From Candidatus Eiseniibacteriota bacterium (GTDB lineage: Bacteria > Eisenbacteria > RBG-16-71-46 > SZUA-252), in the NCBI GenBank assembly GCA_003235575.1, contig QJVW01000115.1, forward strand, positions 12,290-76,289: a stretch of 64,000 nucleotides of DNA. Direction: 5' to 3'. The notes under the pieces are model-generated. The model had not been told where the DNA came from and did no database searches. It was given only the letters and a program-made list of their open reading frames with translations. The position numbers and the translations under genes were made by a program. Shown here piece by piece: positions 1 to 64,000 of the stretch; within the stretch, counting starts at the first letter, position 1; each line of letters begins with the position of its first letter.

Positions 1-490
1 GAACGGCGAGGGCGGTCGCGGCCGGCGAACGGTCGACGGCGACGCCGGTCCATCCCGGCAGCGCTTGGAGCATCGCGATCGCGACGGCCCCCGTCCCGGT
101 CCCAAGGTCGAGCAGCCTCCCCCCGGGCGCCGCGGCGACGGCCCCGAGCGCATCGAGCGCCGCCTCGACCAGTGCTTCGGTTTCCGGACGGGGAATGAAG
201 ACGCCCGGCTCCACGTCGAGCGTGATCTCGTGGAAGTCGACTTCCCCGATCAGGTGCTGAAGCGGAACGCGCCGTTCGCGACGGGTTGCCAGGGATTCCA
301 GCGTGCGAGCCTCCTCGGGCGCGACGGCGGCGCCGGGCTCGCACCAGAACGCGGAGCGGGAGAGACCCAAGCCGTGCAGGAGCAGCGCCTCCGCTTCCAC
401 GGCCGCGGTGGCGATCCCCGCGCGCTCGAAGCGCCCCCGCAGGGCGGCCAGCGCCGCGGCGCGACTGCGCTGCGGAAGCGGCGCGTTCAC
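1..490 (-). CDS. prmC: Release factor glutamine methyltransferase PrmC/HemK, N-terminal part (gene continues beyond the window start)
   Basis: Minus-strand translation gives MNAPLPQRSRAAALAALRGRFERAG...FIPRPETEALVEAALDAL...LLDLGTGTGAIAIAML, matching the HemK N-terminal region and the GTGTG SAM-binding motif. A GTG start at about 490 overlaps the prfA TGA (GTGA overlap). The ORF track does not list it because it runs off the window edge. Confidence 0.8.
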   Translation of the reverse strand, partial: MNAPLPQRSRAAALAALRGRFERAGIATAAVEAEALLLHGLGLSRSAFWCEPGAAVAPEEARTLESLATRRERRVPLQHLIGEVDFHEITLDVEPGVFIPRPETEALVEAALDALGAVAAAPGGRLLDLGTGTGAVAIAMLQALPGWTGVAVDRSPAATALAV

Positions 491-1572
491 GCCGGGCTCC
501 CGGCCCCGCTCGCGGCGAGGCGCTCCGCTTGCTCCGCGGCGAAGAGGGCGTCCACCAATTCGTCCAGATCGCCCTCCATGACGTCCTGGAGCTTGTAGAG
601 GGTGAGCCCGATGCGGTGGTCGGTCACGCGGCCCTGCGGGAAGTTGTACGTGCGGATCTTCGCGCTCCGGTCCCCGGTCGAGACCTGGGACTTCCGTGCG
701 GCCGCCAGCTTTCGCTCCTGCTCCTGGCGCTGCAGATCGAGAAGCCGGGCTCGAAGCACCTTCAGGGCCTTCGTCTTGTTCTTCAGCTGGGAGCGCTCGT
801 CCTGGCACTGGACGACGATCCCCGACGGCAGGTGGCGGATGCGCACGGCCGAGTCGGCGGTGTTCACGCTCTGGCCGCCCGGTCCCGAGGAGCGGAAGAC
901 GTCCACCTGAAGGTCCGACGGCTTGATCTCGATGTCGAGCTCCTCCGCCTCGGGGAGCACCGCGACCGTGACCGCCGACGTGTGGATGCGGCCGCTGGCC
1001 TCCGTCGCCGGCACCCGCTGCACGCGGTGGACGCCGCTTTCGTACTTGAGGCGGCTGTACGCGCCTTCGCCGTGGATCATGAGCACGGCCTCCTTGACGC
1101 CGCCCATGCCGCCCACGGCGCTCAGCTCCATGATCTCCACCTTCCAGGCGTGGCGCTCCGCGTACTTGGTGTAGAGCCGCTGCATCTCGGCGGTGAAGAG
1201 GCCGGCCTCGTCCCCGCCGACGCCGGCGCGGATCTCGACGATCACGTTTCGGTGGTCCAGCGGGTCGGGCGGAAGGAGCAGGCGCGGGAGCTCCGCTTCC
1301 AGCCGCTGTCGCTCCGCCTCCAGCGATTCGAGTTCCGCGTGCGTCATCGCCAGCAGCTCGGGGTCCTTCTCGCTCTTCAGCATCGCCTCGGCGCCCGTAA
1401 TCTGCCCGCGCACGTCCTCGTAGCGCGCGATGGTCGTGACCAGCGTTTCGAGCGCGCTCCGCTCCTTCGAGACGCGCCTCAATTCCGTGGGATTGGAATG
1501 AATCGACGGATCTTCGAGGAGGCGGGTCAGTTCTTGGTAGCGGGCTTTCGCCTTGTCGAGCGCATGTTCCAT
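487..1572 (-). CDS. prfA: Peptide chain release factor 1
   Basis: 361 aa with the GGQ motif (RSSGPGGQSVNTADSAVRIRHLPSGIVVQCQDERSQLKNK) and class-I release factor domains. Conserved prfA-prmC pairing. Confidence 0.95.
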   Translation of the reverse strand: MEHALDKAKARYQELTRLLEDPSIHSNPTELRRVSKERSALETLVTTIARYEDVRGQITGAEAMLKSEKDPELLAMTHAELESLEAERQRLEAELPRLLLPPDPLDHRNVIVEIRAGVGGDEAGLFTAEMQRLYTKYAERHAWKVEIMELSAVGGMGGVKEAVLMIHGEGAYSRLKYESGVHRVQRVPATEASGRIHTSAVTVAVLPEAEELDIEIKPSDLQVDVFRSSGPGGQSVNTADSAVRIRHLPSGIVVQCQDERSQLKNKTKALKVLRARLLDLQRQEQERKLAAARKSQVSTGDRSAKIRTYNFPQGRVTDHRIGLTLYKLQDVMEGDLDELVDALFAAEQAERLAASGAGSPA

Positions 1573-1588
1573 GACGCGGAGGAGACTA

Positions 1589-2470
1589 CTACAGGACGGC
1601 GCGCAGCGCCGCGATCGCGACTTCGAGCATGTCGCGGGACGGCTCGCGCGTGGTCAGGCGCTGCAGCTGCAGGCCCGGCTCGCTCATCCATCGCACCCAC
1701 GGCTTGTCGTAGTGCGCGCCCGCGAAGCGGATGATCTCGAAGGAGATGCCCGCGATCACCGGGATCAGGGCGAAGCGGATGAGGCGATCGACCAGCGTGT
1801 CGGGCCGGCCGAAGAACGCGAACACCACGAAGCTGACGATCACCACCAGGAAGAGGAACGAGGTGCCGCACCGGGGGTGGAACCGGCTCTGGGCGTCCGC
1901 GAATTCCGGCGTCAACTCCTCGCCGGACTCGAGATTGTGAATCGTCTTGTGCTCGGCGCCGTGGTACTGGAAGACGCGCTTCATCTCCCCCCACAGACCG
2001 ATGCTCAGGATGTAGACCAGGAAGAACACGAGGCGGATGCCGCCGTCGATCAGGTTGTAGAAGAACGGATCGCGCACGCCCGTGAGATCGGTGAGCTTGA
2101 GCGGAAGCCAGAAGAAGATGCCGATGCCGAGAATGAAGGAGATCAGCACGGTGAGCCCCATGCCGAGCCCCAGCGTGCCGTACCGGCGTTCGCCCTTCGG
2201 CCGCTCGCTCTCCCCCGCGACCGCGGCGTCCGCGGAGAACGCGAGCGCCGCCACGCCGATGCGCAGCGATTCCACGAGGACGATGGCGCCCCGAAGGATG
2301 GGAAGGCCCAGAAGGGGGAAGCGACGCGACAACGATACGTAGTCGCGCGACTGCACCTGGATGGTGCCGTCGGGAAGGCGCACGGCGGTCGCGATCCGGT
2401 GCGGGGATCGCATCATGACCCCCTCGATCACGGCCTGTCCGCCGATCGGCGCGTACGGCTTGGGCATGGA
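1589..2470 (-). CDS. DUF1385 family protein (YqhQ-like membrane protein), likely starting at the internal [10 protein letters not shown]
   Basis: [22 protein letters not shown]...QYHGAEHK...CGTSF are hallmark DUF1385 motifs. The longer track ORF (to 2623) would overlap rpmE. This family typically sits between rpmE and prfA. Confidence 0.8.
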
Positions 2471-2508
2471 GTGTCCGGAAATTCCGGGGCGAAAGCGGGG
2501 CGGGCGCC

Positions 2509-2739
2509 TTAGGAGGCGGGCGCCGCCGGCTTGGCCTCTTTCATGCCGTACTTCTTGCGGAACCGCTCGATGCGACCGGCGGTATCGACCAGCTTCTGCT
2601 TCCCGGTGAAGAACGGATGACACTGGGAGCAGATTTCGACGTGCATGGCTTCCTTCGTCGTCGCCCGCGTTTCCACGATGTGACCGCAGGCGCAGATGAT
2701 CTGCGTATTGAAGTAGCCGGGGTGAAGGTTCTTCTTCAT
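2509..2739 (-). CDS. rpmE: 50S ribosomal protein L31
   Basis: 76 aa [49 protein letters not shown]; the Zn-ribbon form of L31. Confidence 0.95.
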
Positions 2740-2774
2740 GGGTTGCTCCGCTTCTCCGCGTGGTGGAACGGTGG

Positions 2775-4172
<1,398 letters not shown>

Positions 4173-4337
4173 GACTTGTGCCGAACGGCGGTCCTCTGAG
4201 GGGGTGGCTACGTTTTGAAGGGTTCGCGTTTGTTCCGGTGAGTGTGCTGCCCGGGGTTCGCGGCCCTTAGGGGCATTCGCGCTGGGCTTCGAAGGTCCCC
4301 TTCCGGGCGGGCCTTGTCAGGTTGGTGCGACGAGAGA

Positions 4338-4366
4338 AATCTAGCGGACCAAAGGCGCGGTGTCAA
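4338..4366 (-). promoter_or_regulatory. Candidate sigma70-type promoter for rho (TTGACA-N17-TAGATT on the minus strand), about 160 nt upstream of the rho start
   Basis: The minus strand reads ...gggcTTGACAccgcgcctttggtccgcTAGATTtctctcg. This gives a long leader, consistent with Rho autoregulation. Confidence 0.4.
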
Positions 4367-4369
4367 GCC

Positions 4370-4403
4370 CCGTGGACCGCGGCTGCAAAACAGCCGCGAT
4401 CCA
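4370..4403 (-). other. 12-bp imperfect stem-loop (GTGGA(C/T)CGCGGC / GCCGCG(G/A)TCCAC) immediately 3' of the TPR gene stop and 5' of the rho -35 element
   Basis: Inverted repeat with one mismatch around a tgcaaaaca loop. There is no clear U-tract, so it is not a canonical intrinsic terminator. Confidence 0.3.
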
Positions 4404-4415
4404 CGGTGTTCAATC

Positions 4416-6083
4416 CTACTTGGCCGCGGGCTGGGCGGGGAAGCTGCCCGTGGAGAAGATCTGCCCCCCCATGAACGTCACCGACTTTCCCTTGCCCCAG
4501 TAGAACCAGCTCTCGAAGGACTTCCCATCCTCCCGATGGTTGTAGACCTCGTCCGGATACCCGTCCGCGGCCAGGACCCCGGTCTGCTTGCATCCCTTGC
4601 CAACACGGTTTTCGGCGGAGTCGACCCAGATCTTTAGATCATTTCCCGTCCGCTGCTGGCCGTCCTTCAGGGCCTTGTACATGGCGTATTCGGCGGAGGA
4701 TGCCTCCTTGTTCCCCTTCTTGAGATACGAAAGGAAGAGGAACTGATGCGTTTCCACGTTCTTGGCGTCGATCTCGACGGCGTTTTGCAGGTTCTTGATG
4801 GCGCCGTCGTAGTCCTCGGCGTAGAACTTGGCCTGCCCCGCCAACCCCTGCAAATCCTCGTTCTTGGGGTACTCCAGGAGCCCCTTGTCCAGGATCTGGG
4901 CCGCCTTCTTGTACTGCGACTGATTGCTCGCGATGACCGCGGCGTTGTAGATCGCGGTCTGGCGTTCGTCCTTCGCTTCGGGGGGCGCCAAGTCGTAGAG
5001 GAGACCATAGTTAGCCGAGGCGCTGTCGAAGGCGGCCTTGCGCTCAGGGTTGTCCTTGGCAAGGGGCTCCGCATAGCGCATCCACGACTCGGCGATACGG
5101 TCGAGATAGACGATGCGATTCGTCGTATCGGTCTCCATCGCCGCCCAGTACGCGGGTATCGATTCCTTGTACTTCTTCTCGTTGTAGAGACGGTTGCCAC
5201 GTCCCATCGCCGCGGCGCGGAGGTTCAGGATCAGCTTCTCCTCGTCCTCCTTCTTGGGCTTCAGCGCCAGACCGGCCTTCGCGGCGGCGATGGCGTCGTC
5301 GATGCGCCCCACGCGCTCGTACAGGAACGACAGGTTCATGTGCGCTTCGACGGAGGTCGGATCGACCATGGCCGCCAACTCGAAGTTGTAGACCGACTCC
5401 AGGATTTTCGATGCGCCCTCGTAGTCGGGGAACACGGTCGAATCGGCGACCGCCAACTCGTTCGCCGGATCGCCGCCGAACGGGGTCAGCGACATCTGCG
5501 TCGGTTCGTCTCCTGTCGGCGGGAAGTAATAGGCGGTGTTGTCGTCGAGGTAGTACCAAACCTCGTGCTTGCCGCCGCCCTCGGACCACTTGGCGAAGTC
5601 CGTCGGCGCGCCCTTCTCCGCCTCGAGTTTCGCCTGCGGCGTGCCCTCGGCCATGGTGCGGTCGCTGAGGACCTCGACGTTCCCCGCGCGACTCATCGCC
5701 GCGACGCCCTTGTTGTAGAGCCCGGCCAGCGCCGCGTCGCGATTCTGCTTCATCTCCTTCAGGCGCTTCTTGTCGTCCTGCTCCGTGGCCATCTCGATGC
5801 CGATCTGGAAGGCGGCGCCGGCGGAGCGGTATTGCCGCATTTGGACACGCGCGATCCCGAGCAGGCCGTAGAGCTGCAGGTTGTCCGGCTCTTCCTGACG
5901 CGAACACTCGAGAAAGCGGACCGCCTTGTCCCAGACCTTCTGCTGGACGTACACCTTGCCGCTGGTGAAGCAGAGCCCGGCCATGGCGACGGGAGCCGTA
6001 ACGGCAAGGACCGCAAACAGAGCGGCCGCGGCGAAAAAGACGCGCTTGGGGCGCAGGCTAAGTCGTTGCATTCGTTCCTCCAT
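4416..6083 (-). CDS. Tetratricopeptide-repeat protein with an N-terminal signal peptide
   Basis: 555 aa with signal peptide (RVFFAAAALFAVLAVTAPVAMAG) and multiple TPR-like helical repeats (LQLYGLLGIARVQMRQYRSAGAAFQIGI..., ESIPAYWAAMETD..., AAQILDKGLLEYPKNEDLQGLAGQAKFYAEDYDGAIKNLQNAVEID). Confidence 0.75.
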   Translation of the reverse strand: MEERMQRLSLRPKRVFFAAAALFAVLAVTAPVAMAGLCFTSGKVYVQQKVWDKAVRFLECSRQEEPDNLQLYGLLGIARVQMRQYRSAGAAFQIGIEMATEQDDKKRLKEMKQNRDAALAGLYNKGVAAMSRAGNVEVLSDRTMAEGTPQAKLEAEKGAPTDFAKWSEGGGKHEVWYYLDDNTAYYFPPTGDEPTQMSLTPFGGDPANELAVADSTVFPDYEGASKILESVYNFELAAMVDPTSVEAHMNLSFLYERVGRIDDAIAAAKAGLALKPKKEDEEKLILNLRAAAMGRGNRLYNEKKYKESIPAYWAAMETDTTNRIVYLDRIAESWMRYAEPLAKDNPERKAAFDSASANYGLLYDLAPPEAKDERQTAIYNAAVIASNQSQYKKAAQILDKGLLEYPKNEDLQGLAGQAKFYAEDYDGAIKNLQNAVEIDAKNVETHQFLFLSYLKKGNKEASSAEYAMYKALKDGQQRTGNDLKIWVDSAENRVGKGCKQTGVLAADGYPDEVYNHREDGKSFESWFYWGKGKSVTFMGGQIFSTGSFPAQPAAK

Positions 6084-6218
6084 GAATTGGAATACCCGGA
6101 ACCAGGCCTTCGCGTTCCAGGCTGTTTCGATTCAATCGGTCGGGGGCACCCCTGTCAAGGGCATTCGCCTCGGCCATCCGGGACGAGACGTCCCCATATG
6201 CCATTGTCCGAAAGAGAG

Positions 6219-8252
6219 TTATAGCAGTTGGTGGGGGTCCACGTCGACGGCCCATCGCACGCCGGGAAACCGCTCCTCGCGTAGGCGGGTCAGGGTCCGA
6301 GCAAGCGTTTCACGCAGGGCCGGCCTGGAGACGCTCTTCATCAGGAGATGCCAGCGATGCTCGCCTCGGAGGCGCGCTAGGGGCATCGGAGCGGGGCCTA
6401 GGATCTGGACCGGGCGATCCGCGGCGGCCCGGCTCACCATGCGGCGCACCGCCGCACCGGCGGCTTCCACGCGCTCCAGCGTGCGGCCACGCAGCTCGAT
6501 CTCCACGATGCGGCCGTAGGGGGGATACCTGAGTTCGCGCCGCTCGGCCGCTTCCCGTTCGAAGAACACGGCGTAGTCCTGCGCGGCGGCCGCCCGAAGC
6601 GCCGGACTCGTCGGGTCGAACGACTGCATGATCACCTCCCCCGGAAGATCCCCGCGACCGGCGCGGCCCGCCACCTGCGTCAGCAGCTGAAAGGTCCGCT
6701 CGGCGGAGCGGAAGTCGGGAAGGTAGAGGGACAGGTCGGCCACGATCACGCCGACCAGCGTGACGCCGGGAAAGTCGAACCCCTTCGCGACCATCTGCGT
6801 GCCGAGCAGAAGATCCGTCTCGCGGGCACGAAACGCGCCCAGGATCGCGGACGCGGAGCCGCGTCGGCGAACGGAGTCGAGATCGAGCCGCGCAAGCCGC
6901 GCGGAGGGGAAGAGCGTCGCCACTTCGCGCTCCACCTTCTGGATTCCGAGACCTCCGAACCAGAGATCGACGGCGCCACAGGCGGGGCACCCCGCCGGGA
7001 CCTTTCTCCGAAGTCCGCAATAGTGGCACCGCAGTCCGGCCTCGTCGGCATGGACCGTGAAGGGGACGTCGCAGCGGTCGCAGTGGGCGACGTGACCGCA
7101 GCCGCGGCACTGGAGATACGTCGAGTGACCGCGGCGATTGAGAAATAGGATCCCCTGTTCGCCCCGCTCGAGCGTTCGTCCGATCGCCTCGACGAGGAGC
7201 GGCGTGATGATGCGCGAGACCGTGCTCTTGCCTCCCGCACGCCCGGCCGAGACCGACGAACGCAGATCGGCGAGACGAACCGTCGCCATCGGCCGGCGGT
7301 CCACGCGGTTCGGCAATTCGAGCAGCGCGTAGTCCCCTCGGGTGGCACGCGCGTAGCTTTCGAGGCTGGGCGTGGCGGTGGTCAAGACGACCGCGGAGCG
7401 GCTCCGCTGCGCCCGCACCAGCGCGACGTCGCGCGCGTGATACCGGGGTGATTCGTCCTGCTTGTACGCGCCGTCCTGCTCTTCGTCGATCACGGTCAGG
7501 CGCAGGTCCGGAAACGGAAGGAAGACGGCCGAGCGCGTTCCCACCACCAGATCGAGCGCCCCGTCGGCCGCGGCCCGCCACACGTCGGCGCGCTCGCGCG
7601 CCAGAAGTCCGCTGTGGTAGACCGCCGACCGCTCGAACCCGGCGCGACGAAACGCGTCGAGCGCCTGGGGGGAAAGCGCGATCTCGGGCACGAGGATGAG
7701 CGCCTGGCCGCCGGCCGCGATGGCGTGGCGCGCCGCGTGCAGGTAGACCGCGGTCTTGCCGCTCCCCGTCACCCCGTGGAGCAGGAACGGCGCGAATGAA
7801 GGAGCAGCGATGCCGGCCTCGATCGCCTCCAGCGCGCGGCGCTGATCGTCGTTGAGCGCGGACCGGACTGGCGGCGCCTCGGCGTGCCACCCCTCCTCCT
7901 CGAGGTACGCGGCGCGCGGCGCGCGGCGGCGGAGCCCCGTCGGGGAGGGGGCCGCGGCGTGCAGCACCTCGCCGAGCGAAGCGGCGTAGTAGTCGGCCAC
8001 CCAGCGCGCGAGCGAGAGGATTTCGCCGCTCACGATCAGCCGCGGCTCGGGAATGCCGGCGATGGATCGAATGCGATAGGCGGGGGCGGCGGCGGCCGGT
8101 TCGGCGCCGAGAACCGTGCCCCAGATCTTTCGGGCGCGGACGGGAACGAGGACGCGCAGACCGGGCACAACGGGCTCATCGTCCGGGAGGGCGTACACAA
8201 GGTGCTCGTGGCCGGAGATCGGGACGGGAACGGCGACGCGAACGAGGGGCAT
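6219..8252 (-). CDS. priA: Primosomal protein N' (replication restart helicase PriA)
   Basis: 677 aa with Walker A (GVTGSGKTAVYL), DEEQD helicase motif II, the Cys-rich Zn-binding region (CHYCGLRRKVPAGCPACG) and a C-terminal domain. Confidence 0.95.
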   Translation of the reverse strand: MPLVRVAVPVPISGHEHLVYALPDDEPVVPGLRVLVPVRARKIWGTVLGAEPAAAAPAYRIRSIAGIPEPRLIVSGEILSLARWVADYYAASLGEVLHAAAPSPTGLRRRAPRAAYLEEEGWHAEAPPVRSALNDDQRRALEAIEAGIAAPSFAPFLLHGVTGSGKTAVYLHAARHAIAAGGQALILVPEIALSPQALDAFRRAGFERSAVYHSGLLARERADVWRAAADGALDLVVGTRSAVFLPFPDLRLTVIDEEQDGAYKQDESPRYHARDVALVRAQRSRSAVVLTTATPSLESYARATRGDYALLELPNRVDRRPMATVRLADLRSSVSAGRAGGKSTVSRIITPLLVEAIGRTLERGEQGILFLNRRGHSTYLQCRGCGHVAHCDRCDVPFTVHADEAGLRCHYCGLRRKVPAGCPACGAVDLWFGGLGIQKVEREVATLFPSARLARLDLDSVRRRGSASAILGAFRARETDLLLGTQMVAKGFDFPGVTLVGVIVADLSLYLPDFRSAERTFQLLTQVAGRAGRGDLPGEVIMQSFDPTSPALRAAAAQDYAVFFEREAAERRELRYPPYGRIVEIELRGRTLERVEAAGAAVRRMVSRAAADRPVQILGPAPMPLARLRGEHRWHLLMKSVSRPALRETLARTLTRLREERFPGVRWAVDVDPHQLL

Positions 8253-8287
8253 GGTGCGCGGAGGATAGCACCCTGGCGTCTGCGGTA

Positions 8288-8367
8288 GGCGTGAGGGCGC
8301 GATGAAGGGTTTCGGGGTCCGACAGCGACAGCCATGCCCCCGAAACCCTTCATCGCGCCCTCACGCC
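8288..8367. repeat. Perfect 30-bp inverted repeat (GGCGTGAGGGCGCGATGAAGGGTTTCGGGG ... CCCCGAAACCCTTCATCGCGCCCTCACGCC) separated by a roughly 20-nt loop
   Basis: Read directly from the sequence in the 283-bp spacer between the REC gene stop (8536) and the priA start (8252). The stem is much longer than an intrinsic terminator stem and has no flanking T-tract. Confidence 0.8.
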
Positions 8368-8535
8368 GGCATCGGTGGAGCGACTATTCCGGACACTCGG
8401 ACGCTCCACGACGCCCGTGACGGGAGGAGAATTGTCCCTGCAGGCGATTGTCTGCCGTCGTTAGAGCCGGCGGGGACAATTCTTCTCACGTCCCGCGCGG
8501 GACGTTGGATTGGCTGACGAGGATTGCGGCGGGAA

Positions 8536-8964
8536 CTACGAGGAGGGCGTGGAGCGCTCCGACACCGTCTGTCCCAGGATGGCGTTGATCCGCTCGACCA
8601 GCTTGCGGGGACTGAACGGCTTCGTGATGTAGTCGTCGGCGCCGACGTCAAAGCCCATCTTCTGGTCGACGTTCCTTCCCTTCGCGGAGAGCAGGATCAC
8701 GGGGACGTTTCGCGTTTCCGGGTTCGACTTGACCGCGCGGCAGACTTCGTAGCCGTCCAGCTTCGGCATCATGATGTCGAGGACGATCAGGTCGGGCTTG
8801 TCGCTGCGCACGCGCTCCAGGGCCTGCTCGCCGTCGAGGGCGGTCAGCACTTCGTAGCCTTCCATCCCCAGGCTGAAGTCGAGAATGTGGACGATGTAGA
8901 TTTCGTCGTCCACGACGAGAATCCGCCCCTTCGACATCGGCTCTCCTCCCGGTACGTGTGCCAT
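8536..8964 (-). CDS. Stand-alone response-regulator receiver domain protein (CheY-like), probably starting at the internal MSKGRILVVDD (about 8937)
   Basis: RILVVDDEIYIVHILDFSL...DLIVLDIMMPKLDGYEVCRAVK...VPVILLSAKG...GADDYITKPF are canonical REC motifs (DD, D, T, K). No output domain. Confidence 0.9.
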   Translation of the reverse strand: MAHVPGGEPMSKGRILVVDDEIYIVHILDFSLGMEGYEVLTALDGEQALERVRSDKPDLIVLDIMMPKLDGYEVCRAVKSNPETRNVPVILLSAKGRNVDQKMGFDVGADDYITKPFSPRKLVERINAILGQTVSERSTPSS

Positions 8965-8972
8965 ACCGATAT

Positions 8973-11564
8973 CTATCGGCCCGCTCCGGATGCTTCTGGA
9001 GTCGGAAACGGTGGCCGATCTTGTTGCGGCACAATCAGTTCAACAAGCGTCGCCACCACGGCCTCATCGAACTGCGTCCCGCTGTGGCACCGCAGTTCCG
9101 CCACCGCCTCCTCGTGGCTGATCGGCTGGCGGTACGGCCGCCCCAGCGTCATCGATTCGTAGGCGTCGACGACGGCGATGATCCGTGCGCCCAAGGGAAT
9201 CTGATCGCCGCGCAATCCGCGCGGATAGCCGCGGCCGTCGATACGCTCGTGGTGCGCCAGAATGATTTCGGTCACGTTGGAGTGGAACTCGATCGGTTTC
9301 AGCAATTCGACGCCGCGGGCCGGATGTTCCGCCACGTGCGCCCAGGTATCGGGATCCAGCTCGCCCGGCTCGTGGAGGATGCCCGGCGATACGTGCGCCA
9401 TGCCGACGTCGTGGATTCGGGCCGCGTACGCCAGCACCGAGAGGTCCTGTTCGTTCATGCCCATCTTCCGGCCGATCGCCGTCGCGCGCTCCGCCATCGA
9501 GCCGCCCGTCAGGCGCAGGCGGCTTCGGCGGGTGTGGTCGATGATGGCCGCCAGCGCGTGGGAGGCCTGCTCCGCCCGGTCGGCGGACGCCTCGTGCGCC
9601 GAGGCATGTTCCCAGGCGCGCGCGACCCGATCCGCCAGCGACGTCAGGAGCGCCTCGTCGTCCTGCGTGAACGGGGTGCAGGAGATCTTGTTGTTGATGT
9701 TGATGACGCCCACGACCCGCTCATCCACCTTCACCGGGACGGACAGGAGCGACTTCGTTTCGTACTGGTTGTGGTTTCGTCGTCCGAACCGCTCGTCGTC
9801 TTCGATGTTGGTGATCAGGAGCGGCTGGCCGTGCTTGGCCACCCATCCCGCGATCGAATCGCCGACACGGATCCGCGTGCCGCAAACCACCTCTTCGCGC
9901 AGTCCGCGCGCGGCCTTGATGTAGAGCTCCTCCCGCTCGTCGTCGAGGAGCATGAACGACGCGATCTGGGCGTCCATCACTTCGGCGACCATCTCGACCG
10001 TGAGACGGGTCAGGTGATCGGACACCGAACGCGTCGGGGACCATGTCGCGTGGGTGATCACGTTGGCGTCGCTGGGCGTGGCCGGCAGGGAGACGTGGAA
10101 GCGGGAGCCGTGCCCCGGCTCGCTTTCCGCCGTGATCTCGCCCCCGTGCCACTCGACGATGCTCTTCGCGATCGAAAGCCCGAGCCCGACACCGGGGTAC
10201 TCGCGCGACAGCGAGCCGTCCACCTGGTAGAAGCGGTCGAACACCTTGGCCAGCTCACTCTGCGGAATGCCGATGCCGGTGTCCTCGACCGTCAGGCGCA
10301 CGGTGCTTCCCTCGCCCGCCACGCGGAACGTCGCCGTCCCGCCGCGCGGGGTGAACGTCACCGCGTTCGTTCCCAGGTTCTGCAGCAGCCGGCGAATCAG
10401 ATTCCGGTCCGCCTCGACGATCACCTCCGAGACGTCGATCGCCGCGACGAGCTGGATTCCCTTCGATTCCGCCTGGGGCTTGAGGATCGCGATCTCCTCC
10501 TCGACCAGATCGACCAGGTTCAAGGGCTCGCGGCTCATGCGGAAGCGTCCCGACTCGAGCCGCGTCAGTTCGAGGATCGCCTCGATGAGGCGGGTCAATT
10601 TCCGGGTCTGCTCGTCGATCACGCCCAGGAAGTCGCGCTGCATCGCGGTGTTCTTCGAACCAACGTGCTGTTGCAGCGCCTCGACGTACGCGTGAATGTG
10701 CGTCAGCGGGGTCTTCAACTCGTGCGAGACGGTGGAGACGAACTTGGACTTCATTTCGTTCAGCTCCTCCGCGCGCTCCGTCGCCTCCTCCAGCTGGCCC
10801 ATGCTCTCCTGCAGCCGCTGGACGAGGGCCGCGTTTTCGAGGGCGACCACCGCGTGGGTCGCCAGGATCTCGATCATCTCGACGACCTCGCGCGTGGGAA
10901 GCTTTCGGTCGGCGGGGTCGTCCACCGAGAGATACCCGATCACGGCGCCGTCCTTGCCCGACAGCGGCACGATCAGCACATCCTCTTGGTGCCACTCGCC
11001 GTCGCGCCGGACGCCGAGGTCGGGCGTCCAGCTGTGCGGGTCGTTCTCCCCCCAGAACTTGTGCTCGTGTGGGATGAAGTAGGAGCGGCCGATGCGGAAT
11101 TCCTCGCGCAGCCACGATTCGAACTCGGACGCCGGGACGTCGTAGTTCTCGAGCGCCGTGATCGCGTCGCGCTCCAGCCCCGCGAAGGCCCGCGCCTCGT
11201 AGGTTCCACTTCGAACGTTCAGCACGCGAAGCAGGACGATGCGGTAGCCGACCGCGGAGGTCACGGCGTGCACGATTTCGTGCAGCACCCGATCCAGGCC
11301 CAGGTTCGAGCTGATGGATGTTGCGATTTCCAACACCTTCTGGAGCCTGGTCGCGCGCTGCCGGCTGGTGAGGAGTTGGTCGCGGTAGAGACGCCCCATC
11401 TCCTCGGCGGCCAGCGACAGCTGCTCGTTGCGCTGCATCGCGGCGTCCAGCGAGCCGCGCAGGCGCCGCGCTTCGCGCATGGCGGTCCGACGGCGGCGGA
11501 CGGCCTCGAAGAGAAGGAGCGCCGCGGCCGCGAGCGCCCAGGAGAGCGCGTGGCCGGTCGTCAT
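8973..11564 (-). CDS. Hybrid sensor: TM-GAF-HisKA-HATPase_c-GAF-HD-GYP (histidine kinase fused to a c-di-GMP phosphodiesterase-type domain), paralog 1
   Basis: N-terminal TM segment; H-box VSTVSHELKTPLTHI; N-box RRLLQNLGTNAVTFT; G1 VEDTGIGIP; G2 GVGLGLSIAKSIVEWHGGEI; two GAF-like regions; C-terminal HD-GYP (RIHDVGM ... ILAHHERIDGRGYPRGLRGDQIPLGARIIAVVDAYESM). Confidence 0.9.
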   Translation of the reverse strand: MTTGHALSWALAAAALLLFEAVRRRRTAMREARRLRGSLDAAMQRNEQLSLAAEEMGRLYRDQLLTSRQRATRLQKVLEIATSISSNLGLDRVLHEIVHAVTSAVGYRIVLLRVLNVRSGTYEARAFAGLERDAITALENYDVPASEFESWLREEFRIGRSYFIPHEHKFWGENDPHSWTPDLGVRRDGEWHQEDVLIVPLSGKDGAVIGYLSVDDPADRKLPTREVVEMIEILATHAVVALENAALVQRLQESMGQLEEATERAEELNEMKSKFVSTVSHELKTPLTHIHAYVEALQQHVGSKNTAMQRDFLGVIDEQTRKLTRLIEAILELTRLESGRFRMSREPLNLVDLVEEEIAILKPQAESKGIQLVAAIDVSEVIVEADRNLIRRLLQNLGTNAVTFTPRGGTATFRVAGEGSTVRLTVEDTGIGIPQSELAKVFDRFYQVDGSLSREYPGVGLGLSIAKSIVEWHGGEITAESEPGHGSRFHVSLPATPSDANVITHATWSPTRSVSDHLTRLTVEMVAEVMDAQIASFMLLDDEREELYIKAARGLREEVVCGTRIRVGDSIAGWVAKHGQPLLITNIEDDERFGRRNHNQYETKSLLSVPVKVDERVVGVININNKISCTPFTQDDEALLTSLADRVARAWEHASAHEASADRAEQASHALAAIIDHTRRSRLRLTGGSMAERATAIGRKMGMNEQDLSVLAYAARIHDVGMAHVSPGILHEPGELDPDTWAHVAEHPARGVELLKPIEFHSNVTEIILAHHERIDGRGYPRGLRGDQIPLGARIIAVVDAYESMTLGRPYRQPISHEEAVAELRCHSGTQFDEAVVATLVELIVPQQDRPPFPTPEASGAGR

Positions 11565-13948
11565 GGCGTCACGCCCTCCGTGCGCCCGGTCGGGCGCGCG
11601 GCGCCGGTCGACGGCGGGCGCGCGTCCCCGGCCTCGTCCAGCGCGGCCGCCAGCGCTTCGACGACGTTCGGATCGAACTGCGTCCCGGAGGCGCGGCGGA
11701 GTTCCGCCAGCGCTTCGGCGTCGGAGACGGGATCGCGGTACGGACGTCCCGCGGTCAGCGCCTCGAAGGCATCGACGGCGGCGAGGATGCGCGCCGCCAG
11801 GGGGATTTCCTCCCCGCGCAAGCCGCGTGGATATCCCTCGCCGTCCATCCGCTCGTGATGGGCCAAGATGATCTCGTGCACCTTGGGCGCCGACTCCAAC
11901 GGACGCAGCAGCCGGATGCTCGATTGGGGATGGCTTTCCACGTCACGGCGCTCCCGCTCGCTCCACACCTGGCTGCTGCACCAGGGCGCATTCTCCAAGG
12001 TGAGCATGCCCACGTCGTGCACGCGCGCGATGTAGCCGAGGATGGCGATCTCGTCCTCGGGCAGGGACAGGCGGCGCGCCACGTCGGTGGCCAGCTTGAA
12101 CGAGCGGCGCGTGTTGGGAATCAGCCGCTGACGGCGCGCCCGGATCACCGCCCGGAGGCTGGAGAGGGTCGCGGCGATGTCCGCCTCGGTCGGCTGATGG
12201 TGCAGACGCTCCAGCGCGGCCGAGACGCGCGCCACGATCGCGACCAGCAGCCGGAGGTCGTCCTCGTCGAACGGCAGCCCGTCGGACTTGTTGTTCACGT
12301 TGACGACGCCGACCGTCTCCCCGGCGATGAGGATCGGCGCGGCCAGCAGCGATTTCGTCTCGTACTGCGGGTGGCTCATCTTCCGGAATCGCCGGCTGCT
12401 CTCGATGTCCCGGACCAACAGCGGTTCACCGTGGTGCGCCACCCAGCCCGCGATGGAATCCCCGACGCGCACCTGCGTCCGGGCCACGGTGTCGGGGTCG
12501 AGGCCGTGCGCCGCTTGGACCCGAAGGCTCGTGCCGGTCTCGTCGAGGAACATGAAGGACACAATTCCCGCGTCCATGACCTCGGCGACCATGGTGACGC
12601 ACTGCTGCAGCACGTTCCGGCGCTCCGGCTGAACGAAGAGCGGCTCCAGCGAGCGAATGAGCCTGAGGAAGCCGTGCTGATGGAGCGGCAGTTCGAAGAC
12701 GAACCGCGTTCCTCGGCCGACCTCGCTCTCGACGTGGATCGCGCCTCCATGCAGCTCGACCACGCTCTTCACGATCGCGAGTCCTAGCCCGGTCCCCTCG
12801 GTCCGCGCCCCACCGCCGTCCTCCACGCGGTAGAAGCGCTCGAAGACGTGGGGCAGCTTTTCGGTCGGAATGCCGTGGCCCTGGTCCTCCACCTCGAAGC
12901 GCGCCTGGTCGCCATGCATGGCGACACGCACGAAGATCTCGCGATCCTCCGGCGAGAACTTCGCGGCGTTATGGAGCAGGTTCACGAACACCTGCTTCAG
13001 GAGATCGAAGTCCGCTTCTACCGGCGGCAGGTCGTCCGAGACGGTCACGCGCAGCTGGAGCCGCTTCTGTTGCAGCGTGGGCTCCACCGTGAGGCGCGCG
13101 TCCTCGACGACCGCGGGGATCCCGAGGGGCTCGACGCGAAGACGGCGCCGGCCGGAGTCCATCCGGCTCAAGTCGAGCACATCGTTCACCATGCGGGTGA
13201 GACGGTCCGCCTCTTCATTGATGACGGAGAGGAACTTCTCCTGCATGTCGAAGGACGGCCGACCCAGGTTGTCGAGCAGCGATTCCGTGTAGGCCTTGAT
13301 CGCGGTGAGCGGCGTCCGCATCTCGTGCGAGACGACGGAGATGAGATCCGACTTCGTCTGGTCCATGCGCCGGAGCGCGAGTCGCGCCTCGTCCAGGCTG
13401 CGCGCGGACGCGTGGAGTTCCTCGCGCACGCGAAGGCGATCGACCGCCATGCCGATTTGATCGGCCAGGAACAGTAGGGTGCGGCGGCGGCGGCTGGTCA
13501 CCGGGCGGGCGCGCCGATACCCGACCACCGTCAGGCCCAGGAGGGTCGTGCCGATCCGGAGGGGCATTCCGACCAGCGTCGCGGGGGCGTCCCCGCTCCA
13601 TCCGATCTCGTCGGGTCCCGCCCGCGACGCGTCGGACGCTTCGTGCGCGAGAAACGTCTCGTGGCGAAGCACCTGCCCCAGAAATCCGTCCTGATCGGGC
13701 ACCAGGAGCACGCGGCGCCCGCCCGCGCGATCGCGTTCGTACGCGTAGCCCTCCAGATCGCCCGACTCGTCGTTCAGCAGGAGCAGCGCGAACTGGTCGG
13801 CGCCGGCGATGTCGAGGACGTGCTCCGCCAGGGCGTGAAAGACGGTGTCGGGATCCGTGGCGGCCTGAAGCGCGAAGGAGAGGCTGCCCAGCCGATCAAG
13901 AACGCGGAACGGCGTCGCGGTGCCGCGCGGCGCGTCAGACCCATTCAT
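11561..13948 (-). CDS. Hybrid sensor: GAF-HisKA-HATPase_c-GAF-HD-GYP, paralog 2 (tandem duplicate of the previous gene)
   Basis: H-box VVSHEMRTPLTAI; G1 VEDQGHGIP; G2 GTGLGLAIVKSVVELHGGAI; second GAF; HD-GYP (RVHDVGM ... ILAHHERMDGEGYPRGLRGEEIPLAARILAAVDAFEALT). Its stop overlaps the downstream paralog's start by 4 nt. Confidence 0.9.
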   Translation of the reverse strand: MNGSDAPRGTATPFRVLDRLGSLSFALQAATDPDTVFHALAEHVLDIAGADQFALLLLNDESGDLEGYAYERDRAGGRRVLLVPDQDGFLGQVLRHETFLAHEASDASRAGPDEIGWSGDAPATLVGMPLRIGTTLLGLTVVGYRRARPVTSRRRRTLLFLADQIGMAVDRLRVREELHASARSLDEARLALRRMDQTKSDLISVVSHEMRTPLTAIKAYTESLLDNLGRPSFDMQEKFLSVINEEADRLTRMVNDVLDLSRMDSGRRRLRVEPLGIPAVVEDARLTVEPTLQQKRLQLRVTVSDDLPPVEADFDLLKQVFVNLLHNAAKFSPEDREIFVRVAMHGDQARFEVEDQGHGIPTEKLPHVFERFYRVEDGGGARTEGTGLGLAIVKSVVELHGGAIHVESEVGRGTRFVFELPLHQHGFLRLIRSLEPLFVQPERRNVLQQCVTMVAEVMDAGIVSFMFLDETGTSLRVQAAHGLDPDTVARTQVRVGDSIAGWVAHHGEPLLVRDIESSRRFRKMSHPQYETKSLLAAPILIAGETVGVVNVNNKSDGLPFDEDDLRLLVAIVARVSAALERLHHQPTEADIAATLSSLRAVIRARRQRLIPNTRRSFKLATDVARRLSLPEDEIAILGYIARVHDVGMLTLENAPWCSSQVWSERERRDVESHPQSSIRLLRPLESAPKVHEIILAHHERMDGEGYPRGLRGEEIPLAARILAAVDAFEALTAGRPYRDPVSDAEALAELRRASGTQFDPNVVEALAAALDEAGDARPPSTGAARPTGRTEGVTP

Positions 13949-14955
13949 GCGCGTGGCTCCGTGCGATGCGATTCCCTTGCCGGACCGACAAGCGTCCCGT
14001 CCGACCGGCGATCCGGCACGATGCAGCTGCCGTGGATGGCTTTTCCCAGCTTCTTGAGTTCCCTGACGATGTCGTTGACCTGCGCGCTGTGCTGGATGTC
14101 GCGGCCGACGTTCGTCACGACGGGGATCGTCACCGAGAGAAGACCGAAGTTCTTCACCCCACCCTGACGGTTCGAGAGCACCGTGATGAACCCGCGCTCG
14201 GCGTCTTCCGGGTCGTACTGACTCGCAATGTTGCTGTCGAACTCGCGCTTCACGCAGTCGGCCACCAGGCCCGCCCGATCCGGGACGGTCATGATCACGA
14301 AATCGTCGCCGCCGATGTGGCCGACGAAGTCCCCTCCTCCACCGACCTTCTCCACGGCTCGGCCCAGGAGCTCCGCCGTGAATTGGATCAGCGCATCGCC
14401 CCGTGCGTATCCGTAGTAGTCATTGAACGCCTTGAAATTGTCGAGATCGATATGGAGAAAGGCGAACTTCTCACCCGCTCCGATGCGCCGCGTCAGTTCG
14501 TTTTCGATGAGCACGTTTCCGGGAAGGCCGGTCAGCGCGTTCGACGAGAGCAGCGCGCGGCGGCTCCGGAGCTGGTTGCGAACGCGAAACAGGACCTCCT
14601 CGTTCGCGAACGGTTTGGTCACGTAGTCGTCCCCGAACGCGTTCAGTCCCTCGAGGCGCTCCTCCAGCGATGATCTGGCCGTGAGGAAGATCACGGGAAT
14701 GCGGCTGGTCAGGGGGTTCGCCTTCAGGCGGCGGCAGACTTCGTACCCATCCATGCGCGGCATCGCCACGTCGAGCAGGATGAGATCGGGGGGATCGCGT
14801 CGAACCTCCTCCAGCGCGCTCAGTCCGTCGGCGGCGGTGCGAACGTCGTAGTTCGCGTCCGCCGCTCCGCGCAGTGCCTGCTCCAAGAGGAGGCGAATGT
14901 GCAACTCGTCCTCCACCACCAGAATGCGCCCGCGATCAGCCGGCTGCTCGCTCAC
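13945..14955 (-). CDS. Response regulator REC-GGDEF (diguanylate-cyclase-type domain with the variant motif GGDDF), with a likely GTG start at about 14955
   Basis: REC: RILVVEDELHIRLL...DLILLDVAMPRMDGYEVCRRLK...DDYVTKPF. GGDEF domain: FLHIDLDNFKAFNDYYGYARGD...GHIGGDDFVIM. The track ORF extends to 15201 through an Arg-rich implausible N-terminus. No RxxD I-site precedes GGDDF. Confidence 0.8.
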   Translation of the reverse strand: MSEQPADRGRILVVEDELHIRLLLEQALRGAADANYDVRTAADGLSALEEVRRDPPDLILLDVAMPRMDGYEVCRRLKANPLTSRIPVIFLTARSSLEERLEGLNAFGDDYVTKPFANEEVLFRVRNQLRSRRALLSSNALTGLPGNVLIENELTRRIGAGEKFAFLHIDLDNFKAFNDYYGYARGDALIQFTAELLGRAVEKVGGGGDFVGHIGGDDFVIMTVPDRAGLVADCVKREFDSNIASQYDPEDAERGFITVLSNRQGGVKNFGLLSVTIPVVTNVGRDIQHSAQVNDIVRELKKLGKAIHGSCIVPDRRSDGTLVGPARESHRTEPRA

Positions 14956-15119
14956 GATTTCCCCCGGGGAGATAGTGGAAGTTGCGTTCTCTCCAGGAAT
15001 TAATCGTCCGATCCGGCACCTTCTTGAGTGAAACGAGTGGGGATCGAACCGCGTCGGGACGGGGGGCGCCCGACGGTAACCGATTGCCTTGTAGTGGGTT
15101 GCCGACCTACGACGGCGGG

Positions 15120-16133
15120 CTAGGCGTGGGGAAAGGCGTCGAGGTTCGGAACGACCGACGCCGTCACGGGCGTGACGATGCCGCGACGCCGCGCGTGCCA
15201 CCCGGCGAAGGCGATCATCGCGCCGTTGTCACGGCAAAGGGCCGGCGAGGGAAATACGGCGGGGATGCCGCGTTCGCCCGCGAGCCGGCCGGCCTCGCGG
15301 CGAAGCAAGGTGTTGCAGGCGCAGCCGCCGGCGATGGCGATCGCCTTCGAGGGGTGTCGGTCGAGCGCGAGCGCCAGGCGCTCGATCAGCGCGTTCACCA
15401 CCGCGCGCTCCGTGGCGGCAGCCACATCGCGAATTCGCCCCTCGGACATCGGGCTCTTCTCCCGTTCCACCGCGAGTTTCACGGCGGTCTTGAGCCCGCT
15501 GAAGCTGACGTCCAGGTTGTCGTTGCCGAGCCGCGCCACCGGAAACGCGAACGCGTCGGGGTTTCCCTCGCGCGCGAGCCGGTCGACGTGCGGACCGCCG
15601 GGATACGGCAGGCCGAGCAGCTTCCCGACCTTGTCGAACGCCTCGCCGGCGGCGTCGTCGCGCGTCGATCCCAGGCGCCGGACGGATGCCGCATCCGTGA
15701 CGTGGTAGATCTCGGTATGTCCGCCCGATGCGACCATCCCCAGATATGGAAACGGCAGGTCCTGCTCGATGCCGGGCGAAAGAAGATGCGCCTCGACGTG
15801 GTTCACGCCGACGAAGGGTATGCCGCGCGCTTGGGCGAAGCCCTTCGCGAATTCGAGCCCGACGAGGAGCGAACCGACCAACCCCGGCCCGATCGTCGCG
15901 GCCACGGCGTCGATCGCGGCGATGGGGCGATCCGCCTTCGCGAAGACCTCGGCGATCACGCGAGGAAGGAGCGTCAGATGGGCGCGCGAAGCGAACTCGG
16001 GCACGACGCCGCCGTATTCGAGGTGGATGTCCTGCGAGGCGACGACGTGCGCGAGCAGCCGGCCATCTTCCACGATGCCGGCGGCGGTGTCGTCACAGGA
16101 GGTTTCGATCCCGAGGATGAGCATGGGTATCAA
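15120..16133 (-). CDS. tsaD: tRNA N6-adenosine threonylcarbamoyltransferase TsaD (Kae1/Gcp family)
   Basis: MIPMLILGIETSCDDTAAGIV...HVEAHLL...GGCACNTLLR; metal-binding HxxH and ASKH-fold motifs. TTG start. Confidence 0.9.
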   Translation of the reverse strand: MIPMLILGIETSCDDTAAGIVEDGRLLAHVVASQDIHLEYGGVVPEFASRAHLTLLPRVIAEVFAKADRPIAAIDAVAATIGPGLVGSLLVGLEFAKGFAQARGIPFVGVNHVEAHLLSPGIEQDLPFPYLGMVASGGHTEIYHVTDAASVRRLGSTRDDAAGEAFDKVGKLLGLPYPGGPHVDRLAREGNPDAFAFPVARLGNDNLDVSFSGLKTAVKLAVEREKSPMSEGRIRDVAAATERAVVNALIERLALALDRHPSKAIAIAGGCACNTLLRREAGRLAGERGIPAVFPSPALCRDNGAMIAFAGWHARRRGIVTPVTASVVPNLDAFPHA

Positions 16134-16166
16134 TGGTAGCGCAGGCGATTCGCCAGGTGGGGCGGT

Positions 16167-16730
16167 ATGCTGATGGGACCGATGGCTTCCCGAATGTTCC
16201 CGTTCCTTCCGCCGCTCGCCGCGGCCCTCCTGGCTCTCGGCTCTGCCACGGCGGCATACGCGACGCCGATGCCGCTTCGCTTCGACGGCACCGAGCGTGC
16301 CCGCATCGCGGCGCCCGACGTCGACCGCCGGTCGGTCACGGGCACGCTATCCGGTGCTGCCGGCGACACGGTGCTCCTTCTCGCCGGGCCCCGCGAGCTC
16401 CGAATCCCGGTCCGTCAGGTGGTGCGGTTCGAGCGAAGCCGCGGGATGCGCACGACGCGTAGCCGGGGTGTGGTGACGGGCCTCGTGGTCGGCGCCCTCG
16501 CGGGCATGGCCCTGAGTGCAGGGAAAGCGTCTCGTCCGACGTGGAGTCGTCTCGGTCCCGCCGTGATCTTGCTGGGCGGGGCCGCAGGCGGCGGCATCGT
16601 GGGGGCGCTGGTGGGAGGCGCCCTGACAACGGAGCGCGAAGCGGAGTCATGGGAACGAATACCCTTGGACCGACTCCGAGCCGATTTGGCGTCGCACGCA
16701 GCCGCGGAGGTGATCGATTCCGAGCAGTAG
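16167..16730 (+). CDS. Hypothetical exported/membrane protein (signal peptide plus Gly/Ala-rich hydrophobic C-terminal segments)
   Basis: Signal peptide MASRMFPFLPPLAAALLALGSATAAYA, then VVGALAGMALSAG and LLGGAAGGGIVGALVGGAL. Its amino-acid composition is not antisense-like, and it lies in the divergent tsaD/atpC intergenic region. No recognisable family. Confidence 0.45.
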   Translation: MLMGPMASRMFPFLPPLAAALLALGSATAAYATPMPLRFDGTERARIAAPDVDRRSVTGTLSGAAGDTVLLLAGPRELRIPVRQVVRFERSRGMRTTRSRGVVTGLVVGALAGMALSAGKASRPTWSRLGPAVILLGGAAGGGIVGALVGGALTTEREAESWERIPLDRLRADLASHAAAEVIDSEQ

Positions 16731-16851
16731 AGCGGGGCGCCCGAGGCGCGCGGGATCCAGCGCCATTCGCGCCGTCCGGGAGCGGGGAGCCATCCCCGTC
16801 GGCGCCTGACTCACGAAGCCGGAGGGGATGGCTCCCCGCTTCCGGACCCCG

Positions 16852-17280
16852 CTACGCTCGTTCGCTGATCGCCGCGGCCAGTCGGTTCTTCGCGCGTTCC
16901 AGCGCCCGCATCGCGCGCTCGCGGTCGATGGGTTCGTCGCCGCCGGCGCCGTCGTTCTGCAGCCGCTGCTGGGCCCGTTGGAGCGCCGACTTCGCGCGTT
17001 CCACGTCGATCGCGCCCGCGACCTCGGCCGCATCGGCCAGCACCGTCGCCCGATTTCCCGATACCTCCAGAAAGCCGCCGCTCACGGCGTAGAACGAACG
17101 CTTCCCCTCTTCGTCGCGGACTTCGAGACGGCCGGGGCGGAGCGAGGTGATCAGCGGGGCGTGATGGGCCAGGACTCCCAGGTACCCCTCGGAGCCCGGC
17201 GCCTGCAGCGCGGTCACGGGCGCCTCGAGCAGCAGGCGCTGCGGCGTCACCAGGCGGAACGTGAAGGTCGTCTCGGCCAT
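16852..17280 (-). CDS. atpC: F1Fo ATP synthase epsilon subunit; the real start is the internal MAETTFTF
   Basis: MAETTFTFRLVTPQRLLLEAPVTALQAPGSEGYLGVLAHHAPLITSLRPGRLEVRDEEG...; the N-terminal beta-sandwich plus C-terminal helices of epsilon. Confidence 0.9.
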   Translation of the reverse strand: MAETTFTFRLVTPQRLLLEAPVTALQAPGSEGYLGVLAHHAPLITSLRPGRLEVRDEEGKRSFYAVSGGFLEVSGNRATVLADAAEVAGAIDVERAKSALQRAQQRLQNDGAGGDEPIDRERAMRALERAKNRLAAAISERA

Positions 17281-17303
17281 CGCTGCGTCGCGGGAGGCTC
17301 GGC

Positions 17304-18752
<1,449 letters not shown>

Positions 18753-19604
18753 TTACTTGAGCGCCTCGGCGCCTGCCACGATCTCGACGAGTTCGCGGGT
18801 GATCGTGGCTTGCCGGGTCCGATTCATGTGCAGGGTCAGGTTCTGGATCATTTCGTTCGCGTTCTTCGTCGCCGATCCCATCGCCACCATGCGCGCGCCG
18901 TGCTCCGACGCCGCCGATTCGGCCATCGCCATGTAGAGGCGCATGGCCAGGACGTAGGGGACGAGCCGCTCGAGGATCACCTCCGGCGACGGCTCGTACA
19001 GGTAGTCGCGGGAGACCGCCGGTCCCGTCGCCGTCCGCCCCATCGGAAGGTACGGCTCGACCACGATCGTGCGATTCAGCGCGCTCTTGAAATGCGTGTA
19101 GACGAGGTCCACTTCATCGATCTCGCCGGCCTCGAAGCGCTCCGCCAGCGTGCGGCTCATCTCCTCCGCGAATTTCCACGAGGCCACGCCGCCCATCGAC
19201 GTGTTCGAGGCGAGGATGGTGGCCTTCCGTCGGCGGAAGTAGTCGTATCCCTTCTTGCCGATCAGCACCATCGAGGTAGGCACAGACGCCTCGCGTACGA
19301 TGCCCTCGACCATCTTGTTCAGGTTCACGTTGAAGGCGCCGCAAAGGCCGCGATCCGACGTGACGTGCACGATCGCACGGCGCTTCACGTCCCGGCGCGC
19401 GAACGCCGGGTGCATGATCTCTCCCGACGCGTTGGCCAGGTTCCCCAGCACCTCGCGCAGCTGCTCGCCGTACGGGCGCGCGGACTCCACGGCGGTCTGG
19501 GCGCGGCGCAACTTCGCCGCGGAGACCATCTCCATGGTCTTCGTGATCTGGGCCGTGCTCGCTACGGAGCGGATCCGGCGCCGGATGTCGCGAAGGGTCG
19601 CCAC
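18753..19604 (-). CDS. atpG: F1 ATP synthase gamma subunit
   Basis: MATLRDIRRRIRSVASTAQITKTMEMVSAAKLRRAQ; canonical gamma N- and C-terminal helices. Confidence 0.95.
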   Translation of the reverse strand: MATLRDIRRRIRSVASTAQITKTMEMVSAAKLRRAQTAVESARPYGEQLREVLGNLANASGEIMHPAFARRDVKRRAIVHVTSDRGLCGAFNVNLNKMVEGIVREASVPTSMVLIGKKGYDYFRRRKATILASNTSMGGVASWKFAEEMSRTLAERFEAGEIDEVDLVYTHFKSALNRTIVVEPYLPMGRTATGPAVSRDYLYEPSPEVILERLVPYVLAMRLYMAMAESAASEHGARMVAMGSATKNANEMIQNLTLHMNRTRQATITRELVEIVAGAEALK

Positions 19605-19608
19605 GTCG

Positions 19609-21129
19609 CTAGGCCATTCCCTTCTTCACGAAGGCGGCCTTGAACTGCTCCACGGCCTTCTTCAGCTTCGCCTCGATCGCGTCGGTCATTTCGTACTTGG
19701 CGCGGATGTCGTGCATCATGTCGCCGAATTCCTCGTCGAGGAACGCGAAGAAGCCGGTCTCGAACGCCCGGACCGAGGTCGTCGGCAGATCGTCGAGGTA
19801 GCCGTTCGTTCCGGCGTAGATGATGGCGACCTGTCGCTCCACCGACATCGGCTGGTATTGCCCCTGCTTCAGGAGTTCCACCATGCGCTCTCCGCGCGTC
19901 AGCTGCGCCTGCGTGGCCTTGTCGAGGTCCGAGCCGAACTGCGCGAAGGCCGCCAACTCGCGATACTGCGCGAGGTCGAGCCGGAGGCGTCCGGCGACTT
20001 TCTTCATGGCCTTCGTCTGCGCCTTGCCACCGACGCGCGAAACCGAAATACCGACGTTGATGGCGGGCCGCACGCCCGAGTAGAAGAGGTCGGTTTCCAG
20101 GAAGATCTGCCCGTCCGTGATCGAGATGACGTTCGTCGGAATGTACGCCGACACGTCGCCCGCCTGCGTCTCGATGATCGGAAGCGCGGTCAGCGACCCG
20201 GCGCCCAGCGAATCGTTCAGCTTCGCGGCGCGCTCCAGGAGGCGGGAGTGGAGATAGAACACGTCCCCCGGGAAGGCTTCGCGGCCCGGCGGCCGCCGGA
20301 GCAGCAGCGACAGCTGTCGGTACGACGCGGCGTGCTTCGACAGATCGTCGTAGATCACGAGCGCGTGCCCGCCGCGGTCCCGAACGTCCTCGCCGATGGC
20401 GCAGCCGGTGAAGGGCGCGATGAACTGAAGCGGCGCGGCTTCCGAGGCGCCCGCGTTGACGACCGTCGTGTATTCCATGGCGCCGTGGTCTTCCAGGATC
20501 TTCACGACCTTCGCGATCGTGAAGTCCTTCTGGCCGATGGCCACGTAGATGCAGCGGATGTCCCCGCCCTTCTGGTTGAGGATCGTGTCCACCGCGACCG
20601 CGGTCTTCCCCGTCTGGCGGTCCCCGATGATGAGCTCGCGCTGGCCCCGCCCGATCGGAATCATCGAATCGATGGCCTTCAATCCGGTCTGAACGGGCTG
20701 ATTCACGGGCTGACGATCCACGACGCCCGGAGCGCGGCCTTCGATCGGGTTGTACTTGTCCGTGACGATGGGGCCCTTGCCGTCGATCGGCTGGCCGATC
20801 GCGTTGATCACGCGCCCGGCCATCGCGTCCCCGACGGGCACCGAGGCGAGGCGCCCGGTGCGGCGCACCTCGTCGCCCTGCTTGATCTGTTCGGTGGAGC
20901 CGAAGAGCGCGATCCCGACGTTGTCCTCTTCGAGGTTCAGCACGACGCCGGTGACGTCGCCGGGAAAGAGCACCAACTCGCCGGCCATCGCGTCGTCGAG
21001 GCCCCACACGCGGGCGATCCCGTCGCCCACCTGGAGCACCGTCCCGACGCTCTCCATCTTGAGCCGGGACTCGTACCGCTCGAGCTCCTGCTCCAGTACC
21101 GCGCTGACTTCCTCGGGCTTGAACGCCAT
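19609..21129 (-). CDS. atpA: F1 ATP synthase alpha subunit
   Basis: 506 aa with the P-loop [20 protein letters not shown] and the alpha signature regions. Confidence 0.97.
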
Positions 21130-21132
21130 GCT

Positions 21133-21690
21133 TTAACCCCTGCCGTGTACCCGCGTCTGAAGGAGTTGACGGCGGATCCGCCAGAGCTCCGTCGCGAGGG
21201 TTCCGTCGATGAGCGTGTGATCCATCGCGACGACCGCGCCGCCCACGACGGCGGGGTCGGTCTCGCGCTGGAGGAGAATGCGATAACCCGTGCGCCCGCC
21301 GAGCGCCTTCGCGAGGCGGTCCGCCTGGGCGTCCGTGAACGGAACGGCGCTGCGCACCGTGGCGCGCACGATGCCTTGCGCCCGCTCCGCGATCTGAAAG
21401 AACTCCTGCGCGATGCTGGAGAGGTGATCCAGCCTCCCGCGCCGCAGCAGCAAGATCAGGAGTCCGTACACGCCGGGCCCCATGGAGGGTTTCCACCGGC
21501 GCTCCAGGAACTCCAGCTTCTCCGACCGGGCGATCGAAGGCGTTTCGAAAAACCGCCGGACGCGCACGTCGCGCTCGAATAGCAACCCCATCGCGCGCAG
21601 CTCCTCCTGGGTGCGGTCCAGATCACCCCGGCGCTGCGACAAGGACAGGAGGGCGCGCGCGTAGCGGCGCGAGAGACCGACCGAAATCAC
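21133..21690 (-). CDS. atpH: ATP synthase delta (OSCP) subunit
   Basis: 185 aa MISVGLSRRYARALLSL...; OSCP family pattern. Confidence 0.85.
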   Translation of the reverse strand: MISVGLSRRYARALLSLSQRRGDLDRTQEELRAMGLLFERDVRVRRFFETPSIARSEKLEFLERRWKPSMGPGVYGLLILLLRRGRLDHLSSIAQEFFQIAERAQGIVRATVRSAVPFTDAQADRLAKALGGRTGYRILLQRETDPAVVGGAVVAMDHTLIDGTLATELWRIRRQLLQTRVHGRG

Positions 21691-22178
21691 CCGGCGGCCT
21701 CCACGTCGGCCAGGAACGCATCGACCAGCTTCTTGTGCTTCTCCGCGGTGAGCTCTTCCTGGACCACCTTGCCCGCGATGCCCATGGCGAGGGCCACGAC
21801 CTCGTTGCGAAGCGTCACCTGCGCCTTGTCGCGCTCCATGGCGATATCCTCGCGGGCGCGCGTCAGGATCTCCTGCGCTTCCTTGCGCGCCAGATCGCGC
21901 AGCTCCGTGCCGACCCGCTGCCCTTCGGCGACGGCCGCCTGGATGCGCTCGCGGCTCTCCGCTTCGATCTTCTTCAGATGCGCTTCGTATTCCTGCTTCA
22001 ACCCCGCGACCGCCGCCTTTTCCTGCTCGATCCGGTCGTACTCCGCTTGGATGCGATCACGGCGTTCCTTCATCGGCGGATAGATGATCGCCATGAAGGC
22101 GCCGCGCACCAGGAAGAAGAAGACCGCGAACGAAATCGCGTGGGCGAGGAGCTGATTCCAGTGAACGAATTGATCCAT
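21687..22178 (-). CDS. atpF: ATP synthase Fo subunit b
   Basis: 163 aa with an N-terminal TM helix followed by a long charged coiled coil (EAHLKKIEAESRERIQAAVAEGQ...). Confidence 0.85.
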   Translation of the reverse strand: MDQFVHWNQLLAHAISFAVFFFLVRGAFMAIIYPPMKERRDRIQAEYDRIEQEKAAVAGLKQEYEAHLKKIEAESRERIQAAVAEGQRVGTELRDLARKEAQEILTRAREDIAMERDKAQVTLRNEVVALAMGIAGKVVQEELTAEKHKKLVDAFLADVEAAG

Positions 22179-22237
22179 GTCGTGCCTCGGGCACGGCGCG
22201 CGTCCGACCGCGGGGGCCGGCCGCTATCGCCGCCGCC

Positions 22238-22522
<285 letters not shown>

Positions 22523-23926
22523 TCAATGGGCATGACCGCTCTCCTCGTGTCCGTGCGCCTCGTGCGGCAGCATCATGTAGAGGTAGACGGTCGTCAGAAG
22601 CGCGAAGATCAACGCCTGAACGATGGCGGTCAGGGTCTGAAGCAACATGAACAGCGCCGTGATCCCCGCCATCGGCGGCACGGCCAGCGCGACGAGGCTC
22701 GCCTTCAAGCAAAGCGCCGCCACGCCGACGAAGACGACGATCAACGTGTCCTCGCCGAAGATGTTGCCGAAGAGTCGGCAGGAGAGGCTGACCGGCTTCA
22801 CCAGTTCCCCCAGGATGTGAACGGGGATCATGACCGGGAGCATGGCGAAGCCGACGATGTCGCGGGGCGAACCGGCGAGATGGTCGAGGTAGCCGAGCGG
22901 CCCCAGGTTGATCACGCCGGAGATCTGCACGTAGAGGAACGTCACCAAGGCGAGCGCGAGCGTCACGTCGAGGGTCGAGGTGGACGACTTCAGGCCCGGG
23001 ATGATGCCGATCAGGTTCATCATCAGGATGTAGAAGAAGATCGCCATGATGAATGGAAAATACTTGTGCAGGTGCCTGCCGAGCATGCCGCCGCAGACGT
23101 CCTCCATGCTCTCGATGATCCATTCGATCGCGTTCTGAAGTTGGCCGGGGACCGGCGAGGGCTTGCGCATGCCGATCCACGTCAGCCCCAGGAACAGAAA
23201 GCCCGCGAGCCAGGCGAAGACGAGATACTCGTTGTCGTGCATCCAGCGGACGACCGGCGCGTCGGGGAAGTAGTCGTTCGCGATCGTGACCCAGTTGGGA
23301 AGGTGCTCGCCGCCACCCTCGTGCTCGCCGCCGTCGTGTGCTCCCTCGGCATGCGTCGCGTCCGTGTGGGCGGCCTCGGCCTGCTCGCGTTCGGCGGCCG
23401 CCGGCTCCTCCGTGAGGGGGGCGCCGACTTCGGTGGCCGTCGCGGCATCCCCGGCGCCGTGGTCCTGCGCGAACGCGCGGACGGCGACGGGAAGCGCGAG
23501 GAGTCCCGCGATGAGAATGGTCGCGGCGAGCTTGGCCGAGCTCCGGGCGGGAGCTGCCGTTGTCGTTGCCCGCCGCGATGAATGCGCGTCACCGGCCGAG
23601 AAGGCCAGCATGATCGATTTGAGTACGAGAGCCAGGAGCGGCATCGAAAGCCCAGCGACGAGGGGCAGGAATTCCGCGCCGCGCCACTGCAGTACCGCGA
23701 ACGCGCCCCCGTAGACGATCACGAACTTCGCGGTCCCCACGAGGAACCCCTTCGCGCGCATCCAATCGCCCGTCGTCCGCGTCGGTGCGACCACGGCTCC
23801 TGTGAAGAGTTTCACAAGCCTGGTGAGAAAGAAGAAATTCGCGGCTGCCAAGATCTGCCCCGCGGCGAGCGAGAGCGCTGCGTTCGGATGGCGCGGCAAC
23901 AGAACCGCGACGAGCGCCGCGGCCAT
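22523..23926 (-). CDS. atpB: ATP synthase Fo subunit a, with an in-frame N-terminal AtpI-like module; an internal ATG at about 23611 starts a signal-peptide-like sequence
   Basis: The C-terminal roughly 250 aa are subunit a (LGRHLHKYFPFIMAIFFYILMMNLIGIIPG...CRLFGNIFGEDT...). The N-terminal roughly 105 aa resemble AtpI (4 TM helices). No stop codon separates the two modules. MLAFSAGDAHSSRRATTTAAPARSSAKLAATILIAGLLALPVAVRAFAQD looks like a subunit-a presequence. A His/Glu-rich linker (HTDATHAEGAHDGGEHEGGGEH) follows. Confidence 0.85.
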   Translation of the reverse strand: MAAALVAVLLPRHPNAALSLAAGQILAAANFFFLTRLVKLFTGAVVAPTRTTGDWMRAKGFLVGTAKFVIVYGGAFAVLQWRGAEFLPLVAGLSMPLLALVLKSIMLAFSAGDAHSSRRATTTAAPARSSAKLAATILIAGLLALPVAVRAFAQDHGAGDAATATEVGAPLTEEPAAAEREQAEAAHTDATHAEGAHDGGEHEGGGEHLPNWVTIANDYFPDAPVVRWMHDNEYLVFAWLAGFLFLGLTWIGMRKPSPVPGQLQNAIEWIIESMEDVCGGMLGRHLHKYFPFIMAIFFYILMMNLIGIIPGLKSSTSTLDVTLALALVTFLYVQISGVINLGPLGYLDHLAGSPRDIVGFAMLPVMIPVHILGELVKPVSLSCRLFGNIFGEDTLIVVFVGVAALCLKASLVALAVPPMAGITALFMLLQTLTAIVQALIFALLTTVYLYMMLPHEAHGHEESGHAH

Positions 23927-23993
23927 GAACCACGAAACGCGCAGCGCTCGGGAAAGTAGCGTGGGATTGGATGCGGCGAACCGGCGCAGAACT

Positions 23994-24287
23994 CTAGTCC
24001 TCCCGTTGAGCCATTCTCACGATCTTGACCGTTTCGCGCACTCCGGCGACGAAACCGAGTCCCAGCAGCGTCAGCTGCAGCCAGGGCTCTGTCCGGAACT
24101 TCTTATCGAGATAGTTCCCGAGGAAGTACCCGACGATTGGCGCCAGAGCGAGGATGAACGGGATCGAGGACAAGAGTCCGATTTGCCGCCAATCCGTGAC
24201 CTTGTTGGGTCGCTTCTCGGTCACTTCACGGCCTCCGCGCTGGGCGGCTGGAGCGCGTCCCCCACGAACGCGTTCCGAATTGGACAA
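23994..24287 (-). CDS. atpZ: AtpZ/AtpR-type small membrane protein (ATPase_gene1 family), the first gene of the atp operon
   Basis: WRQIGLLSSIPFILALAPIVGYFLGNYLDKKFRTEPWLQLTLLGLGFVAGVRETVKI is a two-TM hairpin characteristic of the family found upstream of atpI. TTG start. Confidence 0.7.
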   Translation of the reverse strand: MSNSERVRGGRAPAAQRGGREVTEKRPNKVTDWRQIGLLSSIPFILALAPIVGYFLGNYLDKKFRTEPWLQLTLLGLGFVAGVRETVKIVRMAQRED

Positions 24288-24318
24288 CCGGAATCGAGGC
24301 CACGACCTCGAGCCAGGA

Positions 24319-24348
24319 AAAATACGTCAGACGCGTGACTTCGGTCAA
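24319..24348 (-). promoter_or_regulatory. Candidate sigma70-type promoter for the atp operon (TTGACC-N18-TATTTT on the minus strand), about 25 nt upstream of atpZ
   Basis: The minus strand reads ccgTTGACCgaagtcacgcgtctgacgTATTTTtcctgg. A pattern match only. Confidence 0.35.
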
Positions 24349-25039
24349 CGGCAAAGAGGCTGTGGGGCGGATCACCCAGCCCGACACTTGATGCGCTCAA
24401 CATAATAGAGGGGTCCCGCGGAAACCCGCCCGGGCGCTCAACGGCGCCGCGCGGACGAGCCGCAATGGACCCCTAAGTAGATGGCGGGACGCCTCTTCGC
24501 CTCCTCGGCTTCACCACACCACGGCCCCGACTCCGCAGTGCTCTCCCCCAAACAGAGGACGCCCCGCCAAACCTATCGAATCAAGTAACTTACAAACAAC
24601 GCCATCCTGTTCCCTTGGAATCGCATCAACCGTGCCCATGTAGGGCTCCTGGGCTCAATCGGATTAATGTATTGCAAAATATTACGTTATGGATCTTCCA
24701 CGCCCGCCCGATGGGCGGATACGGGGGGAAGCCGTATCCCGGCGGCGACGCTCCAAGGCGCCATGGACGATCGATCGTCCGTAAATGCTTGTAATGAATA
24801 CACTAAGCGACCGTCCACCTCCGGACTCGCCGGCGTCCACGCCGGCTGCGCCTGCCGGATCTCTCGGTCGGGCATCACGGGAATGGCCCGCACCGCGCCC
24901 TTCCCAGTGGGGCCCCGATTCGGCCTGTGTTCCCGGCACAGAACGGTGGCCCGCATGCCGATCTCTGCTGGGGAACCCTACTCGCGCGCGTCTCATACGG
25001 ATCCGCGCGCGGATATCCCTTTGGCTCGGGAACGGTGCT

Positions 25040-25609
25040 ATGACGCGGGGCAATTTCGGAAACCACTGGATGGCCGAGGAGCGTGAGAAGCGGCTTGTGC
25101 TCGCGGCGCAGCAGGGAGACCGACAGGCGTTTCTATCGCTGGTAAAGCACTACCAGCGTCAGGTCTATGGCCTCGCCTACGCGCTGACGCGGGACCACGA
25201 CCACGCCGCGGATCTTGCCCACGACGCGTTTCGTCGCGCTTGGGCGGGCATCAAGGGCATCCCGGAGGGAAAGCGGTTCTTCCCCTGGCTCCTACGCACC
25301 ACGCGCAACCTCTCGCTCACCCACGCGCGGCGCCGCGCGGGCGAGCCGACATCCATGACCGCGCTGGGGCGAATTCCGGTCGCCCCCGAGAGCGAGGACG
25401 CCGACGCCTACCGGCTGATGCTCGAAACGCTCCGAGAGCTTCGTCCCGACGAGCAAATGGCCCTGGCCCTGCGCGTCGTGGAGCGGCTGCCGTACGAGGA
25501 GATCGCACGACTGCTCGACCACTCCGCGGGGATCACGCTGGCGCGTCTGTCGTCGGCGCGCGGCGTCCTGCTCGCGCGGGCGGGCCAAGGTGGTGGGGGG
25601 AGCGTGTGA
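25040..25609 (+). CDS. ECF-type RNA polymerase sigma factor (sigma-70 regions 2 and 4); likely start at MTRGN (25040) or MAEERE (about 25070)
   Basis: LVLAAQQGDRQAFLSLVKHYQRQVYGLAYALTRDHDHAADLAHDAFRRAW (region 2) and LPYEEIARLLDHSAGITLARLSSARGVL (region 4 HTH). The track ORF from 24785 carries an implausible Pro/Arg-rich N-terminus. Confidence 0.85.
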   Translation: MTRGNFGNHWMAEEREKRLVLAAQQGDRQAFLSLVKHYQRQVYGLAYALTRDHDHAADLAHDAFRRAWAGIKGIPEGKRFFPWLLRTTRNLSLTHARRRAGEPTSMTALGRIPVAPESEDADAYRLMLETLRELRPDEQMALALRVVERLPYEEIARLLDHSAGITLARLSSARGVLLARAGQGGGGSV

Positions 25610-27063
25610 TTCACTTGACGCTCCATCAGCTTTCCGCGCACCTCGACGGCGAGCTCGCCGAGGCATCCACGGAACTCGTGCGCCGTCACTTGTCGCAGTG
25701 TTCCGAATGCACGGAGCGCTTCGCGCTCATCGAGGCGCAGGAGGAGATCCTGGAATGCCTCCTGAACCACGACCCCGGCGAAGCGTTCTTCGACTACTTC
25801 GTGGACAACTTCGACTTCAGCAGCCGGAAAAGCGCGCCGCGACGGTGGCCGCGACCGGCCGCGACCCCGATCGACGCTCGCGATCCGGAGGGCGAAGGCG
25901 TCTCCCCCACGGAATCCGCGGAGTCCCCCTTCGCCGCCTCCGCCACGCCGATCGAACACGACCCGGCGCGCTTGATTCCGAATCAGGCAACGCCCGTCGG
26001 CGAGCCGTCGCCGCCACCGCCGTCCATGTCGGAATCGGAGCCCGTTTCCGTCGAGCACCGAAACCCGGCTCCGATCCAAGCGCCCATCGCCGTTCAGGTC
26101 CCGGCCCCGCGCCCGGTGAGCGTCGCCGCACCCGTGCCCGTCGCGCCGCGGGTTGCCGAGTCGGGTCGGCCCGCCTCGCCGACCCTCTACGGCCGCCGCG
26201 CGGAGGATCGGAAGCCGCCGGCCCGATGGCCGATGGCCGCCGGATGGATCGTCGCGGGAATCGTCGGCGTCATCGCGTTGAGCGTCGCCTTCGTGGGCAC
26301 GCGGCAGCGAGTAGCGCCGCTCCCCATTCCGACGGTCGCCACGCCACCGCCGCCCGAGGTCGTGTCGGACGCGCCGGCGGAGCAGGTGGCCACGGTGTCG
26401 CAACCCGAGGAAGCAATCGCGACGGCCCCTGCGGATACGCTTGTCCCGCCCGTGGAGGTCGCCGCCGTCGTGGATGCCGCAGCCGATCCCGAGCCGGCAG
26501 CTCCGTCCGCTCCCACGGTGGAGACGCGCCCAAAGGTGGAGCCGTCCAAGAGCGTCGAGCCGCCCCCCGCGCGGGAACCGGCACGGCGGGCGCCGATCGA
26601 GCCCCCGCCGGCGCCGCGGCCGCCCCGGCACATGGTGCCGGTGAGAACGATCATCACGAAGACGACGACCGCCCCCGAACCATCCGCTCCGACACCCACA
26701 CCGTCGGCGCCCTCTTCGTCGGAGCGAGACCGGCTCCCGTCCCCTTCCGCGGCTACGGTCGCGCGGGAGATGGCCCACGCCAAGGACCTGAGCCTGGTCG
26801 CCGCCCGCACGATGACGGCGCCGGCGTTCGAGTCGGCCGCGGAGGCCTGGGAAACGCTCCTGCCCCGGTTGTCGGAATCCCCTGAGAGCGAAGCGATCGC
26901 CCGCCGGGAGATCGCGCAGGCGCGATTCCAGGCATGGGCTGTCGAGGGGACCCCTGGCCGCAGGGAACTCGCCATCACCGCGGCACGCGCCTACCTCCTC
27001 TATGCCCCGCCGGGCCCCGACCGCGACCAAGGTTGGACCTGGCTGGGCCGCCTCAAGCGGTAG
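25606..27063 (+). CDS. Anti-sigma factor: N-terminal zf-HC2 (HxxxCxxC), single TM helix, and a long Pro-rich extracytoplasmic region with a TPR-like C-terminus
   Basis: The GTG start overlaps the sigma-factor TGA (GTGA overlap). VIHLTLHQLSAHLDGELAEASTELVRRHLSQCSECTERF is the zinc-finger anti-sigma motif. TM segment WPMAAGWIVAGIVGVIALSVAFVG. PAPRPPRHMVP is one of the Pro-rich repeats. Confidence 0.8.
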   Translation: MIHLTLHQLSAHLDGELAEASTELVRRHLSQCSECTERFALIEAQEEILECLLNHDPGEAFFDYFVDNFDFSSRKSAPRRWPRPAATPIDARDPEGEGVSPTESAESPFAASATPIEHDPARLIPNQATPVGEPSPPPPSMSESEPVSVEHRNPAPIQAPIAVQVPAPRPVSVAAPVPVAPRVAESGRPASPTLYGRRAEDRKPPARWPMAAGWIVAGIVGVIALSVAFVGTRQRVAPLPIPTVATPPPPEVVSDAPAEQVATVSQPEEAIATAPADTLVPPVEVAAVVDAAADPEPAAPSAPTVETRPKVEPSKSVEPPPAREPARRAPIEPPPAPRPPRHMVPVRTIITKTTTAPEPSAPTPTPSAPSSSERDRLPSPSAATVAREMAHAKDLSLVAARTMTAPAFESAAEAWETLLPRLSESPESEAIARREIAQARFQAWAVEGTPGRRELAITAARAYLLYAPPGPDRDQGWTWLGRLKR

Positions 27064-27211
27064 GGACCACTTCGGTTCGGGCGGACGGACCGTAGGCCGA
27101 CGCCGCGGAGGCACCCCCTCAAGACCTCAAGAACGCGGTCCTTAGAGCCGATGGATCGTTTCGAGGCACATCCGCATGCAGTCAACTGCAATCACCTGAG
27201 AAGCGAGCGAC

Positions 27212-29623
27212 ATGGGCGTCATGGACGAAGGAATCCTTCGGGAGTTCCTTGCCGAGAGCCTGGAAGGGCTGGGGCAAGTGGAGCGCGATTTGGTTGCGCT
27301 CGAACGCGATCCCGGCGACGTCGCCAAGATCGGCGGCGTCTTTCGCGTGTTCCACACGATCAAGGGAACGTGCGGATTCTTCGGCTTCACGAAACTCGCC
27401 GCGGTAACGCACGCCGGCGAGAGCCTCCTGAGCCGGCTTCGTGGCGGCGAGCGGGCGCTCTCGCCGGAGATCGTGAACGCCCTCCTCGCTTTGGTCGACA
27501 CGGTCCGAGCCATTCTCGGCAGGATCGAATCGTCGAAGGAAGAAGGAGAGGGCAATTTCGCCCGCCTCATCCAAAGGCTCAACCGCCTGGAGGAGGAAGG
27601 CGCCACCGAAGCACCACCGGCCGCTACGGAACCGCCGCCCGCGCCGACGGCTGCGGGCGCCGCGACGGAGCCGCCCGCTCCCGAAGCGGACACGGCGGTC
27701 ATCCCGCGTGACGGCGGGCTCTTCGGACCCCTCATCGCGAGCGGAAGACTCGACCCCGAAGCGGTCGCGATCGCCGCGCAGCAGCAGCGGCTGGGCGACC
27801 CCCGGCGTCTGGGCGAGATCTTGGTGGACCATGGCGCGCTGCAACCCCAGGACATCCTGGACGCGCTCCTCGTGCGGAGCGAAATGGCGGCCAGCACCCT
27901 CGCGGAGTCGAGCATCCGGGTCGACGTTCACCTCCTGGATCTCCTGATGAACCTTGTGGGCGAACTGGTTCTCGCCCGCAACCAGCTGCTTCAAAACGTC
28001 GCCTCGCAGGATCACGCGGATCTACCCGGAACGGTGCAGCGGTTGAATCACATCACGACCGAGCTGCAGGAGCGGATCATGAAGACCCGCATGCAGCCGA
28101 TCGGCAACGTATGCAACAAGCTCCCGCGCTTGGTGCGCGACATCGCGTCCGCCTGCGGGAAGCAGGTCCGGCTGGAGCTGGAGGGGGTCGATACCGAACT
28201 GGACCGCACGATCATCGAGGCGATTCGCGATCCGTTGACGCACCTCATCCGCAACGCCATCGACCACGGCATCGAGACGACGGAAGCGCGCGTCGCGAAC
28301 GGCAAATCGCCCGAAGGTCTGCTCGTGGTTCGCGCCTTCCACGAAGGCGGGAAGGTGCACCTCGAGGTCGAGGACGACGGCGCGGGGCTGTCCCTCGAGT
28401 CCATTCGCGAACGGGCGCTCCGCCAGAACCTCATTCCGGCGGACCGCGCGGCGCGCATGACGGAGCGCGACTGGTACAACGTGATCTTCCTGCCCGGGTT
28501 CACGACCGCCGCGCGCGTGACGAACGTCTCCGGGCGCGGCGTGGGCATGGACGTGGTGAAGACGAACGTCGAGCGGATCGGCGGCGCGATCGACGTCGAC
28601 TCGAGGCCCGGACACGGCACCACGATGCGGATTCGGATTCCCCTCACGCTCGCCATCGTGCCCGCGCTCGTTATCTCGGTGGACGGCGAGCGCTACGCCA
28701 TTCCGCAGGTGAACCTGATCGAGTTGGTCCGCGTGGAGCGCGCCGAGGCGTCCACGCGCCTTGTGACCGCGTACGACGTGCCGGTGCTTCGCTACCGCGA
28801 GCGGCTCCTTCCCCTGCTCGACCTCCGAGCCATTCTCGGCACCGCGCCGACGCCCGCGCGCGCGGATGGCCCGGAGGGTGACGCGATCTCGATCGTCGTG
28901 CTCCACGCCGACGGTCTCACGGTCGGCCTCGTCGTGGACACCATCGAAGCGTCGCAGGAGATCGTGGTGAAGCCACTGGGCGAGCCGCTTCGCCAAATTC
29001 CCGTGTTCGCGGGCGCGACCATCCTCGGCGACGGCGCGGTCGCGCTCATCCTCGACGTCCCCGGGCTGGCCCGCCACGCCAGGATCTCCCGCTCGGACGG
29101 CGAGATCGAGGAGAGCGCGCCGGCGGAGAACGTGGACCGCGGCGCCATGGATCGCCAGACCCTGGTGGTGTGCACGGTCGGCCCGCGCTGGACCGTCGCG
29201 ATCCCGCAGACGCAGATCGCGCGGCTGGAGGAATTCCGCCGGGCGGACGTGGAGCGGTCGGGCGATCGCGCCATCATCCAGTACCGGGGCGGTCTTCTCC
29301 CGCTCGTGTCCCTTGGCGCGCTGCTCGATCTGGGCGGAACGCACGCGGCGACCGACATCGAGTGGATCGGCGACGCCGACCCCCTCCGCGTGGTGGTTCA
29401 CGAGCGCGAGGGACGCGCCGTCGGTCTGATCGTGGAGGCCGTCGTGGAGATCGTCGAAGAGCGCGTGGCGCCGGGAGGCGGCGACGCATCCACCGGGTTC
29501 GCCGGCGCGGTGGTGGTGCGCGGATCGGTCACGGAATTGATCGACCTCGAAGGGTTGCTGCGGCAGGCGGACGTTCATCGCCACAGCGCGCTGGCGGCGT
29601 CGGCGGAAGGGGGCGCCCGATGA
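27212..29623 (+). CDS. cheA: Chemotaxis histidine kinase CheA with two C-terminal CheW-like (P5) domains
   Basis: P1/Hpt FRVFHTIKGTCGFFGF; P3 dimerisation VDVHLLDLLMNLVGELVLARNQL; P4 N-box HLIRNAIDHGIE, G1 VEDDGAGL, G2 GRGVGMDVV, then GTTMRIRIPLTLAI; CheW domain 1 (ISIVVLHADGLTVGLVVD...) and CheW domain 2 (QTLVVCTVGPRWTVAIP...LIVEAVVEIVE). Confidence 0.95.
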   Translation: MGVMDEGILREFLAESLEGLGQVERDLVALERDPGDVAKIGGVFRVFHTIKGTCGFFGFTKLAAVTHAGESLLSRLRGGERALSPEIVNALLALVDTVRAILGRIESSKEEGEGNFARLIQRLNRLEEEGATEAPPAATEPPPAPTAAGAATEPPAPEADTAVIPRDGGLFGPLIASGRLDPEAVAIAAQQQRLGDPRRLGEILVDHGALQPQDILDALLVRSEMAASTLAESSIRVDVHLLDLLMNLVGELVLARNQLLQNVASQDHADLPGTVQRLNHITTELQERIMKTRMQPIGNVCNKLPRLVRDIASACGKQVRLELEGVDTELDRTIIEAIRDPLTHLIRNAIDHGIETTEARVANGKSPEGLLVVRAFHEGGKVHLEVEDDGAGLSLESIRERALRQNLIPADRAARMTERDWYNVIFLPGFTTAARVTNVSGRGVGMDVVKTNVERIGGAIDVDSRPGHGTTMRIRIPLTLAIVPALVISVDGERYAIPQVNLIELVRVERAEASTRLVTAYDVPVLRYRERLLPLLDLRAILGTAPTPARADGPEGDAISIVVLHADGLTVGLVVDTIEASQEIVVKPLGEPLRQIPVFAGATILGDGAVALILDVPGLARHARISRSDGEIEESAPAENVDRGAMDRQTLVVCTVGPRWTVAIPQTQIARLEEFRRADVERSGDRAIIQYRGGLLPLVSLGALLDLGGTHAATDIEWIGDADPLRVVVHEREGRAVGLIVEAVVEIVEERVAPGGGDASTGFAGAVVVRGSVTELIDLEGLLRQADVHRHSALAASAEGGAR

Positions 29624-30057
29624 GCGAGGAACGCGTGCTGTGCACGTTCCGCGTCGCCGAGCATCTCCTCGGGCTCGACATTTCCGTCATCCAGGAGGTG
29701 TTGCGCCAGCAGGAGATCACGAGGCTTCCGCTCGCGGCGCCCGCGGTGCGCGGCGTCATCAATCTGCGCGGGCGGATCGTGCCCGCCCTCGATCTCCGAC
29801 GCTGCCTCGATCTCCCCGTCGCCGAGGGGGGGCGTCACGACGCGAACATCGTGGCGCGCGAACGGGAGGATGCGCCCGTGAGCCTGCTCGTGGACGAAAT
29901 CGGGGACGTCGTCACGGTGCCCCTGGAGTTGTGCGAAGGAGCTCCGGAAACCATGCGCGCCGCGGCGCGCGAGTTGATCCGCGGGGTGTTTCCCGTTCAC
30001 GACCGGCTGCTTCTCGAACTGGACCTGGGAAAGGTCCTGCGGGTGGCCTACGCCTAG
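29620..30057 (+). CDS. cheW: Chemotaxis coupling protein CheW (the ATG overlaps the cheA stop: ATGA)
   Basis: 145 aa [60 protein letters not shown]. The track ORF 29170 reads through from inside cheA. Confidence 0.9.
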
Positions 30058-30106
30058 ACACCGGGAGGCCCGGCACGGCCGGCCGTCACGGAAGGAGCGA
30101 ACTGTC

Positions 30107-31858
30107 ATGGTTCTCACGATTCGTCGCCAACTGGTCGGGAGCGCGCTCTTGGCGCTTCTGGGGTTCGTCATCTTCGGCGTCGTGGCCTGGTTCACGCTGA
30201 ACGAACTCAAGGTCAACGGCCCGCGTTACCACCGCATCGTCCAGGGCAAGGACCTGGTGGCCGACACCGTGCCGCAATCGGCCACCTTGATCGAGTCCTA
30301 CCTGGGCGTCCACCAGATGCTCGGCGAGACCGACCGGCGACGGCTGGACGACCTGATCCGCGAAAGCCAGCAGCTCCGCGTGCAATTCGAGGAGCGTCAC
30401 CAGCACTGGGAGCAAACGCTTCCCCCGGGCCCCCTGCGCCAGGCGCTCCACGAGCGCGCCTATCCCCCCGCGGCGGAGTTCCTGCGGGTGCGCGACGACG
30501 CGTTCATTCCCGCGGTGCGCGGAGGCGACGAGGAAACGGCGCGGCAGATCGCGGAAGGCGTTCTCAAACCGCTGTACGAGCAGCACATGAAGGCCGTCAT
30601 GGAAGTCGTGCAGCTGGCGACCACGCAGACGGAGCACGAGGAGGCCGAGGCGCTGGCGATCGCCCAGCAGCGGTCCACCCTGGTCCCGCTGGTCGGCCTG
30701 CTCCTGGCGGCGATCACGCTCGCCATCGGGCTGATCCTCTCTCGTCGGATCGTGCGCGCCATCGAGCAGATGCGCCGGGTCGCGGAGCGGACCGCCCGCG
30801 GGGACCTCACGTCCCGCGTCCAGTACACGGCGAAGGACGAGCTCGGAGACCTGGCCGCGTCGACGAACGAAATGGTCGAGTCGCTGCGCGAGGTGCTGTC
30901 GCACATCGGCGAGCGCTCGGTGACGCTGGCCACCGCCTCGGAGGAACTCTCCACCGTCTCCACGCAAATGATCGGAAGCGCCGAGGAAACGTCGCGCCAG
31001 GCGAGCACGGCCTCGGCCGGATCGGAGCAGGTGAGCCGCAGCGTGGAGAGCGTCTCGGCGTCCGTGGAGGAGATGATCGCGAGCATTCAGGAGATCTCCA
31101 AGAACACCAGCGAGGCGGCGCGCGTCGCCACGGTGGCTTCGGGAGAGGCGGACGTCACGAACGCCGCCGTGAACAAGCTCGGCACCAGCAGCGCGGAGAT
31201 CGGCAAGGTGGTGCAGGTCATCAACACCATCGCCCAGCAGACCAACCTCCTGGCGCTGAATGCGACGATCGAGGCCGCCCGCGCGGGCGAGGCCGGAAAG
31301 GGATTCGCGGTGGTCGCCAACGAGGTGAAGGAACTCGCCAACGAGACCGCGACCGCGACGAAGGACATCGGCCGGAAGATCGAGGCCATTCAGGCGGACA
31401 CGACGGACGCGATTCAGGCCATCGGGAAGATCAGCGAGACGATTCAGCAGATCACGGATATCTCCAACTCCATCGCGACCGCGCTGGAACAACAGCTTTC
31501 CACGTCGGGTGAGATCGGCCGGAACCTCGCCGAGGCGGCCCGCGGGAGCGCCGAGATCAGCGGCGGCATCGTGGCGGTCGCCGAGATCGCCCGGGATACC
31601 GCCGGCAGCAGCGAAAGCACGCAGAAGGCGGCGGAGGAACTGGCGCGGTTGGCAGCGGAGCTCCGCGGACTCACGCAGCGGTTTCACTACGCCGAACAGG
31701 GCGTCGACGCGCCGGTCCCCGAGGGGCCGTTCGCGGCGACCACGCCGGGCACGGTGGTGGCCTGGGATGCCGGCCGGGCGGCGGCGCAGCGACCTACGAA
31801 CGAGCGGGACGAGAGACGTCGCGCCGAGGACCGGGACACGCTGGCGGATGCCGGTTGA
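30107..31858 (+). CDS. Methyl-accepting chemotaxis protein (2 TM, roughly 150 aa periplasmic four-helix-bundle-like sensor, HAMP, MCP signalling domain)
   Basis: TM1 [19 protein letters not shown]; TM2 [17 protein letters not shown]; HAMP; highly conserved tip [33 protein letters not shown]. Confidence 0.93.
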
Positions 31859-31918
31859 TCTGACGTCCCGACGAAGCGCGCCGGCGCCGGCCGCCGGAGC
31901 ACGCGGAAGAGGAGGAGC

Positions 31919-32305
31919 ATGATGAAGGCCATGGTGGTAGACGACTCGAGCGCGATGCGCGCGATTCTCACGAAGCAGCTCCGGGAACTGGGCTTCGACG
32001 TCGTGCAGGCGTCGAACGGACAGGAGGCGCTTCGCCTGCTTCACGAAGATGGCGTCGTGGATCTCGTCCTCCTCGATTGGAACATGCCGGGGATGGACGG
32101 GGCCGAAGTGCTGTCGCTGTTTCGCTCCGAGCCCGCCTACCGCGAGATGCGGGTGATGATGGTGACGACGGAGAGCGAGATGTCGCAGGTGACGGTGGCG
32201 TTGGAGGCGGGGGCGAACGAATACCTCATGAAGCCGTTCGACCGCGAGTCCCTCGTCGAGAAGCTCATCCTGCTCGGGATGGATCCGAGCGGCCACACCG
32301 TTTAG
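31919..32305 (+). CDS. cheY: Chemotaxis response regulator CheY
   Basis: 128 aa MMKAMVVDDSSAMRAILTKQL...DLVLLDWNMPGMDG...VMMVTTESE...EYLMKPF; single REC domain. Confidence 0.9.
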   Translation: MMKAMVVDDSSAMRAILTKQLRELGFDVVQASNGQEALRLLHEDGVVDLVLLDWNMPGMDGAEVLSLFRSEPAYREMRVMMVTTESEMSQVTVALEAGANEYLMKPFDRESLVEKLILLGMDPSGHTV

Positions 32306-32315
32306 CGAGGGGCGC

Positions 32316-33395
32316 ATGGGCCGGATTCGAATTTTGGTCGTGGACGACGTCGCGATCGTTCGGCGTTTGGTCGTGAACGCGTTGGCGGTGGACGCGGACA
32401 TTCAGGTCGTCGGGACCGCGGCGAACGGCCGCGAGGCGCTGGCGAAGATTCCCCAGGTCCGCCCCGACTTGATCATTCTGGACTACGAGATGCCGGAGAT
32501 GGACGGCCTCGAGACGCTGAAGGAAGTGCGGCGACTGCACCCCGGCATTCGCGTCATCTTCTTCTCCTCGTACACGCGCCAGGGGGCGAAGGTCTCGCTG
32601 GAGGCGCTCTGGCAGGGAGCCGATGACTACGCCGCGAAGGTCACCGCCGACAATCTCGCGGCGGCGACGCTTTGCGTTCAAAACGACCTGTTGCCGAAGA
32701 TCCGAGCCCTCTGCGCACGCATCACGCGCGACGCGCCGGGCCTTCCTGCGGCGCCCGCGCCGGTGGTGGAAGCCGGCGGCGCGCCCTCCCACGCTCCCGC
32801 CGAAATCGTGGCGATCGGCGCCTCCACGGGCGGACCGCGCGCGCTCTCGGCGGTGATCGAGTCGTTGCCGAACGATTTCGCCCTGCCCATTCTCGTCGTG
32901 CAGCACATGCCGCCGTTGTTCACGCGGTCGTTGGCCGAGCGGCTGGCTTCCCGTTCGACGTTTCGCTGCATCGAGGCGGTCGACGGGTGCGTGGTCGAAC
33001 GGGGCACGATCCTGATCGCACCGGGCGACTGGCACCTGGTGGCGGTCCGGGAGGGAGACGTGGTCCGCGCGCACCTGACGGCGGATCCCCCCGAGAATTC
33101 GTGCCGGCCGGCTGTCGATCCGCTCTTCCGCTCGGTGGCCGAGGCCTACGGCGCCGGGGCGATGGGCATCCTCCTGACCGGCATGGGTCAGGACGGGCTG
33201 GCGGGGGCGCGTCGCATCCGCGAGCGGGGCGGCTCCGTGCTGGCGCAGGACGAGGCGAGCAGCGTGGTCTGGGGGATGCCGGGCGCCGTCGCGCGCGCCG
33301 GGCTCGCGAACAAGATCGTGCCGCTTCCGGAAATGGCGAGCGAGATTCTCAAACTCTCGAAGGCGGCGGGGCGCAATCGCGCCGCGGTTTCGTGA
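32316..33395 (+). CDS. cheB: Chemotaxis protein-glutamate methylesterase CheB (REC plus methylesterase)
   Basis: REC: RILVVDDVAIVRRL...DLIILDYEMPEMDG. CheB catalytic domain: IVAIGASTGGPRAL...VVQHMPPLFTRSLAERL...GMGQDGLAG. Confidence 0.95.
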   Translation: MGRIRILVVDDVAIVRRLVVNALAVDADIQVVGTAANGREALAKIPQVRPDLIILDYEMPEMDGLETLKEVRRLHPGIRVIFFSSYTRQGAKVSLEALWQGADDYAAKVTADNLAAATLCVQNDLLPKIRALCARITRDAPGLPAAPAPVVEAGGAPSHAPAEIVAIGASTGGPRALSAVIESLPNDFALPILVVQHMPPLFTRSLAERLASRSTFRCIEAVDGCVVERGTILIAPGDWHLVAVREGDVVRAHLTADPPENSCRPAVDPLFRSVAEAYGAGAMGILLTGMGQDGLAGARRIRERGGSVLAQDEASSVVWGMPGAVARAGLANKIVPLPEMASEILKLSKAAGRNRAAVS

Positions 33396-34279
33396 CCGAC
33401 CAAAGCACGGGACCCCGCGCCGGCGCCGTCGTGCCGCGACCAGACGCGCCCGGAGTCGATCCGGCCGGCTATGCCTACCTGCAGCGGCTGATGCTGGAGG
33501 AGACCGGGACCATTCTCGAGCCGGGCAAGGAGTACCTCGTCGAAGCGCGGCTCCATGCGTTGGCGCAGCGGGAGGGCTGTGCCTCGGCATCGGCCCTTCT
33601 CGAAGCGCTCCAGACGGAGGAGATTCCGGGACGCCTCCATCGATGGGTGATCGAGGCGATGCTGAACGGTGAGACCTCGTTCTTCCGGGATCACTATCCG
33701 TTCGAGGCCTTGCGAACATCCATCCTTCCGGAATTGATGGGACGACGCGCCGCGGTCAAGACGCTCCACGTCTGGAGCGCGGCGACGGCCAGCGGCCAGG
33801 AGGCGTACAGCCTGGCGATGTTGATCCTCGAGTCCGCGCCCGCCTTCCAGGATTGGCGGATCCGGATCCTCGCCACCGACGTCTCGGAATCGATGCTCGA
33901 ACGCGCCCGGGCGGGCGTGTACCGGCAAATCGAAGTGAATCGGGGGCTTCCCGCCCCCTGCCTCGTGAAGTATTTCGAGCGGTCCGGCCAGGACTGGAAG
34001 GTGAAGGAGCACGTGCGCTCGATGGTCGAATTCGACCACGTCAACCTGGCGCGACCCTGGCCGGCGCTTCCCCAGCTGGACGTGATTTTTCTTCGGAACG
34101 TGCTCCTGTACTTCAGTTCACAAGCCCGCAGGACGATCTTAGAGGGTGTCACGCGACATCTCCGCCCCGACGGGTACCTGTTCCTGGGGGGCGGAGAAAC
34201 GGTTCTCGCTCTCGACCGTACGTACGAATCCATCCGGGTCGGCAAGGCGGTCTGCTTTCGCCGCAAGGCGGCGGTTTGA
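33392..34279 (+). CDS. cheR: Chemotaxis protein methyltransferase CheR (the GTG start overlaps the cheB stop)
   Basis: TSFFRDHYPFEAL...LHVWSAATASGQEAYSLAML...IRILATDVSESMLERARAGVY...DVIFLRNVLLYFS; SAM-dependent methyltransferase CheR motifs. Confidence 0.92.
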   Translation: MTDQSTGPRAGAVVPRPDAPGVDPAGYAYLQRLMLEETGTILEPGKEYLVEARLHALAQREGCASASALLEALQTEEIPGRLHRWVIEAMLNGETSFFRDHYPFEALRTSILPELMGRRAAVKTLHVWSAATASGQEAYSLAMLILESAPAFQDWRIRILATDVSESMLERARAGVYRQIEVNRGLPAPCLVKYFERSGQDWKVKEHVRSMVEFDHVNLARPWPALPQLDVIFLRNVLLYFSSQARRTILEGVTRHLRPDGYLFLGGGETVLALDRTYESIRVGKAVCFRRKAAV

Positions 34280-34310
34280 GCCGGAATCGCAGGACCGACG
34301 AGGGAAACCC

Positions 34311-34793
34311 ATGAGCACGGCGACCATCGATCTTCAGGAATGGCTGACCTGCCTCACCGATGTGGCGAACGATTTGGCCACGAACCATCTCCGGTTCGAG
34401 AGCAGCACGGAACAGGCCGACGCCACGATCGGGGCCGGCGTTCATCCGGCCGTCTACGTCGCCATTCTCGGCTCGCGAAACAGCATGCACCTGGGTCTCT
34501 CCGCCACCACGGCGGGATGTCATGCGCTGGCGCGCGCCTTTCTCGGCCTGCGCGGACGCGAGGATCTCACGGAGCGGGAAGTCATCGACGGGATGAGCGA
34601 GATCCTGAACATCCTGGCGGGCAAGGTGAAGTCCCGCATGTCGACGCGCGATGGATCCCTGAAGCTGGGGCTTCCGATGTTCGTGGCCGGCACCGTCGGG
34701 CACGGCGAGGGCGTCGAGAGGGCGGATCACGAGGTGTTCCTGGGACCGGTCCCGTGCCGGCTCCACGTCTTCCGGCAGAGCCGATCGGTGTAA
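34311..34793 (+). CDS. cheX: CheX/CheC-family chemotaxis phosphatase (CheY-P phosphatase)
   Basis: 160 aa; MSEILNILAGKVKSRM is the characteristic CheX motif and AVYVAILGS...MHLGLS fits the fold. The real ATG is internal to track ORF 34146. Confidence 0.7.
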   Translation: MSTATIDLQEWLTCLTDVANDLATNHLRFESSTEQADATIGAGVHPAVYVAILGSRNSMHLGLSATTAGCHALARAFLGLRGREDLTEREVIDGMSEILNILAGKVKSRMSTRDGSLKLGLPMFVAGTVGHGEGVERADHEVFLGPVPCRLHVFRQSRSV

Positions 34794-34807
34794 GGGGGCC
34801 TACGGTC

Positions 34808-36202
34808 ATGAATCGTCGATCACCAATGTTCACGCGACGCGCGATCCTCTTGATCCCCTTCCTCGCGGCGTTGGTGTTCGCGGTCCCCGCAGCCGACCGG
34901 GCGGACGCAAGCCGGGGGCGGAGCAACCTGGTCCTCGCGGGCGGCGTTCCCGGGGAAACCTTCGGATGCTCCGTGGCCTCCGCGGGCGACGTCAACGGCG
35001 ACGGGTATGTGGACGTCATCGTAGGCGCCTACCAGAGCGGAACCGCCGGGAGCCCAACCGGTCGCGCCTACATCTATTACGGCGGTCCCGGCGCCGACGA
35101 GCGGGCGGACGTGATCCTGACGGGAGAAGCCGCCGGGGACGCGTTCGGCGTCAGCGTGGCCGGCGCGGGCGACGTGAACCGGGACGGCTATGCCGACGTC
35201 ATCGTCGGCGCCTATGAGAACGACGGTCGCGGCGCGAACGCCGGCCGCGCGTACATCTATTTCGGCGGACCGAAGATGGATGCCAGCGCCGACGTCGTCC
35301 TGAACGGCGAAGCGGCGGGCGACGCATTCGGGTATTCCGTGGCGGGCGCGGGCGACGTGAACCGTGACGGCTATGCCGACGTTCTGGTGGGAGCGTACGA
35401 GAACAGCGCCGCCGGCCCCGGCGCCGGGCGCGCGTATCTGTACCACGGCGGGCCGAAGCCCGACGCGGTGGCCGACGTGATCCTCACCGGTGAAGCCGCG
35501 GGAGACCGTTTCGGCATCTCGGTGGCGGGCGCGGGCGACGTGAACGGCGATGGATTCGCCGATGTCGTCGTCGGCGCCTACCAGAACGACGCCGGGGGCC
35601 GGGATGCCGGGCGCGCCTACGTGTACTACGGCGCCCCGCGCCTGGGCATGCGACCGAACGCCGTCTTGACGGGATCCGCGGAGGGCGACGCCTTCGGCTT
35701 CGCCGTCGCGGGCGCCGGAGACGTCAACAAGGATGGGTTCGCGGACGTGATCGTCGGCGCCTACCACAACGACGCCGGCGGAAAGGACGCCGGAAGGGCG
35801 TTCGTCTACTTCGGGGGCGCGAACTTCTCGACGAAGGCTGACGCCGTTCTGACCGGCGAGGGCGCGGGCGATGCCTTCGGATACGCCGTCGGCGCCGCCG
35901 GCGACGTGAACGCCGACGGCTACGCCGACCTCTTGGTCGGCGCGTATGGAAACGACGCGGGCGGGTCCGCCGCGGGCCGGGCCTACGTGTTCTACGGGGG
36001 CACGACGCCCCACCTGACCTCCGACTTCAGCCTCACCGGTGGATCGACCCTCGACAACCTCGGCTTCGCGGTCGCGGGATCCGCCGACCTGAACGGCGAC
36101 GGCTACGCGGATATCGTCGTCGGGGCGCCCTACAGCGACTCGGGGCGCGCGCACGTCATCACGACGGTGGGCGCGAACTCCCGCCCCGTCGCCTCGCGCT
36201 AG
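34808..36202 (+). CDS. Secreted FG-GAP repeat (integrin-alpha-like beta-propeller) protein with seven or more repeats
   Basis: Signal peptide MNRRSPMFTRRAILLIPFLAALVFAVPAADRADA. Roughly 60-aa repeats of F/YG.SVA.AGDVNGDGYADVIVGAY...GRAYVYYGG, the FG-GAP/Ca-binding D-x-N-x-D-G signature. It is the last gene of the che operon. Confidence 0.9.
   Translation: MNRRSPMFTRRAILLIPFLAALVFAVPAADRADASRGRSNLVLAGGVPGETFGCSVASAGDVNGDGYVDVIVGAYQSGTAGSPTGRAYIYYGGPGADERADVILTGEAAGDAFGVSVAGAGDVNRDGYADVIVGAYENDGRGANAGRAYIYFGGPKMDASADVVLNGEAAGDAFGYSVAGAGDVNRDGYADVLVGAYENSAAGPGAGRAYLYHGGPKPDAVADVILTGEAAGDRFGISVAGAGDVNGDGFADVVVGAYQNDAGGRDAGRAYVYYGAPRLGMRPNAVLTGSAEGDAFGFAVAGAGDVNKDGFADVIVGAYHNDAGGKDAGRAFVYFGGANFSTKADAVLTGEGAGDAFGYAVGAAGDVNADGYADLLVGAYGNDAGGSAAGRAYVFYGGTTPHLTSDFSLTGGSTLDNLGFAVAGSADLNGDGYADIVVGAPYSDSGRAHVITTVGANSRPVASR
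34930..36190 (+). repeat. Roughly 180-bp periodic coding tandem repeats (FG-GAP units) within the preceding CDS
   Basis: The repeated nucleotide blocks ggcgcgggcgacgtgaac(c/g)g(c/t)gacggctatgccgacgt recur about every 180 bp. Confidence 0.7.
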
Positions 36203-36263
36203 CAGCGATCTCCCGCTCCACCACGCACGACGAATCGCTTCGTAGGTGCCGATTCCGGATGAT

Positions 36264-36282
36264 GCGCGGATTCGTTCCGCGC
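36264..36282. terminator. GC-rich 7-bp hairpin (GCGCGGA ttcgt TCCGCGC) in the 90-bp gap between the convergent FG-GAP gene and the REC-GAF-HD-GYP gene
   Basis: Perfect stem seen in the sequence with no U-tract. It may act as a bidirectional terminator. Confidence 0.25.
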
Positions 36283-36292
36283 GGGGCCGGGC

Positions 36293-37966
36293 CTAGGACG
36301 TGTGCCCGGCTTCCTCGGGGTCAGCCGCTGTGCGCGGGGGCGCCCAGGGCGCCGTGTTCTTCACGACGGGGATGGTGCCTTTGTTGAGGGCTTCCACGAA
36401 CACGGAGACGACTTCCGGCGCGAACTGGGTTCCCGCCTTCTCGGTCATCTGCGCCACCGCCTGTTCCATGGTGAGCCCGGCGCGATAGGGGCGATCCGTG
36501 GTCATGGCGTCGAATGCATCCGCGACGTTCACGATCTTCGCCGCGAGCGTCATCTCCTCGCCCGTCAACCCATCGGGGTATCCCTTTCCGTCCACCCGCT
36601 CATGGTGGTGACGGATCATGTCGATGCAGCGCTCCAGGAAGCGGACGCCGCGGACCATCTCGGCGCCGCGGACGGGATGCATCTTGACCATCCTCCACTC
36701 CTCGTCGGTCAGCGCACCCGGCTTGTGGAGGACCTTGTCCTCGGTGTGTACCTTTCCGATGTCATGCAGGAAGGCGCCGAATTGGATCCGCTGCACCTCC
36801 TCGGGGTCGAACTCCAGCGCCCGCGCGATGCCCACCGAATAGGCCGCGACGCGCTCGGTATGGCCGTGCGTGTACGGATCCTTCTCTTCGATCCGGGAGA
36901 CGAGCAGCCGGACGGTGGAGACGTAGGCCTCCTGGAGATCCTTGAATAGCCGCGCGTTCTCGATGGCGATGCCGGCCGATTCCGAGAGCGCACGAAGCAT
37001 TTCCAGGTCCGCCGCCTGGAACTCCTGGCCGCTGACCTTCTCCCCGATCGCCAGGACGGCGACCAGCCGGTTCTTCATGATGACCGGCGAGACCAGCGTC
37101 AATCCCGCCGCGTAGAGCTGCCCCACCTCGCGCTCGAACCCGCGGTGGTGCTCCACGGAGGCGAGTCGCACCGGGCGCGGGTCCTCGCTCCCGGGTGCGT
37201 GGAGGGAACGAATGAATTCTCCGTTGTAGTCGAGCACGATCGAGCGCGCCTGCTCCTCCTTCATGCCCTTGAAATTGGAGGCGTCCAGGCGCGTCGGGCT
37301 CTCCCGGTCGTCGGTGAGGAAAAGACAGGCGGCGTTGACGCGCAGCTGGCCCATCACGCTGAGGATCAGCGTTCCCAAGAGGCCTTCGAGATCAAGCGAC
37401 GCGTTGAGCTGGTGCGTCAAGCCCATCAGCGTCTCGAGGCTGTAGACCTGGAACCGAAGCTCCTTGTTCCGGACCAGCAGATCCTCGCGGTTTCGCTGCA
37501 CCTCGGATTCCAGCTCCTGGTTCTTTCCCGCCAGGGCGTCGTGCCGCTCCAGCCGCTCGAAGATGCGACGGACCTTGATGAGCAGTTCCTTGGGAGAGAA
37601 CGGCTTCGTCAGGTAGTCGTCCGCGCCGTGCATCAGCCCCTGCAGCCGCGAGTCGACCTCCGCGCTGGCGGACACCATCACGATCGGGATATGCGCGGTG
37701 TCGCGCGTACTCTTCATCGCGGCGCACACTTCGAATCCCGTCTTCTTCGGCAGACGCAGGTCCAGGATCACGAGATGCGGCGGGGTGCGGCGCACGATCT
37801 CCAGCGCATCCTCCCCCGACATCGCGGTCAGGACGCGGTATCCGTTCTGGGTCAGCGAGATCTGAAGCAGCTCGACAACGCGGCGATCGTCGTCCACGAC
37901 GAGGATGGTCCGCTTTCCTTTCGCAGGACCGGCTTCGGTGGCCGGCCGGAGGCTTTCGGTGCTCAC
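36293..37966 (-). CDS. Response regulator REC-(coiled coil)-GAF-HD-GYP (c-di-GMP phosphodiesterase-type output)
   Basis: REC: TILVVDDDRRVVELLQ...HLVILDLRLPKKTGFEVCAAMK...DDYLTKPF. GAF-like middle region. HD-GYP: FLHDIGKVH ... IRHHHERVDGKGYPDGLTGEEMTLAAKIVNVADAFDAMT. Confidence 0.9.
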   Translation of the reverse strand: MSTESLRPATEAGPAKGKRTILVVDDDRRVVELLQISLTQNGYRVLTAMSGEDALEIVRRTPPHLVILDLRLPKKTGFEVCAAMKSTRDTAHIPIVMVSASAEVDSRLQGLMHGADDYLTKPFSPKELLIKVRRIFERLERHDALAGKNQELESEVQRNREDLLVRNKELRFQVYSLETLMGLTHQLNASLDLEGLLGTLILSVMGQLRVNAACLFLTDDRESPTRLDASNFKGMKEEQARSIVLDYNGEFIRSLHAPGSEDPRPVRLASVEHHRGFEREVGQLYAAGLTLVSPVIMKNRLVAVLAIGEKVSGQEFQAADLEMLRALSESAGIAIENARLFKDLQEAYVSTVRLLVSRIEEKDPYTHGHTERVAAYSVGIARALEFDPEEVQRIQFGAFLHDIGKVHTEDKVLHKPGALTDEEWRMVKMHPVRGAEMVRGVRFLERCIDMIRHHHERVDGKGYPDGLTGEEMTLAAKIVNVADAFDAMTTDRPYRAGLTMEQAVAQMTEKAGTQFAPEVVSVFVEALNKGTIPVVKNTAPWAPPRTAADPEEAGHTS

Positions 37967-39666
37967 GAGTTGGTCTCCATGGAAACGGACGTATGGTTTC
38001 CGGTCGCGTCGCGCGCGCCGGCGTGCTGGTCGGAATCGCGGGTCTCGGCGGCGTGACCGCCGTCCGGAATGGTCGCGCCGGCGCCCAGGGGGTCGAGCAC
38101 GGCCCGATCCACGGCATGACCGGAGGCGCGCTCGGCGGCGGCGGCCGACGCCTGTTCGGCCCGGAGGCGGGAACGGCGCTCGGTCTTCTCCAGCACGCCC
38201 AGGAACACCTCCACCATCGAGGGATCGAACGGGGCGCCCCAGTTTTCCGAGATGACCTGTCGCGCCTTGTCGCGCGGCAGGGCCCGCCGATAGGGCCGTT
38301 CGCTGGTCATCGCGACGTACGCGTCGACCAGGGAGACGATGCGGGCGCCGAGGGGAATGTCCTGCCCCTTCAGGCCCGACGGATAGCCCTCGCCGCCCCA
38401 GCGCTCATGGTGATTGCGCACGACCTCCACGACCTCGGGCGAGAAGTCCATCTCCTCGAGGATCTGCGCACCACGCGCCGGATGTTGCTTGATCAGCGAC
38501 CACTCCTCCGCGGAGAGATGCGCCGGATTCTTGAGGATGAGATGACTGACCGCCAGCATGCCGATGTCGCGGAGTGCCGCCCCGTAGATCAACGCCTTCA
38601 CGTCGGCGCGGGGCACTTGGAGGAGCCGCGCCATGGCGGTGACCAGGCGCACCACGCGCTCGGTGGATCCCTTCGCATACACGTCGCGGCTTTCGATGAG
38701 GGACATCATGCCCCGCACCACGCCCAGATTTCGATCTTCCATCTGGCGATGGAACCGGGCATTGGCGATCGCGACGGCGGCCTGGTGCGCCAGAATCGTG
38801 AGCAGGTCCCGCTCGTCCTCCTGGAAACCGCGGTCTCCGCCGCGCGCGCCCAGGAAGAGCATGCCGATCAGTTCGCGACGCACCCACAAGGCGACGCCCC
38901 ATTCGAGTCCGGAGGCGCGGAGCGTGCGCGCGGCGCCCGCGGCGTCGGGGAGCGCCTCGGCTCCGACCATCGGCTCCGCGGCCGCCGTGGGCGCCAGCGC
39001 CAGGGCGTCCTCGAGGGTCGTGAACGTGTCGGCCTCCGCCATGGCCGCGATCGAAGCCGCCGACAGTTTCGTGTCGCGGAATTGGTCCCGCGCGAATCCA
39101 CGAACCTGGCGGGGGATGAGAACGCCCTCGCGGTCCGGGTCGTCGAGAAAGAGCGCCAGGCGCTCGACGCCGAATTGGCCCATGACCGAGAGCCCGAAGA
39201 GGTTGAGCACCTCATCCAGATCGTGGGCGAGGTTCAGCGCCTGCGTGATCTCGAAGAGATTTCTGAACTCGACGATCTTCAGGCGCAGCTTGGTTTGCAG
39301 CGCGGCGTGCTCCGCCACGCTCGGCCCGCCGGGCGGAACCGACGCTTCCTCCGTGGGGGAGTTCGAGGCGTAGATCTGCGCGCCCGATTCGAGGAGCGCC
39401 TCGCGGACGCCGCCGCGAATCCCCCGGACGATGATCCGCCGGGCCGCGCCTTCGTAGGCGCGCGCTTGCCGCTGGATCACGGACACGGCGAGCGCGGAGA
39501 CGTCGCTGACCTCGTCGAAGTCGAGGTGCACTTCCCGCGCGTCCCGGGCCAGACATTGAACCAGGAGTTGATCGAGCGCGCGTGCGCCCGCGGCGTCGAC
39601 GACCCCCCGGAGCGAGAACCGGAACTCGTCGCGCGGTTCGCCGCGGACGAGGTGAAGGCCCTTCAA
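37963..39666 (-). CDS. STAS (anti-sigma-antagonist-like)-GAF-HD-GYP protein; probable TTG start overlapping the upstream stop (TTGA)
   Basis: STAS: LKGLHLVRGEPRDEFRFSLRGVVDAAGARALDQLLVQCLA...EVHLDFDEVSDVSALAVSVI...RIIVRGIRGGVREALLESG. GAF region. HD-GYP: AALRDIGMLAV ... VRNHHERWGGEGYPSGLKGQDIPLGARIVSLVDAYVAMT. The track ORF extends to 40500 through roughly 270 aa of Arg/Gly-rich sequence that overlaps the upstream gene and is implausible. Confidence 0.75.
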   Translation of the reverse strand: MKGLHLVRGEPRDEFRFSLRGVVDAAGARALDQLLVQCLARDAREVHLDFDEVSDVSALAVSVIQRQARAYEGAARRIIVRGIRGGVREALLESGAQIYASNSPTEEASVPPGGPSVAEHAALQTKLRLKIVEFRNLFEITQALNLAHDLDEVLNLFGLSVMGQFGVERLALFLDDPDREGVLIPRQVRGFARDQFRDTKLSAASIAAMAEADTFTTLEDALALAPTAAAEPMVGAEALPDAAGAARTLRASGLEWGVALWVRRELIGMLFLGARGGDRGFQEDERDLLTILAHQAAVAIANARFHRQMEDRNLGVVRGMMSLIESRDVYAKGSTERVVRLVTAMARLLQVPRADVKALIYGAALRDIGMLAVSHLILKNPAHLSAEEWSLIKQHPARGAQILEEMDFSPEVVEVVRNHHERWGGEGYPSGLKGQDIPLGARIVSLVDAYVAMTSERPYRRALPRDKARQVISENWGAPFDPSMVEVFLGVLEKTERRSRLRAEQASAAAAERASGHAVDRAVLDPLGAGATIPDGGHAAETRDSDQHAGARDATGNHTSVSMETNS

Positions 39667-41369
39667 GCGTCCGCTCCTGCCGCCGGCGCGGCGGCGCCGA
39701 TGGCGTCCGGCGTTCCCAGGAGGCGGAGACGGCGCATGACGGCCGCCGGGTGGAGCACCAGCGTCACTTGGTTGTCGACCCCCACGATACCGCCCAGAAC
39801 CTCCTCGACCGGGTAGAGCCGCGGTGGAAGGGGGGAGAGCCGCGCATTCTCGCGCCAGACGATACGGTCGAAGCCCACCGCGCCGGTCTCCTTGCCGGAG
39901 CGAAGGATCGCCAGCGGGCCGTCGGCCGGTTGCGGCGGCGAATCGTCCGCCTGCCCCGGACCGAACAGCGACGCGAGGGGCACGACCCTGGCGCCACCTC
40001 CCCCTCCCGACCAGACCAACTCCTCGCGGGAAGCGTGGATTCGTTCGATGGCGCTCCACGGGAGCGCGATCCGCTGTCCCGAGACTTCGACGATGAGAAA
40101 ACCCCGCAGCGAACGCGCCATGGGAAACTGCATGTGCACGACCGAGGTCCCGGGCTTCCCGCCCTGATGCGTGACGAAGCCGCCTAGCTCTTCGAGCGCG
40201 GATTCCAGCCGCGCGATGGATTCCGAATCGAAGGCGACGCGGCCCTCGATCGCCAACCTCGCCTCCAAGCCCTCGCGCGCGGCGGTGACGCGAAGCTGGC
40301 GCGACGTCTCCCCTTCCGGAGATTCGGCCGTTTCCAGAACGCGATAGATCGACGGCAGGAGCATCGATCCGATTTCGGGCTCGAAGCCGACGCCGCCCGT
40401 GTGCACCGTCAGGACGCTTCGCCGCTCCGCCGTGTCGCGGCGGGCCGCGGCGGCGTAGATCTCGTCCACGAATCGGTCCAGCGGATCCAGGAATTCCCAC
40501 AGCAGGTGTTCATCCAAGTCGCGCGCCCGACGTTCCAGCGAGTACTGAACGCCCAGCAGTTGATGGATGTCGTGGGACAGCGAACGCATCCCGGTCGCGA
40601 CCTCCTCCAGGGTCTGATGCACCTCGATGGCCCGGGCCGTGACGTTTTGGCGGCGCGCGGGCGACGGTTCCGCCGGACCGCGACCGCTCGACGCAGTCTC
40701 GCCGGGAGCCAGACGGTCGGGATCGATGGCCTTCATGAACTGGTCCCACTCCGCCAGCACCCGCTGGACGGATCGGAGCATCGCGCCCAACCCCTCGCTG
40801 ATCGAGCCCATGCGGTCGTTCTGGCTGACGAGCGAGGACTTGATCTCAAAGGTCAGCGCGAGCAGGTTCTCCCGCGGCGCCATGTCCGGCGTCGCCTCGT
40901 CGATCACCCCGCGCGACGCGTTCAGCGCCTGCGCCTTCGCGCGGCTCAGCGAGGAACGCAGGTTGTCGATGGCGTCCCCGACGGAGGAAGCGTGGGCGAG
41001 CAGGGCGGCGAAGCCTTCGGTTCGCAATTGCTGCGCCAGGCGATCCTGCGCCTCGAGCGCCACGCGGCAATGCGCCACCAGCGTCTCGCGCTCCTCGGGG
41101 CGCACGTTGCCGAGCCGCACGAGGCTCTCCTGCAGCTCGCGCGCCAGGGACGCCACGCTCCCGATATCGAGCCAATCCGCGCTTCGCTCCACGAGCCGCA
41201 CGGAGAGTTCGACGATGGGGCCGAGTTCGTGCGATCCGAGATCGGGCTCCTCCGTGTCGAGGAAGGTGCGCACGATGTCGATCTCCTCGCGCATGAGCGC
41301 GCTGAACGTCGCGCTCAACCGAGACATGATTTGCTCGTTGCTGAGGTGTTCCGAAGCGGCGGTGCGCAT
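39663..41369 (-). CDS. CheA-like scaffold protein with degenerate Hpt and ATPase domains (no phospho-acceptor His, no N/G1/G2 boxes) and an intact C-terminal CheW-like domain
   Basis: The P1-like region ELSVRLVERSADWLDIGSVASLAREL aligns with FRVFHTIKGTCGFFGF of the canonical cheA in this window but has E/R where the His should be. The P4-like EFLDPLDRFVDEIYAAAARR lacks the N-box Asn/His, and SVLTVHTGGVGF replaces the DxGxG motif. ...GTSVVHMQFPMARSLRGFLIVEV then the CheW domain (IALPWSAIERI...GPLAILRSGKETGAVGFDRIV). Confidence 0.75.
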   Translation of the reverse strand: MRTAASEHLSNEQIMSRLSATFSALMREEIDIVRTFLDTEEPDLGSHELGPIVELSVRLVERSADWLDIGSVASLARELQESLVRLGNVRPEERETLVAHCRVALEAQDRLAQQLRTEGFAALLAHASSVGDAIDNLRSSLSRAKAQALNASRGVIDEATPDMAPRENLLALTFEIKSSLVSQNDRMGSISEGLGAMLRSVQRVLAEWDQFMKAIDPDRLAPGETASSGRGPAEPSPARRQNVTARAIEVHQTLEEVATGMRSLSHDIHQLLGVQYSLERRARDLDEHLLWEFLDPLDRFVDEIYAAAARRDTAERRSVLTVHTGGVGFEPEIGSMLLPSIYRVLETAESPEGETSRQLRVTAAREGLEARLAIEGRVAFDSESIARLESALEELGGFVTHQGGKPGTSVVHMQFPMARSLRGFLIVEVSGQRIALPWSAIERIHASREELVWSGGGGGARVVPLASLFGPGQADDSPPQPADGPLAILRSGKETGAVGFDRIVWRENARLSPLPPRLYPVEEVLGGIVGVDNQVTLVLHPAAVMRRLRLLGTPDAIGAAAPAAGADA

Positions 41370-41392
41370 GGAGTCGGCTCCCTTCGGCGTGC

Positions 41393-42922
41393 CTACCTGG
41401 GTCCGCCCGGCTGAATTCCCTCGAGCCAGTCGGGGATCTTTGGTTCGATCGGCGCCGTCGACGGGGTCTCGCCCTCCGGCTCGGCCGCGGCCGCGGGCGC
41501 GTCGTTCGCTTCCGGCACCGCGTCGTGAAGCGACGCGGGATCGACGGGGCGCGGCTCCACGTGATCTTTGGGCCCCGCCGGCGTGACGGGTTCGAACGGA
41601 TCGTCGAACGAAGCGTCCGCCGAGGGCGCCTCCGCCGGGGGCTCGAAGCGGCTCACCTCGTCCTCTACGGGAACGCCGTCCGCCGCGGCGCCGTCGGCCG
41701 GGCCTTCCGTGATCGCGGCGTCGTGGTTCTCGTCGATTTCGATCGCACTCATCCGTGACGGTTCGCTCTCCTCGACCCCGACGGGTTCGGCCACCGTCGG
41801 CGGCATCGCCGCTCCCTCTTCGAATTCTTCGATCGACGCACCGAGCCGCTCGCGCAACCCGCGGGTCCGCGCCACCAGCGATTCCAAGGACTCCAGCGCC
41901 GCCGGCGATACCGCCGGCGCGCCGACATCCGCATCGGTGCCGATCGACGCCACCGCGGCCTTCGCGTCCTCGCTGCTCGATTGAATGGAGGCGATGGTGT
42001 CGCCCACCTTGAATTCGATCTCGCTCGAGAGCCGGGAGATCGTGTCGGTGGCCTCGCGCGCGTACTCCGCGAGGCGACGCGTTTCCTCGGCGATCGACGC
42101 GAACGCCTCGCTGCCCGAGCGGGTGGCCTCGAGGGCCGCGTTCAGCGCCAGAAGCGTCGCGCGGTTGGTGACTTTCTCGGCCACGCCGGTCAGTTCGTTC
42201 GCGCGCATCAGCCCCGCGGCCAGATCCTCGATGCCGTCGGCGGCCGTGCGCACCAGCGCGTCGACCATCGCGGCGGGCGACCCGTTGCCGCCGTTCCCCG
42301 CCGGCGTGGAGCCCGACTGAAGCGTCCGCAGGACGGCGGCGAGATCGGTCTCGAGCGAGGCGAGCCCCTCGTCATAGGTCCGAAGCGTACCGACCGCCTT
42401 GCGCCCGACCTCGCGATCGTACGGCGCGGTGGGAGGAACGGCTTCGTCGGAGCCGATCAACTCATCGGCCGCGTACGCGGGACGCGGCTCATGAACCTCC
42501 GGCTCCGTTGGGGAGTCGTCCTGATCCCGGCGCACCTTCTCGAGCTCGAGGAGCGCCATCGCCGAGGCGCGTTGCGCGGCGGCGCTGGACGCGACCTCCC
42601 GGTAGAGCGACTGCCACGGTTCCGTGCGAAACGAGGCCGGCGGCTCGTTCGGCGCTTGGTCGGAAAGCGCGATGTCGAGTAGCGCGGACACCTTCGCGGC
42701 GGGCGCGCCCGCGGCCTGAGCGGCCAGCGCCGTGCAAATGCCGGCGCTGGCGAGGCCGACGACGACCCCGACGGCGACGCCAAGCGTTCCGCCGAGGCCG
42801 AACGCGGCTGCGGCAGCCGCGACGGCGCCGAGGAACGAGACGACGAACACGCCAGCGGACGGCTTGGCGGCGCCCTGCCTATCCGGCGTGTGCTTCCCCG
42901 ATTCGCGAGCGGCATCCGTCAT
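41393..42922 (-). CDS. Short membrane-anchored MCP-like protein (divergent MCP signalling tip, no HAMP, acidic/Pro-rich disordered C-terminal tail of about 200 aa)
   Basis: N-terminal hydrophobic segments VFVVSFLGAVAAAAAAFGLGGTLGVAVGVVVGLASAGICTALAA. MCP tip homolog ELTGVAEKVTNRATLLALNAALEATRSGSEAFASIAEETRRLAEYAREATDTISRLSSEI (compare [33 protein letters not shown] in the canonical MCP). The tail is rich in E/D/P/A. Confidence 0.7.
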   Translation of the reverse strand: MTDAARESGKHTPDRQGAAKPSAGVFVVSFLGAVAAAAAAFGLGGTLGVAVGVVVGLASAGICTALAAQAAGAPAAKVSALLDIALSDQAPNEPPASFRTEPWQSLYREVASSAAAQRASAMALLELEKVRRDQDDSPTEPEVHEPRPAYAADELIGSDEAVPPTAPYDREVGRKAVGTLRTYDEGLASLETDLAAVLRTLQSGSTPAGNGGNGSPAAMVDALVRTAADGIEDLAAGLMRANELTGVAEKVTNRATLLALNAALEATRSGSEAFASIAEETRRLAEYAREATDTISRLSSEIEFKVGDTIASIQSSSEDAKAAVASIGTDADVGAPAVSPAALESLESLVARTRGLRERLGASIEEFEEGAAMPPTVAEPVGVEESEPSRMSAIEIDENHDAAITEGPADGAAADGVPVEDEVSRFEPPAEAPSADASFDDPFEPVTPAGPKDHVEPRPVDPASLHDAVPEANDAPAAAAEPEGETPSTAPIEPKIPDWLEGIQPGGPR

Positions 42923-42938
42923 GACGTGCTCCCTTCCT

Positions 42939-43505
42939 TCATCGACTACCGAGCCCGCTCAGGCGAAAGGCGGCGGGCGGTGCGACCGAATCCATCAACG
43001 ACCAGTAATCCAGATGCCGTGCGTGGCGGCCTTGAACGTCGTACACGGCGAGGACGGCGGGCTCGCCGTCGGCGGGCGCCGCCGTGGCGGAGGCCTCCAA
43101 CTCGGAGAGGTCGGCCACGTCGCCGGCCGCGACGGCCGGAGGAACAGGCTCGGGGTCCGGAACGGCGCACTTCAGTTCCACCACGTCGCGCCCCGGAATC
43201 AGCCGCGGCATGCCACGAACCAGGAGCGCGATCCGATCGGTGCCCCGCTCGAGGACCACGGCATAGGCGGGCGGGCTCGGCGATGCGTCGCCGCCGAGCG
43301 CGGATTCGACGTCGATCGCCGGCACGACGGAGCCGCGAAACGCGACCACGCCGGCCATCGGAGGAACGCGTCCCGGAAGCCGCGCCAGGTGCTCGGCCTC
43401 GAGCAGTCCCGCCACTTCGTCCACGGGGGCGGCGAGAAGTTCGTCGCCGGCCTCGAAGACGACGAGGCCGCGCACGCCGAGCACCGTCCGCCTTGGTTGA
43501 TCCAT
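42939..43505 (-). CDS. CheW-like coupling protein with an acidic C-terminal extension (start at the internal MDQPRR)
   Basis: MDQPRRTVLGVRGLVVFEAGDELLAAPVDEVAGLLEAEHLARLPGRVPPMAGVVAFRGSVVPAIDVESALG...AYAVVLERGTDRIALLVRGMPRLIP is a CheW fold. The track ORF starts 21 codons upstream. Confidence 0.75.
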   Translation of the reverse strand: MDQPRRTVLGVRGLVVFEAGDELLAAPVDEVAGLLEAEHLARLPGRVPPMAGVVAFRGSVVPAIDVESALGGDASPSPPAYAVVLERGTDRIALLVRGMPRLIPGRDVVELKCAVPDPEPVPPAVAAGDVADLSELEASATAAPADGEPAVLAVYDVQGRHARHLDYWSLMDSVAPPAAFRLSGLGSR

Positions 43506-43965
43506 GGAGCCACTCCGTCCTTTGAAGGCGAGCTGAAACCTGTACGAATGAAGAAAGGCAAGTAACATGCCACGAACGACTTCCGCCGAATCACGCTAAC
43601 CCTTTGCCGTGTAGCGGCTTCGTACTCATCCAATCGGCAGGTTCCCGGCGTTGTGGAGGGCTTTTGGTCAGCGGCCGCCGGGCGTGTTGCAATCCTGGCC
43701 GTATTCCGCAATCCCCCACCCATCCGGCGGTAAAACACACCCACCCAGAGGGCTAAATCCGACCAGAGGCTGGGCTGATCGAGCCCTTCGGCGCCGCCGC
43801 GGCGGCGAATCCACTTGCGACCATGTTGTTGTAAATAAATCGCTTACACGTCTGGAGCGACGTTTCCGGCGGCTCGGCACGCGGCGTGCAGTGGCAGGGA
43901 GTCGAAGGCCGCGGAGATCGGAAGCCGCGGCGAGGAGTGGACGGAAAAGAGAGGGGGGCAGGGAC

Positions 43966-44745
43966 ATGGCGGGAACGAGAAAGGCGGTCGCGGGCAAGGC
44001 AGCTCTCCGGAAGATCCGGCCGCACGCCTATGTAGCCATGAATTGCCTTCTTCTTACTCGGGCGGAAGGTACGCCTCAAAACGGTGATCCCTTGCCGCAG
44101 GAGGATGTGAATGCGTACCTCGACGCGTTGCGCGACCAATTGGAAGCCAACGTGCCGCTTCCGCCCGAGCGGACCCGTCTTCTATCTCGGTACGACATCG
44201 CCGCGTGGCGGCGTCTGGCCGGCGCGACCCACGGCTCGCTGAAGTACACGATCTACCGGACCGCGCAAGACCTGCTGCTCGTGTCGGTGGGGATCTTCGA
44301 ACAGAGCGGTCCGTACGTGCCGTCCCGTCGCGAGGGAATGCTGCCCGGCGAGGAAGCCGACATGGGACGGAGTCCGGGCTGGTACCACTTCTCGTACACG
44401 TACGGCGAGCTTCTCGAGAATCCGACGTCGACGTTGGGAACGGTGCTCGAGAAGCTGACCGTGAGCCTGGAGCGGTACCACAAGATGCTCTCGCACATGA
44501 AGGGCGAGTACTGGAGCATGGTGTCGCGGTTCGAGGATGCGCACGTGCTTCGGCTCGAGCGCACGGTGGACGAGGACGCCAGGGAACAGGCGATCCGTGA
44601 AATGCAGGACCGTCTTCTCGACGCCTACGGCGAATGGAAGCGCACCGGGCAACGGAAGCACTTGGACCAAATCCGCGGCATCGCGCGCGAGATCCGCACG
44701 CTTTCGCCCGACTTCACCTTCTCGCTTCCCGCGGGGAATCCCTAG
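43966..44745 (+). CDS. Hypothetical protein (259 aa), divergently transcribed from the Che-like cluster; start at the internal MAGTRK
   Basis: Amino-acid composition is not antisense-like (Y, W, K, E-rich: GWYHFSYTYGELLENPTSTLGTVLEKLTVSLERYHKMLSHMKGEYWSMVSRFE). I recognise no family. The upstream 105 codons of the track ORF are Arg/Gly-rich. Confidence 0.55.
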   Translation: MAGTRKAVAGKAALRKIRPHAYVAMNCLLLTRAEGTPQNGDPLPQEDVNAYLDALRDQLEANVPLPPERTRLLSRYDIAAWRRLAGATHGSLKYTIYRTAQDLLLVSVGIFEQSGPYVPSRREGMLPGEEADMGRSPGWYHFSYTYGELLENPTSTLGTVLEKLTVSLERYHKMLSHMKGEYWSMVSRFEDAHVLRLERTVDEDAREQAIREMQDRLLDAYGEWKRTGQRKHLDQIRGIAREIRTLSPDFTFSLPAGNP

Positions 44746-45006
44746 CGCGAAGCGACCCAGACCCCCCGCGTGGCCTCCGGCCCCCGACCCGATGCAACAC
44801 CCGGAGGCCACGCACCCCCCCTGTGGCAGTGAGGCCGGTCCCGAAAGGGATCGGCCTTCTGCTTGTAGCGACATCGCCCGTTGCCGAGCCGATTCGCTTG
44901 AGCGGGTTGCGGGTGCCGCGGGAACGGAATAATCCCCTTCTGGACGCGAACAGAAAATGCCACGGTCCCGAAGGGGATTATTCCGCGCCCGCGGCGGCGG
45001 CGCGAA

Positions 45007-45456
45007 TCAGCCGGCCGGTCGTTCGTAGAGCGCGTCCGGACATCGCTCCTCGTTCCTGGAACCGTCCCCCCAGGCAATGGCGCGAAAGCCGTGGCGCTCG
45101 TAGAACCGGCGCGCGGGTTGGTTCTCCTGAAACGTGTACAGGCGGATGGGCCGCCCGGCGGCGAGCGCGATTCCCCGTTCGAGGAGCAGCGTTCCCATGC
45201 CGTGTCGGGCATGCGCCGGATCGACGTAGAGCTGATCGATCCAAAAGAATTCGCCGTCGCCGGAATACGCCATCATGGCGACGACGGTTTCGCAGTGGAC
45301 AGCCACAAGGGTGCGATGCGTTGGCACGAGGCGATCACGAATCCACGAACGCACCGCCTCCTCGGAGTGAGCCAGGTGCACGAATGGCATGCCGATACGC
45401 CACGCACGAAGGTACAGGTCGGCGATCGCATCGCAGTCGGTGTGGACCGCGACGCG
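45007..45456 (-). CDS. GNAT family N-acetyltransferase (likely TTG start; the track ORF extends to 45591, overlapping guaB)
   Basis: VAVHTDCDAIADLYLRAW...VAMMAYSGDGEFFWIDQLYVDPAHARHGMGTLLLERGIALAAG...ARRFYERHGFRAI; the GNAT acetyl-CoA-binding motif A (Q/RxxGxG/A). Confidence 0.7.
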   Translation of the reverse strand, partial: RVAVHTDCDAIADLYLRAWRIGMPFVHLAHSEEAVRSWIRDRLVPTHRTLVAVHCETVVAMMAYSGDGEFFWIDQLYVDPAHARHGMGTLLLERGIALAAGRPIRLYTFQENQPARRFYERHGFRAIAWGDGSRNEERCPDALYERPAG

Positions 45457-45466
45457 CAATCGGACG

Positions 45467-47993
<2,527 letters not shown>

Positions 47994-48047
47994 TTTTTTT
48001 CCGCCCGTTTCCCGCCCCCGGTCGGGGCCGCGCCGCGTGGTACGCTC

Positions 48048-49145
48048 GTGGCAATCATGAACGTTCGCCCCAACCCCCGTGACGCCACCTTGGAGCGCCT
48101 GGCCGCCCGCGCCATCGCCGAGGGCGATCTCCTGCCCGACGGCGCCGCTCCTGTCGTGGTCGCCGTTTCGGGCGGCGCCGATTCCATGGCGCTGCTCCAT
48201 TTCCTGCTTTCGTGGGCGCGCGACCAGGGGGCCCCGCGGGCCGTCGTCGCGGCGCACGTGAACCACCGCCTGCGGGGTGGCGCCTCCGACGAGGATGCGT
48301 CGTTCGTGGCGGCGGAGGCATCGGCGTGGGGCGCCGAGGTGGAAATCGTGGACGCGGAGATCCCCGCGCCGGCCCGCGGGCGCGCCGCGATGGGCGCCGC
48401 CATCGAGGCCGAGGCGCGCCGGGCGCGCTATGCGGCGCTGGCCGCCGTCGCCGCCCGGCACGGCGCGGACCGGATCGTGGCCGCGCATACGGCGGACGAC
48501 CAGGCGGAGACGGTGCTGCTCCGGCTGATCCGGGGCGCGGGGCTCCGCGGCCTGGCCGGCATGGCGCCGATGGCGCGGGTCCAGGGCGTGCGCGTGGTTC
48601 GACCCTTCCTTGCGCTGACGCGACGCGACGTCCAGGAATACGCCGCCCGCCATCGAATTCCCTTCCGCGAGGACGCCACGAACGCCGGCACGGCGGCCGC
48701 GCGCAACTTCGTCCGGCATGAAATCCTTCCCCGCATCGAGGCGCGGCTCAATCCAGCCGCGCGTTCGGCGTTGGTCCGGGCGGCGGCCGCGATCCGTGAA
48801 ACGGACGCCTATCTGGAGCGCCGGGCGGCGCGCGCGTATGGGCGCGTCGTGGCGGGCCGGGAGCCGGGGAAGATCATTCTTGATGCCCCCCGCCTGCTCC
48901 ACTACCCTAAGCCCTTGCGGACTTATGTGTTCCGCTGCGCGGTGCGCGAGCTGACGGGGAACCTCCGCGATGTCTCTGCGGTACACCTCCGAGCGCTTCA
49001 TCAGCTGGCCGAATCCCGACGCGGCCGCGAGGCCGACCTCCCGGGAGCATTGCAAGCACGACGCGAACGAAACAGGCTGATTCTGAGCCGCGCGCGCCCG
49101 CGGAAGCACGAACCGGCGGCGCTTCGCGCGCCATCCAAGGCTTGA
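48048..49145 (+). CDS. tilS: tRNA(Ile)-lysidine synthetase
   Basis: The PP-loop VVVAVSGGADSMALLHFLL (SGGxDS) and the TilS N-type ATP pyrophosphatase domain. Confidence 0.9.
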   Translation: MAIMNVRPNPRDATLERLAARAIAEGDLLPDGAAPVVVAVSGGADSMALLHFLLSWARDQGAPRAVVAAHVNHRLRGGASDEDASFVAAEASAWGAEVEIVDAEIPAPARGRAAMGAAIEAEARRARYAALAAVAARHGADRIVAAHTADDQAETVLLRLIRGAGLRGLAGMAPMARVQGVRVVRPFLALTRRDVQEYAARHRIPFREDATNAGTAAARNFVRHEILPRIEARLNPAARSALVRAAAAIRETDAYLERRAARAYGRVVAGREPGKIILDAPRLLHYPKPLRTYVFRCAVRELTGNLRDVSAVHLRALHQLAESRRGREADLPGALQARRERNRLILSRARPRKHEPAALRAPSKA

Positions 49146-49187
49146 GAGCCCGCGGCTTTTGCCGATAACGAAAGGACCAGAAGGCCC

Positions 49188-51314
49188 GTGAACGAAGTCC
49201 CCAACCGAGAGACCGACGTGACCCAACGCACCGATCGTGGCGCACGACTGGAAGCCCGCAAGGCATCGGGCGGCGATCGCCCTTCGCGCCGCCGGCCCGC
49301 GCCCCCTCCGCCGAAGAACCAGCCGCCGCGAAAGCCGTCGCCGTTCGGCCCGGCGCGTCCGCTTCGGACCGCGCTGCTCTGGCTGATCCTCGTTCTCGCG
49401 GTGCTGGTGTTCGTCCAGGTCTACGGCGAGATCAAGTCGAAGGTCCACGAGATCCCCTACAGCGAGTTCCTCACGCAGGTGGACCAGGCGAACCTCAAAT
49501 CGGTCACGATCGTGGGCCGCGAGGTGGTCGGCGAGCTGAAGCAGAGCGCGCTGACGCACGTGGAGGGAAGGCCGGTTTCCTTCGTCTTCTTCAAGGTCTA
49601 CCTCCCCGCCGAAGACAAGGACCTCGGGCGCGCCATCCTCGCCAAGGATGCGGCCACGATGGTGAACTCGAAGCCCGAGGGGATGAACTGGTGGGGGATC
49701 TTGCTCTCGTACCTTCCCTTCATCGCGCTCCTGGTTCTCTGGATGGTGATGATCCGGCAGCTGCAGTCGGGCGGAGCGAACGCGATGAAGTTCGGCAAGA
49801 GCCGCCCCAAGATCGCGCTGGAATCGGCGCCGAAGGTGACGTTCAAGGACGTGGCGGGCGCCGACGAAGCGAAGTTCGAGCTCGAGGAGATCATCGAGTT
49901 CCTGCGCGAGCCGAAGAAGTTCCAGCGTCTGGGCGGACGCCTTCCGAAGGGCGTGCTGCTCCTGGGTCCCCCGGGCACGGGCAAGACCCTGCTGGCGAAG
50001 GCCGTGGCGGGCGAGGCGGGCGTGCCCTTCTACTCGCTGTCGGGCTCCGACTTCGTCGAGATGTTCGTCGGGGTCGGCGCCTCCCGCGTGCGCGACCTGT
50101 TCGACCAGGGAAAGCGGAACGCCCCCTGCATCATCTTCATCGATGAAATCGATGCCGTGGGTCGCCATCGCGGAGCGGGGCTCGGCGGCGGACACGACGA
50201 ACGCGAGCAGACCCTGAACCAGCTGCTGGTGGAAATGGACGGCTTCGAGACGAACGACGGCGTGATCCTGATCGCCGCCACCAACCGTCCCGACGTGCTC
50301 GATCCCGCGCTGCTGCGCCCGGGCCGGTTCGACCGGCAGGTCGTCGTGGATATTCCGGACGTCCGCGGACGCGAGGGGATCCTCCGCGTTCATTCGCGAA
50401 ACATCCCGCTGTCGGACGACGTCGAGCTGTCGGTCCTCGCCAAGGGCACCCCGGGCATGGTGGGCGCCGATCTGGCGAATCTGGTCAACGAAGCGGCCCT
50501 GCTGGCGGCGCGTCGCAACCACAAGAAGGTGTTCCTGGCGGACCTCGAGGACGCGAAGGACAAGGTCATGATGGGCGGCGAGCGCCGGAGCCTGGTGATC
50601 ACCGACGCGGAAAAGAAGGCGACGTCCTACCACGAGGCGGGCCACGCCCTGGTCGCCTATCTGCAGCCGGGGAGCGACAAGGTGCACAAGGTCACCATCA
50701 TCCCGCGCGGGCGCGCGCTTGGGCTCACGTCGTATCTGCCGCAGGAGGAACTGCATTCCTTCTCGCGCGACTACTGGCAGCGCGTTCTGGTGCACATGAT
50801 GGGCGGGCGCGCCGCCGAAGAGATCGTGCTGAACCAGGTCACCACGGGCGCCCAGGACGACATCCGGCGCGCCACGGTGATCGCGCGCCGGATGGTCTGC
50901 GAGTGGGGCATGAGCGAGAAGCTTGGCCCGCTCAATTTCGGCGGCAAGGATGAACTGGTGTTCCTCGGCCGTGAAATCTCACACAGCCGCGACTACAGCG
51001 AGAACACCGCGATCCTGATCGACGAGGAGGTTCGCGCGCTGGTGGAAGGCGCCGATAACCGCGCCAAGAAACTCCTGAGCGATAACGTCGACAAGCTTCA
51101 CGCGATCGCCCTCGCCCTCCTGGAGCGCGAGGTGCTCGACGGCGAGGAAATCGAGAAGCTGCTGCGCGGCGAAACGCTCGAGCCGCTCTCGCCGCGCGGG
51201 CACGGCGGCGACAACGATCCGAAGGCCGCCGCGGAGGCGACGCCGGCCTCGGACTCCGAGCGCGTGGCGCCGTCGCGCGTGACCCCGGCCACGGAGAGCC
51301 CCGGCATCGCCTGA
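49188..51314 (+). CDS. ftsH: ATP-dependent zinc metalloprotease FtsH
   Basis: TM segments; AAA Walker [19 protein letters not shown], Walker [11 protein letters not shown], the SRH; Zn-binding HEAGHAL. The N-terminal roughly 60 aa are basic and Pro-rich, so the true start may be internal. Confidence 0.95.
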
Positions 51315-51374
51315 GGCCGGAGGCATTCCCGGCCTCGCGGCGATCTTCGCCGAGCGCGGGAGGCCCGTTCCACG

Positions 51375-52238
51375 ATGATCTTCACCCACCGCCACGGATC
51401 GTGGGACTGGGAGCAGGACGAACGCGCCCGGCTGGTCGGCATTCTGAACGTCACACCCGATTCCTTCTACGACGGCGGACGCTGGAACGACCCCGATCGC
51501 GCGCTCGAGCACGCCCTTCGCCTGGCGGAGGAGGGCGCCGACGCCGTCGACGTGGGCGGGCAGAGCACGCGGCCGGGAGTCGGCGCGCCGGTCGGGCCGG
51601 AGGAGGAGTGGCGGCGGATCGGCCCCGTGCTCGAGCGTCTCGCGGACCGCCTGTCCGTTCCCGTATCCGTCGACACGTTCCACGCCGAGGTCGCCCGACG
51701 GGCGCTCGCGGCCGGGGCGGCGATCGTGAACGACGTGAGCGGGCTGACCGCCGATCCGGACATGCTCGCGGTCGTCGCGGCGTCCGATGCCGGGCTCGTC
51801 ATCATGCACGCGCTCGGGGCGCCGGGGGACCTGCACGCGCCCCGCGCCTACGGCGACGTCGGGGCGGAAGTCCGTGATTTCCTCGCCGCGCGCGCGGCCG
51901 AAGCGACGGCCGGCGGCATCGCCCCCGAACGAATCGCCCTGGACCCCGGCATCGGCTTCTCGAAGCGGGCGGAGCAGAGCCTGGACGCCCTGCGGGCGCT
52001 TCCGCGCTTGACCGAACTCGGCCGTCCCCTGTACATCGGAGTATCGCGAAAGTCGTTCCTGGCTCCGTTGACGAGCCGCCCCGCCGAAGCGCGGCTCGCG
52101 GCGAGCCTCGGCGCCACCGTGGCCGCGGTGACGCTGGGAGCCCGGATCGTGCGTACCCATGACGTCGCGGCCACGCGCGACGCGCTGCGCGCGGCCGCCG
52201 CGATTCTCCACCCCGAACGCGAGATGAGCCGATCATGA
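51375..52238 (+). CDS. folP: Dihydropteroate synthase
   Basis: LVGILNVTPDSFYDGGRW...VDVGGQSTRPG...; the pterin-binding DHPS fold. Confidence 0.9.
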   Translation: MIFTHRHGSWDWEQDERARLVGILNVTPDSFYDGGRWNDPDRALEHALRLAEEGADAVDVGGQSTRPGVGAPVGPEEEWRRIGPVLERLADRLSVPVSVDTFHAEVARRALAAGAAIVNDVSGLTADPDMLAVVAASDAGLVIMHALGAPGDLHAPRAYGDVGAEVRDFLAARAAEATAGGIAPERIALDPGIGFSKRAEQSLDALRALPRLTELGRPLYIGVSRKSFLAPLTSRPAEARLAASLGATVAAVTLGARIVRTHDVAATRDALRAAAAILHPEREMSRS

Positions 52239-53029
52239 TCGACGTCAGACCACAGCTCCTGCTCGACGTCCTCGACGTGCTGATCGTCGCGTTCCTCTTC
52301 TACCGGCTCTTCGCGATGATCAAGGGCACGCGCGCGTCCCAGATGTTCGTCGGCCTCGTGGTGATCGTGTTCGCCTCGATCGTCGCGCAATGGTTCCGCC
52401 TCAGCGCGCTCAACTGGATCATCGCCAGCCTCAAGACCGTGTGGGTGATTCTGTTCGTCATCCTCTTCCAGCCGGAACTCCGCGCGCTCCTGACGCACAT
52501 CGGACAGAATCGGCTGGTCCGCGCCCTCATCCGCGTCGAGGAGTACGGCGTGGTGAGCGAGGTCATCAAGGCGGTGGAGGAGATGAGCAAGGATCGGCGC
52601 GGCGCCCTGATCGTCTTCGAGCGGGACATGGGCCTGCGCAACTACGTGGAAACCGGAACCCGGCTGGAGGCGACGGTCTCCGCCGAGCTGCTGGAAACCG
52701 TCTTCACGCCGCATTCCCCGCTCCACGACGGCGCCGCGGTCATCCGCGGCGACGAATTGGTCGCGGCGGGGTGCATTCTCCCGTTGAGCCCGACCGAGGG
52801 GCTGTCCCCGCTTCTGGGGACCCGCCATCGGGCGGCGCTGGGACTGGCGGAGGAAACCGACGCGGCGGTGCTGGTCGTGTCGGAGGAAACGGGCGCCATC
52901 TCCATCGCGCATCGCGGCGAGTTGAAGTGGAACCTGGACGAGGGACAGCTTCGCAGCGAACTGGCCGCGATCTTCAATCCGCGCCCCGAGGATGGGCGGG
53001 AAACCGGCGAGGAATCGCAGCCCGCCTAG
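52235..53029 (+). CDS. cdaA: Diadenylate cyclase CdaA (c-di-AMP synthase; three N-terminal TM helices plus DAC domain)
   Basis: N-terminal TM helices. DAC domain: PLHDGAAVIRGDELVAAGCILPLS...GTRHRAALGLAEETDAAVLVVSEETGAISIAHRGEL. The ATG overlaps the folP stop. Typical ftsH-folP-cdaA neighbourhood. Confidence 0.85.
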   Translation: MIDVRPQLLLDVLDVLIVAFLFYRLFAMIKGTRASQMFVGLVVIVFASIVAQWFRLSALNWIIASLKTVWVILFVILFQPELRALLTHIGQNRLVRALIRVEEYGVVSEVIKAVEEMSKDRRGALIVFERDMGLRNYVETGTRLEATVSAELLETVFTPHSPLHDGAAVIRGDELVAAGCILPLSPTEGLSPLLGTRHRAALGLAEETDAAVLVVSEETGAISIAHRGELKWNLDEGQLRSELAAIFNPRPEDGRETGEESQPA

Positions 53030-53979
53030 GGAAGCTCGCGGCGGGCCGAAGCCGGCGGCCCCATTCTTCCGCGCACGTACCCGCCCAGATACGCCGCGTC
53101 ATAGACGACCTTCAGGAACGGCACCAGGAGAAGCGCCTCGAGCGGGGCGATTCTGCCGAGCCCCCGCCGTCCCTGCTGGATCACGAAGAGCGCGACGCCC
53201 AGGGCCAGCGCCCACCACGCCGGACGGAACAGAAATCCCGCGAGAAGCAGCGCGATCGCCGCTCCGTACTTGATCGCGATCGTTCCGTAGAACCACGCCT
53301 GCACGCGCGACTCGCCGTCCCCGAACCCGAACCGCCGGTGCTGCCGGTAGAAGGTTTCCAGGTTGCCGCGCGGACTCCAGCCCACGACCGCGTCGGACGC
53401 GAAAGCGAACCGACATCCCGCCGCCTTGAGCGCCAGCGCAAAGGGCGTGTCCTCGTTGTGGGCCAGCGTCTCGTCGAAGCCGCCCGCCTTCTCCCACGCC
53501 GCCCGGCGGAACGCGATCGATCGCGTGGACGGAAGGAATCGCTCCGGGTTCACCTCCTCGAGCGCGGGGGCGGAGACCACGCCCGCCGCCCGCTCGAACG
53601 GGGTGTGGGCGATGGGTCGGTAGAAACCGGCGACGACATCGATGGCGGCATCCTCCTCGAGCGGGTGGAGGATTCGCTCCAGCCATGTCGGCTCCACTTG
53701 GACGCCAGCGTCCGTGCAGGCGATCACGTCGTGGCGCGCCGCGTCGATGGCGGCGTTCCGCCCCACGGAGCGGTTTCCGGGGGTGAGGAGGACGCGGAGT
53801 CTCGGCTCGACGCGCGCGCGCGCCCGCAGTCGCTCGACGGTGTCGTCGGTGGAGCCTCCGTCCGCGATCACCAGCTCGTCGGGCGCGCGGCTCCCCTGAA
53901 ACAGCGAATCGAGGAGCGCATCGACGCTCCCCGACTCGTTGCGTACGGTGATGATGACGGTGGCGGGTTCGCGACCCAC
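53026..53979 (-). CDS. Family 2 glycosyltransferase with C-terminal TM helices
   Basis: VIITVRNESGSVDALLDSL...ELVIADGGSTDDT...DxD-like DAG. The GT-A fold. Confidence 0.8.
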   Translation of the reverse strand: MGREPATVIITVRNESGSVDALLDSLFQGSRAPDELVIADGGSTDDTVERLRARARVEPRLRVLLTPGNRSVGRNAAIDAARHDVIACTDAGVQVEPTWLERILHPLEEDAAIDVVAGFYRPIAHTPFERAAGVVSAPALEEVNPERFLPSTRSIAFRRAAWEKAGGFDETLAHNEDTPFALALKAAGCRFAFASDAVVGWSPRGNLETFYRQHRRFGFGDGESRVQAWFYGTIAIKYGAAIALLLAGFLFRPAWWALALGVALFVIQQGRRGLGRIAPLEALLLVPFLKVVYDAAYLGGYVRGRMGPPASARRELP

Positions 53980-53998
53980 GAACGTCGCGTGTCCCGGT

Positions 53999-56758
53999 CT
54001 ACCAGCCGCCCGGCCGCGTTTCGCACACGGCGTACGGGCGCTTCCCCGACGTGGGGAATTGGAAGTAACGGAACGCCGCCTGCTGGATGTCGTCGGGGGT
54101 CACGGCGAGGAGTCTCGCGGGAAACGCGGCCACGTAGCCCTCCGGAAGCCCGTAGATCTCCGCGCGCACGTTCTGGAAGGCGCGCCCGGCGCTCGTCGCG
54201 AGGCTCATCTGATACGTCCCGATCGCGTGTTGGCGCGCGTTCTCGTAGTCCTTGGCGTAGAGGTCGATGAGACGGATGCCCGCGGTGGAGCGGAACTGGC
54301 CGAACAGCATCTTCACCGCCTGTTCCTCCTGCAGCGGCCCGTCGACCGAAATGGTCGCGATGATGGTCGTCTCGTCCGCCGCGTGGAACACCTCGGACTT
54401 CGTGTCGACGACGGCAAGACTCTTCTCGCGGACGAAGGTCCTCAGCCAGCCGCGGGGATTCGCATAGAGGGAGTTGATGACGTAGAGCACCGGAACATCC
54501 GCGCTGGTCACCGTCGGTCCGTTGAACGCGAGCGACACGGTGCACTCCTTGCCCTCGCCCAGCTCCCACTCCTCGCGGAATCCATCGAACGGTCCTTCCT
54601 TCGGCACCGGCCCCGGCTCGAAGGGACCGTCGCGGACGTCGCCGAACGCGGCCGCCACGGCGGGAGCGACCTCGCCCGCGTCCACATCTCCGAACACCGC
54701 GACCACGACATTCGGCTTCACGACGAAGGTGTCGTAGAACCGCTGGACCTCGGCGAGCGGCATCGTCGCGAGGGGGACACGCGAACCGAGAAGCGGAAGT
54801 CGGTACCCGCTCACCTTGTACTTCGTTTCGAAGATCAGATGCTGACGCCGCGCCGCGTCATCCGCGAACCATCGGGATTGTTCGTCGAGCGCCAGCAGTC
54901 GCGTCGCGTCCACCGTCACCGAGTCGAGGTCGGGGTGGGCCAGCATGGCGCCCAGCCGCGTGAGCGCGTCCTTCCATCGCTCCGACGGCACCGTCAAGGA
55001 CAGCCCCCACATATCGCGATCCTGGTACGGGAGGAGGCGCCCCAGTTCGGGAAGGGAGAACCGGTATGCCCGGCCGCCGGCCTTCGGATCGGAGGAGGTC
55101 AGAAGCGTCTCCCGCAACAGCCGCGTGATCCCGTTGTTCTTGTCCGTCTCGTACCGAACGCTTCCTTCCAGGAATACCGTGATGGTCGCCAGCGCGGGCC
55201 CGTGATCCTCGCTCGCGAGGACGCGGATCCCGCCGTCGACCGTGGAGCGGGTCACGAAGCCGCGGCCCGCGTCACGAGCCTCCTCCGGCACCGACTCGAG
55301 AGGCTTGTCCACGCGACGGCTGCGTTCCTTGTCGTCGCTCACGGTCGCGAACGGACCCTTGCCTTGGTACGGGGCGTTGGCCAGGGTAAGGCTCTCGAGC
55401 ACCCGCGACTCCAGGCCCTCGAACAGACCAAGGCTGTCGACGACGTCCTTGGGGGCCATGGCTACGACAACGGCCTCCTTCGGATCCAGATACTTGCGCG
55501 CCACGGCGACGAGATCCTCGGGGCGGAGCGCGCGAAGCCGTTCGGCGTAGACCTCGTCGCCGCCGACCGTCCCCTGCATCGCCGCGATGGCCGTCACGCG
55601 CCCGACACCGGCGAAGTCCGTCTGCGCCACGAAGTCGCGCGCCAGGATCGCCTCGATCGTGCTGCGGAATTCCTCGGTGTCGATGGGCGTGAAGCGTGCG
55701 CGCGCGACCTCCGAGAAGAGGACCGACTCCGCCTCATGGATGTCCTCGGGCCGAACGATGATGGAGAACATGACGCTCCCACCGTCGGGCTCGAAGGAGC
55801 GCTGCGCCGAGGCGCCCAGGAAGGGACCCTCGCCGAGGCGCTGCTGAAGGCGCGCTTCGCCGTAGTCCGCCATCAACGCGACCAGGGCGTCGAGCGCCAG
55901 CGCGTCCGCGGTGCCCCACGCGGGAGCGCGAAAACCGATCGTCAGCGCGGCGGCGCCACCGGCGCCCGAAGGATTCATCGCCGCGACCACCTTGGGGCCG
56001 TCCAGCGAACGCTCCTTCACGCGGCGCTGGCGGGGCGGCTTCTTGTTCGGTAGCGGCGCAAACGCCTTCGTGACGATCCGCTCGACGTTCTCGGGATCCA
56101 CGTCCCCCACGACGACGATCATGACGTTCCCGCCGACGAACCACGTTTCGTGGAAGCGCGAGATCAGCGGGGCAGTGAGCGCGGCGATCTCCTGCTCGGG
56201 AACCGTGCGGGGCGAGCCAAGCGCCGTGCCGGGATGGAGCGCGGCCAAGAGCGGGTTGGCGGAAGCCAGCACGGCGTGGCCAAGGTTGTTGCGGGACGTC
56301 GTGCGCGCCGCCGCCTTCGCGTTCTCCACCGCTTCGGAATCGAAGTTCGGACGCGCGATCGCCTCGCCGAGGGCCGTGGCCACCGCTTCGAACTCGTCCG
56401 CGGGGGCGTCGATCTCGAAGAGAATGTGGCCCGTGGCCGCCTCGCCCCAGTACCGCCCGCCGATCAACTGGATCGACTCGTCGAACTCGACCTTCGAGCG
56501 GGTGGCGGTCCCCTCCCAGGGAAGCTGCGCCAGGACCGACGCCGCGCCGCGCTCGGGACGCGTCTCGTCGCGGGTTCCTGCCTGGACCCAGACTTGAAGC
56601 GAAACGACCGGCCGCGTCCGGTTCTCGCGGACGATCAGCGTGGTCTTGTTGGGAAGCGTGCGAACGAGGTGAGGGGCGGCCCCGGCAAAGGAGGCGCCCG
56701 CGAGCAGGACGATCGTGACCGCGAGCGACGCGGCGTATCGACGAATCGGGTGGCGCAT
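53999..56758 (-). CDS. Secreted peptidase M16 (pitrilysin/insulinase) family protein, two tandem M16 units, apparently lacking the HxxEH zinc motif
   Basis: Signal peptide MRHPIRRYAASLAVTIVLLAGASFAGAA. Two repeats of the M16 N- and C-domain architecture. The position normally holding HxxEH reads GAASVLAQLPWEGT in unit 1 and GITRLLRETLLTS in unit 2. Confidence 0.75.
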   Translation of the reverse strand: MRHPIRRYAASLAVTIVLLAGASFAGAAPHLVRTLPNKTTLIVRENRTRPVVSLQVWVQAGTRDETRPERGAASVLAQLPWEGTATRSKVEFDESIQLIGGRYWGEAATGHILFEIDAPADEFEAVATALGEAIARPNFDSEAVENAKAAARTTSRNNLGHAVLASANPLLAALHPGTALGSPRTVPEQEIAALTAPLISRFHETWFVGGNVMIVVVGDVDPENVERIVTKAFAPLPNKKPPRQRRVKERSLDGPKVVAAMNPSGAGGAAALTIGFRAPAWGTADALALDALVALMADYGEARLQQRLGEGPFLGASAQRSFEPDGGSVMFSIIVRPEDIHEAESVLFSEVARARFTPIDTEEFRSTIEAILARDFVAQTDFAGVGRVTAIAAMQGTVGGDEVYAERLRALRPEDLVAVARKYLDPKEAVVVAMAPKDVVDSLGLFEGLESRVLESLTLANAPYQGKGPFATVSDDKERSRRVDKPLESVPEEARDAGRGFVTRSTVDGGIRVLASEDHGPALATITVFLEGSVRYETDKNNGITRLLRETLLTSSDPKAGGRAYRFSLPELGRLLPYQDRDMWGLSLTVPSERWKDALTRLGAMLAHPDLDSVTVDATRLLALDEQSRWFADDAARRQHLIFETKYKVSGYRLPLLGSRVPLATMPLAEVQRFYDTFVVKPNVVVAVFGDVDAGEVAPAVAAAFGDVRDGPFEPGPVPKEGPFDGFREEWELGEGKECTVSLAFNGPTVTSADVPVLYVINSLYANPRGWLRTFVREKSLAVVDTKSEVFHAADETTIIATISVDGPLQEEQAVKMLFGQFRSTAGIRLIDLYAKDYENARQHAIGTYQMSLATSAGRAFQNVRAEIYGLPEGYVAAFPARLLAVTPDDIQQAAFRYFQFPTSGKRPYAVCETRPGGW

Positions 56759-56886
56759 GGATTCAATTCCTCCGGACGTTTCCGCGAAATCGCGGACCTA
56801 TCGAGCCTACCGCATTCCGGGCGAAAACGCGAACCCCGGCGGGGATGCCGCCGGGGTTCCAGGACCGCGAGCGTCGCGGTGCGCCG

Positions 56887-57096
56887 CTAGGAGGCGATCT
56901 TGACGACGTTCGCGGCTTCGCGCGCGCGCCTGCCGATCACCGGTTCGAATTCGACGATTTCACCTTCGTGCAGCGTCCGAAATCCGTCGGACTGAATCGC
57001 CGAGTGGTGGACGAAATACTCCTCGCCGGAATCCATCTGGATAAAGCCGTATCCCTTGGCTTCGCTGAACCACTTCACCGAACCGCGATTCTTCAA
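56887..57096 (-). CDS. Cold-shock protein (CspA family), TTG start preceded by an AAAGGAGG Shine-Dalgarno
   Basis: MKNRGSVKWFSEAKGYGFIQMDSGEEYFVHHSAIQSDGFRTLHEGEIVEFE (RNP1-like KGYGFI, RNP2-like VFVHH). The track ORF to 57396 is an overextension. Confidence 0.88.
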   Translation of the reverse strand: MKNRGSVKWFSEAKGYGFIQMDSGEEYFVHHSAIQSDGFRTLHEGEIVEFEPVIGRRAREAANVVKIAS

Positions 57097-57166
57097 CGGT
57101 GTGAATCCTCCTTTCGGTTCGAAGGGCCCGATGGCGCTGAGAGGCGTGGAGGGGGGTCTTGCCTGA

Positions 57167-57478
57167 CTACCCCCGGGTACTCTTCGAGGATTGGAAACAG
57201 TCGCGACAGTAGACCGGCTTCCCGGGTGTAGGCCGGAAAGGAACCTGCGTCGTCGTGCCGCAGGACGAACAGACCGCCTCGTGAAACTCGCGCGGGCCGC
57301 CGCCCATCGATCCGCCCCCGCCCGTGCCGGCCGACATCTTCTTGGCGTCCCGGCAACGCCGGCACCGCGTCGGCTCGTGTTGGAAGCCGCGCTCACGGTA
57401 AAAGGCCTGTTCCCCCGCCGTGAACACGAATTCCTCGCCGCAATCGCGGCATTTGATTACCTTGTCCACATCAGACAT
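57167..57478 (-). CDS. Small zinc-ribbon protein (two CxxC...CxxC ribbons; zf-trcl-like 'probable zinc-ribbon' family)
   Basis: KCRDCGEEFVFTAGEQAFYRERGFQHEPTRCRRCR and CSSCGTTTQVPFRPTPGKPVYCRDCF, separated by a Gly-rich linker. It lies immediately upstream of csp on the same strand. Confidence 0.7.
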   Translation of the reverse strand: MSDVDKVIKCRDCGEEFVFTAGEQAFYRERGFQHEPTRCRRCRDAKKMSAGTGGGGSMGGGPREFHEAVCSSCGTTTQVPFRPTPGKPVYCRDCFQSSKSTRG

Positions 57479-57675
57479 GAAGCCTCCGAGACGCTCTCGC
57501 CACTGAAAATGAAATTACCCCCGGCAGGCGAGACTGGCCGGGGGTTCGATGGACAGCAATCGAGGGAACCTGGGGGAGCGTTCGGAGATTTGAACCGAGA
57601 CGAAGAGTCACTGCATTCCACTCGTTGCTTCCGGGACTCTGGGGGGGCACGCGGTGCGATGAGCACCCTGAGCGA

Positions 57676-59370
57676 ATGTTAAGTATAGTCGTGAAACCAA
57701 GTTGTGTCAAGAGATTCCTGCACGTCGCCTCGGTTTTCGTCCTGGTCGCCGGGCTGGGAACGGGGGGTGGCGCGGGGTGCGCCGGAGCGGCGACCGAGGG
57801 GTCGGGCGGGGATTCCCTGGTCATCCTCCACACCAACGACGTCCACTCCCAATTCGACCCGCTGGAGATGGACGGGGACCGCCGCCTGGGCGGCGCGGCG
57901 GCGCGGGCCCGGATTCTGGAGCGCCAGCGGGCCCTCGGGGGCCGCGTGATCCTGCTCGACGCGGGCGACCTGGTCCAGGGCACCCCCTACTACAACACGT
58001 TCCGGGGCGAGCCCGATCACCGCCTCCTGGATCTCCTCGGCTACGACGCCATCGCGCTCGGCAATCACGACCTGGACGATGGCCCCGCCGCCTGGCGTGC
58101 GCGTGCCACGGCCACCCGAACGCCGATTCTGAGCGCCAACGTCTTCGCGGACGCCGAAAGCGCGTGGGCGGGCCCCGCCGACCCGCCGGTTCCCGCGGCC
58201 GCTCGCCGTGGCGCCCGATGGGTGGGCGGCGATCGCGTGGCGGACCGCGTGGAGGCGCGCTACCTCGCCGCGCCGTTCGTGATCCTGGAGCGCGGCGGCC
58301 TTCGCATCGCGGTCTTCGGCCTGATGACCGAAGCGCTGACCCGAATCGTGATCCCCTCCCGCAATCATGGAGTGATGGTTGGAGACCCGATCGCGGCGGC
58401 GGCGGAGTTGGTGCCGCGTCTTCGCCGGAACGCGGACGTCGTGGTCGCGCTCACGCACCTCGGCGTGGCGGACGACCGGAGGCTCGCGGAGCGGGTCGCC
58501 GGCATCGACGTGATCATCGGAGGCCACAGCCACACGCCGCTCTTCCGGCCGGCCTCGGCCCGGGGGCCCGGCGCGGCCGCGACGCCGATCGCGCAGGCCG
58601 GGTCGCGCGGCGCGTACGTGGGGCGGACCACCCTCACCTGGCAGACCCCCGACCGGATACGCTGCCGGGGACAGCTGATCGAGGTGCGACCGGAGGAAGG
58701 GGGCGACCCGAAGATCGACGCCTTTCTGGACCGATACCGTCGCGATCTCTCGAAGGGCCTGGAGGCGGTTGTGTTCCACCTTCCGCACCGGGTTTCGTCT
58801 CATGGCCTTCGCCTCGGCGAGTCGCCGCTTGGAAACTTCGTCGCCGACGTGATCCGGCTTCGAACCGGCGCGGACATCGGCGTGATGAACGCGGGCGGAA
58901 TGCGTGCATCGCTGCCGGCGGGCGACGTCACGGTCGGAGACATCATGCGGGTGCTCCCGTTCGAGAATCGTCTGGTGGTCGCTTCCATGAGCGGCACGCA
59001 GGTGCGGGCGCTGCTCGACCGGGCGGCGAGACGGATCGGCAAGGGCGGGTTCGGACACTTCTCCGGAGTCCGTTACGTCGTTCGAGGGGATCGCGCGGCG
59101 GAAATCTACGTCGGCGGAAGACCGGGAGCCGGGGGCGCGCCGCTCGACGCGAATCGGATCTACCGCATCGCGACGATCGATTTCGTCGCCGAGGGGGGGG
59201 ACGGCCTGATGCCCTCCCGGGATTCCATCCTGTTCGAGGAGACCAACACACGGCTCGACGAAGCGGCGAGCGAGTTCTTGCGGGACCACCCCGAGTACCG
59301 ATTCGAGAAGGACGGCCGCGTCGGCTGGCGGGGTGCGACGAAAGCCCTTCGCGACATGGGGGTCCGCTAG
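57676..59370 (+). CDS. Bifunctional metallophosphoesterase/5'-nucleotidase family protein (signal peptide)
   Basis: LVILHTNDVHSQ, GDLVQGTPY, GNHDLD and GGHSHT are calcineurin-like motifs. The C-terminal 5'-nucleotidase substrate domain is also present. Start at the internal MLSIVVKPS. Confidence 0.85.
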   Translation: MLSIVVKPSCVKRFLHVASVFVLVAGLGTGGGAGCAGAATEGSGGDSLVILHTNDVHSQFDPLEMDGDRRLGGAAARARILERQRALGGRVILLDAGDLVQGTPYYNTFRGEPDHRLLDLLGYDAIALGNHDLDDGPAAWRARATATRTPILSANVFADAESAWAGPADPPVPAAARRGARWVGGDRVADRVEARYLAAPFVILERGGLRIAVFGLMTEALTRIVIPSRNHGVMVGDPIAAAAELVPRLRRNADVVVALTHLGVADDRRLAERVAGIDVIIGGHSHTPLFRPASARGPGAAATPIAQAGSRGAYVGRTTLTWQTPDRIRCRGQLIEVRPEEGGDPKIDAFLDRYRRDLSKGLEAVVFHLPHRVSSHGLRLGESPLGNFVADVIRLRTGADIGVMNAGGMRASLPAGDVTVGDIMRVLPFENRLVVASMSGTQVRALLDRAARRIGKGGFGHFSGVRYVVRGDRAAEIYVGGRPGAGGAPLDANRIYRIATIDFVAEGGDGLMPSRDSILFEETNTRLDEAASEFLRDHPEYRFEKDGRVGWRGATKALRDMGVR

Positions 59371-59392
59371 CGCCGGGCGGCAGGCGCCCGCG

Positions 59393-61060
59393 TCACGGTG
59401 AGCGCCGAAGCGCGACGTCGACGCCGCGCGCGTTCGGCGGCAGGTCGATGGGCCCGATCGTCGTTGCTTCGTACCCCTCGGCGGTCACCGTGAGACGGTA
59501 GGCGCCGGGCGGCACGTTGGCGATGGCGTATCCGCCACCCGCGTCGGTGCGGGTCGTCCCGCGGGGCGGTGCGTCCCCCGGCGCCGCCCACTCCGCGCTC
59601 GCGACGTCGCCCACGCGCTCCCAGGCGACGGTCGCTCCGGCGATCACCGCGCCGCGATCGCCGTCGCGAACGATCCCTTCCACGAACGGGAACAGAATCG
59701 CCGCGCGCGCATCCACCATGCCCCACCCGTAGTCGGGCGCGGGGCGATCGGCGCGATCGGCGCTCATCGTGATCGCCTCGCGTACGGCGTCCGGGCTCCA
59801 GTGGGGGTGCGCCTGGATCACCAGCGCCGCCACGCCCGCCACCAGGGGCGCCGAGAAGGATGTGCCCCCGTTCCGCGTGTAGCCTTCCCGCCCGGCGGGA
59901 TCGACGACCAGGACTCCGGCGCCGGGCGCGACCACGTCGGGCTTCACGCGGCCGTCCCCGGTGGGGCCGCGGGAGGAGAACGCGGCCAGCCGGCCCCCGG
60001 TGTCCGTCGCCCCCGCGGCGATGACGTACGGCGCGTCGGCCGGCGCGCCGACGGAGTACGCCGCGGGACCGTAGTTCCCCGCCGCGTTCACGAGGAGAAG
60101 CCCCCGCTCCCAGGCCACGTTCGCCATGCGGGTGGTGACGGCGGTGCGGCCATCGCGCTGGCGCGCCCGATACCAGTCGTCGAACGTGATCGACGTGGTG
60201 ACGATGTCCGCGCCCATCGCTTCGACCCACTCGAGACCGGCGCACCAGAGATCCTCCTCGAACGGCTGCTCCACGTCCGTTCGCTCGGTCTTGGCGAGCA
60301 GAAAGGAGGCGCCGTAGGCCGCGCCCACCATGCGGCCGGGATCGTAGGCCGCCAGCAGGCTCAGCACCTGGGTGCCGTGATCGTGCTGGTGCGGCGGCTC
60401 CCGGGAATCGTTCCGCGTATCGTCGTCCCCCTGGACGAAGTCGTGACGCGCCCGGACATGAATCCGGCGGAACGCCTCGTGTTCGAGCGCGAATCCCGTA
60501 TCGAGGACCCCGATCACGATCCCCTCTCCGTGATAACCGAGGGCGTGCGCTTCGGGAACGCCGATGCGCGCGAGCTGCGGGTAGGAAGGGCCGGCGTCGG
60601 CGACGTCCCCTCCCTCCGGCGGCGAAGCGTCTGCCGCATTGGTGGACCCGAAACGGGCCGGCGTGGGCGAGGCGGCCGCAGGGCCCGCGCGCCGGCCCCT
60701 CGCGACGGGAAACACCTCCGCGACAAACGGCATGGACCGGATCGCGGAGAGCGTCCGCTCGGTCGCCGTCACGCTCACCGCGTTCAACCAGCGCGATTCC
60801 GTCCGGATCGCCGCGCCGGCGGCCGCGACCGCTGCTACGTATCGCGCGGAGGGCGAGCGATCCGTCGCGGCGACCGTCGGGAGCGCGGCGCGGTCGGTGG
60901 CGTCGCCGTGGTCACGGAAGAAGACCCAGTGTCGCACCGGGACGGATGCGGCGCCGTTGACCGTCGGTTCCGGAGCGGGCGATTGCGCGTCCGCGGGACA
61001 TGCCGCGAGCCACGCGGCGGCGATCGCAAGGACGATCGCGAGCGATGGTGTGCGGCGCAC
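59393..61060 (-). CDS. Subtilisin-like serine peptidase (S8 family) with signal peptide/lipobox and a C-terminal carboxypeptidase-regulatory-like domain; start probably at the internal GTG (VRRTPSLAIV)
   Basis: Catalytic triad contexts VIGVLDTGF (Asp), HGTQVLSLLAA (His) and GTSFSAPLVAGVAALV (Ser). Signal peptide LAIVLAIAAAWLAAC. C-terminal VTAEGYEATTIGPIDL. Confidence 0.85.
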   Translation of the reverse strand: MRRTPSLAIVLAIAAAWLAACPADAQSPAPEPTVNGAASVPVRHWVFFRDHGDATDRAALPTVAATDRSPSARYVAAVAAAGAAIRTESRWLNAVSVTATERTLSAIRSMPFVAEVFPVARGRRAGPAAASPTPARFGSTNAADASPPEGGDVADAGPSYPQLARIGVPEAHALGYHGEGIVIGVLDTGFALEHEAFRRIHVRARHDFVQGDDDTRNDSREPPHQHDHGTQVLSLLAAYDPGRMVGAAYGASFLLAKTERTDVEQPFEEDLWCAGLEWVEAMGADIVTTSITFDDWYRARQRDGRTAVTTRMANVAWERGLLLVNAAGNYGPAAYSVGAPADAPYVIAAGATDTGGRLAAFSSRGPTGDGRVKPDVVAPGAGVLVVDPAGREGYTRNGGTSFSAPLVAGVAALVIQAHPHWSPDAVREAITMSADRADRPAPDYGWGMVDARAAILFPFVEGIVRDGDRGAVIAGATVAWERVGDVASAEWAAPGDAPPRGTTRTDAGGGYAIANVPPGAYRLTVTAEGYEATTIGPIDLPPNARGVDVALRRSP

Positions 61061-61068
61061 CGGGAAGC

Positions 61069-62460
61069 CTAGTACGTGTACCGGACGGTGTAGGTCAGCG
61101 TCGTCTCGCCCTTGGCCGGCACGTCCAGATCGAATTCGACGTCCTCGGCGCCTTCGGCGCGAAAGTCGGACGACTTCTCCGTGATCTCCCACGTGCCGTA
61201 GATCGTCTCGGCCACGGTGACGCGTGCCTTGTCGGCACCGGTATTCCGCAGCCGGATCCGATAGCGATCCTCGGTGATGTTCCGCGCCAGGCGGGCATGG
61301 GACATCCGCGTCCGCTCGCCGGTCAGGTCGACGGCGACGCCGCAGGTAAGCCGGACCGGGGAGCCGGGCGGCGTGTGCGGGATCGCGTCCTCACCCACCA
61401 GCGTGGTCACGCCGCTGGGATCGGGGGCGAAGACGCGGACCCGCCCGGCGGGCAGCGGGATGCCGAGCGACGAGGACTTGTCGTTCTCGAAGACGACCAG
61501 CGCCTGGACCCTGGCGCCGTCCCGCGCGCCGTCGTAGCGGTAGGCGCGTCGTGCCGCGACGTCGCGCGCGTCGACGAGCGGAACTTGCAGCGAACCGTCG
61601 GCGGGAAGATCGATCCGGCCGGGGATCGCATAGAGGCGATACGCGAACAGGCCCGATGACGAAGCGGCGTTGCCGGCCGATCCGCTTCCGATCGCCGCGC
61701 CGCCGCGATCCGGGAGTCCGTCCTCCGAATGGAGATCCCCGGCGACGAGCGAAATCTTGCTCCCGGGAAACGAGACACCCGATTGATTCGAGATCGAAGC
61801 CCAACCCGAGAGCGAGAGGAAGCGGTCGTCCTTCGAGAGCGTGGCGACGTACTCCGTGCTCCAGTGGAGGCCCGCCGTCAGATACCGGAGCGTCGCGGAC
61901 CGCTCGCCGGCCTGGTCGCTGCGAACGAGCCAGCGCAGCGAGGGCGTCGCCGCCAGTCCCCACGGGTCGGAGCGGGAGGAGAACTGCATCTCCTGAATCT
62001 GCGACCGGCGCAGCATCAGGAGCGCGTCGGTGGAATCCGCCCGGCGAATGAAGATCTCGTCGCCATCGATGCCGACCAGCACCCCGCTGGTCGATCGGTT
62101 CAGCCACCGAAAGTGGATCGTATCGCCGAGAAACCGCCGGAACAGCTTTTCGCTGCTCCAGAGATCGTATCGGAAGAGTTGTTGCCGCACGTCGAGCCCG
62201 GGGCCAACCAATCGCACGGACGTCGAATCGATCCGCAGGGGTGTTCCCTCGAGGAGAACCTCGTTCTCGCCCTTCGCGAGCACGGCGCGGCGGGGCTCTC
62301 GGATCAACGCGGTGTCGTGTTGGTAGATCACGATTTCCGCAGGTCCATCCGGGCGCAACGGAATCGGGGCGGCGGTGGATTGGGACGAGCCGGCAAGGAC
62401 AAGGGGGCTCAGGAGCGCGAGGAGCAGGGCACGGCGTGGCATGCGGAACCATCGCATCGA
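61069..62460 (-). CDS. DUF4139/DUF4140 family protein (secreted; start at the internal MRWFRMPRRALLL)
   Basis: Signal peptide RALLLALLSPLVLAGSSQSTAA. Family-typical beta-rich sequence ending ...TLTYTVRYTY. Confidence 0.65.
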   Translation of the reverse strand, partial: SMRWFRMPRRALLLALLSPLVLAGSSQSTAAPIPLRPDGPAEIVIYQHDTALIREPRRAVLAKGENEVLLEGTPLRIDSTSVRLVGPGLDVRQQLFRYDLWSSEKLFRRFLGDTIHFRWLNRSTSGVLVGIDGDEIFIRRADSTDALLMLRRSQIQEMQFSSRSDPWGLAATPSLRWLVRSDQAGERSATLRYLTAGLHWSTEYVATLSKDDRFLSLSGWASISNQSGVSFPGSKISLVAGDLHSEDGLPDRGGAAIGSGSAGNAASSSGLFAYRLYAIPGRIDLPADGSLQVPLVDARDVAARRAYRYDGARDGARVQALVVFENDKSSSLGIPLPAGRVRVFAPDPSGVTTLVGEDAIPHTPPGSPVRLTCGVAVDLTGERTRMSHARLARNITEDRYRIRLRNTGADKARVTVAETIYGTWEITEKSSDFRAEGAEDVEFDLDVPAKGETTLTYTVRYTY

Positions 62461-62754
62461 ACGTTCACCTCCGCAGCGTGAAGGACTGGACAGCATGGAA
62501 GATCGACGGTACGCGGGAGTGCGCGAGGGGTCAAACATTCCGTTGACACTTCGCGGGAGGCGCGGCTACCGTTCCACGCGTCCGCAGGGGCTTTTTGGGC
62601 CTCCGTGGATGATCCGCCCGCACGGGAACATCCTCGAAATCAGGCTCGGGCTCGGCGCCCGAGCGGCAGGACGAAACGTGAGACGCAGACCGACGTTGAT
62701 GTACCCTCGATCCACCCCTATTTCCCAACTCTTCATGTGGAGGCTACGGACGCA

Positions 62755-62958
62755 ATGCGCAAGCGTGGAACCGTGAAGTGGTTCAACGAGTCCAAGGGTT
62801 TCGGATTCATCTCCCAGCCGGGGGGCGAAGACGTCTTCGTCCACTACTCGTCCATCCAGGGGGAGGGATTCAAGACCCTCGCCGAAGGCCAGACGGTGGA
62901 ATTCGAAGTCGTCGACGGGCCGAAAGGCAAGCAGGCCTCGAACGTGACGACGGTCTAA
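62755..62958 (+). CDS. Cold-shock protein (CspA family)
   Basis: [68 protein letters not shown] start, preceded by a roughly 200-nt upstream spacer. Confidence 0.92.
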
Positions 62959-63109
62959 CCAGGCTCCGTTACAGCCACTAGACGAGCGAAGATCGACCGC
63001 CCCGGGGGTTCCCTCCGGGGCGTCTTCGCGAGATGGAGCGGCGCCGGTCCTTCGCCGCCCCCGTTCGGGTGGCGCGGAGGTTTCCCGCCCGTTATACTCC
63101 GGCGCTCGT

Positions 63110-64000
63110 ATGCCCGACGACCCGCACCAACCCGACGAACCCGAGCCTCTGCCCTTCCCGGAGCCTCCTCCGGGCGAGTCCGGCGAGTCCGACGAGTCTG
63201 GGGTTCTTCGCTTCTTGCGGCGTGCCTGGGAGCTGATCGTAGGCCCGGCGCGACGGCTCACCGATCCAGCTCTCTTCCACAAGGTTTCCCTCGCGGCCTT
63301 CCTGGCGTGGGTCGGCCTCGGCGCCGACGGTCTGTCGTCGTCGGCCTACGGACCCGAAGCCGCGTTCCTCGCGCTCGGCGAGCACGCGTTCCTGGCCATC
63401 CCGCTCGCGCTCCTCGTGGGTTTCACGGTGCTGATCATTTCGGCGTCGTATATCCGCATCATCGAGCGCTTCCCCGCCGGCGGCGGCGGGTACGTGGTGG
63501 CGTCGAAGCTGCTTGGCCCCAGCGCGGGACTGATTTCCGGGAGCGCGCTGATCATCGACTACATTCTGACGATCACCATCTCCCTCGCCGCGTGCTCGGA
63601 CTCGCTCTTCAGCCTGGCATCGCCGAACCTTCAGCCCTACAAGTTGGCGTTCACCATCGCGCTGCTCATGATCCTGACGATTCTCAACCTGCGCGGGGTC
63701 CGGGAATCGGTGACGATCATCTCGCCGATCTTCCTCATCTTCCTCCTGTCGCACGTCGGCGCCATCGTGGGGGGGATCTTCCTCAACGCGCACCGCGTGC
63801 CGACGGAGTTTCATCACCTGGCGGTGCAGTCGACGGCGGATATCCAGGTCACCGGCTGGCTCCCGCTCGCGATGATCCTGCTACGCGCCTTCACACTCGG
63901 CGGAGGAACGTTCACCGGCATCGAGGCCGTGAGCGAGGGCGTGCCGCTACTGCGCGAACCGAAGGTCGAGACCGCGAAGAAGACGATGCGCTACATGGCC
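63110..64000 (+). CDS. APC-superfamily amino-acid/cation permease, N-terminal part (gene continues past the window end)
   Basis: MPDDPHQPDEP... then TM-rich sequence with ...SSSAYGPEAAFLALGEH...GGGGYVVASKLLGP...IIDYILTITISLAACSD...GIEAVSEGVPLLREPKV, matching APC transporter signatures (a G-rich first TM, the GIEAVSEG motif). Confidence 0.8.
   Translation, partial: MPDDPHQPDEPEPLPFPEPPPGESGESDESGVLRFLRRAWELIVGPARRLTDPALFHKVSLAAFLAWVGLGADGLSSSAYGPEAAFLALGEHAFLAIPLALLVGFTVLIISASYIRIIERFPAGGGGYVVASKLLGPSAGLISGSALIIDYILTITISLAACSDSLFSLASPNLQPYKLAFTIALLMILTILNLRGVRESVTIISPIFLIFLLSHVGAIVGGIFLNAHRVPTEFHHLAVQSTADIQVTGWLPLAMILLRAFTLGGGTFTGIEAVSEGVPLLREPKVETAKKTMRYMA

Follow-up and report, generated by a model that had tools for sequence, protein, structure and literature searches.

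A STAS–GAF protein with a degenerate HD-GYP domain in a chemosensory operon of Candidatus Eisenbacteria and its possible role as a c-di-GMP-sensing adaptor

Introduction

Among c-di-GMP phosphodiesterases, HD-GYP proteins form the class that is less well understood. The GAF–HD-GYP phosphodiesterase PmGH of Persephonella marina (PDB 4MCW/4MDZ) has a set of eight metal ligands (E185, H189, H221, D222, H250, H276, H277 and D305), and the substitutions H189A, H221A, K225A and D308A each essentially abolish its activity (PMC4159591). DvhD of Desulfovibrio vulgaris, a PAS–HD-GYP protein, has lost metal ligands and catalysis; it binds c-di-GMP and signals through the stalk helices that precede the HD-GYP domain (PMC13090378). 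The REC–YN-GYP protein PA2572 of Pseudomonas aeruginosa has no detectable phosphodiesterase activity and regulates through protein contacts, and it is functionally and physically linked to the MCP-like sensor PA2573.

Chemosensory systems and STAS domains have both been connected to this field. In Wsp, a Che-like array, the response regulator WspR (REC–GGDEF) is itself a c-di-GMP-metabolising enzyme. CheS, which consists of STAS alone and is encoded in alphaproteobacterial che clusters, interacts with CheA and biases it towards one REC protein, CheY1; no anti-sigma function is known for it. SiaABCD links a STAS protein to c-di-GMP through phosphorylation, in trans. Here we describe a gene from a 64-kb stretch of DNA (the window) that combines STAS, GAF and an HD-GYP-derived domain in one protein.

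Results and Discussion

Operon Context

The gene belongs to a five-gene operon on the minus strand (cheW, MCP-like, pseudo-CheA, STAS–GAF–HD-GYP and REC–GAF–HD-GYP), which is convergent to a complete cheA-W-mcp-Y-B-R-X cluster. The first gene, cheW (42939..43568; PF01584, E 7.5e-15), is conserved in the related loci L001-L004, and the MCP-like gene (41393..42922), with a partial MCPsignal match (PF00015, E 3e-11), follows in the same order as in those loci. The third gene (39663..41369) encodes a pseudo-CheA of 568 aa, for which Pfam gave a weak CheW match only (17.5 bits) and no Hpt, dimerisation-domain or HATPase match. Its family profile retrieved only CheA chains from the PDB (E 8e-4) and hhalign aligned it with the window's own CheA (E 5.9e-5), the match being confined to the last ~190 aa, which correspond to the end of P4 and the CheW-like P5 of CheA. 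The last gene (36293..37966) encodes a REC–GAF–HD-GYP response regulator (Response_reg, E 4e-28; HD_5, E 3e-39) with the full canonical catalytic set, as read from the motifs GHTERV, LHDIGK, KPG, HHERVDGKGYP, ADAFDAMT and RPYR. It is a paralogue of the STAS–GAF–HD-GYP protein, with 32% identity over 378 aa.

Gene Structure and Start Site

The STAS–GAF–HD-GYP gene (37963..39666, minus strand) encodes 567 aa between a TTG start and a TGA stop, the latter read at 37965..37963. Its codon-position GC of 0.75/0.47/0.86 is typical of coding DNA, Pfam matches and homologues support the frame, and the databases contain an identical 567-aa protein (P0001). The start codon (39666..39664) overlaps the TGA stop of the pseudo-CheA gene (39665..39663) in a TTGA junction (39663..39666). 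At its other end the gene shares a GTGA junction (37963..37966) with the paralogue, in which its stop overlaps the latter's start codon, GTG at 37966. A first-pass annotation of the window had proposed tight coupling to a CheA-like gene, which is borne out by the TTGA overlap and by the P4-end and P5 match of the upstream C-terminus. It had missed that the gene is equally coupled to the paralogue downstream. Since there is a 4-nt start/stop overlap on each side, the three proteins are set up for joint production.

The same annotation had placed the start at the TTG inside TTGA, and several lines of evidence agree with this besides the codon-position GC and the database record. A Shine-Dalgarno-like AGGAG (39674..39678) precedes the TTG with a 7-nt spacer (the 20 nt before the start are CCGGCGGCAGGAGCGGACGC), and in about two thirds of the homologous loci GGAG or GAGG was seen by eye in the 18-nt upstream strings. 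Between 39900 and 39531 there is no in-frame start other than TTG 39666, and use of the next one, GTG 39531, would remove residues 1-45 and with them half of the STAS fold. At the aligned start position all 120 listed homologues read M/V/L-K-x-L, and at 29 of 29 related loci the gene starts at the same xTGA junction, with ATG in 13 and GTG in 16. In all 29 the upstream frame stays open over 571 codons or more (the overlapped gene is 556-628 aa in the 14 loci where its start was called), and the downstream overlap, ATG or GTG on TGA, is found at every related locus with that junction on the contig. The gene is real and its start at TTG 39666 is confirmed.

A longer ORF reaching 40500 had been dismissed as an Arg/Gly-rich artefact, and rightly so. 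The same-frame 5' extension (39667..40500, minus strand) lies within the pseudo-CheA gene in another frame, its codon-position GC follows a non-coding pattern (0.83/0.74/0.52, vs 0.74/0.52/0.83 for the pseudo-CheA frame across the same stretch) and none of the 120 listed homologues has such an extension.

Distribution of the Family

At least 120 database clusters contain the STAS–GAF–HD-GYP architecture as intact full-length ORFs, and the gene was found in 33 species-level genomes. Its position between pseudo-CheA and REC–GAF–HD-GYP, beside a complete che cluster, is constant and is seen mostly in Candidatus Eisenbacteria MAGs, and the operon and its overlaps are conserved across loci of 53-77% identity. 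The protein appears to be restricted to a single uncultured phylum. The fusion had been put forward as undescribed, which holds for the literature searched, including the published census of HD-GYP architectures, where STAS is not mentioned. It does not hold for the databases, which contain the clusters above, some of them auto-named ‘HD-GYP domain-containing protein/anti-anti-sigma regulatory factor’. The combination is missing from the published census, though auto-annotated in databases.

GAF Domain, Stalk Helix and C-Terminal Tail

The domain order is STAS–GAF–HD-GYP, as the first reading of the sequence had it. The STAS domain is followed by a long helix (residues 117-146) and the GAF domain (147-282; together 38821..39318, minus strand). 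Both GAF (PF01590, 27.9 bits vs a gathering score of 22.4) and GAF_3 (PF13492, 27.3 vs 27.0) score above gathering and residues 147-282 have a pLDDT >90 in the full-length model, so that the predicted fold and the profile scores place this region among GAF domains. [quoted passage not shown] The C-terminal tail is variable and disordered (pLDDT <50 in the full-length model) outside a conserved motif, A-x-L-D-P-L-x-x-G-A-T-I-P (residues 522-534; 38065..38103, minus strand), of which D525 and P534 are present in 121 of 121 family members and G530 in 115.

The Degenerate HD-GYP Domain

The HD-GYP domain (residues 328-515; 38122..38685, minus strand; HD_5, E 5e-32) matches V-cGAP3, PmGH and PA4781 in the PDB, and the PmGH core aligns with residues 265-494 (E 3.5e-29). 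With 83 of 188 columns invariant, vs 15 of 103 in STAS and 21 of 136 in GAF, it is by alignment the most strongly constrained of the three globular domains; the full-length model covers it at low confidence (pLDDT 45-67). The domain is degenerate and is referred to here as ‘RD-GYP’: the HD motif reads L-R366-D367-I-G-M, where Arg366 (codon 38569..38571; gcg on the plus strand, CGC on the minus strand) takes the place of the His in 121 of 121 family members. The equivalents of PmGH H189, H221, K225 and D308 are S334, R366, M370 and V451. Among the 121 members R366 and V451 are invariant, K does not occur at all at position 370, which holds M or T, and position 334 is S, N, G, T or A with one single His. 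The E185 equivalent is Tyr (Y330), so that five of the eight PmGH metal ligands are kept (D367, H395, H419, H420 and D448). The KPG motif, which contacts the second guanine, is replaced family-wide by NPA (N380-P-A382), and this exchange could weaken or shift ligand specificity. The motif HHExh(D/N)GxGYP reads HHERWGGEGYP, with HHE and GYP present and Gly (G424) instead of D/N in 119 of 121. The c-di-GMP recognition residues are all kept (Y428, I437, which corresponds to PmGH Ile294, and R457-P-Y-R460), and the invariant positions include D328, D367, H395, H419, H420, D448, G427-Y-P429, I437, R457 and R460.

Compared with PmGH, the protein thus shares GYP, RxY[K/R], the Ile294 equivalent and the G-site ligands, whereas a STAS domain and a helix are added N-terminally and the equivalents of H189, H221, K225, D308, E185 and KPG are replaced. 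Because the catalytic residues of PmGH are among those replaced, the protein is not expected to be an enzyme, and by its sequence the domain is not a canonical phosphodiesterase. An alternative is that it still hydrolyses c-di-GMP, cGAMP or pGpG at an atypical mono- or binuclear centre in which Arg366 stands in for the metal-bound His, with activity gated by a GAF ligand and STAS contacts. Such an enzyme would fit the high conservation of the domain and the invariance of the five remaining ligands, GYP and RxYR. RpfG is active without the equivalents of PmGH H189 and E185, and binuclear and trinuclear HD-GYP subfamilies both exist, so that residual or altered catalysis with five of eight ligands is conceivable. 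Here, however, the four residues essential in PmGH are replaced together, and the adjacent paralogue keeps all four, which argues against a general relaxation of these positions in the lineage. We regard an active phosphodiesterase as unlikely.

Non-catalytic HD-GYP proteins offer parallels. Like DvhD, the protein carries an HD-GYP domain without the full metal ligands, preceded by a helical stalk. DvhD, however, sits in the membrane (dCache–PAS), belongs to a Lap-like adhesin system and has SQ/MN replacing HD/HH, whereas the present protein retains HH and the G-site, has lost the H-site alone and is encoded in a chemosensory context. PA2572 also has a degenerate HD motif; it differs in having an N-terminal REC instead of STAS–GAF and YN instead of RD, and its gene shares no operon with a pseudo-CheA or an active paralogue.

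The STAS Domain

Residues 1-103 (39358..39666, minus strand) are predicted to fold as β-β-α-β-α-β-α. Profile searches gave significant E-values for STAS_2 (PF13466, E 1.2e-5) and STAS (PF01740, E 6.5e-4) with scores below the gathering cut-offs (25.8 bits vs 29.2 and 19.9 vs 22.6, respectively), and 106 of the 120 listed homologues carry a precomputed STAS or STAS_2 match by hand count. The AF2 model (pLDDT 81.4, pTM 0.74) returned 36 PDB matches at E<=1e-3 in Foldseek, nearly all of them STAS domains, with SpoIIAA as the best (1thn_B, TM 0.84, E 3e-6) and RsbS, RsbV and SLC26 STAS domains also present. The modelled STAS fold, and with it the original domain assignment, is solid despite the sub-threshold Pfam scores. 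The subfamily is isolated: past the family, relatives drop from E <1e-30 to 1e-13 and worse.

The domain had also been interpreted as a phospho-serine switch, which the acceptor position does not support. In the HMMER register against RsbS and 4hyl, the position of the phospho-acceptor (RsbS Ser59) is occupied by Ala58 (codon 39493..39495, minus strand), the first residue of helix α2 in the model. The alanine is common to this protein and its closest relatives, and column 58 of the family holds T in 79, S in 31 and A in 7 sequences. The first-pass annotation had left this residue, and the degeneracy of the HD-GYP domain, unremarked. Neither an RsbW/SpoIIAB-type or other HATPase-only kinase nor a PP2C/SpoIIE phosphatase was found among the ORFs scanned in the window, and no cognate kinase or PP2C is present in the conserved neighbourhood of L001-L004. 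Since Ala58 lacks the acceptor group and no such kinase or phosphatase was found among the ORFs scanned in the 64 kb, a phospho-switch is not expected in this protein. Phosphorylation may matter in most of the family, given Thr or Ser in 110 of 121 members.

Those members, together with the fold, keep classical partner switching in view, in which an unlinked RsbW/SpoIIAB-type kinase and a PP2C would act on the STAS domain to switch the C-terminal module or to sequester an anti-sigma factor. Fold (Foldseek TM 0.77-0.84), secondary structure and the register of the α2 N-terminus are those of SpoIIAA, RsbV and RsbS, SiaABCD is a precedent in trans, and an ECF sigma/anti-sigma pair is encoded at 24785..27063. 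The domain differs from SpoIIAA, RsbV and RsbS, however, in its acceptor residue, in not being a stand-alone protein and in having no cognate kinase or phosphatase nearby, and the anti-sigma factor of that pair is of the zf-HC2 type and not a GHKL kinase. We consider partner switching rather improbable for this protein. A decaying, functionless duplicate of the REC–GAF–HD-GYP gene or a mis-called ORF would account for the similarity to the neighbouring gene and the lost catalytic residues, yet the strong coding signature (GC3 0.86), the intact ORFs across the clusters and genomes and the conservation of the degenerate domain including its replacement residues effectively refute this highly improbable reading.

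Proposed Role

We propose, with about an even chance of being right, that the protein senses c-di-GMP without being catalytic and acts as an adaptor or regulatory subunit of a chemosensory c-di-GMP pathway. It would be a cytoplasmic protein in which STAS, a helix, GAF and the conserved stalk helix are followed by a domain derived from HD-GYP but no longer able to hydrolyse c-di-GMP. The output of the pathway would be c-di-GMP hydrolysis by the REC–GAF–HD-GYP response regulator, following a Wsp-like logic in which the response regulator of a Che-like system metabolises c-di-GMP; Wsp differs in that the enzyme here is a phosphodiesterase and in that Wsp has neither a pseudo-enzyme paralogue nor a pseudo-CheA. 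The STAS–GAF–‘RD-GYP’ protein would be the regulatory or adaptor subunit next to this enzyme. Because the recognition residues and G-site ligands are intact and both the H-site and the residues for catalysis have been lost, its pseudo-enzyme domain would still bind c-di-GMP or pGpG. The stalk helix would then relay the level of the messenger, as the stalk helices of DvhD do. The STAS domain may serve as a phosphorylation-independent docking module for CheA or the pseudo-CheA scaffold, comparable to the CheS–CheA interaction. The likeness to CheS is one of conserved gene location in a che cluster, whereas the STAS domain described here is part of a fusion with GAF and a pseudo-HD-GYP and has a pseudo-CheA as its closest neighbour. 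Pairing with the REC–GAF–HD-GYP paralogue through the common stalk–GAF–HD-GYP module is also possible. The adaptor, heterodimer and docking steps we infer from gene order and analogy.

A more far-reaching version, which we put forward tentatively and think doubtful, makes the protein a new component of the chemosensory array: a c-di-GMP-sensing pseudo-phosphodiesterase docked on the pseudo-CheA and paired with its active paralogue, with feedback by the messenger. The docking site of the STAS domain would be what is left of the GHKL-derived region in the pseudo-CheA, now degenerate, as a fossil of the SpoIIAB–SpoIIAA type of contact, and the messenger level would feed back on array activation of the enzyme that destroys the messenger.

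A receptor function of non-catalytic HD-GYP domains was demonstrated only recently (DvhD, 2026). The family described here is a natural experiment, in which an active and an inactive paralogue always stand side by side with overlapping codons in a chemotaxis-like operon with a pseudo-CheA. If the proposed role is correct, it would show a chemosensory array wired to c-di-GMP degradation, a pseudo-enzyme that provides scaffolding or feedback, and STAS domains employed in chemosensory arrays independently of phosphorylation.

Gene Structure and Start Codon

On the minus strand, positions 39666..39663 read TTGA: the TTG begins a frame of 567 codons (37963..39666, −) and the TGA ends the preceding ORF (39663..41369, −). 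TTG 39666 is the sole in-frame start codon in 39900..39531 and has AGGAG 7 nt 5' of it. A database protein from a public collection (P0001) matches the target identically across all 567 residues, and 120/120 best homologues start at the aligned position with M/V/L-K-x-L-x-I/L-E-R. At the homologous position, ATG (13) or GTG (16) shares bases with the TGA that ends the upstream gene, as ATGA or GTGA, in 29/29 related loci; that upstream gene measures 556-628 aa in the 14 loci with a called start, and at least 571 codons of its frame are open in 29/29. TTG is a minority start codon in the family and the overlapping junction itself is a fixed family feature. At the other end, the target's TGA (37965..37963) shares bases with the GTG at which the following gene starts, an overlap that is kept wherever the contig shows the junction.

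A mechanical ORF list carries the target frame up to GTG 40500. The GC content at the three codon positions is 0.83/0.74/0.52 in this extension, 0.75/0.47/0.86 in the TTG-start gene and 0.74/0.52/0.83 in the overlapping upstream gene read in its own frame. Because of this pattern, the extension is considered a shadow of the upstream gene, and together with the homologue N-termini it rules out the longer ORF, which the first-pass annotation had already called an artefact. The same evidence, with the AGGAG, P0001 and the 29 loci, bears out its proposal of a TTG start inside the upstream stop codon. Starts from GTG 39531 onward were ruled out, since the STAS fold would be cut and no homologue begins there.

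Domain Architecture and STAS Fold

In the target, Pfam detected HD_5 at residues 320-483 (E 5e-32) and, above its threshold, GAF (27.9 bits). Two STAS models matched residues 17-95 with 25.8/29.2 and 19.9/22.6 bits, which is significant yet under the gathering scores. A profile of the first 103 residues of the family gave only weak matches to PDB sequences (E 0.1-0.7), six in number, of which five were STAS proteins that shared one alignment register. Since such matches are good for register and are not proof, a fold search was used. The AlphaFold2 model of residues 1-103, built from 21 family sequences, had a pLDDT of 81.4 and a pTM of 0.74 and shows the strand and helix order of a STAS domain. 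Foldseek against the PDB placed SpoIIAA in the top group (TM 0.84, E 2.7e-6) together with RsbS, RsbV, TM1442 and SLC26 STAS domains, with 36 matches at E<=1e-3. The STAS domain predicted at first pass is therefore upheld by a confident model and its structural matches.

The full-length model runs from the STAS domain through a short disordered linker and a helix of 30 residues to the GAF domain (pLDDT above 90), and on through a stalk helix of 45 residues to the HD-GYP domain and a disordered tail. The HD-GYP part is of low confidence (pLDDT 45-67) and unreliable for active-site geometry. The variable, low-complexity, disordered tail holds a conserved motif at residues 522-534 (38065..38103, −) with the family consensus A-E-L-D-P-L-S-S-G-A-T-I-P, in which D525 and P534 occur in 121/121 sequences; some partner may dock on this peptide.

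A Degenerate HD-GYP Domain

The target was aligned to solved HD-GYP enzymes and to its adjacent paralogue, with residue numbers taken from the Persephonella marina GAF–HD-GYP enzyme PmGH; family counts refer to the query and 120 homologues (n=121). Catalytic residues are lost: H189 of PmGH is replaced by S334, H221 (the His of HD) by R366, K225 by M370 and D308 by V451. The Asp of HHExxDGxGYP is G424, KPG is N380-P-A382 and E185 is Y330, a Tyr in the adjacent paralogue too. The replacements are themselves fixed, with R366 and V451 in 121/121 and G424 in 119/121; position 370 is Met in 115 and Thr in 6, and position 334 is His once only. In PmGH, H189A, H221A, K225A and D308A each alone essentially abolished c-di-GMP hydrolysis (PMC4159591).

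Other residues are retained. D328 (PmGH D183) is invariant, as are D367, H395, H419, H420 and D448 (PmGH D222, H250, H276, H277 and D305), most of which we take to be probable G-site ligands. The residues recognizing c-di-GMP, G427-Y428-P429, I437 and R457-x-Y-R460, are invariant too. Among the globular domains the HD-GYP has most invariant columns (83/188, with 21/136 in GAF and 15/103 in STAS), and the stalk helix has the highest per-column conservation of all segments (mean top-residue frequency 0.89). Replacement of catalytic and H-site residues by other fixed ones, with ligand recognition frozen, is the pattern usually seen when an enzyme has become a receptor or regulator. This degeneracy was missed by the first-pass annotation.

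Five metal ligands are still present in the target, and RpfG tolerates the loss of two. For these reasons an atypical yet active enzyme keeps some weight, although we consider it unlikely. Defining features of an HD-GYP phosphodiesterase were looked for in the target and found to be missing, and it is therefore not a case of that class.

The STAS Acceptor Position

HMMER places the Thr of the family motif S-T-L-G on RsbS Ser59, the phosphorylated residue, and helix α2 of the model starts at residue 58. Family column 58 holds Thr in 79, Ser in 31 and Ala in 7 sequences; the target and its closest relatives have Ala at the acceptor position (S57-A58). No HATPase-only Ser kinase and no PP2C/SpoIIE phosphatase was found among the scanned window ORFs or in the conserved neighbourhood of the homologues. 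The phospho-serine switch that was at first expected of this domain is thus not borne out, and the STAS domain of the target is probably not a phospho-switch. A partner switch driven by phosphorylation of the STAS domain is more plausible for the Thr58 majority of the family; for the target, with its Ala58, it is weak, and as an explanation overall it seems quite improbable. Since defining features of an anti-sigma antagonist were sought for the target and not found, it is not a case of that class either.

An ECF sigma gene followed by a zf-HC2 anti-sigma gene (24785..27063, +) lies directly upstream of cheA (27212..29623). An anti-anti-sigma role through this pair is unlikely, because anti-sigma factors of the zf-HC2 type are not known as STAS partners.

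Genomic Context

The target is the fourth of five closely spaced minus-strand genes, after cheW (42939..43568, −), an MCP-like gene (41393..42922, −) and the gene of a 568-aa protein (39663..41369, −), and before a REC–GAF–HD-GYP gene (36293..37966, −). A scan of 35900..45500 found no σ70-like promoter and no minus-strand terminator-like site inside the operon. Convergent to it is a complete che cluster encoding CheA, MCP, CheY, CheB, CheR and CheX, and then an FG-GAP protein. Comparison of the window with ±8-10 kb of related loci showed the whole arrangement again in loci with target orthologues 57% and 70% identical.

The 568-aa protein has a weak CheW-like Pfam match only. A profile of 15 orthologues matched CheA chains only in the PDB (E 8e-4), and hhalign pairs the protein (E 5.9e-5) with the P4 end and P5 of the CheA encoded in the window. 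Since no Hpt, dimerisation or ATP-binding domain was detectable in it, its C-terminal third can fairly be called 'pseudo-CheA'. Recognisable likeness to CheA is limited to the last ~190 residues, which correspond to the P4 end and P5; the ~370 residues on the N-terminal side are strongly conserved in the family (e.g., ASE..Q.M.R..ATF.AL and LWEFLDPLDRF). Members (39663..41369 − in the window; 8298..10004 in related locus L001; 8286..10004 in L003) are about 556-628 aa and have no Pfam hit on record in public gene tables.

The target and the REC–GAF–HD-GYP gene downstream are paralogues, with 32% identity over 378 residues spanning helix, GAF, stalk and HD-GYP; the downstream one has a canonical receiver domain and all canonical HD-GYP residues. 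In two long assemblies this downstream gene is broken, being split into three short ORFs of 167, 196 and 199 aa in L002 (11728..13388) and cut to ~160 codons in L027 and L028 (OY969801.1 and CAVUEC010000011.1); a near-identical contig, L001, has it intact (552 aa). The broken copies are most likely assembly indel errors and not real pseudogenes.

Only ~100 residues of the MCP signalling domain are matched by the operon's MCP-like protein, whose N-terminal segment is hydrophobic and whose long C-terminal region is acidic and rich in Pro/Ala; the protein is no standard chemoreceptor. The secreted-looking FG-GAP repeat protein between the convergent operons (34340..36202, +; L001 13383..14792; L003 14640..16037) varies in orientation among loci and appears to be a conserved neighbour of chemosensory genes.

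Two tandem genes with a 4-nt overlap (11561..13948 and 8973..11564, −) each code for a histidine kinase joined to a GAF–HD-GYP module (HisKA–HATPase_c–GAF–HD-GYP) and are followed by a stand-alone receiver gene (8536..8964, −), the whole group spanning 8536..13948. In their HD-GYP domains HD is kept (HDVGM), the first His is missing, and the K225 and D308 positions hold Met and Glu. The window encodes four GAF–HD-GYP proteins, and the canonical residues are complete only in the one linked to REC. A CdaA-type diadenylate cyclase gene (52235..53029, +) lies ~12 kb off, with folate and FtsH/TilS housekeeping genes as neighbours; nothing about it looks unusual, and by sequence it shows that the organism uses c-di-AMP too.

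Distribution and Novelty

The full architecture is common to at least 120 clusters (90% identity), at 52-100% identity. Among 185,579 species-representative genomes 33 loci were found, most labelled Candidatus Eisenbacteria and a few with other MAG labels; the window is identical to no species representative, the best locus being 77% identical. In 1.84 billion representative proteins, the ten matches of the family STAS profile below 1e-30 were the family itself, mostly fragments, and beyond it scores fell to 1e-13 with generic STAS proteins. This search for STAS–HD-GYP fusions covered the more distant relatives of the target's STAS domain; ten long distant matches were multi-STAS, TPR, HTH or phosphonate-binding proteins, all without an HD-GYP domain. 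The family is one tight, lineage-restricted group.

In the literature searched we found no description of STAS fused to (GAF–)HD-GYP, of a fixed 'RD-GYP' residue pattern, or of an invariant set of three genes, for pseudo-CheA, pseudo-PDE and active PDE, whose codons overlap, and a dedicated census of HD-GYP architectures does not mention STAS. For some members, annotation pipelines already name the two domains, so that databases contain the architecture in uncharacterised form. All its parts are of known kinds: a STAS fold, a GAF–HD-GYP core as in the PmGH family, a degenerate HD-GYP regulator as in PA2572 and DvhD, a STAS protein in a che cluster as CheS, and, as proposed here, chemosensory control of c-di-GMP as in Wsp.

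Proposed Role

From sequence, models and analogy, we propose that CheA would phosphorylate the REC–GAF–HD-GYP enzyme and thereby lower c-di-GMP, with the target as its non-catalytic partner. The pseudo-active site of the target may sense c-di-GMP or pGpG and pass the signal through the stalk helix, as was demonstrated for DvhD (PMC13090378). By analogy with CheS, a binder of CheA that favours one receiver protein, the STAS domain of the target could be a docking module for CheA or the pseudo-CheA scaffold. PA2572, a degenerate HD-GYP protein without activity that binds an MCP-like sensor, likewise sets a precedent for a dead HD-GYP acting with chemoreceptor-like proteins. Taken as a whole, we give an even chance to this scheme, in which the target would be a non-catalytic, c-di-GMP- or pGpG-sensing partner, docked by its STAS domain, in a pathway from CheA to REC–GAF–HD-GYP output.

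Follow-up and report, generated by a model that had tools for sequence, protein, structure and literature searches.

Chemosensory arrays are understood as machines for controlling a kinase, and members of the CheA lineage that do not bind ATP have been interpreted as one half of a split kinase. In Escherichia coli, CheA-short, which lacks His48, recruits CheZ to arrays. Split CheAs without HATPase_c are known (architectures CheA.XI and CheA.XII; Vass et al., bioRxiv 10.1101/2022.05.07.491035), and in Pseudomonas aeruginosa cAMP synthesis is controlled by the ChpA paralog FimL, an Hpt-like scaffold in which Gln replaces the His (PMC3019171). Our literature search returned nothing specific on a kinase-dead CheA, on chemosensory systems of Eisenbacteria, or on a chemosensory module with STAS and HD-GYP proteins. 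Here, we describe a gene of this phylum whose product, pseudo-CheA, retains neither the phospho-site nor the nucleotide pocket, while its linker, P4 core, and P5 domain are under strong selection. The work was in silico throughout and concerns uncultured organisms; we know of no cultured representative of the phylum.

The window, i.e., the whole stretch of 64,000 nucleotides that was analyzed, carries the pseudo-CheA gene (also labeled X; 568 aa) at 39663..41369 on the minus strand. According to the ORF listing and the start and stop context, the gene begins with an ATG at 41369, with GAAGGGAG just before it, and ends with a TGA at 39663. Its GC content at the three codon positions (0.73/0.49/0.85) is typical for the real genes of the window. 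We found about 170 full-length homologs among database proteins, and 36 GTDB species carry a full-length ORF, with identity down to 42%; the family was found in Candidatus Eisenbacteria only. Invariant positions make up 26–30% of the linker and P4 remnant, and ~375 residues of the protein match no Pfam or NCBIfam model. Together, these sequence comparisons show that the gene is under purifying selection. Since every catalytic motif is gone, one could take it for a functionless relic, a decaying pseudogene of a duplicated cheA. However, the ORF is intact and full length across all this divergence, the invariant motifs are long, the codon-position GC is gene-like, and the operon context is conserved, so that we rejected this reading, which the conservation data effectively refute and which retains next to no probability.

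We then compared pseudo-CheA with CheA. When the family was aligned to a CheA profile with hhalign, the match was strong (Prob 99.9, E=4.4e-31), and CheA was also matched by the structure model in Foldseek (E=5e-16) and, over P4–P5, in a profile search of the PDB (E=5e-5). The alignment required a diverse CheA profile: with the single CheA of the window, hhalign aligned only the end of P4 and P5, and for the first P3 helix no profile alignment to CheA was obtained. The protein starts with a P1-like four-helix bundle (residues 11–118; 41016..41339, minus strand), which includes the invariant stretch R58-L-V-(E61)-R-S-A-E-W-L. This is followed by a long helical region with a putative P3-like dimerization hairpin (residues 119–293; 40491..41015, minus strand) and by a lid-less P4 remnant with a Bergerat-fold core (residues 294–416; 40122..40490, minus strand). 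The two are joined by LERRARDLDEHLLWEFLDPLDR (residues 278–299), an invariant linker that is the counterpart of the canonical RMxPI P3–P4 linker. A P5/CheW-like double beta-barrel (residues 417–552; 39714..40121, minus strand) lies at the C terminus. The CheW domain that the earlier note had called conserved is retained as a fold but divergent in sequence, its Pfam CheW score being under threshold, and incorporation of pseudo-CheA into arrays could consequently be altered.

The losses concern both catalytic elements of CheA. No His is conserved across the 36 species and none occurs in helix B of the P1-like bundle, so that pseudo-CheA has neither the phospho-acceptor of CheA nor the phosphorylatable P1 His that CheA3-type split CheAs possess. 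H182 is S in the window's own copy. We also considered H126 as a HisKA-like phospho-His, as F120-x5-H126 is reminiscent of the F-x5-H of H boxes, but rejected it, as four species have Q at this position and the residues that follow are unlike HE[LIM]RTP. In P4, of which 123 of 189 residues align, the H and N of the canonical N box correspond to R343 and T347, and the G1-F-G2 region of CheA faces gaps; a segment of ~60 residues containing G1, the ATP lid, F, and G2 is deleted. The lid-less intermediate P0180 can be aligned to the window CheA with a single 48-aa gap (residues 396–443). In keeping with this, neither HATPase_c nor Hpt was found by a Pfam search of pseudo-CheA, and the N, G1, F, and G2 boxes that define the P4 domain are all missing. 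These results bear out the degenerate Hpt and ATPase motifs and the absent G2 box reported in the earlier note, and the alignment and conservation data show none of the features (a P1 His with conserved N, G1, and G2 boxes) that had been named there as counterevidence. Individual motifs, however, had been misplaced: 'RFVDEIY' is the first P4 helix following the P3–P4 linker, and 'TGGVGFEPE' is the loop ahead of the N-box helix; the sequence that truly corresponds to the N box is 'PSIYRVLETAES'. The register with RFVDEIYAAAARR as N box and TGGVGF as G1, which was weakly reproduced by BLASTP against the window CheA (E=0.009) and in local hhalign (E=0.21, Prob 0.3%), was rejected as being at odds with the global profile alignment, the bridging P0180, and the secondary-structure topology. 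The invariance of 'TGGVGFEPEIG', 'AAREGLEAR', and the P3–P4 linker goes beyond what a passive scaffold needs and may mark a ligand or catalytic site.

Pseudo-CheA is the third of five genes whose order (CheW, short MCP, pseudo-CheA, STAS-GAF-HD-GYP, and REC-GAF-HD-GYP) is the same in every sufficiently long locus. The dedicated CheW (42939..43568, minus strand; Pfam CheW, 55.2 bits) keeps its position in loci L003–L039. The dedicated MCP (41393..42922, minus strand; Pfam MCPsignal, 43.8 bits at residues 231–327) consists of an N-terminal hydrophobic hairpin, a receptor tip (LLALNAALEATRSG...), and a long acidic/Pro-rich tail; its gene ends 23 bp upstream of pseudo-CheA and precedes it in 39 of 42 loci, i.e., wherever the contig extends that far. 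As expected for a CheA, both partners are thus encoded directly upstream wherever the flank suffices. A canonical CheA with P1-P3-P4-P5 and a second CheW-like domain (27212..29623, plus strand; Pfam Hpt, H-kinase_dim, HATPase_c, and CheW; NCBIfam CheA) belongs to a convergent che operon only a few kb from the module in this genome, and pseudo-CheA might conceivably act as a decoy or attenuator that replaces CheA dimers in the canonical arrays, either lowering kinase density or tethering accessory proteins, much as CheA-short does, with no complex of its own. Yet in each genome the module comes with a CheW and a divergent MCP of its own, and it also occurs far from the che operon (L003), which points to a separate complex; moreover, P5 and the receptor tip are both divergent, consistent with coevolution within the module. 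We therefore regard the decoy role as unlikely.

Downstream, the pseudo-CheA/STAS and STAS/REC gene pairs each overlap by 4 nt, as is also gene-called in three divergent genomes. The STAS-GAF-HD-GYP gene (37963..39666, minus strand), annotated from Pfam and sequence, has a TTG start that overlaps the pseudo-CheA stop (TTGA). Its product has degenerate catalytic residues: in the window, KGS replaces HGH and LRDIGM replaces LHDIGK, and KGS/T/N with LRDIGM is found in most of the 32 family members, so that the residues of a catalytic HD-GYP are lacking. The REC-GAF-HD-GYP protein (36293..37966, minus strand; same basis), in contrast, retains an intact REC phospho-acceptor site, including the Asp pocket, and the HD-GYP motifs HGH, LHDIGK, HHHERVDGKGYP, and DAFDA in 27 of 27 sequences, with the metal-binding H...HD...H...HH...D residues and GYP in place. 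It is the most conserved product of the operon (69–79% identity) and is predicted from these motifs to be an active c-di-GMP phosphodiesterase. An intact REC needs a phosphodonor, and with a genuine CheA encoded nearby, this kinase is the obvious candidate and probably phosphorylates the REC domain. The che operon does not adjoin the module in several genomes (e.g., L003, L012, L023, and L025), so synteny does not require a link to the canonical CheA.

The Rhodobacter sphaeroides CheA3, a P1–P5 protein, reportedly dephosphorylates CheY6-P through its central region. By analogy, pseudo-CheA could act as one arm of a split system, serving as phosphatase or phospho-sink and speeding dephosphorylation of REC-GAF-HD-GYP in the array after the canonical CheA has phosphorylated it. 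P1 and P4 are separated by long, highly conserved helices without counterpart in canonical CheA; these contain invariant polar residues (E167 N168 ... E175 K177 ... Q183 N184 R186), the intact REC is encoded in the same operon, and the CheA3 P1 domain (3kyi, TM 0.61) is among the structural neighbors of the N-terminal bundle. Nevertheless, Pfam and NCBIfam recognize no CheZ, CheX/CheC, or CheA3-type phosphatase motif in pseudo-CheA, its P1 has no phosphorylatable His, unlike that of CheA3, and residues 121–165 are modeled at low confidence; we consider such an activity rather improbable.

Since the phospho-site and ATP pocket are lost, conservation is strict, and receptor, adaptor, and HD-GYP genes adjoin, pseudo-CheA is probably a CheA descendant turned nonenzymatic scaffold, and the pseudo-kinase scaffold interpretation of the earlier note is supported. 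Building on the homology, the lost catalytic elements, the purifying selection, and the operon structure, we propose, with a probability of roughly 0.55, that a kinase-less receptor–CheW–pseudo-CheA complex scaffolds or allosterically controls the c-di-GMP phosphodiesterase pair; complex formation, STAS docking, and phosphotransfer from the canonical CheA are its putative steps. Pseudo-CheA would be cotranslated with its membrane-anchored MCP and its CheW, and the three would assemble into something like a chemosensory core unit devoid of kinase activity. Its output would be recruitment or protein–protein control of both downstream HD-GYP proteins: the STAS-GAF-HD-GYP pseudo-enzyme may serve as an adaptor that docks on pseudo-CheA and pairs with its active paralog REC-GAF-HD-GYP. 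The phosphodiesterase would thereby be placed at or near an array, and c-di-GMP hydrolysis would be coupled to the state of the receptor and/or to CheA~P. For binding of pseudo-CheA to MCP, CheW, or the STAS domain, we infer the contacts from gene order and fold.

Docking of the STAS domain on the P4 remnant is a guess. GHKL partners such as SpoIIAB bind STAS proteins through the ATP lid, which is missing from pseudo-CheA, and at the STAS position that matches Ser58 of SpoIIAA the window has A, with T/S/L/V in other family members. A phosphorylation partner switch of the SpoIIAB/SpoIIAA type, with the P4 remnant and STAS domain as partners, was rejected, as both the nucleotide site and the conserved Ser are missing; simple binding between the two, without phosphorylation, may occur. 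More tentatively, and with some doubt, we envisage an array with neither kinase nor phosphotransfer, in which conformational changes of the receptor would act directly, through the linker/P4 remnant of pseudo-CheA, on a STAS-tethered heterodimer of dead and live HD-GYP proteins, controlling c-di-GMP hydrolysis allosterically, with feedback of c-di-GMP on an MshEN-like motif of the genuine CheA. It is unlikely that the linker and P4 remnant themselves sense a small molecule (e.g., c-di-GMP or its product pGpG/GMP), with messenger levels fed back to either the receptor complex or the phosphodiesterase pair: this idea comes from motif resemblance, RxxD-like strings occur often in Arg-rich proteomes of high GC content, and pseudo-CheA matches no known c-di-GMP-binding domain model in Pfam or NCBIfam.

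An array formed by pseudo-CheA, if there is one, would amount to a natural experiment on the receptor–CheW–CheA architecture without phosphorylation and would add a path from chemoreceptors to c-di-GMP turnover. Pseudo-CheA also brings into view other CheA-like proteins without a lid that occur elsewhere (P0176, P0180, P0244, and P0256). In the first three, N, G1, and G2 are missing and a CheW-like domain lies at the end; P0176 and P0244, uncharacterized FimL_2nd+CheW proteins whose genes come after CheW and MCP genes, have only the lid-less P4 and P5 in common with pseudo-CheA.

Compared with the canonical CheA of Thermotoga maritima and E. coli, pseudo-CheA shares domain order and the folds of the P1-like bundle, the P4 core, and P5, with a putative dimerization hairpin between P1 and P4, but it lacks the phospho-acceptor His, the N-box Asn/His, and a recognizable P2, is ~60 aa shorter in the G1/lid/F/G2 region, has longer helices between P1 and P4, and is followed by output genes for HD-GYP proteins rather than CheY. 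Split CheAs (CheA3 and CheA.XI/XII) are likewise array-resident members of the CheA lineage with P1 and P5 and no functional ATP-binding domain; however, they keep a phosphorylatable His that is trans-phosphorylated by a partner CheA, whereas pseudo-CheA has no conserved His and keeps the lid-less P4 core. CheA-short is a functional analog, an array-bound form without phospho-site that localizes a signal-processing enzyme, yet it arises by alternative translation and its kinase domain is intact, whereas pseudo-CheA is kinase-less and encoded by a separate gene. DivL, one of the fold neighbors of pseudo-CheA, is a GHKL-derived pseudo-histidine kinase that acts by protein–protein contacts, as we propose here, but it belongs to the HisKA/DHp rather than the CheA class and still has an ATP-binding domain. 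FimL resembles pseudo-CheA in being a degenerate Hpt-like scaffold that arose from a CheA homolog, has a residue other than His at the acceptor position, and is linked to a second messenger, but it occurs in another phylum and acts on cAMP instead of c-di-GMP (HD-GYP). As its match to ChpA is limited to the N-terminal 563 aa of that protein (PMC3019171), FimL presumably lacks both a P4 remnant and a P5 domain; Pfam FimL_2nd has no match in pseudo-CheA at E<=1, which places the latter outside the FimL/ChpA family. Pseudo-CheA is a new variant among kinase-less proteins of the CheA lineage, a kind that is already known.

The gene under study encodes a pseudo-CheA (hereafter X) and consists of one single open reading frame of 568 aa that fills 39663-41369 on the minus strand. 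Its ATG start is preceded by GAAGGGAG and lies 23 bp from the stop of the upstream gene, its TGA stop shares bases with the TTG start of the gene that follows (TTGA), and its codon-position GC content (0.73/0.49/0.85) is like that of other genes in the window (68% GC). All the strings quoted in the earlier note, which had read X by eye as a CheA paralog, were found in this frame and in the canonical CheA (27212-29623, plus strand). Pfam returned one sub-threshold CheW match in X (residues 457-547; 17.5 bits vs. a cut-off of 23.5), with Hpt, H-kinase_dim, and HATPase_c all absent, and NCBIfam returned no match; the canonical CheA carries all four Pfam domains and NCBIfam CheA. Among 5.8 billion proteins, a word-seeded search recovered 170 homologs of X down to ~50% identity, full length save for a few truncated entries from short contigs, without precomputed Pfam domains and labeled "hypothetical protein" in Candidatus Eisenbacteria MAGs. 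When 1.84 billion representatives at 50% identity were searched exhaustively with an HMM, only three full-length clusters of the family plus fragments came up; below these, significance drops sharply to E~1e-13, the level of ordinary CheAs that cover profile positions ~376-547 only, i.e., the end of P4 and P5. Taking one genome per GTDB species, the gene was present in 36 species at identities as low as 42%; nearly all bear an Eisenbacteria label, and the few exceptions probably reflect errors of binning. These organisms are known from metagenomes alone, and the whole analysis is computational.

X is a relative of CheA. A global profile alignment matched its residues 230-568 to 65 diverse canonical CheAs (Prob 99.9%, E=4.4e-31), and its family profile matched Thermotoga maritima CheA P4-P5 in the PDB (E=5e-5). 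From 40 family members, AlphaFold2 predicted a four-helix bundle at the N terminus, then three long helices, an alpha/beta domain of 120 residues, and finally a double beta-barrel (mean pLDDT 80), and Foldseek matched this model to P3-P4-P5 of Escherichia coli and T. maritima CheA (E~5e-16). Evidence for P1 is weaker than for the other domains: the bundle aligned with 50 canonical P1 domains without gaps over 103 columns, but with E=7e-4 and Prob 26%, and a separate model of residues 1-128, itself of high confidence (pLDDT 89.6), gave nothing better than E=0.1 in Foldseek, where designed bundles ranked beside Hpt domains.

We then considered the catalytic elements, which are gone more thoroughly than the earlier note had thought. 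Using the global profile alignment for residue equivalences, LLWEFLDPLDRFVDEIY corresponds to '..RMvPi..l..rlpR.VRD' (the P3-P4 linker and first P4 helix), RSVLTVHTGGVGFEPE to 'gK.V.L.i.G.etElDr' (strand beta1 and the loop after it), and PSIYRVLETAES (residues 339-350) to 'DPL.HLvRNAvD', the N-box helix, so that R343 takes the place of the His and T347 that of the Asn. QLRVTAAREGLEARLAIE corresponds to 'GtI.l.A..eG..v.I.V', the beta hairpin that in CheA normally ends in G1; gaps stand opposite 'DDGrGI ... F ... GRGVGm', and alignment resumes with IARLESALEELGG at 'GlDVVr..ve.lgG'. The claims of degenerate Hpt and ATPase motifs and of a missing G2 box are thus borne out, while the residue correspondences proposed in the note are wrong: its register, which BLASTP also gave (E=0.009), reached only E=0.21 (Prob 0.3%) in local profile alignment. 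An independent bridge supports the register of the global profile alignment, namely P0180, one of the CheA-like proteins that the exhaustive search returned (932 aa). It has the canonical 'TRMQPLD...GKQVLLRVDAGELRIEPE', its alignment with the window's CheA (E=2e-13) is interrupted by one gap only, 48 residues long, which spans the lid region (CheA 396-443), and it aligns with X in the same register. A match on 'EIG...LL', made by eye, would move the N box by four residues relative to the profile alignment. Since neither Asn nor His occurs at any position of residues 331-350, loss of the N box does not depend on register. The predicted topology (helix 297-309, strand 317-323, helix 331-347, hairpin 356-376, helix 382-395, and strands 398-403 and 409-416) fits a Bergerat fold without its lid. 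In the P1-like bundle, helix B (52-68) has no His in any of the 36 species and instead shows R58-L-V-x-R-S-A-x-W-L without variation, E61 being present in 32 of 36; nor is any His universally conserved elsewhere in these proteins, H126 being Q in four species and H182 being S in the window's own copy. It is highly probable that X has no catalytic activity as a kinase, autophosphorylation included.

The gene is not decaying, and that X is a relic is exceedingly improbable. Across the 36 species, constraint was strongest in the linker (18/60 positions invariant) and the P4 remnant (31/120), compared to 12-16% in the P1-like and P5 regions, and the signature motifs were RLVERSAEWL, ENLLALTFEIK, LERRARDLDEHLLWEFLDPLDR, TGGVGFEPEIG, AAREGLEAR, QFPMARSLRxFLIVE, ALPWSA, and FDRIVWRENARL. 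That a domain once catalytic stays so invariant suggests, beyond structural maintenance, a site for a specific partner or ligand. A sensor of c-di-GMP or a nucleotide, made of the remodeled linker and P4, seems improbable. Residues 119-186 (40812-41015, minus strand), which lead from the P1-like bundle to the P3-like hairpin, carry strongly conserved motifs without a CheA counterpart (GF..L..H, SRGVID, ENLLALTFEIK..L.HQN.R), and residues 121-170 were modeled with low confidence (pLDDT 41-64). This stretch is possibly a REC or STAS docking site or a CheA3-like accessory region. A CheA3-like phosphatase role for X is rather unlikely.

With genes called on public contigs and 40 loci compared by tblastn, X was placed in one invariant operon on the minus strand, consisting of CheW (42939-43568), a short MCP (41393-42922), X, STAS-GAF-HD-GYP (37963-39666), and REC-GAF-HD-GYP (36293-37966). 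The 4-nt X/STAS and STAS/REC overlaps were kept in three genomes among which X is only 53-60% identical. The MCP lacks a periplasmic domain; it begins with a hydrophobic hairpin (two hydrophobic segments) near the N terminus, has a short recognizable receptor tip (Pfam MCPsignal, 43.8 bits, residues 231-327), and ends in a C-terminal tail of ~150 residues, acidic and with abundant Pro, Glu, and Ala, that closes with '...IPDWLEGIQPGGPR'. The best conserved gene (69-79%) is REC-GAF-HD-GYP; its receiver pocket (DDD, ILDLRLP, TKPF) is preserved, and so are the HD-GYP residues in 27/27 sequences. STAS-GAF-HD-GYP has lost its metal ligands family-wide (HGH to KGS/T/N, LHDIGK to LRDIGM) while keeping HHERWGGEGYP, and is probably a pseudo-phosphodiesterase; the operon would therefore encode two pseudo-enzymes, which points to a dead/live HD-GYP pair. 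Conservation was absent at the STAS position that corresponds to SpoIIAA's phospho-Ser.

The chromosomal position of the module is conserved, with an IMPDH/FtsH region on one side (45467-51314) and, on the other, a putative ATP synthase operon (~17300-23900, minus strand), assigned by synteny with comparison locus L003 (compare L004). Between the module and the latter, an FG-GAP repeat gene (34340-36202) and the canonical che operon are inserted in the window and some lineages only. That complete operon (CheA, CheW, MCP, CheY, CheB, CheR, and CheX) is convergent and lies just past the FG-GAP gene in the window and some relatives, while in other genomes the ATP synthase operon directly follows the module; the module is therefore an old, vertically inherited unit, and che-operon adjacency is lineage-specific. 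X as a decoy in canonical arrays is unlikely. In the genuine CheA, the P1-P3 linker (27719-27877, plus strand; residues ~170-222; 'GLFGPLIASGRLDPEAVAIAAQQQRLGDPRRLGEILVDHGALQPQDILDALLVRS') looks like a tandem MshEN/GSPII-type motif, putatively c-di-GMP-binding: NCBIfam NF053729 scored 23.8 bits (E=2.9e-5), under its cut-off of 38, phmmer matched the GSPII repeats of Thermus thermophilus PilF (E=1.9e-4), and motif II matches the relaxed 24-residue pattern of PMC5013675, which mentions MshEN-CheA fusions, with motif I one residue short. If so, c-di-GMP, the substrate of the adjoining HD-GYP module, could act on the real kinase. This CheA also has a second CheW-like stretch after P5 (29192-29581, plus strand; residues ~661-790; Pfam CheW in two stretches), a dual-CheW architecture discussed as CheA.V/VI (bioRxiv 10.1101/2022.05.07.491035).

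Together, these results establish that X is a CheA homolog without a phospho-acceptor or nucleotide pocket, that it is under strong selection, and that its operon also encodes an HD-GYP pair and a receptor and adaptor of its own. We favor a scaffold model, with a probability of roughly 0.55 as a whole, in which X would dimerize via its P3-like hairpin and its P5 would bind the operon's CheW and MCP as in CheA, giving a kinase-less core complex at the membrane. This complex may recruit or allosterically regulate the phosphodiesterase, most plausibly through the STAS pseudo-HD-GYP, which would serve as adaptor and pair with the active REC paralog. The REC domain needs a phosphodonor; the genuine CheA is the candidate that most readily suggests itself, though synteny does not demand it in all genomes. 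In CheA, the P3-P4 linker passes receptor control to P4; because this linker is conserved in X, there are hints that the signal still read out could be receptor-driven movement of the P4 remnant.

The exhaustive search found four other proteins without N, G1, and G2 boxes (P0176, P0180, P0244, and P0256), which means that CheA-like scaffolds without a lid are not restricted to Eisenbacteria. P0176 (locus L041, 7840-10536) and P0244 (locus L042, 2724-5999) combine Pfam FimL_2nd with a C-terminal CheW-like domain, and their genes come after those for CheW and an MCP (or an unannotated 771-aa protein). Judging by the neighbors (a His_kinase/LytTR two-component pair; FimW and PapD), these contigs are perhaps gammaproteobacterial; P0256 is Hpt-...-CheW-REC without HATPase_c. 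We found no descriptions of lid-less CheA-like scaffolds in the literature, and these four look like a wider, apparently undescribed class. CheA-lineage architectures without HATPase_c are known and have been read as split kinases (bioRxiv 10.1101/2022.05.07.491035), but those keep a phosphorylatable Hpt, which X does not. Pseudomonas aeruginosa FimL is a ChpA-derived scaffold whose Hpt-like domains have Gln for His and which controls cAMP synthesis (PMC3019171): although X is not a member of that family by Pfam, its logic is analogous.
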